Positions 1-64,000 of a DNA stretch of 64,000 nt are shown piece after piece (position 1 is the stretch's first letter; each line of letters starts with the position of its first letter). The notes beneath the pieces are model-generated. The model did not search any database and was not told the DNA's origin. It saw nothing but the letters and a program-made list of their open reading frames with translations. Source of the DNA: Atractiella rhizophila (Eukaryota); contig MU271403.1 in the NCBI GenBank assembly GCA_021432655.1, forward strand, positions 1 through 64,000. The letters run 5' to 3'. The position numbers were made by a program, and so were the translations under genes.

Positions 1-1301
1 GAGGTGGTGGAGCTGGAGCGGAGTTGAGAAAAGCAAGGAAAGAATTGGCAGGGTTTCGGCCTTCTTGGTCGCAAAGGAACTCGTGCTCACCTTGTGCTTA
101 TCACGCGAACGGACAATCGACAGTCGGTTTCTGTGGTCACCTCCTAGTTGCCCTAGTTGCCCTGAGGATTGAGAGGTCTATTAGATCTATGACAGTACGG
201 AAGAAGGAGTGTATCAGGCCTGAGCAACTCGCGAGAGCTTTCAGGTGGCGAAAGTGTTGGTTGGAAAGCGGGTTCTGAATTTATGGAAGCTTCAAGAAAA
301 GTGCCGCGGACAGCAGACAAACCGACCCGATCCGATCCTTGTGTCCTTTGCTCCTTGCTCCAAGAAAGAAGAAAGGTGTCTAAGCTGAGCTAGAAGGTCT
401 GAAAAGTTCTGTAACAAAGGGATCCCTGAATAGATGTATCGATTGACGACAGGTTTATACAGCAGCAGAATGACGACAGACACAAGCGATGGCTTTGTCT
501 TCCAGCACAGAGGAACGCTTCAATTTGGGGCAATGATGGGTTCTTCTTCATCCCAATCCCAACGTTCAGCGAGTATATTAGCTGGTGTTAGCACAGGGAA
601 CGAGGAACGGGACGGCCGACTTTGCATACAATATGTTCATTTGGACTCTTCTAGAAGAGGTGCATCGTTAACGGTGAGACGTGAGATGGTTGTTTGATTT
701 CAGAAACCGACAGACGGAGTAACAGTTGGTCTGCTTCTATCTCTCATATATGATGAGAGCCGCTGCTGCGCAGTTCCTTTGGAGTGATCGCAGGACAGAG
801 CTCACACCATGTCTTACTTTTGGTATCGCCCATGGTTCACTCTAGCAACATGCCATAAACTTGAACAGCGTATAAGGGAGCTCACAGTCTGGACATCTTG
901 CTGCAATAAATGTGATTCTGTTGGTCACTTCTCGTTAGCCTCTCCCTTAACTGAGCTTGCATTGTTGATCCTTCATTGGATGCTCCGCTCCTCGACTAGA
1001 TCAACTTCGCCAGCCAGAGCTTCCTCACCCTTCTATTCTCGTAAAGTAGCCTTATCCCTGGCCTTACCGCGCAAGAGGATATTCCACAACGCAAATTATT
1101 CGCAAAGAGGTCTTGCTGTCTTGCTGAGTCTTGATAAAGGAGTAATCGCATCCTGTGGCTGATTTTCGGGAAGAAGTCGTGAATGCGGCACGTGCGCCGT
1201 TTACAATAAAATTTGGCCACGCAGCGCGCCGTTCCCGGCTTTCTCCATTCTTCACGCTCAGCCTCACTTTCCTCATCCACAACACCACCCAGAACACCTC
1301 C

Positions 1302-2974
<1,673 letters not shown>

Positions 2975-3717
2975 ATCAATCCTTGTGTAGACCATCCTTC
3001 ACGGTATACGCGGATTTCAAAAGTAATAATATCGCTCTGATTTATCCCTTTCAAGCCCAAATCTGGTTCCCATCGCCCAGTGGATTTGAGAGATGTCACA
3101 GTGAGTGAAATCGAAAATGCATGTTGCAATTGCATCGACGAATTGGTTGGATAAAGTATAAATGCCGACCGTTTGATCAAAATGGGGGGACCGAAAGAGA
3201 AGTCTTCAAGTTAACCTTTTATCATCGTGAGAAGAGAACCGGAACGTAGGAAAGCTTATTGGGAAAGAACCATCAAGTAAACACTTGCACCAAATGAAGA
3301 GGAATCAAGATAAGATGCTGGGACGGGTAGAACGCTGGGTAGGGGATTCGTGAGATGTTAGCTTCCACTATTGTTAAGGGAAGGGGGGAAATAAAATGGG
3401 ATCAAGGTGTCTAGGAAATCTGGAGACTCAGGCATAAGATTTCAACCAGCAGCGGAGGGAGTCATGACTAGAACCAGTCAATATAATAAGGCCGAGATAA
3501 CAGGGAGACGAGATGGTCAGTATGAGGTAGATCAAGACCGACGAATTCAAAGGAAAGAAAGCAAGCAAAGGATGAGAGAGCCGAGTTTCGTTAGGCGGGT
3601 ATATAGGATCTCTTCAATCGTCGCGTTGCATAAAGTATCGTATCATCGCCATCGTAGATCTCACAAGTCAACACTACTTCTCAATTGTTGTCGACATCAT
3701 GCACAAAATGCAACCGT

Positions 3718-4674
<957 letters not shown>

Positions 4675-5314
4675 GATTGTTCCTCCTCAAATTTCACTAC
4701 GTATTGTAAATGTAAGTTATCACGAAACTGTTCGTGGCTGTCGTAAACGTGGTACCTGGATCGAACTGTGGCGGTCTGTCGATTGTTGGGGACGCTTTGA
4801 GCTGCTGGAGCAGGGAATTGGGATTGTTGCCGCACTGCAGGAAGAAGGCGATAGGAGCTCTTGGTCGTTGTGAGACAGTCGGTTCGTCAGTCAAACTTAG
4901 TGTGAACCCGCAATTGTTAAAGTGATACGATCACTTCTTTCTTGCATCTTGCCACAAATGGTTCAATGCACCTTCCATTGCTTCAGAACAAGGAACTGAG
5001 CATCCCCATGTGGAGTTGTGTTCATAGAATCAAAGCAATTGTTCGAGGAAGATGCTAGCTCAGCTCGCCTAAGCAACAAAGGCACAGGGCCCGATTTCCC
5101 TTCTAACTTTCATTACCCCTTCACTCTGCTTCTACTGCCCTTCCTCAACATCTCAAATTCAACTCCTTCAAATTTCGGAAACCGTCTGTGAGGCATGAGA
5201 TTGATGAACAACAGGTTATCCATTGATACTAGCATTTGGACGAGTCATTGGAACCTGTGCCGCATATCTCAGTCACACACAACGCACAAAGAAGAGGCTT
5301 ATTAGCCTTCTTCT

Positions 5315-6201
5315 CTATGCGGCATGCGAAGGGTCGACCTCGACCTTCGTTTTCCGTTTCCCTCTCGCCACCCACTCGTCCCATCTCATCGACATCGCTT
5401 CAATCCCGAGCTCCTTCCTCAACTCACCGAGATCTTGCTCCCACCGTTCCTCCCAGTATACACCCATTAAACTGCGTGCGTTTCCGCCGGCTCTTATGGC
5501 CCAGGGAACGTACGTCTTAAACAGACGTTCCCGTCGCTTCGCACTTTTGAGGCGGAGAGGCCCAAACACTCCAGCGAGGAGTGACATAGGTAGACCGAGG
5601 TTCGCGAACTCGAAATACTTGACCACGATTTCAGAGGAAAAGGAGGTGGGGAAAGGCCCAGAGATGAGGTGGTACATGTCGTGGCATTCGCGGTAGCGAA
5701 GGAGAACATAAGCCAGTTCTTCGTCGTCAATGTAGCGCACCTACATCCAGTTGCTCGTCAGCTCTGTTCAATGCATTCTTCTTCACAAATGCAGTCCTTT
5801 GCCACTATACTACATTAAGAGGAAATTCTTACAGGGTCCCTGGTATCCGGGCTGACGCCGTTCACTTCCAACCAATTGGCATACTCCCTTCCCAGTGTCC
5901 CCTCCTTCATCCCCTTCATTTTGTTCAAATTTAGCGTGTCCGTGCGAATAATCGGTCTATCCCTAAGTATCCTCCTGCCCTCGGCATGGCTCTTCATCTC
6001 GTCCCTGAACCGATGAAGGAGGTATCCTGAAGAGGTCTCTGAGAGGACAGCGATCATGTCGTGTCGTTCTGGATTTAGGAGGGAGGCCAACCCGGAGCCT
6101 GCAGCAAGAATGAAGCGTGGGATACCTGATACGCGAACATGACCTGGATATAAGGGCGCTTCACCAGCCAAAGAGCGAAATAGAGGCCTTGAAGCTTTCA
6201 T
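5315..6201 (-). CDS. COQ4: Ubiquinone biosynthesis protein Coq4 (2 exons)
   Basis: GRRILRDRP, GTLGREY, VSPDTRDP/VRYIDDEELAYVLLRYRECHDMYH (HDxxH metal motif), EIVVKYFEFANLGLPM and VYWEERWEQD. Confidence 0.95.
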
Positions 6202-6296
6202 TGCATAAAGTCAGGTGATTTTATATTCATCACAACGCATCATCACTTCCCCACCGTCCACTCAAAAAACGGCCAGCAAGTAGTCAACTCTTCAGC

Positions 6297-9200
6297 ATGG
6301 CCATTCCAGCGTGAGTTTCAATTTGTGCTAGAAGGAGGGGGCTAACGTGATACTTGGCTAGACTCTTCCGCTGGCTATCTCGCAAGTATCCGAAAATTGT
6401 CCAACCAGTTGTTGAGCAAGGTGGCACCGTCCCCGACACGAACGGAAACGAGGATGGAGAGCCAGAACCACCTTCAGTGGATATGAGCCAGCCCAACCCT
6501 AATGGATTCGAAATTGACAATCTTTACTTGGACATGAACGCCATTGTACATCCATGCACGCATCCAGAGGGGAAAGTGAGTGTCCCTCCATCCTCTACAC
6601 ATACACATACAATTTCAAACGCTAACTTTTACTCGCTTGTGTCACAGCCGGCACCTGAGACGGAAGAAGAAATGATGATTGAAGTCTTCAAGTACACCGA
6701 ACGTGTTGTCAATGCCATCCGGCCCAGGAAGCTCCTCATGATAGCTATCGACGGCGTGGCACCAAGGGCGAAGATGAACCAACAGCGTGCGAGGAGATTT
6801 CGGGCCGCTCAAGATGCGAGGCAGAAGAAGAAGGATAGGGAGGAGGCTATCTTGGAGTTCGAATGTTAGCTTTCTCGTCACCTCTTTGCTTTTCAAGATC
6901 GTTATTAACTACTTTGTCTTAAACAGCGAGAGGCGTGCAGGTCTCAGAAGAGTTCAAGAACGAAAAACATTGGGATCATAATGCTATTACTCCTGGAACT
7001 CCTTTCATGGTCCTTCTGGCCAAATCACTTCGGTTTTGGATTGCACACAAGCTGAACTATGACAAGGGTTGGGCAAATGTGCGCCTTTCCTTCTTCCTTT
7101 TTGCCTTGGACACTGTTGTTGACTTTGTGGTGGATAACGAACAGCTCAAAATCATTTTATCTGATGCTTCAGTTCCTGGAGAAGGAGAGCATAAGATCAT
7201 GGAATTCATCCGCCGTTCCCGAACTCAGCCTGGTTACGACCCAAACACTGAGCACGTCATCTATGGCTTGGATGCCGATTTGATCATGTTGACATTGGCG
7301 ACACACGAGCCACACTTTCGAGTATTGAGAGAGGACGTCTTCAATCAGTCCGAAAAAGCTGGAAAGACAGGTTGCTTTAAATGCGGCCAACAGGGCCACA
7401 ACGCCGCTAACTGTCACAATCCCACCGTCCCAAAGTCGGACGAACCTAAACCCGAAACCCCCTTCGTATTCCTTGACGTTTCTGTCTTGAGAGAGTATCT
7501 GGAAATCGAACTTAATGTCCCTAATCAGCCTTTCCCGTGGGATCTCGAGCGGGCAATAGACGACTGGGTCGTAATGTGTTTCTTTGTGGGAAATGACTTT
7601 TTACCCCATCTCCCATCCCTCGATATCAAGGAGAACGCCATTGACATGCTTCTCTCAATTTGGCGCCAAACCATTCCTTCCATGAACGACTACCTCACAA
7701 ACCATGGTTCCTTGAACCTGGCCAGTTTACAACTCATCCTCACTGGGCTGGCCGGAAGGGAGGATGAAATCTTTAGAAAACGCCAGGAGGCGGAGCAGAG
7801 GCAGGATGCCGCAAGAAAGAGGAGGAAGATACAGGAAGACAGGGAAGAGGAACTCCGAAAACAACTCCTTGAAGGCAAACGCGCTCAGACTGATCTCGTC
7901 GAAGTTTCCGCAACTTCTTCCATTCCCCCTGCCGCTCCTGGACTCCCGTCTCGACCAGCTTGGATACCTCGTGAGGACACTAGTGCGAATCCCTCGGCGG
8001 CCGCTCCGAAAGGCAAGCAGAATCCGCTCGCAGTGCCTCCCTCCTTCGATGGGATGTCGAATAAGGAGATGGCCCAAAATCGAATAGCAATCCGAAAAGC
8101 CAATCTGGATGCTGCCAAAGCCCTGCGTGAAAGTCTAGGCGCGCCTAAATCGGCTCCTCCAGCCGTCCCTTCCCAACCACCTGCAGCGGAACCGGTGCCA
8201 GTGCCAGTGGAGCCGGAGCAAGCAAACCTCACGAAAGAGTTTACGGAAGAAGAAGGGATGTCTGTTGTAGTGGGAACCAAGAGGAAAGCAGAGGATGCTG
8301 AACTGCCAGTCGACGAAGAAGAGAACGAAAACGCCGACTTGACGATGGACACCGAAGAGCCTTTCGTCCCTCCCCCCATCAAGATAATGGGTGGTCAACT
8401 GGTAGAGCAAGAGGACACCGTTAAGTATGTCTCGTCCTTTGCGTTAGCACTGCTTGTTTACTGTTTCGGAAAGGCTCTGGGAACCAGGTTACAAGGAGCG
8501 CTACTACCGGCAGAAGTTTGGGGTGGAGCTGAGCGATGATGAGTTCAGACGAGAGTATGTTCGATCCAATTTTGACCCATTTAGGTGCTTAATGATGTTT
8601 AGGATTGTCGGAAAGTACGTCGAAGGTATGATGTGGGTATTGCTGTATTATTATCAAGGATGTCCATCTTGGCATGTGAGTCTTTCTTTACATCGTCCTC
8701 TTACAGATCGCTTAGGTTCGTGTCAGTGGTTCTATCCATACCATTTCTCGCCATTCGCCTCTGATTTTCTCGATATTACCCAATACAACGTTAGTTTCGA
8801 GATTGGCGAACCGGCTAGCCCCTTCGAACAATTAATGAGTGTGTTCCCAGCAGACAGGTTAGTCCCGATCCTTATCTCAACTCAATCTGACTGACGCTTC
8901 ACATTGCAGTGCTATTCACATCCCAGAAGTTTTCCACGACCTCATGAAGAACGAGGACTCAGAAGTCATCGATTTTTATCCTGAAGACTTCCCAATCGAT
9001 ATGAACGGCAAGAAGATGTTGTGGCAAGGGGTTGCTCTGCTTCCATTTATCGACCGGCCGCGATTGATGAAGGCCATCACGCCGAGGTATGAGAAGCTTT
9101 CGCCAGAGGAAGTCGATCGGAACGCATTGGGCAAAATTCTGCTGTTCATGTCGGATGAGAATGCACTGTATGACCAGCTGTGTAACAAGCTCTACTCTAA

Positions 9201-10219
9201 AAAGAGAATGGACGAGGTGAGCTTCCCTTCTTCTCGGGGAAGCATGTTGATCAGATCCCCAGCCATTGTATCTCGAAGCCGACACCGGGGTATCAGGTTA
9301 CGTAGTAAAAGACCCCCTCTGCGTGCCTGGAACCACATTTATCTCTCCATTACCCGATAATGGGATGCCAGATATCGAGTTCGATCGTGCTCTCTGGGTC
9401 GATTATCAGTTCCCCCATCAGAACTATGAACATCGCAGTCATCTCCTGCCGGGGGTGAGGATGAACCCAAAAATTCTTACTCCGTATGATCGGGAAAAAA
9501 TCAGGAATCACCAAGGATTTGGTGGAGGAGGACGAAGAGATGGGCCAGGTTTCGGAGGACGAAACGATGGACCTGGCTTTGGAGGACGCAACGATGGACC
9601 CGGTTGGCGTGGTAGAAACGATGGGTATGGAAGAGCTTCTTCTGGACGAGGACGATACAGTGGGAACCTTGACGGACCTCGTTCGTACGATGATCGCGCT
9701 CCTCAACATACTCGCTTCAATGAGGGGTATGGACGAGATAACGGCTGGGGACAAAATGGTCCAGGAGATGACTCGTATTCCTCCCATTCACGACCCTCTT
9801 CGTATCCCGATCGCCCGTCTTACCCTCAATCTTCTTACAGCGACAATCGCCAATATCATCCCCCGAACCCTCCCGCCCGAGACTACTACAATAATCAGCC
9901 GTCATATCCAGCGAACAATTCTTATTCTCAAGATCCATATCAAGGTTACGATTACCGGGGACCATCGCAAGCTCGCAGTAATGGGTACGGGGCCTACGAG
10001 GATCGAGGATATCCTGCCCAAGACCGGGGCGATTATGGCCGTCCGTCGCACAACAATCAAGGATACGATAACGGAGGATACGATAATTATGGATATGGTC
10101 AAGAAAGGTACTCTTCTCGCGATGATTACCGAGGAGCAGGAGGAGGGAGATATCCACAAGATAACTATCGAGGGAGAGGTGGAGGTCCAAGGCAGACTCG
10201 ACGAGGCACGCGATATTGA
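6297..10219 (+). CDS. RAT1: 5'-3' exoribonuclease Xrn2/Rat1 with CCHC knuckle and long RG/Y-rich C-terminal tail
   Basis: [96 protein letters not shown], and [15 protein letters not shown]. The zinc knuckle [14 protein letters not shown] is typical of Xrn2. Confidence 0.96.
9527..9607 (+). repeat. Three imperfect 27-nt tandem coding repeats (GGRxDGPGF/W)
   Basis: ggaggacgaagagatgggccaggtttc / ggaggacgaaacgatggacctggcttt / ggaggacgcaacgatggacccggttgg, inside the Xrn2 tail. Confidence 0.85.
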
Positions 10220-10587
10220 TTCTACGCCACAGTCTTACGATATTTATGGACGAATTATGGAAGTTTGCTTTGCAACTTGTCATTCAACATTCGCAGAATT
10301 TCATCGAATACTCATAGACCTTGTGCTAATAACGCCGTTTTCCAATGATATACAAATCTGTGCCGTTGGTTTTGCACCTGACGACTTACAGATCGTTTAT
10401 ATTTCCTTGTCGCCCGTCGCCGTGCAGGTCCGTGCAGGTACAAAATGACCATCACCGCCAATCTCAGGAGGTGAAAGGAAAATCAGGTGACTCCTGGTTG
10501 CGCAGCCCCCTTGCCGCTGCGGATGGAAACAAAAAGATTGCATTTGAGATTGTGAACCACGACTCCATCAGCCACCTCCGTTTCTTC

Positions 10588-10863
10588 ATGCCGATAGCGT
10601 CCAGCTACATAGAAACGACCACCGCAGCACCAGCAAATCCTGATATACCTAGCTCTCAACAGGAGCGGGAAGAGAACGCGGAGGAGTTGAGACGGCAGGA
10701 TCTCGAGGCGAGAATGTCAATTGGGCAGGATGAAATCTTGAAGGCTGGGTGAGCTATCCCTTTGGTTGATATTTGCGATGGTTTCCTGTGTTTCTGCGAG
10801 TTTTTCTTTGACAGTCTCGATATTGCTCGGGTCAATGCTGGCAATAGGGATGCCGAAATTTGA
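10588..10863 (+). CDS. Possible small two-exon hypothetical protein (~70 aa)
   Basis: ATG at 10588 opens a charged helical ORF (QQEREENAEELRRQDLEARM). A canonical GTGAGC...TTGACAG intron splices in frame to LDIARVNAGNRDAEI-stop. No family recognised. Confidence 0.4.
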
Positions 10864-11938
10864 CCGCGTATCAGTTTCCATTGGTTGGATGGTGTCTGCT
10901 GGCTGCTCCAGGAGCCAATGATCGATGTTTGCAACTTGCAACTCTTCCCTTTGAACCTTTTCGAACAGCTTATCAGTGTCTCTGCGATGTCAACTGATAT
11001 CGACGCTCTGAGTTTGTTGAGCTTTATCCAAGGGTTTTTTTTTTGAATGAGCGATACGATAACCCCCGAAGAACCCACATCGGTCTAGCATACAGATGGC
11101 ATTCAAGGACAGAGAGCTCACGAGCTCACGTAAGGGTTCTTTGGAGATCTGACCAGTTTATTGACGGAAGCGCACTTGACTGTTTAACGTGTTCACGGTG
11201 TCGAGTTCTTAGATGACAAGTAGTTGCGTCTTCCAAACTTAGTTAGGTGCATCGAAGACGTCGTTTCGAGGTACTGTATACTGAATGGGAATGGTCACTG
11301 CAAGGAATCAGAACGGTGTTGTCCTGCCCAGCGGCGTTGTAATACTCCTTACTGAACACCCTAGTCCTGGGCTAATCCCGTCCAGCATGCTGCTTCTGCG
11401 TTTTGCGTTTTTCTTGCTCCGATTTGACGCTAAGGGGTTTTACTTCAATGAGTAACCAAAACACCATTTGTACTCTGTACGCCATGGCCTAGATGAGCCT
11501 CTTTCTCCTTACATGTATCTCGATCATTTCGATGCCTCATGCAAACCATCAAGGTTTGAAAGGCACTAAAAAGTTGGCTTTTATTAGGCGGACTTGCGGC
11601 GTGAAGCTTGTGAACCTAGCTGTTCAGGAATGTGTTCACCTGAATGTGCCAAACACGCTGAGAAAATTACAAGGTCTTCGGGGCAGCTAGCAGGTTGTCT
11701 CTTGAGTCACATCAAGAAGCCATCAGCATATCTCCTGAGCGAATCCCTCAATTACGCACAGCGTGTTGGGGATGGCGATAAGAGCGGAGGAAGAGGAGAA
11801 CCTCGAAATATCATCTTTCCCATCGATCTGACGGGGTCTGTCAGGTTAGTTTATCAATGTCGATAGGAGACTTTTTTGTCTGGTCTGTGTTCCTAGTACC
11901 CTATGAGCGTATAAGAAGAAGTGTTCTGATTCCCCTGA

Positions 11939-13997
11939 ATGCTTGCTGCAATGCCTTTGATACCTGTTGCTCACCCTGGCCATCGTTACAGAACATCGCA
12001 TCGCGTGCGACCCCATCCTGGGGTTGACCATCAGTTCTTACAATTCCCTCATCACGCCGCCCTCGCCACTTTGGAAGATGTGCCTATCGAGAAACCTGCG
12101 GTTCTTAACATCTCACCGCCCCTCTCAGCTTCAATATCTTCCTCTGCCAGGCCTTCCAAGATCTTCCCTCCAGGTATGACACCAACATGCTCGAACTGCC
12201 AGACTCAGGTCAGTTTGCTGCCTTTGTGCTCTACCATAGTCGCTAACCTTTGTCCTCCCAAGACTACTCCGTTATGGCGTCGATCTCCCATTACGTCGGA
12301 GATCTTATGCAACGCCTGCGCCTTGTTTCTGAAGATGAAAGGCCGTAATCGGCCTATCTCTCTCAAAACCGATGTGATTAAGCCGAGGAACAGGAGTAAA
12401 GGTGAGAAATCGAGGAAGGGAGTTGGGGAATCTCCGAATCGAAGAAGGTCGAAACCAACCGCATCTGCACCAAGAAGTAGGGAAGCGAGCACTACAAGGG
12501 GCGAGAAAAGGGGTGGAGAGAGCAGTTTGATACTAGAAGAAGAGGAATTGCGGAAAGCCCGTCGTATTGAGAGGTCATCGATGAAGTCACAACTGTAAGC
12601 TCCTCGACATTGAGGGGCATATTAGTAATGTTGCAAGCAGGGAGGTACCAACGTCTGGGCGAAGAGTCAGTGGGGATTGGCCAGCCGGCAGCCTTTTAAA
12701 GTCGGGACGCTTTACCTCTCTTGACGATTTCTCTTCCAGACCGTCCACCGCTGGGACAGGATCAGTATCTAACGATCCTGCATCGTCCCTCTTCGACCGA
12801 CGATTCCATTCCCATAACTCCTCCCTGGACAACTCTCCGGCGCTCCGCTCCAACGTTTCTGTAGACGAATACGGCCGTATCATTCTTCCACCGCTACTGT
12901 CAACAAGGACACCATCGCTTGATACGGCTGTTCCTCAAATTCCCCGACATCAGGACACAGATGGCGACGTGGATATGGAACTGGATGAGCGTGAACGCGG
13001 ACGGCAAAGGGGTCGTCAGGTCATTTTACCTTCGATTCATGCCCTCGATGCTTCTGTGCGCACTGACTTCTCCATTCCCCCGACGACACGATCAGGCTTC
13101 AGCACCAATCCTTCACATTACACCGTCAGGTCCGCAAATTCATTGCCGCCTCGACGAGGCTTCGTCATGTCAAGCTCTAGGGATTCGCCAGTCTCAGCCT
13201 CATTTACATTTAGTCAACCACCTTCTGTTCACTTTCCGTCCGAGCAGTCTTCGCCTGTCAACCATCACTCCCCAGAAGAGTCAACGTCACACCATCAGTC
13301 GCCAGATGAATCAGCATCATATCTTCATTCACCAGAAGAGGCCTCGTCTCCATCGTCATCTGGCCATGGTCCGTCCCATCCCCGGACCTGGGGAGATAGC
13401 GGCAAGCTACGGCCGGTAATCGAATCCACTCGATCCAGTCAGGATGCTGATAGAGGGAGAAGTCATACCCGGAAAGGAAGATCGAAGATTGGCAGTGGAG
13501 ACCCCCAACCTGGTCAAGAGGAAATGGACCTCGATATTCGACGACTTGAGTTGAAAGAAGAGGAAGATGAAGGTATCGGACGTAGCGTTTCTTCTACCCG
13601 TCTTCCCACATCTCTCGTGATGGCCAACGTGGATGCCACTCCAATCATCCCCCCGAATCCCCTCGCCGACGATGTCAAATCTCTTCGGCTCAAAGTGCAA
13701 GAGCTGGAAATTCTAAACATGCGGCTGCAGAACACCGTCGAGCTCCTACACCAGCACGTTCTTCAGTCTCAGCAGTCACCGCGTCCCTCTCCCCCTCTCT
13801 CCGCGCCTGCACCTACGCTGGCCAGAACAACTCAAGATGAAACCAACGGCTTTATCCGAGATCTACAAAGTCACGGATTACTCCAAACCGACAAACCAGT
13901 CGATGCCACATATCTTGTCATGCTGGACCTGCTCAAGCGCAAATACAACTATAAACCTGGAGACCTCCACACCTCTAACTTAAGCTCCAACCGTTGA
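11939..13997 (+). CDS. GATA zinc-finger transcription factor, AreB/ASD4/Dal80-like, with C-terminal leucine zipper
   Basis: CSNCQTQ/TTPLWRR...[30 protein letters not shown]. An intron at ~12595-12650 joins in frame to the 12969-13997 ORF, which has heptad Leu repeats ([25 protein letters not shown]). Start codon uncertain. Confidence 0.85.
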
Positions 13998-14347
13998 ATC
14001 GAACCCACTCATCAATGGACCCTGCATATCTGTGTCAGATTGTCACTTCCGTACCCGACCCTGTTTGTCGTTTCGTTCATAGAATTTCTCGGAAGCTACC
14101 TCACCTAGATGATGCTATTTCTTGGCTTGCTTTATTATGCTTTCAAAGATTTGGGCTTCCGTAAATCTGATTGGTGTTGTATCTCAGAATCCACTCAAAG
14201 CATCCCTCAATCTACCCCTAAAAAGTACGATACGCAGGAAAGCTAATACAGAATCCATAGAGAATGAATAACTATTATTACAACATCTCTTATAATCTAT
14301 TGACAAAGAAGCCGAATCAAGGCTGCATCCCTGAATCGAAGAACTAA

Positions 14348-15594
14348 CTACAGCTGGTTGCGCTTGCGAGCGGTACGCTGATATGGACGAAGAACCCATT
14401 CCACATCAGCCTCGGTCTGCTCAATCGTCCCTTGTCGAATCTCATAGGCTATATCCCCAAAGCACATCAGCTCCTCATGCTTGCGGAGAGGAAAGAAAAA
14501 GACGGACGCCGCATCTCAAACCTCGGCCCAACTTCAGCGAGCTCCACGCTTTTGTAAGTCGGCTTCACAAAGACGTGATGTCGAAACGAGATGAAGTCGC
14601 CCTCGTTGGCGAACGTCATTGTCCGTTTGCTATCTTCTTTCGGTACCGGCCAGAGGAACTTGAGGATGTCCTTGACGCGTTCTCCGAGCTTCGAGAAGCC
14701 ATCGAAGATGAGGTGTGGGTATTGTTCGGATACAGTCGATTCTCGGAAGTTGGGCAGGTCGTGTCGTAATTGGACAGAGTGGAGTGTCAAGAGGAGCGTA
14801 GGACCGTAAGGGAAGTGGGAGATGACCATTGCGTCTGTTCGCGGCCAACTTGATCAATAAAGACGATTCTGAAAAGAGCAGGACGAGAACTCACCTGGAA
14901 CACCACGATGTTCATGAAGTATAATCAAATCCGTGATTCCATTTGCCCGACAAGCATCTGTTAGTTCTTTCATGACATAATTTCCACGATTGATGCGGTG
15001 TGAATTCGGTAAGAGGAGCCGAACTTCTTTGGCGAACTGGAGGAGTTTAGAGGAAGGATTGCGGGACGTGGTAATGAGGATCTTGGGGTCTGAGATTCCG
15101 GCTTGGGCATATTCGTCGTCAATATGAGTGAGTGGAGCTAAAGAACGGCAAGTCAGCTACTGTTTTTCTTGTGTATATCCCACGAAAGAAAGGCGCATTT
15201 GGTCAGAAAGATTACGGCCAAATATAATCATTGTCGCAAACGACTAAGAGCTTGACTCTAGTAATTTGTTTGGCCAATCTATCATCATTCCATTTTTTAT
15301 AGTCTTCCCCTCCATGCATTTAGCTTTCCCCAAGCTCAACACACTGCAGAGGGAGGCGCAATTGTCCAATTCTTCCACACAATACAAATTGCTAAACACA
15401 GGACACCTTTATCATGTCTGAAAAAACTACGACGCACCGTCCTCTTCCTTCTCCTTCCCCTTGCCCTTCCCGAGCGTTCCTTTAGCCAAAGCATCTTTCG
15501 TAGCCTGCTTTCGCTTCCATGTTTGAAGTTCCTGCTGCTCCTGGTTCTTGTTGTGTAGGTATTCCAACCGCTGGCGGGTTAGACGGCGCAACAT
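14348..15594 (-). CDS. IMP4: U3 snoRNP Brix-domain protein Imp4
   Basis: [13 protein letters not shown]..., [76 protein letters not shown] and EWVLRPY. Intron 1 is 15138-15437 (300 nt). Confidence 0.95.
15199..15292 (-). ncRNA. Intronic box C/D snoRNA, snR66-like (guide to LSU rRNA GAGCUUGACUCUAGU region)
   Basis: On the minus strand: TGG/CCA terminal stem, box C ATGATGA (15282-15288), and the 15-nt antisense element ACTAGAGTCAAGCTC (15248-15262) complementary to conserved 25S rRNA, running into a D'-like CTTA. Also C'-like ATGATTA, box D CTGA (15203-15206) and an internal stem GATTGGCCAAA/TTTGGCC..AATC. Confidence 0.88.
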
Positions 15595-15755
15595 CTTGCG
15601 AAAAAAATTGTTTTCGCGATCTCTTGCCACTACAGTTTCACTAAACTCTTCCAGTGTAGTTAAGTCACGTGGTATTTCCAGAGTTTCAAGTTCACTACAA
15701 CCCACCACTGAGCACTTCTGCACAAATCTCACGTAATACAGAGCAGTCTCTACCT

Positions 15756-15763
15756 TGTGACTG
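15756..15763 (-). promoter_or_regulatory. Homol-D box (CAGTCACA) upstream of IMP4/snoRNA host
   Basis: Exact TGTGACTG on the + strand ~160 nt upstream of the IMP4 ATG. Homol-D is a known core promoter element of fungal ribosomal-protein and snoRNA genes, but an 8-mer could occur by chance. Confidence 0.45.
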
Positions 15764-15959
15764 CCAGATGGCATGCGTTCACACAGAAATTACGGGGGAA
15801 AGAGAAAATGCGCAGTGGACGTGATCTGATCTTGGGAGGTTCCCGATCAATCGTTCAGACAGGTCCACAAGTACCTCCACTTTCTTTCCTGACTAAGTCC
15901 TCCTTCTGGCACATAAAACACGCTTCCAGTCCACCTGGAACATTCGTCCACCATGCACC

Positions 15960-18558
15960 ATGTCTGATCTTCCCTCATACTCACCAGCTGCACCCTCCGC
16001 CCAATCCCTCTCCCTGCCCCAATCCTTCTCTGTAGCCAACCGTCCTCACCAGCCATTCGTCCATCCTCCAGCAGTACTCGCCCATCTTCGACTCCTCGGC
16101 GCTTTTCACGCCCTCCGTCAATCCGTAGAAGCAAATGAGCTGCATGAGCAAAAAGAGAATCTGCCAACTATCTCTGTCTCCAGCTCGGACGGAGGTGCGA
16201 GTGGTGCAGGTCAGTTGTTTCCCCACTCTCTTGTTACACATGAGTGACAAGGATGAAGTGAAACTGCCACAAGAACTCCTCTGGTCGCTCTTCCTCCATC
16301 AAGCCGTATCTCGCTTTCAGCTCTGGTCTTCCCTCGTCCTCTCTTCCTCGTCCTCACGTTCATCTGCATCCGCTTCGGGACGGCTGGAAGAAAATCAATT
16401 GCCGCCCATCGATGTCCTGTTGGTATGGCACGCCTATCTCCTCAACCCGTGGACGTATTGGGAGGACTGTTTGACTCGCGCAAGAGCTTCAGCGGAGGCA
16501 GGAGAGGAGGAGAAGGGGTTTGAAGGGTTGAGGAATATGGGAGGGATGGAAGTGGAAACGATCGTACGTCATTCTATGCTCTGACCCCCCCTTCCCTCCT
16601 CGAACGATAGGTTAGTACTCATGCTGGAGTTGGATGATAGGCAAAATACATCGATCTCGATACGTTTCAGTACAATCCGCCCACAGCCTCAATCAAGAAC
16701 TGGACGACGCTGACCAAGACAGCATTCGAAGCTGAGGTGCGTTTACATCCCTCTTTCTTCCTCTCAAGAGATCAAAGCACAGAATAACACCACTTTAGGT
16801 TCCCTTACCGTCATCGAAGCACACGATCGATTGTCCCTCCTGTTCCATCAGCCATTCCATCCCCTACGTCTCTCCCTCGGGAACCGGTTGGGCACAGAAC
16901 TTCGCGCACTCTTGTTCCTGCGGTCTAAACATCACTAAATCGACATACGGCCTCCTCACACTGGCCCACACAGTCTCCTCCTACCTCCTCTACTACCAAT
17001 CCCGTTCGGTCTCGAAACAAACTCCAATCCCTCTCTCCGCCTGCCTCGCCGGCACCGTATTGGGTCCAGGGACTGGGGAGGAGAGAGCGGATCGGGCGGA
17101 GAGGACGAACGAACAGTGGATGCGTCCGTTCACTCTGAGATTCGCGCCCGGAGTGTCGGGAAAGGAGATTGCAGAGAAGTGCGAGTGGAAGTGGGAAGAG
17201 ATGGAGGCTTTCTTCATTAGGGGTATGCTCGGCGATGCCGCTGTGAATGTGAAGATGAAGACTCCTAAGACCGTCGTGAGGTTGTTGAGAGCTTATAAGG
17301 AGCCTTTTGGATCACTTGAACTTGTTGGAGCAGTGAGTTCCCTCGTCATCATCTCCCCCTTTCTTTTCTTATGAGGCGATGGATGATTGAAAGGTGAATC
17401 GACAATTCGAATTCGTCCGCTCTTTACACTCGATCCACTGGCTCGACCCTCGCAAGTTCGAGACTGACCAAACGACCCTCGTGCTGGCTATAGCGAGATA
17501 TCACGCGTGGATCGACCTCATGTCATCAGCATCCGTACCTGGAGGAGCACTCGTGCCCACGCTAGACATCGATTTGGTCTGGCATACCCATATGCTCGAT
17601 GCGAAGGCATATAGAGAACAGCTGTTGAATGCTTTAGGGAGGATACCGAACCACGGTCCGTCTTTCCTCCTATCCGTTCCTTAGTATACTGTGGGTTATT
17701 GAAGAGTGAGCTCTGATATTACTGGGTGGATGACAGATGATCGGATCGAAGAAAACGCGTTGTCAAATGCGTTTGAGCAGACGGCAAAGGCTTGGATGGG
17801 GAGGTTCGGCGTGCCGTATACGACTTGTGGTTGTGTCGTACGTAGCTTCTCCCCATCCATCTATTCCCTCCAAGGTATAATGAATAATTGATTATAAAAC
17901 GTGTCCGTAGCTGCCTGAGGGCGAACAAACCTTGTCTTCCAAGCTCAAGGACCGATTCAAATCCTCCAAGACTCAACCGATCCAGCCCAAAGATTCACTC
18001 ATCCACCTAGCAGCCACCACGTCTTCTCCCGCATCCCACCCTTCCGAGCACAACGGCATCCGGGTCCTCTCCCCCTCACAAGAAGCGGAGCGGAAGAAGC
18101 GCAAAACCACTATTGAGAAGGTGGTGGCCAAGGAGGAGAAGGCGGTGAATACCGGGAAGGGGAAGGGAAAAGGGGATAGGTGGATGGAGGAGAGGGAGAG
18201 GAAGAGGAAGGAAGGACATGCGAACGCTTTCTTTAGGCAGGAGAAGGGCACCACAGAATTTTGGGGAGTTAATACCCCAAGGCTTGTCGGTTTCGCTTAT
18301 GGATTGGGATTGGCGGGTGCGTCCTTACCCTTTCCCCTCTTCTCTATGAGGCTAATGGGTACATGCGAGCAGGTTGTGGGAACATTGTTGATGATGCAGA
18401 TGGAATAGAAAGCGCTGGGAGTCAGTTGGCACCTCTAACTGGTGGGAATGCCCTCAACAGTGCGTATCCAGCTCTTCCTGCTGAGAAACTGACGATCTGG
18501 TATTGCAGTCGGTGGTACCGGAGCTGGTTGTGCTGCCGGCGGTGGTGGCGGAGGCTGA
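15960..18558 (+). CDS. DUF1399 / glycine-rich-domain-containing protein (multi-exon)
   Basis: Two repeats of the DUF1399-type motif (LPPIDVLLVWHAYLLNP and AIARYHAWIDLM...LVPTLDIDLVWHTHML), plus TAKAWMGRFGVPYTTCGC and a C-terminal GAGCAAGGGGGG tail. Confidence 0.8.
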
Positions 18559-19148
18559 TTATGATGCAATGCTCTTCAATTTCTGCCCAATGTTAGGCTA
18601 AAGGATTCAGTTATGTGGATTACTGGACATTGTTGACTCTGTGAACTGTTGTTGCTCAAACTGTTCAAGTTGTGTCCTGATTGTGTATCATTAATATCTG
18701 AAAGGAAAAAGTTGTTGTAATCTTATGTAATCTTATGTTTCGAGTTGAGATGCAGATTTTTCAGTGAGGCCGACACTCTGAAGAGGGCACCAAGGAAGCG
18801 TAGTCAGCAGTGGAGCGTTAATGAGTCGACGCCAGGAGACAGTCCCACTCAATACATTCAATCTTGCATCACTGAGTTTTGAAAGTGCACCGCGCTGCAG
18901 TTTAGAAGGAGAATCCCCGAACAAGTTGCTGAGGACAGACATTCTAAGCAGAGATGATGCTGTGGTTCGAGTGTCCGCCAGTGACAATTCCCGAGACGCG
19001 GTATCAAGACGGTGGCTTTGAGTTTCCCTTCATAGTCTCATTCTCATGTAGTATGGTTCACCAGCCACGGACACTTCTGCCGTCCTCCAGCTTCCTTCTA
19101 ATTCAGAATTGATTTTACATATTGTTCCATACCAAGACCGGACTCAGG

Positions 19149-20785
19149 TCATATTCCTAGATTAGTCTTCATCTTTTCAACCTCTTCTAATACCCTCCGC
19201 CTGCTCGTGCCTCCAATTCCGTCCCTTCTCTCCGTACTCTTCTCATAGTCGAAAATACTCTTGATATCATCTCCGAATCGTTCATCGATGTCCTGAAACT
19301 GTTGCGTCGACAGCTCCGACATGGGTATCTTGAGCTCTTCAGCCTTCGCAACACAACGACCGGAGATATGGTGTGTTACACGGAAAGGGACCCCTTTGCG
19401 AACGAGGTATTCTGCCAGATCTGTCGCGAGAAGATCCGGCGTGAGAGCCTCTTGCATTCGCGATGGGTTGATACTCAAAGTCGAAAGGACACCAGTAAGG
19501 ATCTGAATGGAAGCAGAGATGGTATGCGCAGCGTCGAAGAGTGGCTCTTTATCTTCTTGCAGATCTTTGTCGTATGTCGACGGGATACCTTTCAACGTCA
19601 TCATCAAACCAGAGAGCTAAACATTCGGATGAAATCAATCATTTTGTTTGAGTACTATAGGTAGACACTCACTGATCCAAATACTCGACCAGCTTTACCT
19701 CGAAGCAGCTCGAGCGAATCAGCATTCTTCTTTTGAGGCATGATCGAACTTCCCGTGCTAAATGCATTATTTGATAAAAGAAAACATGCGCAGCTGACTA
19801 CACGAACCTGTAAGCATCTCCAATAGTCACAAAGCCAAATTCAGCCGTCGAATAGATGATCAAGTCTTCTGACAGTTTCGAGATATGGTTCATAAGCAGG
19901 CTTGAAAAGAATAGGAACTCCGCGATGAAATCGCGATCTGCTACTGCCTGTCGAACCAAAGCTCAAATCAGAGCTCTGCAACCAAGGGAGTAAAGATGAG
20001 AATAGAGCATACATGCATCGAGTTCCCTAATACTCGCTCGAAGCCCAGTTCTTTCGCTAAGAATTCCGAGTCAACGCAAAACGGATTTCCCGCCAGTGGA
20101 CCTGCCCCTAGAGGGAGTGTAGATATACGAGGTCGCTGAGATTGCAATCGCTCGAGGTCGGCCTTCAAAGCGTGGGCATGGGAAAGGAGGAAATGAGACC
20201 AACGAATAGGCTGAGCGCGCTGTGTTCAGCAAGTCAGTGATAATGATAATTGTGACAGGATAAAAGTCTATGACGAACTTGAAGGTGGGTGTAGCCAGGC
20301 ATGATGTGGTCCACTTCTTGTTCTGCTCTTCGTACCAGAACAGAAAGCAACTCCTTAAGATATCCTTCCACTTTCTCCGTCTCTTCAAACAACCACATGC
20401 GCACATCAGTAGCGACTTGATCGTTCCTACTCCTCCCCGTGTGCACTTTCCCTCCCACCTCGCTTCCAATGATCTCACAAAGCCTCCTCTCATTGGCAGT
20501 ATGAATATCCTCATCCGTCTCCTCTTTGATCACAAAGCTACCGTCTTCCCATTCTTTCAGCACCTGGTTGAGGCCCTTATGGATCAACTCAACCTCTGCT
20601 GAGCTGAGGATGGGAGGAGATGTCTTGGAGAGAGCGAGAGAATAGGCAAGAGAATTCCGAATATCCTGACTGTACATTCGACGATCGTAGGAGAGACTTT
20701 GATTGAACTGCCACATGAGAGGATCCGTGCCTCCGGTGAATCGACCTCCCCAAAGCTTTTGCCCAGTCGATTTGCCCTCCGACAT
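19149..20785 (-). CDS. ARG4: Argininosuccinate lyase
   Basis: [75 protein letters not shown] and [16 protein letters not shown]. Confidence 0.97.
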
Positions 20786-21500
20786 GTTGTTATTTCTGCA
20801 AAGAATCAACATTAACTTCAAAGCTGCATGTCTGCGCTGCTGAACGCCTGATCTCTGACAAAAGCCAAAAGAGCATACCAGTGAGAGTACACAGTAGGCA
20901 AGAATATGTAGTCCGCCTCACTTGAGGTAAATTTTGCGGTCTGACTTGGCTAACATTTCGTGTGTGCAGACTCAGCAGCACAGCTGGCTGTGATGAAAAG
21001 AAGCTCAACACTCACCTCGAAAAGTGAATGAAGTGATAGAAGTTCTTCAAATGACCGTTTACCTGTTGCTGATTCAGTTTTAACGTTTAACACATTAACA
21101 GTTGACATCGGATCCGAAAATGTTTATGAATTTGAATGTGTCGCTTTATGAAGCGAATTATTATACTGATATCTATTCACGCTACTTTTATGACCACGAA
21201 ATACGCGCCTAGGACCTTTACAGCCAAAATAGAATATTGCATTGCCTTTAACGTGATTGTTTATCACATTCGTTAGGTAATCAAGAGATAGAAAGAACAA
21301 GATGCACAGAGGGCTCGACATCGAATAGGGAGGGAGAAAGGACGAGATAAGGGTGATTTACATCAGAAAGAAAGAGAAAGTCGAATACTTCAACTGATCA
21401 TGTTCGATGGATAAGGTATGTCACAGAGAAACGACAGCCGAGAAGTAAAACCGCTGTAGTAAGCAGATTTGCGTCAAAGTTATCCTGGAGCGAACTAGGA

Positions 21501-23611
21501 CTATTGTGGATTGGATAAACTGCGAGATTGAGGCGTGGATCGAGGCGCAAGGTGGATTCGATTTCCAGACGAGTACCAACGTACCACATCGATGAGAGCA
21601 TCTTCGTTGGCGTGCGTATCCATTATTGAACTGGGGAACGGCTCGTCTGCCAGTCCGTTGAGTACCCCAAGGACTTTCACTGAGGTTGGCCCTGTTTCAT
21701 CCACCAGAAGCACCCGTCCGAGCTGCAATACACGGTCAGCGAGGGAGAAACAGCAAAACAGCAAGGAGTAACTGACAGGATAGAAAAAGCCAGTGATGAA
21801 CCAAGCATAAACATAACACCCTCTTGCAACATCGGCCGGGATCAGAAGAGGAAAATATGGCCTGAAAGCGATCATCTCCATTAGTATCGACGCGATTTCC
21901 CACATCCTAGGTGGGTTGCTTAGATCAAGGTTGGGAAAGTAGTTCTGAAGGCGGTAGTGGAGGAAGTGAGATAGCTTGTGGCGAACAGCGTTCCCGTACA
22001 CAACATATTGAACCTCCTTAACCTTAGCCCTGAGAGTCTTCTTGAATCTCACATCGTCGATCTTGGAACAGTATTTTCTGAACAAATCCACGGTAACGTC
22101 GCTCCTCCACACCGCTTGATCCTTTCCCGCAAGTACAAGGATCGCAGATCCTAAGAGTTCGAGGTCAGCACCAGTAGTGTCCTCCGCTGCGAGATAGGTA
22201 TCCATCAGGCCAATGGCTCTGTGAATCCTCCCAAATAGAACGCCATGAGGAAGGGGAGGCATATCAGCGCTAGTGCGAACAATGAAGTCGAGGAGGTCAG
22301 TTCTTTGGTCCAACGAATCGTAGATGAGCCTTTTTTCGTCTACAGCCTTTTGAGGGCCAACAGGCTGCTGGGGAGGAGCAGGAGCGGCAGGAAGCAGGGC
22401 TGGAGCAATTCGCTGTGAGGCACTAGAACCTGGTCGCTGGATCGCGCCTGGTTGAGGCTGGGGAATTGTAGCTTGAGGCGCAGTGCGCAAGACCCCAGGC
22501 GGAGCTTTTTGGAGGTAGGCATCGCGTTGGCTTTGATGTGTGAGGTGACCACGTTGAGGTTGCAGTTGATACGATGAAAGTTGCGGTTGACACGATTGAG
22601 GTTGGAATTGGGGTCGGAGTTGAGGTTGCGGTTGAGGTTGCGGTTGAGGTTGCGGTTGAGGTTGCGGTTGAGGTTGCGGTTGAGGTTGCGGTTGAGATTG
22701 TAGCTGACAGTGTTGTTGAATTTGCGGACGAGGTTGCAGATGAGGTTGCGGGTGACCTTGCAGCTGGGGTCGCGGGTAAGGTTGGGGTTGATGAACTCTA
22801 GTAGGCACCGCCAGCGTTTTTGACTGTGTAGGCGTCGCGAGCGGAGGAGGGATCTGGTGATACAGAGGACCAGTCACGGGCGGATAGAAGGTGGTCGTAG
22901 GTCGAGGTCGACGCGGCAAAGGACGTGGCCGTGGTCGAGGTCGATGAGCCAAGGGACCTGGTCGTGGTCGAGGTAGACGAGTGGTGGAGGTGGCCGGCGG
23001 CGTCGGCGGGGTGGGAGGTTGTTGGAGTGGACCCGCTTGAGTTGGAGGAGTGAGAGGCGCGTTAGGAGGGGCCCACAATGGAGAGGAGGCATTTGGACAG
23101 AATGCCACAGAAGGATAGAAGGTGTGGTATTGAGGAGGAACGCTGCCGATAAAGGGCTGCGAGGGATTCACTGGTTGAAGGAAATTTAGACCTGACAAAC
23201 AAGGAGTCAATCTATGCTCAGCGGGCCAGTTGCGGCAAAGGGAAAATATGGAGAAGAAATGGGCGGTTGTGTCCATGGGCCAGTTTATTGTGATAAACAA
23301 AATAGAAGGGATAGCGTACCTCTCGACATCTGGTACATGGCAAAAGCAGGATTCATACTAGCGCGAGCACGCATGTCGGCACTATCACCAGGCAACTTGC
23401 CAACGCTCAACAGAGAGGAGGAGGGAGTTTGGTTTGGAAGCGGCTCAGAGAGACCTACAGTTGCCACAAGCGTTAATACCTCTTCCCAACGCCTGAATAA
23501 TAACTTAAACTCACCATGAGACATTGCAACGCTTCCCAGGCTCGGATTGACAAGAGCAACTGAGGATAGCAAATGTGGACCGAAGGAATGCTCTGCCTCT
23601 CGAGTTGCCAT
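21501..23611 (-). CDS. Pro/Gln-rich protein with divergent A/B-type cyclin fold, copy 1 (apparently complete)
   Basis: Spliced model starts MATREAEHSF (ATG 23611) with GT-AG introns. The C-terminal half matches the cyclin-box pattern: RTDLLDFI..HRAIGLMDTYL..LELLGSAILVLAGK..HFL..IASILMEM..PADVA. Confidence 0.65.
22619..22695. repeat. 12-bp coding minisatellite (gttgaggttgcg)n encoding (QP)n; second copy at 24687-24763
   Basis: About six perfect units, visible in both duplicated copies. Confidence 0.95.
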
Positions 23612-23811
23612 CTTTGGGCTTTGAAGAGAAGTGACGGTCTCAGAAATGGCGTAAAGGTGGAGCGAGATCGAACGATATTGTAGTGAGGGTTTATATACTG
23701 AATGTATGGGGAAAGCGGGAGAGCTAAACAGCGGGAAGCGGGAAGGCCCAAACGTATCTGGTCCCGTCAGGAGGTGTCAGCAACAGAATAATTTTCAAGT
23801 TATACTCACTC

Positions 23812-25679
23812 TCAAGTGCTTCTGAGGTACAAGGAGTAACTGACAGGATAGAAAAAGCCAGTGATGAACCAAGCATAAACGTAACACCCTCTTGCAACAT
23901 CGGCCGGGATCAGAAGAGGAAAATATGGCCTGAAAGCGATCATCTCCATTAGTATCGACGCGATTTCCCACATCCTAGGTGGGTTGCTTAGATCAAGGTT
24001 GGGAAAGTAGTTCTGAAGGCGGTAGTGGAGGAAGTGAGATAGCTTGTGGCGAACAGCGTTCCCGTACACAACATATTGAACCTCCTTAACCTTATCCCTG
24101 AGAGTCTTCTTGAATCTCACATCGTCGATCTTGGAACAGTATTTTCTAAACAAATCCACGGTAACGTCGCTCCTCCACACCGCCTGATCCTTTCCAGCAA
24201 GTACAAGGATCGCAGATCCTAAGAGTTCGAGGTCCGCACCAGTAGTGTCCTCCGCTGCGAGATAGGTATCCATCAGGCCAATGGCTCTGTGAATCCTCCC
24301 AAATAGAACGCCATGAGGAAGGGGAGGCATATCAGCGCTGGTGCGAACAATGAAGTCGAGGAGGTCAGTTCTTTGGTCCAACGAATCGTAGATGAGCCCT
24401 TTTTCGTCTACAGCCTTTTGAGGGCCAACAGGCTGCTGGAGAGGAGCAGGAGCGCGAGGAAGCAGGGCTGGAGCAATTCGCTGTGAGGCACTAGAACCTG
24501 GTCGCTGGATCGCGCCTGGTTGAGGCTGGGGAATTGTAGCTTGAGGCGCAGTGCGCAAGACCCCAGGCGGAGCTTTTTGGAGGTAGGCATCGCGTTGGCT
24601 TTGATGTGTGAGGTGACCACGTTGAGGTTGCAGTTGATACGATGAAAGTTGCGGTTGACACGATTGAGGTTGGAATTGGGGTCGGAGTTGAGGTTGCGGT
24701 TGAGGTTGCGGTTGAGGTTGCGGTTGAGGTTGCGGTTGAGGTTGCGGTTGAGGTTGCGGTTGAGATTGTAGCTGACAGTGTTGTTGAATTTGCGGACGAG
24801 GTTGCAGATGAGGTTGCGGGTGACCTTGCAGCTGGGGTCGCGGGTAAGGTTGGGGTTGATGAACTCTAGTAGGCACCGCCAGCGTTTTTGACTGTGTAGG
24901 CGTCGCGAGCGGAGGAGGGATCTGGTGATACAGAGGACCAGTCGCGGGCAAATAGAAGGTGGTCGTAGGCCGAGGTCGATGCGGCAAGGGACGTGGCCGT
25001 GGTCGAGGTCGATGAGCCAAGGGACCTGGTCGTGGTCGAGGTAGACGAGTGGTGGAGGTGGCCGGCGGCGTCGGCGGGGTGGGAGGTTGTTGGAGTGGAC
25101 CCGCTTGAGTTGGAGGAGTGAGAGGCGCGTTAGGAGGGGCCCACAATGGAGAGGAGGCATTTGGACAGAATGCCACAGAAGGATAGAAGGTGTGGTATTG
25201 AGGAGGAACGCTGCCGGTGAAGGGCTGCGAGGGATTCACTGGTTGAAGGAAATTTAGACCTGACAAACAAGGAGTCAATCTATGCTCAGCGGGCCAGTTG
25301 CGGCAAAGGGAAAATATGGAGAAGAAATGGGCGGTTGTGTCCATGGGCCAGTTTATTGTGATAAACAAAATAGAAGGGATAGCGTACCTCTCGACATCTG
25401 GTACATGGCAAAAGCAGGATTCATACTAGCGCGAGCACGCATGTCGGCACTATCACCAGGCAACTTGCCAACGCTCAACAGAGAGGAGGAGGGAGTTTGG
25501 TTTGGAAGCGGCTCAGAGAGACCTACAGTTGTCACAAGCGTTAATACCTCTTACCAACGCCTGAATAATAACTTAAACTCACCATGAGACATTGCAACGC
25601 TTCCCAGGCTCGGATTGACAAGAGCAACTGAGGATAGCAAATGTGGACCGAAGGAATGCTGTGCCTCTCGAGTTGCCAT
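23812..25679 (-). CDS. Duplicate copy 2 of the cyclin-like gene, 3'-truncated (last exon missing)
   Basis: Near-identical to copy 1 at offset 2068. The duplication junction lies inside the intron after FFYP, so the unspliced frame ends VSYSLYLRST-stop. Confidence 0.55.
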
Positions 25680-26602
25680 CTTCGGGCTTTGAAGAGAAGT
25701 GACGGTCTCAGAAATGGCGTAAAGGTGGAGCGAGATCGAACGATATTGTAGTGAGGGTTTATATACTGAATGTATGGGGAAAGCGGGAGAGCTAAACAGC
25801 GGGAAGCGGGAAGGCCCAAACGTATCTGGTCCCGTCAGGAGGTGTCAGCAACAGAATAATTTTCAAGTTATACTCACTCTCAAGTGCTTCTGAGGTCAGA
25901 TTTCAGGTATTCCGAGTAGCCAAGCGTCCAAGACGCGTTGGAGACTTGGAGTGCCACACCATGGTCCAAGGACTTCCATGCTCTTCACCTGCACGCTGTC
26001 CCTACAAATGTTATCGTGGCCGTGACTTCGAGGCGACGGTGCAACGGTTCAGTACGCATTCGGTTGTGGGGGACATCTTCACTGATTCCAGACCAGGATG
26101 GCACGCAAAAAATGCCTTTCCTTGTCACGTGAGGGTGTGTAGTGATACGTACATTGTATTCCTGACGGCGAGTGGAATGCACGCTGGAATGCACGTGGGC
26201 TAAATGTCAGGCAACAGGTAACTCAACTGGTGATGACGAGGGAGAGACTGAGAGAAAAGCTAAAGCCAAAAGTCGTGACTAGTACGAGAAAGTGACAAGG
26301 TGATTAGAACTTCGTCTCCAGAAAGTCTTTAGTTGTGGTAGACGGTATTATCGATGGTTACTGGTCAAACGTTTCCGAATGTTCATTAGTTCCTGAACAC
26401 GGCAAAGGTTCTATTGTATGTGTTAAACACTGTGTCTCCATCAAATTCGGTTGATGGTGTCGAAAACATTTGCTCGCACTTTTACCGCATTTAGAGAAGA
26501 CCCTCATTTTCCAGGAAAAAATCCAAGAACTTCAACCGCACTTCGAAAATTTTCGAACGTAAAAGGAATTTCTCTGCTCTTCTGTTTCTTGTCGCATCCG
26601 TA

Positions 26603-27430
26603 TTGGCTGCTGTAACTCCACTCCAGTTGAAGAGGACGAAGTACTCCGCCGAGTTGCTGCCCGTGGATGTGTGTACTCTCTCACCTCTGGCTCTTTCCGG
26701 ATTGACAAAAAGGGCAGTGAATGGGGAGGACTTGAGGATCCTCGATGAGATTCAAAATAATTCCGCTGGATTTGTTCCCGAAGGGATCGTTGCTCGGGAG
26801 CTTTCCGGTTACGCTATCCAGTGAGTAAAATTCACCCTGTGTTTCTAACAATGATCAGTTGTGCAGCGTCAATGGAGATGAAAGACTTTACTCAGCAGTA
26901 CCACTCGAGACCAGAGCCGACAATTCGCTCAGGCACCTGCTAACACTTTTCACATCCGCAACATGTGGTTGTTAAGAAGGAGCAACTTGCGGAAGTTGTA
27001 TGTTTCTACCCAGTAACGTTAATATCCTTCTGATCCCATATGGTAACCCAAAGGCGTCTCAGCTGAAGAAGCAGCCATCGCTGGTGGGGTTGGTGCATTG
27101 ACTTAATCACAAAGTTCACAATCTGGCTAAAGTTCACATCCTTCCTTCGAACTGTGGCTTACTGGACGCTGTCTCCCAGATTGAGCCTGGCCAAGCACTC
27201 CTCATCGTTGGTGGGAGCCTCTGGCTTAAGTGACGCTCCAAATTGCTGTAGTGGCAGGAATGACTGCGGACTTCAGAGACAAAAGCAAAAGGCATGTCAA
27301 ACGCTCTGTTGCGGGGATCTCGGTGCGTGCGTTTGTTACAAAGGACTGTCTTACCCGGACAATGCTATTGCGTCCAATGCCTCTTGGGATCTGGTGACTA
27401 TTAACACCTGTGAACGGCAAGGTGAGCAAA
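26603..27430 (+). pseudogene. Decayed medium-chain dehydrogenase/reductase (zinc-binding ADH / quinone-reductase-like) remnant
   Basis: Fragments occur in the expected order across frames and stops: ELLPVD, GIVARELSG, HVVVKKEQLA, PKGVSAEEAAIAGGVGALT*, IEPGQALLIVGGS..LQIA. Stops and frameshifts are present. Confidence 0.4.
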
Positions 27431-28079
27431 ATAAAGCGTATGGGTAATCCTAATGGAAGGGTTCCAGGTAAAATGTTGGCGAGGGACGCGATCTCGCAAA
27501 GCCCTAACGGAAAGAAGATGAAGAGAGGTGCAATATCATCAACGTTTCTTGCGAGCCTCTTCCGTAAAAACGACAACACAGTAATAGGTCCAAAGAAATA
27601 ATAGAAATATCACACGCGATACGTCGCCGCAGGATGATGGAGTTGTGACGATAATATGCAAGCTCAATATTTAGAAAGGAGTTCATCTAAATTTCAAGTT
27701 GAGTCAAAACTCGGACAATCTGATCAAATCTTTGCAGCAACCGACCAACTTTTGCAAGGCGGCGTTCGAAACGTTCACGGAACACAGATCATTTGATTGA
27801 GACCGGAGGACAGCCACTAGCTTTGCGAAAGCGATGGTGCAATTCAGAATACCAGACCACCGTGTCTCAGAAGTCCGCAGGCCGATACCGTTGTCATTAT
27901 TGGATGGCTTGAGGAACTGAACTGCTTCGTGGAGCTCGTCAGCGTTCACAGTCTTTATTCTGTGCCTAACGGCTCCCTGTTTCATAGTTAAGCTTTTTGC
28001 GTTGTGAGTTAAGCGAGCTCACTTGAGCTTGAGCCACCAAGTCAAGAGCTGAAATCCTGGCAGCCTTCCAACCAGATGT
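27131..28079 (+). repeat. Diverged direct repeat X (partner X' at 33650-34517) flanking the retrotransposon
   Basis: Colinear similarity from cacatccttccttcgaa to cagccttccaaccagatgt, with many substitutions and indels. Confidence 0.92.
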
Positions 28080-28210
28080 ACTTTATACACAATCACATCA
28101 TAATACATTTCATTGTGCTCACTTCTGTGTGATTGGGGATCTTTTAGGCCTCAAGCCAAAATCTCATTTGGTAGCGAGAGCTCGATTACGGTCCGTGAAC
28201 ATCATACGAA

Positions 28211-31200
28211 ATGGCGACAGAAGGGAGCACAACGCCAACGGGTGTTACGTCCGGAAGAAGAGACCCGTTTGGGTCAGGAATATCAACACCCGGAACGGAG
28301 GACGTCCCACTACTCACAGCTTCCACTGTGCCATACTCCGTGTCATCCTCAGCAAAAGTAGCATCCGAAATCAACATTCCAACAGGATCTATTCAGACGA
28401 TCGTCGCGAATGAGAAGATCCCCCCACTCACTCTCCAAAATTCAACCAGGTTCTTTCGCTCCCTGAGGTCTATCCTCGACGCGAATAATGTCGGAATACT
28501 CTTGGATGGAATCGTGACGGAACCAGTCAGCCCAATGTCTGAGGAAGGGCTGACGGTGACGCAAATGCAAGAGATGATGGCGAGAGGAAGAACCCCAAAG
28601 ATGAAAACACCAACGGATGAGGAGAACACTGCCTTCATCAAAGCCCTGTCGAACTGGAGGCGTATGGCAGCGATCGCAATGATGCTGTTGAAGCAATCAG
28701 TGGGGGATACAGCTAGGGTATTCATTGAGGATCAGGCTGATCCAGTGAAGGCGGTAAAAATCCTGAAAGACAAATACGGGACGAAGGAATTCGCAGATAC
28801 CGCCCACCTTCTACGCCAATTCACCAACTACACTCATGAGTCGAGCGACCTGGGTCTTTCCGAGTGGATTGCGAAGCTGCACGAACGAAGGAGAATATTC
28901 AACGAATCGCAAGACAAGCTTACGATTAGCGACACTCTCCTCTCCTATACCCTCGTAAACGGTCTGCGAGAAGACACTAGGCGGTGGTTATCTTCGACTG
29001 GAGTAAACCAGTCCGACCTCGCGTCTGTGGTGAATAGGTTGACAGCAGAGGAGATGGCGTTGAGGAACAGGGAGGAGGATCGTTCCGGAGGAAAAGAAAT
29101 TGCGCTCATCTCACGGATTTCGTCGCAGCCACACCAAAACCCCAATACCGAAGGGAAGAGGAAAGACAACAACGAAGGGCGTTCTCAACGACCTTTGATC
29201 AACAGGATCGCTCCAAATGCCAGGTCGATCAAAAACTGGGGAAATTGGCCACATGGAACGACTGAGAGGGGACAGTTTCGGCTGGGACCTCGACAGTGTT
29301 ACCACTGTGGAAAGGATGGACACTACGGTCGAAATTGCAACCTAAACCGGAAGCAGCAGGCAGCGTCCCTTCTCACCATTTTCAAACAATTCGACATCGA
29401 GATCCCCCGAAACGATCTTCACGTTCTCATCGCCACCGTTGCAGACGAGCAGCATGCAAACCCGATACGCGCTACCGATAACGACCCCTCTACTGGGAAA
29501 CCGTACAACGAACAAGTCGGTGTGGTTTCAAACCAGGAGCAATCCGTAGGGGTATACTTAGTAGAGGCTGATGAAGAGGATGGGTTGCACACGGTTGATT
29601 TCGGGGCGTATATGACAACTCTCGAAGTGGAGCCTGCAGGGTCAGAGAAAATTCTCGATCTAGCACCAGAAGAGGACGGCTTCGTATTAATGGCGAACAC
29701 AGACGATGCCGAGCGAATTGCCGAAATGGCACGACCATTTCACCTTGACAGTGCAGCATCCCTCCACCTAACTGTTTGCCCGTGGCTCTTACACGATTTC
29801 AGGGAGCTCGATAGGCCCATTGGGATCAAGGGAGCCTGGGGATCAAGAGGTTTCGCCACTGGGATAGGAAATCTCAAGGCAGCATTTATCTTGGACGACG
29901 GGACGAGGACCGTGGGAATGATACGAAACGTGTATTATGCACCCGGACTAGGAGTCAATCTCATTTCGTCGAAGGTCTTGATGCAAGCAGGGGTAGTGTT
30001 CAAGAATGACACTGAGAAAGTCTACTTGCATGGGAGAGATGGGAAGATGTTTGGAATCGCGTCCATCGGTCGAACACTAATCACCTTGCAGGCGAGTTAC
30101 CTCCCTGCTCCACTTCCTCCGAGCGAAAACCCTCACACGGCTTTCGTCGCAGTGCCTCTACGTACTTGGCATCGAAGGCTAGGCCACCCGAGCAACGAAA
30201 GGCTCCGCTTGGCCGTCAAGCATGAAATCCTGTCAAAGTCTGAAATAAAGGATAACTGCAATGCAATCCAGTTAAATCAGTGTTTAACTTGTGCAAGAGG
30301 GAAGGCGACATACACAAGGAGTAAGGGACCTGCGAGTGTAAGGGAGGAATACCCGGGGAAAACTTTGGGGTTTGACACCTGGGGACCGGCTACCATTTCC
30401 AGTATTCAAGGCTTTCGTTACGTTTTCGGCGCAGTGGACGAAGCGTCGAGGTACATGATTGTAGGTGGGATGAAGTTAAAGTCAGAGGCACCACAAATGT
30501 TGGAAGGAATACGGGCCGCGATAAAAAGGGATCTCGAGGTCGATCTTAGAAGGATACGGCATGACCAAGCGACGGAATTCATGTCGCATACCGTGAGGGA
30601 GTGGTGCAATAAAAATAACATTGCATCAATGAAGACAATGGCATACGCACACGACCAAGGCGGCCTATGGGAAAGGCAATGGTACACTCTCTTCAATATT
30701 GTCCGTTGTCTTCTACTTGAGTCAGGATTACCGCTATATCTATGGTACGAGGCACTCAAGGTTGCGGTGTACATGAAGAACATTATGCCTACGAAGGGGA
30801 ACAAAGGAAATCAGTCTCCTTACGAAGCGTTCCACAAAAAGAAACCAGATATTACTCACATCAGGGTATTCGGTTGCTTAGCGGCAGTGACGATCATGCC
30901 TGAACAGCGCGACTCGAAATTACTCCCCCGTGCAAAGTTGATGTATTTTGTTGGGTACGTTGCGGATGGTTACGGCTGGAGGTTCTGGGATCCAACGAGG
31001 CGGAGGATCGTGGAAGGAAAATCAGCAAGGTTCTTTGAGGATCGTTTCTACACAGGAAGACATGAGCAAGAGACAGAGGTGATACGGAATTTGGGACCAG
31101 ATGACTTTCTACCCATGCTGCTACCTCGGGAACCGACGAAGGATGCTGAAGGAGGGCCTATCGAGGGGGAGTTTGCGGGAGTAAAGGTGGACCGATCTAA

Positions 31201-33340
31201 AGAGCTCCGAGTGGATGTTGGTCTAGGAGATGGCGACGGTAACCCTTCATCACCACTTCATCCTCCGTCCCCGACGCTGCAACGACGGCGTGTAACAAAT
31301 AATGCACCAGGGGAGGATGGAGACACACCTAGAATGACGCCCGCCATCCTGTTACCACCTGAAGATGACCGTTCGTTCGTACAGGACAAGGTGTCTCAGA
31401 TCGAGGAAACGATACGGAAAGCCAGGGAGGAGGAAAATGCACACGCGCAGTTCTCACCCTACAGAGAAAGACGGTGGGGAAGAGGAGTAAGGAACATAGG
31501 GAAACCGGGATGGGACTACAAGAAATTACATGAGCGAGGATTATACTTCACTCAAATCTATGGGGAAGATGACATCAACGGACCTGTAGTAGAACTAGCT
31601 GCAGAGGTCAAACGGAATCCGAAGGCTTTCAAGTTGACTACTAGCCAAGATGAAGGAGACAACGATGAGCAAGTCTTCTGGACAGGAAGTTTGGACGAAC
31701 CGTCGTTCAAACAAGCGATAGCGGGACCGGATCGCGATCGGTGGATTGCGGCCATGGTGGCAGAGTTGGCTGCACTGGAAGCAATGGGAACTTGGAAAGG
31801 CGGACTGAGGAACTTGCCACCGGGAAGAAAAGCGTTGGGGGTGAAATGGGTGTTGTTGATAAAACGGGACCCAGCGGGGGAGGTCGTCAAGTATAAGGCC
31901 AGGCTGGTAGTGCGAGGCGATCAGCAGACTGAGGGAGTCGATTACAAAGAGACCTGGGCACCCACAGTAAGCATGGCCTCCGTTCGCGCAGTGCTCTCTA
32001 TTTCAGCACAGGAAGGATGGGTACGGCGCCAATTCGATGTTAGCAATGCCTTCCTCAACGGCGACATTGAAGAGGAAGTCTTCGTGAAGCAACCACCTGG
32101 ATTTGTGGACGAAGAGCGCCGAGACGAAGTGTACGAGTTGGGAAAAGCTCTGTATGGGTTGTGCCAGGCGGGACGTCAATGGTGGAAGAAGATGAAGGGC
32201 GTGCTTACGGATTTGGGATTCACACAAACTTCAGCAGATGCCGGCGTATACATCATGCGCAGACAGGACGACGTTATCATTATCTGTCTTCATGTTGACG
32301 ACGGGCTGGTCGTGGGCAGCTCTGGATCACTCATTGAGGATGTATTCCGACGATTGGGGGAATTCTTCAAACTGCAAGCAGGACCGGCGTCTGTTTTCCT
32401 TGGCATACAAATCGAAGCAGAGGACGGGGGAAAGCGTGTGAAGATACATCAGAAGGGGTACGCGACCAAGATTGTCCGTAAATATCTCGGCGATTCCGTC
32501 TCATCAGTACAGATGCCCTGCGACGCTGGTAAACGACTGTCCCCGGATCTATCACCTACGTCGTCAGTCGAACAAGAGCGGATGAGGAGTGTACCTTACA
32601 GAGAGGCGGTCGGTGCACTTATATACCTCTCAGCATGCACCCGTCCAGACATTGCGTATGCAGTATCAGAGGTGGCCAGGTACTGCGACAACCCGGGAAT
32701 GGGTCACTGGCAAGCAGTCAAACGAGTCTACCGCTATATCGCCGGCACATTAGATTTCGGGCTAGTTTATGACGGCTACACGTACACTCACCCATCACTT
32801 GATGCCTTCGTCGACGCGGATCATGCTGCTGATCCAGTCACTCGACGTTCTGTTTCTGGCGTACTCTTTCGCAATGCGGGAGCGGCCATTTCGTGGGTCT
32901 CGAAACGTCAAGTCGCGGTTGCAGTCTCATCAACGGAAGCTGAATATGTGGCAATGTCAGTGGCAACCCGAGAGGCAGTGTGGCTCAGAAGGTTGTGGAC
33001 GGACCTTGGGTACTCCCCATTGAAACCCACACTTATACGAGGGGACAACCAAGGAGCAATTCGACTGGCTTCGCACCCAGTAGCGCACAGCCGTACGAAA
33101 CATATTGCGGTCCACTACCACTTCACACGGGAGCGGGTAGAAGATGGCACCGTAATCCTAGAATGGATCCCCACGAGGCATCAAGTTGCAGATGTGCTCA
33201 CGAAGGGTTTGGCGGCGACGATCCATTGGAGGTTCTGCGCGTTGATGGGCCTCGTCGGAAATGAGGTATACGGTACGGATACGTCGAGGAATGCGCTGGA
33301 GAGGGGAGGGGTGATCGGTGAGGATGGAGCGGTGAAGTGA
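28211..33340 (+). CDS. Copia Gag-Pol polyprotein, uninterrupted 1709 aa
   Basis: Gag knuckle CYHCGKDGHYGRNC, protease LDSAASLHL, pre-integrase WHRRLGHP..CLTC, integrase DTWGP..D..E, RT KARLVVRG / FDVSNAFLNG / HVDD, and RNase H DADHA / EAEY / DN / KHI / ADVLTK. Domain order is PR-IN-RT-RH. Confidence 0.98.
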   Translation: MATEGSTTPTGVTSGRRDPFGSGISTPGTEDVPLLTASTVPYSVSSSAKVASEINIPTGSIQTIVANEKIPPLTLQNSTRFFRSLRSILDANNVGILLDGIVTEPVSPMSEEGLTVTQMQEMMARGRTPKMKTPTDEENTAFIKALSNWRRMAAIAMMLLKQSVGDTARVFIEDQADPVKAVKILKDKYGTKEFADTAHLLRQFTNYTHESSDLGLSEWIAKLHERRRIFNESQDKLTISDTLLSYTLVNGLREDTRRWLSSTGVNQSDLASVVNRLTAEEMALRNREEDRSGGKEIALISRISSQPHQNPNTEGKRKDNNEGRSQRPLINRIAPNARSIKNWGNWPHGTTERGQFRLGPRQCYHCGKDGHYGRNCNLNRKQQAASLLTIFKQFDIEIPRNDLHVLIATVADEQHANPIRATDNDPSTGKPYNEQVGVVSNQEQSVGVYLVEADEEDGLHTVDFGAYMTTLEVEPAGSEKILDLAPEEDGFVLMANTDDAERIAEMARPFHLDSAASLHLTVCPWLLHDFRELDRPIGIKGAWGSRGFATGIGNLKAAFILDDGTRTVGMIRNVYYAPGLGVNLISSKVLMQAGVVFKNDTEKVYLHGRDGKMFGIASIGRTLITLQASYLPAPLPPSENPHTAFVAVPLRTWHRRLGHPSNERLRLAVKHEILSKSEIKDNCNAIQLNQCLTCARGKATYTRSKGPASVREEYPGKTLGFDTWGPATISSIQGFRYVFGAVDEASRYMIVGGMKLKSEAPQMLEGIRAAIKRDLEVDLRRIRHDQATEFMSHTVREWCNKNNIASMKTMAYAHDQGGLWERQWYTLFNIVRCLLLESGLPLYLWYEALKVAVYMKNIMPTKGNKGNQSPYEAFHKKKPDITHIRVFGCLAAVTIMPEQRDSKLLPRAKLMYFVGYVADGYGWRFWDPTRRRIVEGKSARFFEDRFYTGRHEQETEVIRNLGPDDFLPMLLPREPTKDAEGGPIEGEFAGVKVDRSKELRVDVGLGDGDGNPSSPLHPPSPTLQRRRVTNNAPGEDGDTPRMTPAILLPPEDDRSFVQDKVSQIEETIRKAREEENAHAQFSPYRERRWGRGVRNIGKPGWDYKKLHERGLYFTQIYGEDDINGPVVELAAEVKRNPKAFKLTTSQDEGDNDEQVFWTGSLDEPSFKQAIAGPDRDRWIAAMVAELAALEAMGTWKGGLRNLPPGRKALGVKWVLLIKRDPAGEVVKYKARLVVRGDQQTEGVDYKETWAPTVSMASVRAVLSISAQEGWVRRQFDVSNAFLNGDIEEEVFVKQPPGFVDEERRDEVYELGKALYGLCQAGRQWWKKMKGVLTDLGFTQTSADAGVYIMRRQDDVIIICLHVDDGLVVGSSGSLIEDVFRRLGEFFKLQAGPASVFLGIQIEAEDGGKRVKIHQKGYATKIVRKYLGDSVSSVQMPCDAGKRLSPDLSPTSSVEQERMRSVPYREAVGALIYLSACTRPDIAYAVSEVARYCDNPGMGHWQAVKRVYRYIAGTLDFGLVYDGYTYTHPSLDAFVDADHAADPVTRRSVSGVLFRNAGAAISWVSKRQVAVAVSSTEAEYVAMSVATREAVWLRRLWTDLGYSPLKPTLIRGDNQGAIRLASHPVAHSRTKHIAVHYHFTRERVEDGTVILEWIPTRHQVADVLTKGLAATIHWRFCALMGLVGNEVYGTDTSRNALERGGVIGEDGAVK

Positions 33341-33347
33341 GGGGGAG

Positions 33348-33647
33348 TGTTGGAAGATGGGGTGGAGATATGAAGCGTGTTGAGGTGTTTGCCGCGCGTT
33401 CCGATGCAGATGCAAACATGTGGCACTTCACCGCAAGTCCGGTCTTATAAGGAGGCACCTGGGAATCCATATTTTCTTTCCCCAATCACATCATAATACA
33501 TTTCATTGTGCTCACTTCTGTGTGATTGGGGATCTTTTAGGTACGCTTTCGAATAGATGTACTTTATACACAATCACATCATAATACATTTCATTGTGCT
33601 CACTTCTGTGTGATTGGGGATCTTTTAGGCCTCAAGCCAAAATCTCA
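33348..33647 (+). repeat. 3' LTR containing an internal 59-bp direct repeat (33483-33541, 33571-33629)
   Basis: Follows the PPT and has TG...CA ends. TATAA at 33446-33450. Confidence 0.92.
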
Positions 33648-33649
33648 TT

Positions 33650-34517
33650 AGTACACATCCTTCCTTCGAATCAATCTGTGGTTTACTGGACGCTGTCTCC
33701 CAGATTGAGCCTGGCCAAGCACTCCTCATCGTTGGTGGGAGCCCTCTGGCTTGGGCGACACTCCAAATTGCTGTAGTGGCAGGAATGATTCAGAGACAAA
33801 AGTCATGTCAAACTCTCTGTTGCGGGAGATCTTGGTGCGTTTGTTACAATGGACTTCTCTATTGCGCCGAATGCCTCTTGGGATCTGGTGACTATTACCA
33901 CCTGTGAACGGCAAGGTGAGCAAAATAAAGCGTATGGGTAATCCTAATGGAAGGATTACAGGTAAAATATTGGCTAGGGACGCCCTAACGGAAAGAGGAT
34001 GAAGAGAGAGATGCAATGCCATCAAAGTTTCTTGCGAGCCTCTTCCGTAAACCGATAACACAGTAATAGGTCCGAAGAAATATCCCGCGCGATAGGATGA
34101 TGGAGTTGTGATGATAATATGCAGGCTCAATATTTAGAAAGGAGTTCATTTAAATTTCAAGTTGAGTCAAAACTCGGACAATCTGAGCAACCGTCCAATT
34201 TTGCAAAGCGGCGTTCGAAACGTTCACGGAAGACAGATCATTTGATCGAGACTGGAGGACAGCCATTAGCTTTGCCGAAATTCAGAATACCAGACCACCA
34301 TATCCCAGAAGTCCGCAGGCTAATACCGTTGTCATTATTGGATTGCTTGCGGAAATGAACTGCTTCGTCGAGCTCGTCAGCGTTCACAGTCTTTATTATG
34401 TGCCTAACGGTTCCCTGTTTCATAGTTAAGCTTTTTGCGTTATGAGTTAAGGAAGCACACTTGAGCTTGAGCCACCAAGTCAAGAGCTGAAATCCTAGCA
34501 GCCTTCCAACCAGATGT
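33650..34517 (+). repeat. Diverged direct repeat X' (partner X at 27131-28079)
   Basis: Begins immediately after the 3' LTR and is colinear with X. Confidence 0.92.
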
Positions 34518-35220
34518 GCCGGTGTCAAGATGAGTTGTTCCCTCCATCAGACAGGTACAGTGGACATTAAGAAACACACAACATTTCTATGGGTACAGGT
34601 TCAAATTTTGAATCGCCATTTCTACGTCAAAACTTGAAACCCCCATTAAATTACAGAATGAGCTGTGATCCTCATGTTCATTGCAACGCTCTCACTTTGG
34701 GTTTCCTGTTCGGAGAATGGCACTTTGACAGGAATTGCGCCGCTCATTCTGTCAAGGGGAGGAATCCGAACATCTTGCCTGTAGCCTGTGTGTGATGCAC
34801 ATGAGAACGGTGTTGAGTTTGGGCTCAGCTCGTTCCTCTCTTTCCGCTTTCCGGGCTGTATGTCCTGAAGAGGCGATTCCCATCAGGCTGCTTCCAGTGG
34901 AGTGGAATGCATGCTCCGCTTGGCGTCGGAGAAGGAGTGGTGGAGACGATTGCATGTCGACGTACAATCACTCCACCCGCAAAACAGGATGCCGAAATTC
35001 TCTCCATCACCGCTGGGAAAGTCTTCATTTGTTCATTGCGCTTGCCTTGTCATCCACCCTCCACTCGGGAGTCGTCGTCTTTCTCTAATGTTTCTCGAAG
35101 TGCGCGTTTGTGTGCTGATGAACACGGTGGAGACATTGAAGGAGAGAAGTGCCTTGACAGCTTTATAAAAGCAAGGTCGTGTGGGAACACAATAGCTCAA
35201 ACAAGGCATTTGACTCCAAT

Positions 35221-36544
35221 ATGGCGCATATCAACAAATTTCTGAGAGAATTGGGAAGAGGTGGACCAGAAGGTATGTCCTTCCTCTTCATATCTCATAC
35301 AGGCTGTTACTCACTTTCCACTTCAGTGCCTGCGCTAGGCTATGGTACCATGGGACAGACATTTCTGTATGGTAGAAGAGTCTCAGACGGAGAAAATATT
35401 GCCATTTTGAAGAGAGTAGGTCCTTCCGTTCAGGTTCAAACAATTTTTCTCAACCTTTCTACCGCGATTTACAGGCTGTCGACCTTGGATGTAGCTTGAT
35501 TGATAGTTCAGACGTTTACGGGTTGGGCAACAGTGAAGAACTCATCGGAGAAGCTCTGAAAGATCCTACCTTCAAAGGCAAAGCATTCGTTGCGACGAAA
35601 TTTGGATTGGCTGCAGGTGCCGCTGGCTTCGAGATCAAAGGGACCAAGGAGTACGTTAGGCGGTCCTGCGAAGCTTCTTTAATGCGACTTGGCGTGGAAA
35701 CCATTGATCTCTACTATCAGCACCGCGTGCATATCTTACTTTCTTAGCTATAGTGAAAGCTGATGGAGAAATGACAGGTGGACAGATCCATTGCCATCGA
35801 AGAGACCTGGAACGAGCTAAAAATGCTGAGGCAGGAAGGGAAAGTGAGACATCTAGGGATCTGCGAGGCAACCCCGGAGGAAATTCGGAAGGCGCATGCA
35901 GTTACGCCCATCTCAGTCTATCAAGTAGAGGTACCTTTCCATCCTATTCGATCTTTCCGAGAGATTCAATGGGATTGGGAGAAAGTTTTCGCCTTGGACA
36001 ACTGACATCAAGTTCAACGGCATCTATGACACTTGTAAGGAACTGGGTATAGCAGTGGTCGCCTATTCTCCTCTTGGGAGAGGCTTCCTCACTGGTTCGA
36101 TCAAGGGTCCGGATGATTTTGAAGCCGACGATTATCGTAGGAGCTTACCGCGCTTCCAAGGAGAAGCATTCTACGAGGTAGGTCTATCCTGTTAACCTTG
36201 ACCGGAGCGGGAGACAGCTCATATGATTTTAGAATCTGAAAATCGTTGAGTCCCTCAAGAGGCTGGCAGAGTCTAAACGCTGCACCGTTGGACAGCTGAC
36301 TCTTCGCTGGGTTCTCGAGCAGGTAGATTTTGCGATACCGGGAACGACGAAAGAGAAGAACCTGTTGGAGAACGTAGGCTCCCTGAAGGTGGAGCTGAGC
36401 TCCGAGGATTTGAAGGCTGTTGAAGATGCGATCAGGAATGTAGGCGTTGTAGGACACAGGTGAGAATGACCTTCGAGTATTAGGCTGTGTACTGATGGCC
36501 ATTCATGAAGGTACGGTGATGGGACCACTGCTCATGGTTTTTAG
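35221..36544 (+). CDS. Aldo-keto reductase (YakC/AKR13-like), multi-exon
   Basis: VPALGYGTMG, IDSSDVYG (D/Y), VATKFG (K), SLMRLGVETIDLYYQHR/VD, EGKVRHLG, VAYSPLGRGFLTG and IPGTTK. Confidence 0.93.
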
Positions 36545-36828
36545 TCCAAGGTGCAATTTCCTCTCTTCGAAATTTGTCTGAATCTCGAGCTGTCTCAAAC
36601 TTGAATTCATGCCACAATGTTTTCAATTCTACAAATGTGTCATCATGTACAGCCATAGCAACTTGCGATGGATGGGAGTTTCTTTGATTTCGAAGCACTA
36701 CACAGCTCGATGACAGAGCAAGGAAAGCACCAGCATACTATATAATCTCGAAGTAGTGCAAGGTTGAGCTGAAGCTAAAAGTGATCCCGCTCGGGAAAAC
36801 AAAGCGAGAGGGAGAGTATTCTTCTTTG

Positions 36829-39223
36829 ATGGAAGGTCAATCAAGGGCCCGGGCATGCAATGGTAAGTGTTCTACTCACATTGACGGTCTCTGACAGTCA
36901 AGTAGTCTGCCGTAAGCGGAAGATTGCCTGTGATGGTGATGGGAAAAACCCTTGTCAGTATCGCTCAACCTCCTCTGGACAAATCAAACTCACAAGAGCT
37001 CACATCCTACGTGCCTTGATAGGTGGACCGTGCTTCCACTTTAACAACACGAAGTCTTCCCGCCGTGATGTGGTCAAGTTCAAGTTCGTCGAGGAAAATG
37101 GGGAGGTGTTATGCACTTACGCTAAACCGTCTAAAAGACGTCGTTCTCCTCAGGCTTCACATGGAAGCGATATGATGGGATTGACGGAAATAGACGTGAA
37201 TCCTGATATTGAGGACAACAGAAAGTTCGAAGAACTAGAGCGCAGGTTTGGTTTGTCGGCTTTTCCTCTGTTCGAGCGCTGGAGCCGTTCACCTTCTCCC
37301 CACAGAAGAATTGCGGTTCCAGTTTCTTCGAGAAACATCTCGCCCATTGCTGGGTCTGGATCAGCTTCAAACCAACACCTCAGGTCCGTTCTGGCCCACT
37401 TCAAACATTCCACTTGCCCCTTCTAATCAAACGTGGCGACGTCCAGGACATCGACAAAGCTTCTGTTTACCTCCCTCCCAACTTCTCTGCCCTCTGATAG
37501 AAGAAGCTTTCAGGTCGCTATTTATTCTACCATCTATCCTGTCTCTCCCACATGTCGCATCAATCGCGGACAAGGATCCAGAATACCTCCCACAGCCGAC
37601 TGTATTGCTTCTACATGCTCTTTGCCTCATTGGAGCTTTTAACATGGGTTGGGACAAGCTGAGATTGCTCCTATCGGCCCATCCGTGCTATTCCAACACC
37701 ACATACTCTCGTCAAGAAGCGATTGCTCACAATTTCAGAGGGACTGAAGAGGATCACCATTGTCTAGGCGGCAATTGCTGTTCTGCGTCTCTTTATCGAA
37801 AATATATATATTTTTCGAACGACAGTGATTCGCCCAGCGAGGAAGAAGAAGTTCGGCAACGGATCTACATCCACCATTCCATTTTCATCGACCAGCACTT
37901 TGGCCGCACTTTAGAAGAAGCCAGCTACGGGTTAGAGAGTGTAGCTAAAGCAGGGTTGTTAGTCGCCTTGTATTGGAGTCAGTGTCAATACAATTTAGGA
38001 CGAATATGGAGGTTAAAAGTGTTGCGCGTTTGGTACGCCGTATTTCTCAACTCGGCAAGGTAACCTGGAATGACCCTGAGGTAGTACGATGCTTGGTTGG
38101 AATAAAGAGGACGCTTTAAAGAGATATGCTCCTCTGGAAGAACGACAAAGTGCAAATCTTATTTTTCATAGTGTCGAGCTGATTTATTATGATGGTAGTA
38201 AAATTACCTTTTGGTTCGCTTATGCATGGGATGCCCACATTGCGATCATACACGACGAGAGTCCTTTCATCCCTCTGGGTAAGCCTCCGTTCAGATTATG
38301 GATCGTTATCATGAGGTATATAGATGATATCACCGCCCAACTTCCTTCGTCCGAAATCTGGGATGAAGACGAGTCAGTAGGAGCCCACGACCTTTCTCGT
38401 TTGGAAGACCGGTTTACGGCTTTGGAGCCCATGCAGATCTTCCTGGAATGTGCCATTCTTCCCATTAGAGTCTTCGGGTTCTGGTGTCAGCTCAAGGTCT
38501 CAAAAATTTGGGAAGCTTCGAAGGACTTGGTAGCCGACGTAGAAAACGAGTACGTCCTTTTGTAGTGCTTCCCTGTGATATTCATCAGTCGTGATACATC
38601 CGTTTGACAGCCCCCAGTTTCTCCGACTTGCAGACGCCTGCGAGCGATACCAACGGTCGTTTCCCACCTTCCTTCTGACCGAGCTGTCGTCTAGCTGCCA
38701 ATCGACAAATTTCTCCCTTGCGGACCTCTCCACCCGAGATTTTCTCTATGCTGCGCAATGCGCGCTGTCCACAGCTACTATTCTGCTTCACGCTCCCATT
38801 CCATCAAGAAGTCATTATCCCGCCGCTCATAACGGGCTCACCTCGTCGTCCGAAAAGAGTTTACAAGCCGCGCAAACGGCTCTGTCTCTTTTGCCTCTCT
38901 TTAAGAGGACCATAGAAGAAAGAAGACACTGGACGAACATCTTCTGTCCCCTCTTTGGAATGTCGGGCAAAGTGGTTTTCCGCGCATTGATTGTCATGAA
39001 ACGTGCGCTTGCGTTTGACGAAGGAGAACAGGAGCGGATCAAGTTGAGAGCTTTAGAGGAGAATTTTCAGCTGCAAGTGCAACAGTTGAAGGAAATAACG
39101 AAGAATTGGAGGATCATTGCCCCCACAATCATTCCCATGTTGAGATTGATGGAGACGCCGGAGGCTTGTTTAGCCGAAGACTTTGACCTTTCGAGAGCTG
39201 GTATGTTCGGACATCATGGTTAA
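36829..39223 (+). CDS. Zn(II)2Cys6 fungal transcription factor (multi-exon)
   Basis: Spliced N-terminus RACNVCRKRKIACDGDGKNPCGPC...CTY, and a fungal TF middle-homology-like segment (EER...FWFAYAWDAHIA). Internal exon boundaries are uncertain. Confidence 0.8.
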
Positions 39224-39868
39224 CCGCATTATGGAACCGGAAGCAACTTTGATTCACGAAGAGCTAAAGCGAGTGCAATTTGTTCAATCGTGCTACCACT
39301 ATGCTGAACTTCGACTTGGGTATCTTCTCATGCTGCAAGGTGTTAGAGAATTTTATCATTCCCATTGTAACGTTTCCCTAATGAAGCTGTCGCAAACTTG
39401 AAGCCAGAATTTTGATACGATAATCACTTCTGAGGTGCTAGTTTCTTTACCTCTTGTGTAGCAGTCCAAGGCGACTTATTCTGCAGCTCAACTCACTACC
39501 AGCGGTTATCCTGGAGTAATTGCGTGGTTGCACCATGTCTCTTTTGTCCCATCAAGCTTGAAATCTGGATTAAGGTCTTTATCATGAAGGGTCGGCTTTA
39601 GCGCACCGAGCTCGCTCTCCTGCATTCCTCCCCGCTCCGCCGAAGTTGTTCCCGACTCCGCTCTGAGTGGAGGAAGAGCGCAACGAGACCAGAATGGAGA
39701 ATGAGGGAAGCAAGTTGCGTTCAATCACCGCCTACCTTCTCATCACCATCGGCAGTTCGGCTCCAGCAGCTTACAATGGGAGCAAGCCTCACCGGACCGT
39801 GTGAAGGTGGAATATAAAAGGCTTTCGTTCGTCATGACTTTCGTTCGTCAAGTCAAGACAGCTTCGTC

Positions 39869-41240
39869 ATGGCCATCACTTATATCCACTCTGTCCTCCT
39901 TTTTGATGGTATTCATTTCTACCACAACAGCACCGTAATCTTTTCAGCCCAGACAAAGACCATAAGTTCTGTTACACTTGGCGCTCGCATCCCTCCTCCC
40001 AAAGGTGCAACTATCGTCGATGGAACTGGCCACACCCTCCTCCCCGGTCTCATTGACGGTCACATCCACGTTCAATCCGTTCTCGAGGGTACGGCGAAGA
40101 TTGATCCTCTCGAAGTCCTCAAGTCACCTCTGAGATGTGGGGTCACAACTGTTTGCGATATGCATTCGTCGCCCAAGGACGTGAAGAAGCTTCAGGCTGC
40201 TGAAGCTCACGAGACGGAAAATTCGAAGAGTGGTGGAGGAGTGACAATGGCGAATTTGAAGAGCTGCCTTTATGCAGCTACCATCGAAGGAGGTTGGCCA
40301 AAACCCATAGTTCTAGCTGGTCATCTGACAGAAGAGGTCCGTCAACTTTATTCCAATGTAATCCGGTTCCTAAAGATACTTTCAGCAAATAAAAGAAGTG
40401 AAAGAAGACTGGCCTTCCGTGTCGCAATCGTCTGCTGTCGATTTTGTGAGGCAAACCAAAGCGAATGGCGCCGACTACATCAAGTTGATGCAAGAAGACT
40501 GTCGATCTCTTTCCTTCCCTCCCGTTCCTAGCGCATCCATTGAACTTCAAACCGCCCTCGTGAACGCTGCCCATGAAGAAGGCATGATAGCAGTCGGCCA
40601 CGCAATTTCACTTTCTAGTACTGAGTTACTTCTCACAGCTGGAATCGACGGTCTCACTCATACCTTCTGTGATCAAGCACCAACGAAGGAAATAGTGACA
40701 CTTTACAAGGAAAAGAACGCCTTCGTCATCCCTACACTTACCAACCTTGCTAGCATGTGCGGAGTAGAGCAAGAGCTCAGGGATCGGTTCGCTGATATCG
40801 CAGAGAGGAAATCCCTCCTTCACCCTCAACTTTCAAATATCCTACGCGCTTCCATGGGCCTAGCGAAGAAGACGGCGAGCGTGGAATACGCTTACGAATC
40901 TGTCAAGCTCCTGAAGGCAGCAGGAATAGACATTGTCGCTGGAACGGACGCAGTAACGGGTATTCAAGGTAGTGCCTTAGGTCCTGGCTTGTGGATGGAG
41001 ATGGAGATGTACGCCTCAAAAGTGGGAATGAGTACGGAGGAGGTACTAACTTCTGCGACGAGCGCTGGTGCGAAGAGGTTTGGATTCACAGATCGTGGGG
41101 CGGTGAAAGTGGGAATGAGGGCGGACCTTGTTCTTGTGAAGGGAGATGTTCAGCAGAGTCTAGACGCAATTTGGGGCGGGGAGAAAGGAGAACAAGAGGG
41201 TATTGTGGCGGTATGGAAACAAGGGGTTAAGGCGACTTAG
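39869..41240 (+). CDS. Metal-dependent amidohydrolase (imidazolonepropionase-like family), 2 exons
   Basis: VDGTGHTLLPGLIDGHIH (HxH), GVTTVCDM, GADYIKLM, AVGHA, DGLTH, IVAGTD and GAVKVGMRADLVLV. Confidence 0.92.
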
Positions 41241-41426
41241 ACTTGTCAGACTCCAAAGGTTACGAATATTCTCAATGATGAACCCTTTTACTACTGAAGG
41301 GAAACGCACCAAGCAGTGAAGAGAACAAATCGTATTATCTAAGCGATAAAATGATATACATTATGGACATTGCAAAAGCTATCGATCATCAAACCCTCCC
41401 TTCTTTGGGGTTCCTGCAACCATATT

Positions 41427-42360
41427 TCAATACTCCTCTCCACTAGTCCACCCTTCTTCCTTCTTACCGCTCCTTTCTCTGTCCTCTCCCCTCCTCCCTC
41501 CTCTCCTCTCAGAATCTCTCCTCTCAGGATCACTGTGGCTATGAACATGATCATGCCAAGAATGACCAAATCCACGTCTTCCTCGCCTGCCTCCATATCC
41601 GAAAGGTCTCCCACCAAAGTGAGGATGCGGATGGTGAGGATGCGGTCCAAAAGGAGGTGGAGGAGGAAACATGCCCATCATGTGATGGGGGAAAGGCGGA
41701 AAGGGAGGGTGGGGGTGGCTTCCACTCGGTGCTCCAGGTCCTCCAAAAGGAGGATGATGAGGATGAGGAGGAAAGTGAGGATGTTTCCCACCATGCGGCG
41801 ATCCTGGTGGGTGGCGGGGTGGTGGTGGTGGAGGAGGGAGGTGATGAGGAGGTGGCAAAGTTGGGGACCCAGGAGGAGAGGGACAGCAGGCGCACGGGGG
41901 TGGAAGTGGAAAGGGAGGAGGCCTGAAAGGAGGGAAACCGTGATGTCCCGGGAAAGGAAGTGGCAGCTGAAATTCGCCGGCGGTGGGAGATGCGACTGTG
42001 CCCCTCTCCTTATCTTCGAAGATGACGAGCTGAAACCTCCTTATTTGCGAGGGACCCTGCGCATACAATTCATGCAGTTCCGCAGTCGAAGACCTGAATT
42101 CCCCCAAAATAATATCGGTCAGACGGGGTGGCAAAGGAGAAAAGATATGCGTACACAGTGATCGTATCGCCTTCATCGTCGACATAGCTCAATCCCAACT
42201 CTTTCCCATCCTCGATCCCAAATCTGGCCCTGAGGACTATGACCAATGCCTTCCACTCCATCTGCATACCATTATGGAGTTCGATCTTCCTCGTGATCTC
42301 TCCCAAGGTGATCTTGAGCGTGGTCGTGGTATAACTCGACATCCTCGTTCCTTCCAACAT
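41427..42360 (-). CDS. PB1-domain protein with His/Pro/Gly-rich low-complexity tail (2 exons)
   Basis: TLKITLGEITRKI (basic K) and the acidic OPCA motif LSYVDDEGDTITV/SS, spliced into the HP-rich ORF. Start at 42360 or 42342. Confidence 0.72.
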
Positions 42361-43229
42361 GAAAATCAAACGACGCCACAAAAGACGACTTTTGGAAGTG
42401 AGGAGAGAATCTGTGAAAGTGGAGGCGAGAAGGGTTATATAGTTTTTAGAACCTCGCGCAGTGACAGGCTCGACTCGCAGCTTGACTCGCTTCGGAGCTC
42501 GTAGGCCAACACGTAGGCTACGGAATATGACTGCGCTCTACCCACGCTTGCTGCGATCCGGTCTGCGCTCTGCTGCTGGACGCGATGGGATCACTGAGAT
42601 CACTGCGCTACCCATCCTTTGTGCCCAAACGAACTGGACGACATGTTTGGCATTGCATTGCTCATTCCTCCGATCGAACGATAACTGCGAGAGATCGTTC
42701 CCTACGTTTTCCATCGGGCGGCTCGTTCGTCGCCCACGTTGGAAACATGGCTTCCTCTCGTTGAGGTATTCGTTAAGGTATAAAGGCTGACATACGTTCG
42801 TTCGAACAAGATTAAGTCGTCGGTGAGTCATATGTGCCTTTGTAAATGAAATGACACGCACAGGAGACCAAAAGAAAGGCTTCCAAAATGAACATAATTA
42901 ATTAGATCATCCTCTATTGGTCATAGCGGAGAAATCAACTGGAAATGTCTCGTTTCATGGTCGGGCTAGTGTTGAAATGATTGGCAATGTAGCAAAGGAG
43001 AATGGTCTTAAACAGCTAATAGTGGAGGGGAAGCGTGTTTCAACCCACTACTGTTCAAGCTGACAGGCTTAGACAGTTATTCTGACGAATAGAACAGGAC
43101 CTTGAAATTAAGATCAACGGTAGACAAATACATTATGGAGAAAACTGTGCTGGAGATTAACATATAAACAACCGACGTTCGAATTTCAATACTCACCAAC
43201 AAAATCTAGAGCATGAAAAGGAGGAAACA

Positions 43230-43912
43230 TCAATCGAGCAACTCAGCCACGCTCCAATCCTCCCAACTTCCATCGGGCAGGAACCTCCTCACGATCAACG
43301 GGATCTTCTTCTGCGCCAACTCCTTCATCGCAATTTCCAGAGGGTCTGACTCGCCTTCTAGTGCAACGAGGACGGGTGCGTTCATGCTTCTCATTCGCAA
43401 TCAAGGCATACGCGGTGAAGAATGGAAAATAGAAAATGGAAATAGAAGAAGCATAGAGAAGAGACATCAACTCCAATTCTGATCTTGGAGAGAAGAGAGG
43501 ACGGACCTGATTTGCAATGCCCTCGTACCAAGTATTCGAGCCCTCTCATACTTCGTCATATAAGGCGTAGTCATCCTCACTTTGCTCTCTTCCTTCGGAT
43601 CCTGTGCCGCATCTAAATCCCCAGAATTGATGATGCCATCCATCTCTCCCCTCGTTCCGTTTGCAGCATTGTCGTCGGCACCTTCCCCAGCGTATTCCTC
43701 GTCGAGGGGACGATCATCCATGTCCTATTCCATGACAGAATGGAGTGAATGAGCGGGAGAGCTGGATGGAGGGCTTGAGTACTTCGTATTGATACCTATT
43801 GCCGTTATAAAGCTTACTTAGCTCTGGAAAGAGGAAAGAGAGTGAGGAAGACGAACCCATCGTCGTCTCCTCCCCTATAGTCGTCGTGGTCCGCATATCC
43901 ACCGTCTGACAT
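43230..43912 (-). CDS. RPB6: RNA polymerase I/II/III common subunit Rpb6
   Basis: [67 protein letters not shown], with an acidic N-terminus. Confidence 0.97.
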
Positions 43913-44093
43913 ATTGCCACAATTCTTCTGCCTTCCTTACTCTCAAACAATGAAATTTATGCAATGGTCGTTTTGTTCACTAGGTGGCAAAAGTTGTTTG
44001 AGCGAACTAAAGTGAGACTAGAGGCCAGCGCGTATCATTGCATTACATTATCTCCCTGACACTCCAACCCAACCAGCACAGGAAACACGCACG

Positions 44094-47000
44094 ATGTCAG
44101 ACTCAGACCCATTCGCCGACTTCTCCTCCTTCGGCCTCTCATCCGTCCTTTCCTCCGTCGACCCCTCCCTCCTCGCCTCCACCTCAGGCCTTGGGTCTCT
44201 CCTGGGCAAAGGGCCCGGCGGAGGGCTCGAGGATGTGGAGATGGAAGAGGGGGTATATGTGGACGAGGAGGGGGAGATGGACGTCTCTTCTCCCGGGTCA
44301 CACGTGCAGAAACCACCTCGTTTCCCTGCTCTGGCACCCGAAGGCGATGTCCTGTCAGTAGATGGAGAAGGAGAGGGGGAGGGAGAGGACGGCGCAGAGT
44401 CTCGAATGGTGGTGGACGAGAAGAGGAAGAAGAAACAAGAACAAGACGTCACCGTTTACTTTCCCGATTTCGCACCTGACAAGATCCTCAACTTCACAGA
44501 CCTCTTTGGTCCTAGGATCCATCTTCCTCTTTTTGGAGAGGAAGAAGAGGAGGATGCGGAGGAGGAAGAGGAGGAGGAGTTTGGTTTTGGAGGGTTGGGT
44601 GTTGATGAGGAATTCGATGAGGCTGAGTGGGAACGGTGGAGGGAGAGGAAGAGGAGGAGAGTCGTGGATGAGAGCCGTAATCGTGAGTTTTCGCTCTACG
44701 GTTTTGATAAGGTGATTCGAGGAACTTGTTTCAAGCGAAAGAGCTGGATGCGAGGAGGCGTCTCGCGACTGGGCTACCTTGTTCAGTGGCAGCTAGAATT
44801 GCGCATGTTACCGTGTAGCGTTGTCAGCTCCTTCTCTCCTCTTCGATACATACCGCGTTTGTCAGACCGTGTACGTAGCGGCTATCCTTTCTACTAATGA
44901 TGGGAACTCCCGGAACACTGTCCTTTTGCTATTCGCTTTCCAATTGATGGTGGATTATAAGTCTTCCTTCTAACGGTGGGGTTGGATTTAAAGCTCCCAC
45001 ATCTGCGTTGGCGCGTCACCTCTCACTGAAAGAAATGAGAATTAACCAGACGCGCCGCGTACTGGTATATCTTATCGCAGCCGACAACTGAATTGAGGCG
45101 TCGCCATCTTTCATCTAAAAGTCGCTACGGCGTAGTCTATCTAAAATGAGAGAAGTAGACGAGGAAAGCGCCAGTTTGATACCTCAATAGGCCACTGCCT
45201 TTGCTTGACCTTGTTGTACAAAGGCTCTACTGTGTATTGCCAGGGAGAAATAAAACCTCCATATTTAGAGGCTAGTGTGCCCAAAGCATAGAGGATTTGC
45301 GCAGGGAACGTCTGTCTTGGGATTGACGATGAACATGCGCGCCTCCAAAGTTTCAAACCTAACCTTTCGCGTTCTCTTTCGCTTTACAAGATGGCTTGAG
45401 CGTGGGCGTCGCGAAATTTAAGACGAAGACAGAGAGGACACGAGCTGAAATAAAATTGACTCGACCCGTCGATACTAATTGTCTGATATTGGATAGCCGA
45501 ACTTCTTACTGGGTTGACCGATCCAACACCAGCGCAGTCCACAAGAGACATACTCTCCAGACGTGGTCGCTACATCCCTACCAAGCGACAACTCCTCAAA
45601 TCCAACTTCTTCAATGCTCCAGCAACAACCTCACGAGTCATCGATCTCACGAATAGCGAATTTAGTCTTCCAAACACCAAAGACGCAGAAGGAAAGAACG
45701 CGAAAGCTGACGCGAAGAAAGTGGTACAAGAAGAAACGCACGATGGTGGATACGGTGATTTGATGAGGGAAAAAAACATACGACGCAAGGAGGAGCTCAG
45801 GGTCCGAAACGAGATCGAGCGGTTAAAGGACGAAAGTGGCGCTCAGTGGACGTTGCCGGGATTCGAGGACTTATGGTCGAACGGAGAACTACTCTCTCAC
45901 AACGTCGCCGAGGTTGAAATGGAAGATTGGGAATCGCAGATAGCCTGGTCCAAATCGTCTAGCTCGTTTCGGACGGCCGAAGAACGAGTAAAAGATGTCC
46001 TCAGCTCAACTAATCCTTTGTTGGATGTTCTACCATGGGAAAATTCGATTATTTGGGACCGCCGTTTACCTTTTACGCCTTTTTCCAACCTTGAGCTGAA
46101 CCTCAATGACCCATCTCTGTTCCTTGGTCTATCTTCCGTTGACGCATCGACCCAACAATCTGCCATCGCTGCACCGAGAGTCAAGAGCCTCAGAGGAGCT
46201 GAGAGGGAGACAGACAAGTTCAACCTCAGCAACGATAAAGTCTACGAGGCGTCGAGAGAATGGGCAAAGAGTCTGGCGATGCTGGAGAAAGGCGGGAGAT
46301 ATGGTGCCATTCGCCAAACCCTGGGAAATCTGGACATCGAGCACTCCTATGTGGCCGAGAAATTGCAGCTTCCATGGGTACGTTTTGCTTCGCATCATGT
46401 GCAAGTCGTGACAGTTCTGTGTGTCAGTACAAAGCTCGTCTTACAAAGGCGGAATGTCGATCTTTCCATCGTCCTGCTCTCCAGTTCCCTCTCAATGTTG
46501 CACTCAACTTTTCTCGTTGTCGCCCACTCAAATTCGAGAAAGGCGGAGGAAAACGAAAACGCTTTCGAGCGAACACGTCGATGCAACGCGCAGGTGGGAA
46601 AGATGGCTTGTTAAACAAGTCCAAGTATCTCACCCTGAAGGACACCGGCAACTTCATCCTTATGGAATACAGCGAGGAGTACCCGATGATGATGAGTAAC
46701 TTCGGAATGGGAAGCATGGTCGTCAATTACTACCGAAAGACATCAGAAGGAGACGAGACAGTCCCACAGGTGAGTCTGTGACGGCAAAATAACGTATTGG
46801 GTTGACCCGCGATGTTAACAGCTTGAAATTGGGGAGCCATTTGTTTTGGACGTCAACGACGAAAACCCTTTCATGCGCTTTGGATCTGTCGAAGGTGGAC
46901 AGACGGTTCCGACGTTGTACAACAACATAATTCGAGCGCCTCTGTTTCGTCACACGGCGTATTCAACAGACTTCCTTGTGGTTCGGTGCGTAAACTTCTT

Positions 47001-48684
47001 GACCTTTTGGCAGTTGTTGTAAGAGATTTTGCAGAGCTACGCACGGCGCAGAGTCCCGCTACTACATACGCGAGATCAAGCACCTTTACGTCGTTGGCCA
47101 AACGTATCCTATGAAAGAGGTTCCGGGCCCAAACAGCAGGAAGGTGACAAACGGCTTCAAGGATCGCCTGAAAACTATTGCATTGCGACTGCTGAAGAAG
47201 CATCAGACGGATAGCCTGAAAATTAGCAAATTTATGAAGTATTTTCCTGACCAGAAGGAGATGCAGATGCGAAACAAGCTCAAGGTGCGCTGGTTGCAAG
47301 CTGTGTTCCAGCTGCTGATTCATAACGGCGATGGATGCAGGATTTCATGGAGTATCATCGCAAAGGCACCAATCAAGGCCAGTGGCGCTTAAAACTGGGT
47401 CAAAGATTCGACGAAGCAGAGCTGTCAAAACTGGAAGGCAACAATCCTGAGTTTGTTTGTCTTCTCGAATCGATGCAGGTTGGTCAGCGTCATCTTCTTG
47501 ATGTCGGGTTCTCTGCGAACGATATGGACGAAAAGGAAGGGGAGGAGCGTGAGGGGGAGAGTCAGTTAAGCCCTTGGATGTTGAGCAAGTGGTTTTTGGC
47601 AGCAACGCAATCGAAGTCCATGGTGAAACTTTATGGGGAAGGAGACCCAAGCGGACGAGGAGAGGCATTTAGCTTCGTCAAGGTCCGTGATTTGAGTCTC
47701 TCCAATAAATTAGGTTCATTGTGCTCTAGGGAGCTCCGAACCTAGGTGATCATGCCAAAGGGGCTCGCCAGGCTGGGAATCAACAACAACTATATCGAGC
47801 TGAGATTGAGCGCATTTGGAAAGCTCAGTTTCGCTCCCTTTCGGATACACTGGAGCCTCAGTTGATTGAGGAAGAGGAAACTCGTCCTCGAGCAGGGCCT
47901 AGTCGTCGAACTACCTCTATGGGAGTCGGTACACCAAACAGCAACGCCGGAACACCGCTACCATATGACTATCCTAGCGTGGGCAGCCGAGAAGGAAGTC
48001 CTGAGCGATACGATGGCGGTGGCAGCCCTAATGTTGGTAGAGGTCAAGATGGAACAAGTGATGGAAAGATTCTGAAGATCAGGCGATGGGTACGCTCCTC
48101 CTTTTGGTTTTGACTCTTAGCTAACGCCATTCAGGTCGATGGAAAACTGATCAAGGAAACCATTCGAGATCCCTTTGTTATCAACGCCTACAAGAAAGAG
48201 CGGGAAGAGATAGAGGAGGGACAGGAAGCGGAGACATACAACCCCACTGAAGACACTGAGAAGAATAAAACCATGAGGAGGAGGTGAGGAACGCAAGCAT
48301 TGTCTTACAACCGCTGATCCCTCTTCTAGGATACAAGAACAGCTTACTAAGATGAAGAGGAATCAAGAGCGCAGGCTGTTGCGGCGCCGTCAAATTGAAG
48401 CACGGGAAAGCGGTGCGCCGATCCCAAGTGGTCGACAGAAGACGAAGGAATCGAGTCGAAAATGTGGCCATTGTGGAGGCGTTGGTCACATGAAGACAAA
48501 CAAAAAATGCCCTCTTTGGGCAAAATATAATCTCACGGACAACGTTGCGGGTTCCTCCATGCCGTCCCCAAGTCCTGCGTTGGCAACTCCATTCATGAGC
48601 GGTCCACCTCTCGTCGCATCTCCACCTGCAGGGACACCGACAGCTATGTCGCCGGCAGGAATGACGCCTGGGTCTCACTACTGA
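44094..48684 (+). CDS. TAF1: TFIID subunit Taf1 (DUF3591 + C-terminal zinc knuckle); intron 1 = 44683-45496
   Basis: DKFNLSNDKVY, RSFHRP, LMEYSEEYPMMMSNFGMGSMVVNYYRK, TLYNNIIRAPLFRH, EVPGPNSRKVT, GEGDPSGRGEAFSFVK and CGHCGGVGHMKTNKKCP. Confidence 0.95.
44725..45390 (+). ncRNA. Candidate large structured intronic RNA of unknown class
   Basis: Several nested perfect long-range helices and local hairpins inside an 814-nt intron (detailed in findings). Confidence 0.5.
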
Positions 48685-49019
48685 GCTAGATGTTTCCTCC
48701 CTTTTTGCAGTTGATATTCATGTAACAACAAGTAGCAACCATCTAGTTTGTGCATCAACTTCGCAATCTATATTATTGTTATCCCCTGCAGACGCGTCGT
48801 CCAACAGGTCCTGTCGATTGCGAGCTTGAACACTTATTCGTATTATCATTACACGATTTGATGGACATCAAGACTTTGTGAAATCGGAAGGGATAACTAT
48901 AACACCATGAAAGCACATGCAGGTGGTGGCAAAGCGAACGTCGAATCTATCAAATCGCCTAGAAAGGTACGGAAAAATCAGAAACGACTACGAATGGTGG
49001 TACTCTGGGAACAACGGAA

Positions 49020-51948
49020 TCATAATCCCCAAGCTTCAATATTCCTGATCTCTAATCCTTCTCCATCTTTGACTTCACCAATGATCCATGCCTTCGATCC
49101 ATCTTTCGTAACCTCATTCAGGATAGTCTCCTCCATGCCCTTCTTGACAACTAGAAGAAGCCCGATTCCGCAGTTGAAGGTTCTGATCATTTCTACAGCC
49201 TCGACATTACCCTCTTTCGCCAGCCAGCCGAAGAGAGGCGGCAGATTCCATGCCTTGAGATCAATTAAACATCCTAAACTGGTCCCTTCAAACATTCTGG
49301 GTGCATTCTCCGGAAAGCCACCTCCTGTAATATGAGACATGGCAAGGATTGACCCTGGGCGAGACTTCAGGATGGGTAGGATCTGGGGAACGTAAATCTT
49401 GGTTGGTTCAAGGAGGGCATCAGCGATAGTCGTGCCATTGAGTGGAGGACATAAGGACGAGAGCGAAAGATTGGAGCGCGAGAGGATCTTTCGAACCAAG
49501 GAAAAACCGTTTGAGTGTATGCCAGACGATGACAGACCGATAATCTTGTCACCTTTGGACAGTTTACGACTAGGGAGGACTTGATCGCGTTCTACGGCTC
49601 CAACAGCAAACCCCGCAAGGTCATAGTCGTCTGAACGAAGTCACAACAATTAACGCTCATGGACACGCAGAGTAACTGAGAACGTACCGTCCTTGTACAT
49701 GTCAGGCATCTCTGCTGTCTCACCACCGATCAATGCGCAACCTGCTGTCTTGCATCCTTCCGCGACACCTTTGACAACCTCCACCGCCGTTTCCACAGTC
49801 AATCGATTACAAGCGAAGTAATCGAGGAAGAAAAGTGGTTCTGCTCCTTGGACTAAAAGATCGTTCACGCTCATTGCCACCAAATCGATACCTGGATTTA
49901 GATTTACACCATTAGCATCTTGATGGATGCAAATACGCACCAACGCCTTTATGCTTTCCTGCCTTACGCGCAAGTTCCAACTTGGTCCCTACACCATCAG
50001 TGCCAGCAACGAGTATGGGGTCTTTGTACCCGGTCTACATCACAGCGTCAAATTCCTGCGCAGGACGTCGAATAAAAGAACTAACCTGCTTCAAGTCAAA
50101 AAGCCCACCAAAACCTCCTATCTCAGCATTGCTTCCAGACCGTCTCGTGGTTTTAACGAAAGGTTTGATTGCCTTGACAAGCCTGACACCATTGTCGATG
50201 GATACTCCAGCGTCGGCATAGGTAAGTCCCTTCGATGTCGAAGCCCGCTTACCCGCCTCAATTGCCCTATAGCGTCACATTGCCTCAAAATTTGGCGGGA
50301 ATGAGAAACATTGCAAGCACGAACCGATAGCCAATGTCTTTTCGGAAGAAAGCCCCATCGAAGTCCACAAGCTTGCAAGCAGAATAAGCTTTCTCCCTAG
50401 CCTCCTCTAGCGTTTTCCCCGTTCCAACAATCGTCAGGACCCTTCCGCCGTTGGTGAGGAGCTTCCCTCCCTCGAATTTAGTGCCGGCATGAAAGATCTG
50501 GATATCTTCTGGGATTTCATACAGAGGCGGGATAGTGATGACCTGTCCCTTCTCATAGTCGCCCGGATAGCCCTTCGAACAAACGGACACTGACACAGCG
50601 TGAACGTCGTCGATCTCAAGGTCGACACAATCCAGGCGACGGTCGATGCATGCCACGATGAGTGCGGAAAGATCGGTGTTGGAGTTGAGGAGGGGAAGGA
50701 TCGTTTGGGTCTCGGGATCACCAAAGCGGACGTTGTATTCGAGAACCATGGGCTCACCTGAGGGGGTGAGCATGATGCCAGTGAAGAGCATTCCGACGAA
50801 GGGTTTCGCTATCTGACTTCCATCAGATTTCTAGCTCTCATAGAAATTGATATGTAAAAATGGAGCACTGACATTCTTTTCGCATGCCATACAGCGTCGG
50901 CACCAAGATTCGATCCATTACCTTCTTCTCCAGTTCCGCCGTCCACCAAATCCCGGCAGCGCCATCACCTTTCCTGACCGCATAGGCTCCCATGCCACCA
51001 GTCATTGGTCCAGTATCCCCTTCTCCCACACGCTTGTGATCTTGAGCGACACCGAGAATCTTCGCAGTGTAGCCGTCACAGAGAGCGAGGATAGAAAACT
51101 CCTGCCCCTCCACCACATCTTCCACCACGACTGCAGGTCTGAACGGTGTAGTCCGGGCAAACGAGGAAGGGTTCTTCAAATCGAAGAGGATATTTAGGTT
51201 CTCTACCGCTTGCTCGAGGGTGTAAGTAAGGTAGACACCTTTCCCCGAACAAAGCTGGGAAGCCTTCAAGACGATCCTTGGCTTCTCCTTCCCATCCACA
51301 CCAATGGGAGGCTCGCTATCCCACATGGGCAAAGATTTGACGTATTCCATGCAAGCCTCTTTATCGTCGAACGAGCGATGGTTGGAGGTTGGGACGTTGT
51401 AACGCTGCATGAAGTCCTTCGCCATCTGTTTAGAGCCTTCGAGCGCTGCCGCCGCGGTTGTCGGTCCGAAGAAGGGGATGTTGGCAGCTTTGAAGGCACT
51501 CTCGACCCCATCGACTAGAGGCTGCTCTGGTCCGACTATGACCAGGTTCACGTTAGAGGTGGCTGAGAAAGTGACGAGGCCATCAAAGTCGTCGACTTGG
51601 ATATTGACATTGACTGTGTTCTGGATGTCGATTATACCTCCGTTACCTATCCAGGGTCAAACCAACCATAAACCAACCATCCCGAAGCCCCTTCCTCTTC
51701 ACAAGGAGGAGAGAGAAAGGCGAACCAGGAGCAACAAAGATTTGATCGACCCTTGGGCTCTGTGCCAGCTTCCAAGCAAGAGCGTGTTCTCTCCCGCCTG
51801 ATCCAATAAGGAGTATTCTGAGCTTAGACGTGTCCAAATGGCGATAGAATTTCGAGTTGTCCGTTAGAGCTTGCTGATGAGGAGGGAAAGTAGAGGACGG
51901 GTTGTCCGGCTCGTATAAAGGCTCTGAGATTGAGAATGGAGGAGGCAT
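49020..51948 (-). CDS. ADE5,7: Bifunctional GAR synthetase / AIR synthetase
   Basis: [105 protein letters not shown] and RTFNCGIG. Confidence 0.96.
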
Positions 51949-53009
51949 TTTGTCTGTTAATCCAAACTTCGTCAGTCCTCTGCGCTCAGACATACAAGGC
52001 ATGTTCTTGGTATAACATCAGTCGCCTTTCTCTCTTGACCGCTAAATCCTATGAACATTCAACGCTGAACGCACTGAACGAAGGGATCAGGCTCAGCACA
52101 GGACGAACGGAGGGACCATTTATGTGAATATTGTAAACACACAGCATATGCACGCGTCGGACATCTGGGGTCCATGTTCATTTCAGCACGTCAGCATGAG
52201 CTGTAAAGCTTTGTAGATGAGCAATTAGCGTCCCGCCTAGGAGCCAGCTGTTCCCCATAAGATCTGCGATCCCCGCAATCTCGACAGGTCTGACTGTAGC
52301 TGTCTTGATTCTCCAATGGAGTCTGCTTCAGAAGCGTTCGTGGAGATCTGCATAAAAAGTTGAAGAGGCAGCTTGACATCCGTCGCCCTTCAATCAAACG
52401 TAACCACTCTGGTCTTTCACACTCCATCCAATAGGAATCAATATCATCAAATGGATAGTGCATTTTGCGCATAACTTCAAGCAGAATTGGCTCTACAGTG
52501 GGAGTTTTAAACCTCGCCCACACTCTCTCAGTTCAGATGACCTGAGGCGTGATCGGGAGCCACTCAGTTTTGTAAAGAACAATGCTGCAAGTAATCTAGA
52601 GGATTGCAGTGCATTGCTTGTGAATTCCATCTCCCAAACTTGGGGAGGAAAAGCGACAAAGGATCGTCGCAAACCAACTCGATACCCAGAGAACCACAGG
52701 AACAGATCACTCACCACGATCGTTGACGCTCCTTCAGCTTTGACACAAAGAGATCGGATCGAATAACGCGCGCTGACAAAGATTCTGGACGATATTCAAG
52801 CTGGGCGGAGAGCTGATCCTCGCTGGCGTCACGGTTTGGCCTGGTTTTGACTGACTGAACTGGGAAGAGATTTGGGTCCCGATCAAATTTTGACTTACCG
52901 AACGAACGGTGGGACCAACTTCTTCGTCACGTGCAGAAGGAAATATGGACGATAGGATGGAAAGCAATATTCATTACGTCTAAAGCATCTCGTTGCGTCC
53001 AGAGGATGC

Positions 53010-56064
<3,055 letters not shown>

Positions 56065-56390
56065 CTTTTATCGCTTCTTATAACTGTTACTCTAGTTCCC
56101 GCCTTTCGTATTCCTTTATAACTGAGATTGCCTCAGTAAGAGAGTAAGAGGATCCCTGCAAAATACAACTTAAAAATAACCAATACTCTGTTCAAAAAAG
56201 TTGAAGAGCGTACAGAAATCTCGTACGTACACATGTCTCTTGTTGCTTTTAAAATATCACGTGGTTATGTCATCATTACCAAACAGTGAAAAAGAACATT
56301 CCCATTATCGATATTATTGCAGTTATCACAGTCATTAGCGAACGAGAATAGAACGTCAGCTCAACGGCCTAAATCCAACGCCACGACGAA

Positions 56391-58756
56391 ATGTCGCAAC
56401 TTATCCTGGAAGAAGACGACCCTCGTCTTTACTCCCTCCACTCCCAATACATGGAGGTTAGTTGTCTGCTTTCTCTCAGGAATAAATTGTTCCTACATTG
56501 TGATGTTATAGACCAAGTTTAGATGGAACATCTCACGAGATAACAGTCTCGCGCTCCTTTCGCCCGTCAACGGACGCCTCAGACAAGCCATGATCCGCTC
56601 TCCCACCTTTGGAGCTCGCAGATGGCGCGTCATGTTGATGGTGCGTCATTTCATCATTTTATTTCCGTCTTATATCCTTTTTGTTGGAGGTACCTATCTG
56701 ATTCGCTGTTTCCAGCTGATAGAGCGGAAGCTAGTCGTTGCGCTCCAGACGGTCGTCACGGACGAAGATAGGGACATCGATCCCATCCAGACACACAGAT
56801 GGTGGAGCTCGTCCTCACCCAGCACGCTGACTATCGTCGAGGACCCACGGTACATGGTCGAGGTCCGTTTCCTCCTCAAACTTTCCTGCATCAGTCCTGC
56901 GAGGCTTTTATGCTGATCACTCGCTCTTTAGCTCCAACTCATCGACCAGAACGGTCACACCTCACAGATCGTCCAGACCGGAGGAGACCAGTTCCTGAAT
57001 AACCACCATGAGTCGGGGACGGAAGTCAGGTATCCCACACCTTCCCTTTCTCCTAAGCTCCAGCTCCACACTCATTGACCACTGCTCCTTCGAATGACAG
57101 AGTACATCTAATGGACGACCTCGAACCGGAAGGAAAGCCAATCTACAAACAACACCTCGAAGCCGTGTGTCCCCTCCATCCTGCCTCCCCCTCGTGTTGC
57201 CTCAAAAACTGAAACTTCGTGGAACAGGGCGGCAGTTTCCGAATGGAGATCTCCATCTTCGAATCGGGGCGGTTCAAGTCTTTATCATACGAAGAGGCGC
57301 ACCCGGAGAGTGTCGAGCTGAAGAAGTCGTTACAGGCTCAAGAGGCGCAGTGTCGGTTTCTGTCTCATTCCGCAAAATCCTTGCTTGTCACGTTGGACGA
57401 TGAGACTATGGCCGATACTGTGTTTGTGTTTTATCGAGGTAAAGAAAACGGAAAGGGAAGCGGTGGAGGAGAGACTGATACTGATAGAGAAGGGAGCAAA
57501 GGAGGAGATAAGGGGGAGAAGAGAATTTATGCTAAGATGTCGGTGTTGAAGACTCTATGCGAATACTTTGAGGACATGTTTGAGAGCGGACTGAAGGAGT
57601 GTACGGTCGATTGGGAGGAGGCGGAGGGAGGAGGAGCGAAACCATTGGAATGGAACAAGAAAGGGGAGGAAGGGAAGGAGGACGAGAATGGGAAGGAGGC
57701 GGAGGGTGACGTGAGGAGGAAAGCTGACGAGAGGATGTCAGTCAGCGAGGAGTCTTGTGCGTCTCACCTCCCTTGTTATCCCAATAACATGAGCTGAACC
57801 GACAGAGATAGCGACGGAGAGTGAGGACGAGGAAGGCCCAGACGATGACTCCGATATCGAGGAAGATGAATACGACTTCCATCCTCAAGCTGTACGTGTC
57901 TCTTCCACTGCCTCAAGCTATCGATGATGGTCTTTCTTTAGAGAAAAGAAGTGAACATCGCGAAGATGTCACAAGTACCCATCCGACACGCGGCGTACAT
58001 ATCCTACTATGCCCTCCTATACTTTCTCATCTCCGGGTAGGCCACTTCCATCCCTCCCCACTCCATGAATGGGAGCTGACATTTGCGTACGCGTCTGGTG
58101 AAAAGACGGATAGATTTTGCCTCCATCCGCTCCTCCTCATCCTCCACTTCGAGCATATCATCATCCACAGCTTCGTTAGTTCCCTCTACAGACAGGAGGA
58201 AGGTCCTATCTTCCCTACAAGAGGCAGGAGCGAACGAATTCGGGATCGCACCCTGTTACCCCGTCAGTCCAAAGTCGATGTACAAGCTCGCAGACCGTTT
58301 GTCACCTCAATCCCATCCCATCCATTTAGAATGTTTATTTGAGATGCTAAATTGGATGGTGGATAGGATACCGATTGGACTCTCTGAAGGAGCTGTGCTT
58401 CGTACACATCAAACAGTCCCTCGACGTCAATAACGTCGTGATTGAGATCTTTAGCGCGTTTTCGAGTACTTATGACAGTGTGAGGAAACTGCAGATTCAG
58501 TATTTGACCGAACACTGGGTGCGTCTTCCATCCCTCCCTGAATCGGTTAAAATAGCACGATTGACTGGGTCATTGTTTTGGTGGGATGTAGGAAGAAGTT
58601 AAGAATACAGTGCAGTGGAAGAACTTGGAGAACAACATCAGTCCCGGACAGATTTCGATTTGGTGAGCTTCTTATCCCCTTGAGTCGATTAGAGCGCGTT
58701 AGCTCATGCTGGATCTGTTGTGCAGGCGAGAAATATGTGAAAGCCTTCGTCCTTAA
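56391..58756 (+). CDS. BTB/POZ-domain protein (basidiomycete type), multi-exon
   Basis: ADTVFVF...RIYAKMSVLKTLCEYFEDMFESG, YYALLYFL, SPKSMYKLADR and LKELCFVHIKQSLDVNNVVIEIFSAFSSTY. Exon boundaries are approximate. Confidence 0.78.
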
Positions 58757-58974
58757 ATGCAGCTCAGTGCCTGGTTCCAGCGTCTGTAAAGTTGATACTC
58801 TTATGCTGTTGTTATTTTACGCATTGTTCGTAGTACTCTTGCATATGATCCGTCTTCTCATAATATCATATCAGTATCCCAATTATCCCATTTGGGACTT
58901 GAAATGAAACCTCAATCCCACGTGACATTTAACACCAACTTCTTCTTCGTCCAAGTCGGGAAGGTTCGACAAAG

Positions 58975-60507
58975 ATGTCGACGAAAAGCACTCTGCTCGC
59001 GCACCTGCTTAACTCGCTAGCCACTCTCCCAGGCACACACAGCTACACCCTTCGCATCCTGCGCTCGAGGCCCAAACGCTCGCACTCTGCCTTCCCCTAC
59101 GCGTCCAATCCCAACGCCAAAGTCTACGTCGAAGAGCTCCTCGTCCTCCTCACCTCAACCTCTGCCTCTACTTTACCCAACACTCGCACCACACCACATA
59201 ACCATGAACATCCACAAGAACACCCGCATGAAGGTGTGTCTGAACATAAATACGACCAAGAAGACGGCGTGCCAATCTTCGGCCTCGAAGCACACATCTA
59301 CACCGTCCCTAGCACCTCCACTGCGCTCGTCTACATCTCAAAAGTGGACACTACCGGCCTGCTCCCTCCCAATGAGGGCAAAGGGGCAGCGGGGACCATC
59401 ACCGCTGCGTTCGTGTCGTACTTCCTCTCTCATCCGCACCGAGGCGTGACATCCACGAGAATCCACGTCTTTGCACGCTCACAGAGCCAGTACCTGTTCC
59501 CTGGAAGCGCGGAGAACGTGCATAAGAAGGAGAGGTTGCTGGATGATAAACGCCTCTGTGGATGGTGGAAGCGTGTGCTGTCGGAAGGGATTGAGCGTGC
59601 TGGTCTTAAACTCACTTCTTCGCTTTCGGATAAGGTCGTGGCAGCTGGATCAGAGGAAGGACGAGTGCGAGCCTGGTTCTTGCTCCCAGGGTTCGAATAC
59701 ATAGAAGCGAAACGGTTCGTGAACGATGACAACTCCAGTGGATGGACGTACGGACACCCCTACACCACCCTCAGCTCTCCAGTGCCTCTTCCTACCTCTA
59801 CCCAATCCGAATCATCCGCTCTACCTCGACTGGGCGACCTCGTGCCCTCTTTCCCAGACGATCCAAAATCTCGTTTCCTCAACTCGCTCACAAGCTCCCG
59901 TCTGAACCCGGCGGGGGAGAGGAATGATTGGGACGAGGAGATGTACGGGTTGAGGACCGAAGGGGCGGGCTCGATGAAGAGGGTGGAGGTGGAGAGGGAG
60001 AGGGAGAGGGAGAGGAAACGGTTGGAAGAGGTCGAAGGCGGAGCGGACGAGTTTTGGGAGAGGATGGCGTGGAGACAGGAGTGCTGTGATGGACATGTTG
60101 GTGGATTCTTTGTCGTTGCGAGAGAGGAGAAGGAAAGTCTATCGTCGATTGGTGCTGGTGAACATACCGTTTCCCTCGCACCTCATCCCATGTCATTACC
60201 GACAGTCAACTACATTCCACTCTGGTCCACAGTCCACAACCTATCTTACACCACTCCATCCCTCCAATCTGGATCACTCGTAACCTCATTCGCTCGCTGG
60301 GTGGAAGAATTCAAAAGCTTAGCCACAAAAGAAGGATCTGAAGGAAGCGAAGAGGGCTGGAAAGCAGAATGCGAAGGTAAAATCCAGGTCAACAACAAAG
60401 ACGTAGATATTGGCACAGAGAAGGGAAAAGGAAAGAGGAAGGAAGCCGAGAAGGAGGAGCAGAAAGTCAATACGCTCGTCCCGAGAAAAAAGAAAAAGGT
60501 TGCTTGA
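58975..60507 (+). CDS. RTT109: Histone H3K56 acetyltransferase Rtt109 (single exon)
   Basis: VYISKVDTTG, HVFARSQSQYLFPGSAEN, LDDKRLCGWWKRVL, PSFPDDPKSRFL and EFWERMAWRQEC. Confidence 0.92.
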   Translation: MSTKSTLLAHLLNSLATLPGTHSYTLRILRSRPKRSHSAFPYASNPNAKVYVEELLVLLTSTSASTLPNTRTTPHNHEHPQEHPHEGVSEHKYDQEDGVPIFGLEAHIYTVPSTSTALVYISKVDTTGLLPPNEGKGAAGTITAAFVSYFLSHPHRGVTSTRIHVFARSQSQYLFPGSAENVHKKERLLDDKRLCGWWKRVLSEGIERAGLKLTSSLSDKVVAAGSEEGRVRAWFLLPGFEYIEAKRFVNDDNSSGWTYGHPYTTLSSPVPLPTSTQSESSALPRLGDLVPSFPDDPKSRFLNSLTSSRLNPAGERNDWDEEMYGLRTEGAGSMKRVEVERERERERKRLEEVEGGADEFWERMAWRQECCDGHVGGFFVVAREEKESLSSIGAGEHTVSLAPHPMSLPTVNYIPLWSTVHNLSYTTPSLQSGSLVTSFARWVEEFKSLATKEGSEGSEEGWKAECEGKIQVNNKDVDIGTEKGKGKRKEAEKEEQKVNTLVPRKKKKVA

Positions 60508-61292
60508 TATCTTGGTCCTTCTTGGTGTGCGTTCACTTCCTTTCCCTCATACGCATGAAAGAGAGGCTGATGCAGAGATAGATTCTTGGTTAGCAGGAGT
60601 TCTGGTTCTCATTTGTAATAACAAGCTGAATTTCTAACTTTCGACCATCTGACTTTGCAAGGGAAGAAACAATCATCCTAGCTTGATCTCCATCTCCATC
60701 TCTTCGACTTGTGCCATAGTCCTCATCCTCCTCTGCATGCCCTTGTGAATCGCAGGACTGACAGCTCATAGTGTCCCTAACTAGTAGACGTAGAGTCAGA
60801 AAGAAGTGGATGTTCAAGAGCTGGTGTGCGAGAGGACTTGGGAGTCGCGAGGAGAAACAAGATGGAGTAAACGGCGTAAAGCTTTCACTACCAGCATCTG
60901 ACAAAAGAGTATACCTTCCAATTTTCTGACTTTCGCCAAGGCTGTCACCACTGTTACAATGCTCCTGCCTTGGAGGATTACCGGGAGGGCAAGTTCTGAA
61001 CACTGCAAATGCTAAAGTATTGAGCAGGATTCTGAGAGGCAAGATTGATGATGACCATGTCATTATGCACCATTGAATATTGAACCTAAGCACGACAAAC
61101 GAATGACGAAAATTGATTAATACAACCGAATCAGGGTGAAAGATGCAAGCATGCGTAGATATCGTGTAACGTTACTTTACAGAAATAAAACGTGTCTGTT
61201 CCCCTGTCTCTGTCAGTGCTGGACGATCTGGTGGCACGGATCGGGGCAATACTCACCAGCAATGAACCTCATACCTCCGTTCACCTCTCCAC

Positions 61293-64000
61293 TCAGCTCC
61301 CGTCAGACGTGCCTTCATCCACGTTCACCTCCTCACTCACAGGTGCGGCTCTTCTTGCGGGCAATGGAGGAGGCTGAGAATTCCTGGGTTCCTGGTCAAT
61401 CGTTGCTTCCTCTTCGTTCTCTTTCGGCTTAAATGAATCGCTGCCTATCCCAAACCGATGGCTTTCATCCAGTTTCCTCGGCACCGCCATCATTGTCATC
61501 TTCCCATACATCGGTGTCGGAGGCGACATGCCATACGGTGAGGGTGATGGAGAGGAAGGAGTCGGGCTCTGAGGGATCTTAGGGAGTGGCAGAGTGACCG
61601 AGCCGTTTAACATCGTCGACACAGGGGTGGAAGTTGGCGGTGTTGGCGTAGAGGTCAAGGAAGCAGGGTACTGTGGTTTCGGAACATCGTAGGGATCATA
61701 TCTCTCCACCGTCCCCATGCGTGAAGAAGTAGAAGGAGGGGAGGAAAAGGCCGTGATCGATGTGGTTGGTACAGGCACCGGTGGGATGAACGTGCCCATG
61801 GACGTGGCAGAAATGCTTTTTCTCTTCTCGCGCGCTTGCTCCGAAGGATGTGGTCGTGACATCGGCTGATGGCTTTGAGGCGGAGGAGGGAGAGTCGGGA
61901 GGTCTAGAAGCGGCGCCACCTTGGCCGGGGTATATCCCTCCTCCTCATCCCTTAGTTTCGACGCCCTATAATCCTTGTAACTGACTTCTCTCTCTCCTCC
62001 ATTTAGGTGCCCAGCCCCCACATCGAATTTGAGAGGATCCCTCTCCAGCTCCTCTGCCTCTTCCCCGCCTCCACCAATCGGTGTCCCGCTACCGCTCCCG
62101 TTCATCGAAGGAGAGGGGGAATTACCGGCCATCTTTCTCTTCTCCGCCCAATTCTTTCCCCACTTCCTCATCGCGTCCATTCCCGCCGCTATGGCCTGCT
62201 TATCCGTCGCCTTCGCTTTCCAAGTATTGAATACCGAACTTGCAGAGCTATTAGAAGGAGAGGCGGACAGATTCGACGGCGATCCAGACGACATAGTAGA
62301 AGCGGAGGAGGAGGGGAGGTTTAGACTGCCACGGTCGACGGACATCGAGGACTCGTGTCGGCGGGGCGGAAGGGCCGGAGGATGGAGAGGTTTCTTGGGG
62401 GTCGACGTTGATGTGGTTGCGGAGGTGGTTGAAGTCCTGGAAGAGGTTGACGGTGAGCGACCGAGTGGGAATTCCACAGAAGCAAGCTCTGTCGATGACG
62501 GTATTGATGTTAAGGTGGAGTCGGTTGGGGGATTAGCATTAGGAGCAGAAGGTGCAGAATTGGTCCGAGTTCTTTGTTCTCGCTCTCCATCCTCCTCTTC
62601 CTCCCTCGAGATCTCAGGGACGACGGCGCTCTTGGACCTCTCCCTTGTTGGACTAGCGACCTCAGGTTCGTCCTCTTCCCGGCTGCTCTCTTCCACAGCT
62701 AAGAGCGCGTCGTGCCGTTCAGGGGTCTCCACCGTAGGTAGGGGCAATGTCACCACATTTTCTGTCCTCCCGCTCACATCCACACCTGCTCCCTCCTTCT
62801 TCAATATCTCTCTCAGTGTCCCAACCGCATCTCTCTCCTTTCTCTCCTCTCCCTCACCCACGTCCTCCGCCACACTCGACGGTCTACTCCGTTTACCGCT
62901 ACCTGCAGCAAAAATTGATGGGTGTTTGAGATCCCTGTTAGGATGTGGGGAAGCGGAGGCGGGAGAATCATCTTTCTTCCCAATCGAAGAGAACCAGCTC
63001 TTCCGTCTACTATGTTCCCGCTCCCCATTCACCCCTATTGAAGAGGAAGAAGCGTTCGTTGATTCACGGAGTGTTGCAGCACGATTCGCAGCCCAAGACG
63101 AGAGTGAGAATGAGGAAGAGGAGCCTTCAGGATTAGAGAAGAGAGGGGCGGATTTGGCCGAGCTAGGTTTCTCCTTCCTATTCCTTAGCCTTTCGTCCTT
63201 TTCAATCCCCACACCTGTCCCTTCCGTCCTCTCGTCCTCTGACGAGTTGTTGTTCGTCTGAGGGGAAGATGAGGAAGCAGTCGCGGTCTCGCGTTCTAAT
63301 TCGTCTACAGTGTGCACCTCGCTCGGTTTTGTCGGTATCGTCCTCTCTTTCCGAAGGGCTGGTGCCCACAGTCCACCTCGTTGAGGATACCCTGCAGTAT
63401 TGAAGAATGGTATATCGTCCAGATGGGGCACGACCAAGGACTCGGCAATCTGGCGAACCCACCAAATCAACCTCATACTCATCACAGGGGCAAAGAGCGG
63501 TTGTGTTAATTTGGGAGAGCGAAGTGAGACTTACCACTTCTCGTATGCGCAACTCGATCTGATTCAATATCATCCCCCACCCAATCTTCCTCTGACTGAC
63601 CACCGGTTCCGTAGCCATCGTTATCCTAGGCATGGTTGCGAATCCGAACCAGAGCCTATTCGACGGCGGTTTCTTGATCTTGAGCACCAGTTGGCCCTCC
63701 AGCTCCTTCAAGACGACGGCGAGGACGAGGGGTACGGAGTACGATTTGAGCCTCTGACCCAGGTTGATCGTCGCCACCGCCTCGATCGTTATCCGCACTT
63801 CTCCCTTGTACGACACGTCGAGCGACATGCTCGCCTCCCCCTGGGCGGTCAAGTCTTGAAGCAGAGGTCGAGTGAAGATGGGGACTGAGTTGCCGACGGA
63901 CACTTCTCGTATTTGAACGTCGGAAAGGAACGTCGGCTTCTTGACCCGGTTGATCTTCCGCATCAACCTGGAAATGATCCAGGCCTCGATGGCTTCGGTG
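61293..64000 (-). CDS. NVJ2: SMP-domain membrane-contact-site protein, Nvj2-like (5' part outside window)
   Basis: RKINRVKKPTFLSDVQIREVSVG, LVLAVVLKELEGQLVLKIKKPPSNRLWFGF, EPVVSQRKI and IAESLVVPHLDDIPFF, followed by a long disordered Ser/Pro-rich tail. Confidence 0.85.

Follow-up and report, generated by a model that had tools for sequence, protein, structure and literature searches.

A spliced and constrained G1-cyclin-like gene of Atractiella rhizophila that keeps the helix-3 lysine and lacks the helix-5 glutamate

The group I cyclins of filamentous ascomycetes have been described as a set of exactly three in each of 32 species, with duplications not found in the available part of that survey (PMC6078057), and fungi are reported to lack cyclin A (PMC3923393, in excerpt). 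Membership of the cyclin family has been tied to a cyclin box domain (PF00134 or PF08613), a lysine in helix 3 and a glutamate in helix 5, the latter proposed as defining for CDK-binding cyclins (PMC6971155, in excerpt). In cyclin Y, mutation of the lysine abolished binding, a Glu-to-Arg change severely reduced it and neither mutant activated the kinase (PMC3590450, in excerpt); in cyclin A2, Phe304 is the third residue mutated to disable CDK binding (PMC12356897, in excerpt). Here we describe a 622-amino-acid protein of the root-dwelling fungus Atractiella rhizophila in which the helix-3 lysine is present and the helix-5 glutamate is absent. The lysine-glutamate definition (PMC6971155, in excerpt) leaves this protein outside the cyclin family, from which it nevertheless descends.

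The gene lies within the first 64,000 nucleotides of contig MU271403.1 (assembly GCA_021432655.1), a stretch referred to below as the window. The described systems that it most resembles are the Cln1/Puc1/PucA-type G1 cyclins, represented by the organism's own G1 cyclin (protein P0003, locus L006) and by Cln1 of Cryptococcus and Ustilago. The likeness extends over two cyclin boxes and 226 alignment columns and includes phenylalanine in place of tryptophan in helix 1, the helix-3 lysine, the LME and PxDVA motifs of box 2, a C-terminal WYxSGNR motif and an intron at the same codon. Unlike these cyclins, the protein has leucine for the helix-5 glutamate, a basic helix 5 and changed docking residues; the conserved loop before helix 1 is deleted, and the KKY motif is lost together with the long serine-rich tail (a median of 139 residues after KKY in 91 G1 cyclins). 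Its N-terminal extension is longer, with 372 residues ahead of helix 1, where G1 cyclins have 104 in the median and 221 at most, and the upstream coding intron of the G1 gene has no counterpart in it.

Gene structure, transcription and constraint

The gene is read from the minus strand, where a splice-signal scan gave four coding exons (23611-23515, 23454-23320, 23191-21777 and 21722-21501) whose translation runs without an internal stop to one terminal stop. Its three coding introns, of 60 nt (intron 1, 23455-23514), 128 nt (intron 2, 23192-23319) and 54 nt (intron 3, 21723-21776, in frame and stop-free), were all skipped at the predicted sites in RNA run X3, a run of spliced RNA in which four introns of the neighbouring argininosuccinate lyase gene are likewise skipped. 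Coding exon 2 (23320-23454) is given by the splice scan, the translation and X3 together. The seven motifs quoted in the earlier note all occur where it placed them, within frame 21501-23357 of the minus strand. Features beyond that description are the 54-nt intron, which stays in frame, the final exon and a truncated tandem copy at 23830-25897. A single X3 contig begins at 21223, crosses exon 4 and covers 21777-22648, so one transcript carries the cyclin part together with some of the Pro/Gln region. The X3 piece 21223-21722 also places the 3' UTR (21223-21500) at least to 21223, and at the other end a piece at 23513-23757 covers coding exon 1 and part of the 5' UTR (23515-23757, ATG at 23611). 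A 52-nt intron in the 5' UTR (23758-23809), with canonical donor, branch and acceptor, is probable; it is deduced by arithmetic, the remaining 135 letters of the X3 contig equalling 19 plus 116 loose letters. The spliced leader deduced in this way, of about 280 nt (window 25678-26012 in the coordinates of the second copy), contains two upstream ATGs. Contigs of runs X1, X3, X4 and X6, among seven runs listed, were compared with the gene, and contig depth cannot rank genes; X4 and X6, both small-share runs, each hold just two short unspliced pieces on the gene at a depth of about 2 and carry no weight here for expression or habitat. Within intron 2, 37 bp (window 23229-23265) are missing in one X1 contig, a variant absent from both window copies and from contig C729.

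Exon 3 encodes two regions of different character. Amino acids 78-360 (22344-23191) form the low-complexity stretch that the earlier note had described as a Pro/Gln-rich N-terminus; it precedes the cyclin motifs in the same exon, contains 27% proline and 18% glutamine and carries a 12-nt PQPQ repeat at about 22535-22835. A Pfam search of the N-terminus detected no F-box or other domain, and a destruction-box scan of it gave two bare RxxL matches, not above chance, and no KEN. There follow cyclin box 1 and the opening helices of box 2 (aa 361-549, 21777-22343), and exon 4 (21501-21722) encodes the end of box 2, the G1-type Trp-Tyr-x-Ser-Gly-Asn-Arg motif, a short tail and the stop.

The two regions evolve differently. 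In a small within-species sample of alleles, gathered from the tandem copy, C729 and 40 listed rows of differences in run contigs (106 more), the domain (aa 361-622) carries nine synonymous and two non-synonymous differences (pN/pS 0.07-0.09; P 7.5e-5 to 4.5e-4 against neutrality), with all 14 differences of the covering X1 contig included. In contrast, the N-terminus (aa 1-360), for which the list is incomplete, carries six synonymous and 17 non-synonymous differences and looks neutral (pN/pS 1.0-1.3). The contrast between the two gives a Fisher P of 0.003, or 0.008 with adjacent double changes merged. The cyclin domain is under purifying selection and a neutral relic is refuted; the earlier note had proposed this selection check and had named an untranscribed, neutrally evolving locus as the outcome that would count against it, an outcome now rejected by splicing in X3 and constraint on the domain.

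The tandem copy is a 2068-bp unit (21762-23828 and 23830-25897, minus strand) that runs from the promoter to intron 3; the second copy breaks inside intron 3 and so has no exon 4. The two units differ by about 1%, and contig C729 is a third version. Over 883 bp the first copy has six private alleles and C729 eight, and the second copy has none, a pattern that a consensus or mosaic would be expected to give. At three ends of X1 contigs the sequence passes from the promoter into unique flank, and both X1 and X3 carry alleles of the second copy joined to exon 4; among the listed pieces (55 more) none crosses the junction 23829/23830, where depth in the last bin would still allow for one. We therefore lean towards an assembly artefact, and the main finding is independent of whether the tandem copy is real. 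The argument that three sequence versions mean a real duplication was dropped because there are signs of three haplotypes: the gene that we take to be cyclin H occurs on three contigs (L018, L019, L020) that are 1.3% and about 5% apart, and over window 18500-19042 the X1 contigs stand at one third of full depth. The sample thus seems to hold three haplotypes, through pooled isolates or an unusual nuclear state. In the G1 cyclin gene itself (L006 1393-1877, contig C272) we noted a 480-bp in-frame tandem repeat with four mismatches, missing in the NCBI protein P0003; the repeat probably arose in assembly, as the tandem copy in the window may have done.

The earlier note had placed the gene in an accessory region, which its setting does not clearly support. 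The gene sits between argininosuccinate lyase and a copia element that lies 3.5 kb upstream, among housekeeping genes; the window also carries XRN, GARS/AIRS, Spb1, TAF1-type and KAT11 genes. The copia LTR retrotransposon (window 27131-34517) has an unbroken frame of 1713 amino acids (ORF 28199-33340) and diverged terminal repeats, about 85-92% alike, and C729 has one repeat's length at that place, as for a solo LTR. For the long frames 12585-13997, 61293-63530, 44022-44897, 37239-38063 and 38579-39223 of the window, no Pfam match at E <= 1 was found. Loci of this genome are called Cln1/Puc1, Pho85, Pcl, cyclin H or ARG4 provisionally, on the basis of Pfam hits and alignments.

Descent from a G1 cyclin

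Taken singly, the family searches are weak, but they agree. The Pfam check proposed in the earlier note gave a Cyclin_N (PF00134) match of 15.2 bits (E 0.018), present but below the cut-off of 23. In a sequence search of the PDB, 39 of 45 hits were forms of cyclin A (best E 0.026), one signal counted many times, and in the ESM Atlas all of the ten best family-bearing hits fell in the cyclin family with a top score of 0.95. Firmer evidence came from hhalign against an alignment of 120 basidiomycete G1 cyclins, which gave a score of 38.3 across 226 columns and took in exon 4; the highest of 100 shuffles reached 23.1 and the reversed sequence 20.8. Cyclin-fold descent, as proposed earlier, is supported by this result. 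These 120 sequences, from 1175 hits, had been fetched with a three-row profile that included the query, a mild bias of which a comparison within the genome (500 shuffles each) is free. In that comparison the local score against the organism's own G1 cyclin was 140 (z 8.6), and the two B cyclins scored 77 and 69 (z 2.5 and 1.6), inside the shuffle range with its maximum of 92. Cyclins of the A2/B type share the fold family, and the A/B template used in the earlier note gives way to a G1 one. In addition, over 166 columns the protein matches 31-44 residues of each of 15 G1 rows, compared with 25 and 27 in the B rows, and a narrow G1 HMM gave 7.7 bits, above all 1000 shuffles (best 3.2).

The C-terminal end and the introns point the same way. 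The motif at the end of exon 4 has a loose match in 26 of the 120 G1 cyclins and a close match in three, the organism's own included. Intron 3 lies in phase 0, four codons past an aligned glycine, as it does in the G1 gene and one B cyclin gene, and in the second B cyclin gene the intron is one codon off; the G1-gene intron was read by splice consensus, and the NCBI model implies a donor four bases further on. Taken together, these alignments and intron positions indicate that the C-terminal 250 or so amino acids descend from a fungal Cln1/Puc1-type G1 cyclin and not from A/B cyclins. Identity to that type is about 23%, against about 70% among family members themselves. The best identity is to a Rhodotorula G1 cyclin (44/166 columns), with the organism's own at 40/166, and in a tree the protein falls on the G1 side with a saturated end branch (10) that meets the outgroup; as the Rhodotorula protein is closest and the tree leaves the protein unplaced, a duplication from the organism's own G1 gene is what we infer. 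The opening 10 kb of the contig that carries the G1 cyclin showed no similarity to the window by DNA or tblastx comparison.

Two models followed the structure prediction suggested in the earlier note. An alignment-free single-sequence AlphaFold model (pLDDT 55) matched no cyclin with Foldseek or VIA-align and is too poor to be informative, and a model built on the cyclin alignment (pLDDT 70.5) returned cyclins in 45 of 45 listed Foldseek rows at TM 0.29-0.36, none with E <= 0.001, which is circular. A complex prediction with a stand-in fungal Cdk1, alignments not used, scored 0.00 and is evidence neither way.

These weaker results are what a transcribed but functionless relic, or a chance resemblance to cyclins, would draw on: the Pfam score falls under 23, the single-sequence model matched no cyclin and homologues were not found. 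Such an origin is scarcely credible and already largely refuted, because the 622-codon frame is intact after divergence to 23% identity, splicing in X3 is precise, the domain has a pN/pS of 0.07-0.09 and its alignment scores stand above all shuffles.

The usual three group I cyclins are present in the genome, two of B type (C70/C68 and C115/C125) and one G1 (C272), which makes the gene for the 622-amino-acid protein a fourth. A Cyclin_N search of the genome gave 45 matches, of which 30 plus eight regions were read, and it did not list this gene, so equally diverged relatives could be hidden. For the paralogue count raised in the earlier note, a direct search of the genome found the two window copies and one kinase stretch at E 0.175. 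Diverged cyclins that we take to be of Pcl/Pho80 type are expanded in this genome, with a dozen or more distinct loci after near-identical copies were merged (L012-L017, L021-L023, L026, L028, L030, L032, L033, L128, L131-L133 and L135).

The CDK-facing surface and its candidate partners

Relative to the G1 family the protein keeps the core helices and is otherwise heavily remodelled: 80 aligned G1 cyclins have 61 near-invariant columns, of which it retains 16, alters 40 and has lost 5 by deletion. By its invariant residues it falls outside the G1 family, from which it nonetheless descends. In helix 1 (22275-22307), column counts in 120 G1 cyclins show that the docking patch has changed from Met to Gln373, Glu to Arg383 and His to Ser385, and that Arg374, Asp379 and Phe380 are kept. 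Where an MRAIL patch has Met, Trp and Glu in helix 1 and Gln in helix 3, the protein has Gln373, Phe380, Arg383 and Glu422, so the patch is degenerate, as the earlier note had seen. For cyclin A, we assume residue roles beyond those of Lys266, Glu295 and Phe304, including the roles of the MRAIL patch residues.

The three residues that face the kinase have fared differently. The helix-3 lysine is kept as Lys434 (22122-22124; Lys in 120/120 G1 cyclins), in agreement with the earlier note, and the Glu right after it is lost. The helix-5 glutamate, also present in 120/120 G1 cyclins, is replaced by Leu464 (22032-22034), which the cyclin-alignment model would place mid helix 5. The loss reported earlier stands, and the replacement by valine does not: ungapped register scores against 104 G1 blocks were +4.7 for Leu464, -17.5 for Val468 and -25.6 for Glu470. 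With two B-cyclin blocks as reference, Lys467 (2.0) and Leu464 (1.0) tie, and the cyclin A alignment places Lys467 at the glutamate position; none of the tested registers restores the glutamate. At the position of cyclin A2 Phe304, where 120/120 G1 cyclins have tryptophan, Tyr473 (22005-22007) keeps an aromatic residue. Helix 5 as a whole has a net charge of +3, against -1 to -4 across the 120 G1 cyclins.

The genome also offers more than one candidate partner. The PSTAIRE pattern occurs in eight places, which represent two genes that we take to be Pho85-like (L037 on C26; L038/L041 on C30/C663) and three Cdk1-like genes that are 60-66% identical over the exons compared: a canonical one (L039/L042, C66/C681), L040 (C264) and L043/L044 (C443/C667). 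The C264 kinase has DLG for DFG, and its gene has a probable 9-nt mini-exon in the Gly loop. The C443/C667 kinase reads PATAIRE and has Asp-Gly-Ile in the loop to which the Lys-Glu pair binds (PMC3590450, in excerpt); at that loop position 80 of 80 metagenome Cdk1 loci have Glu, a set chosen by exact words of the canonical copy. The Cdk1 paralogues lie on contigs other than that of the 622-amino-acid gene, and no link was found between the gene and any CDK paralogue.

On these sequence grounds our best guess, to which we give a probability of about 0.4, is that the protein is a subunit of a diverged Cdk1 paralogue, with kinase binding predicted. A fourth group I cyclin would have arisen by duplication of a Cln1/Puc1-type gene and diverged to its present identity, with helices 3 and 5 still serving to bind a kinase. 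In this scheme the loop ahead of the PSTAIRE helix would be held by Lys434, and the basic helix 5 would face an acidic loop of the kinase, standing in for the glutamate. The partner would probably be one of the two more diverged Cdk1-like kinases, with as first choice the PATAIRE kinase, which has a changed loop at the site bound by the Lys-Glu pair. Substrate choice may come from the remodelled patch or from motifs of the Pro/Gln region and not from canonical docking. The basic helix 5, the kept lysine and aromatic residue and the spare diverged kinases together suggest a remodelled partnership, and the three Cdk1-like kinases tilt the reading to altered specificity. Lys434 is kept although just 16 of the 61 near-invariant columns are, which speaks for a partnership; against it, at 26% retention a lysine would survive by chance about one time in four. 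The full proposal, in which Lys434 and the basic helix 5 replace the Lys-Glu lock in a private pair with the co-diverged PATAIRE paralogue, insulated from the main kinase, is a doubtful one, and the Cdk1 paralogues could instead pair with ordinary cyclins or with the expanded Pcl-like set.

Loss of a glutamate that is proposed as defining, and was needed for activation by cyclin Y, supports a scaffold or a decoy. As a CDK-independent pseudo-cyclin, the protein would use the fold as a scaffold, as cyclin F does, with the Pro/Gln region localising it and the CDK face decayed or re-used. We regard this as a serious though tentative alternative, which sits uneasily with the retention of Lys434 and of an aromatic at 473, both among the three positions whose mutation served to disable CDK binding (PMC12356897, in excerpt); cyclin F has lost the lysine as well (PMC6971155, in excerpt), and the N-terminus shows no F-box or other Pfam domain. 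A decoy would bind the canonical Cdk1 (C66/C681) through Lys434, leave the PSTAIRE helix unset and compete as a stable brake with the G1 and B cyclins. The kept lysine and lost glutamate match the cyclin Y mutant with at most weak binding and no activation (PMC3590450, in excerpt), and the long Ser-rich G1 tail is absent; but weak binding makes a poor competitor, and a decoy would be expected to keep a parent-like interface, whereas helix 5 is strongly altered, so this reading is improbable. Still less probable, and very unlikely in our view, is an ordinary fast-evolving activator of canonical Cdk1 that serves one special stage, meiosis or sporulation for example. Crs1, an unconventional cyclin with low Cdc2-dependent activity (PMC8196990, in excerpt), gives a precedent, and the fold and lysine are kept here, but the conditions of X3 are not on record and stage specificity cannot be inferred from it.

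Comparison with known cyclin-fold systems

The earlier note had called the protein lineage-specific, and as far as we searched this is borne out. Word-indexed searches found no homologue among 903 longer candidates or 143 proteins of similar length; HMMER against 1.84 billion representatives gave two hits, both repetitive non-cyclins; and none was found in 3 stretches of viral contigs or in 90 metagenome contigs. A viral origin of the gene is ruled out by its introns. An alignment search listed 120 of 1175 hits, all ordinary G1 cyclins with no bridging sequence among them; it returned the organism's own G1 cyclin but not the 622-amino-acid protein, so absence of relatives is not proven by it. 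A literature search, mostly of open-access texts without their supplementary gene tables, turned up nothing about this gene, Atractiella cyclins or any pseudo-cyclin of fungi; the one match to "pseudo-cyclin" was a brain-ageing review.

The significance of the gene is limited by its being known from a single species, with no orthologues found. Within that limit, a fourth group I cyclin is here expressed and constrained while departing from the Lys-Glu rule by which cyclins were proposed to be defined (PMC6971155, in excerpt). It would mean that a filamentous fungus can have group I cyclins beyond the fixed three, a number shown for ascomycetes. If the private pair is real, the protein would be a natural cyclin-fold CDK activator without the defining glutamate; if it is active, the glutamate would be replaceable in nature and a fungus would be able to insulate a second Cdk1 circuit.

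Among described cyclin-fold proteins, cyclin F (FBXO1) is known to be CDK-free and, as here, has a group I fold without the helix-5 glutamate; it has lost the lysine, kept RxL docking and carries an F-box (PMC6971155 and PMC12356897, in excerpt), whereas the 622-amino-acid protein has kept the lysine, lost the patch and shows no F-box in Pfam. If no kinase is bound, the protein would parallel cyclin F in a fungus, having come to that state along a different path. In Schizosaccharomyces pombe, Crs1 is likewise a lineage-restricted unconventional fungal cyclin; compared by description, it has one cyclin box and proven Cdc2-dependent activity (PMC8196990, in excerpt), whereas our protein has two boxes and a putative activity. 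For a partnership with a diverged Cdk1 paralogue, the nearest parallel is Oikopleura dioica, in which Cdk1 and cyclin paralogues have expanded jointly with changes to PSTAIRE and several Cdk1-like kinases with altered PSTAIRE stand beside extra cyclins, as they do here (PMC6986761, in excerpt). Oikopleura is an animal and its extra cyclins are of B type, with loss of the glutamate not mentioned in the available part of that source (PMC6986761); in A. rhizophila the cyclin is of G1 descent, lacks the glutamate and has a predicted pairing.
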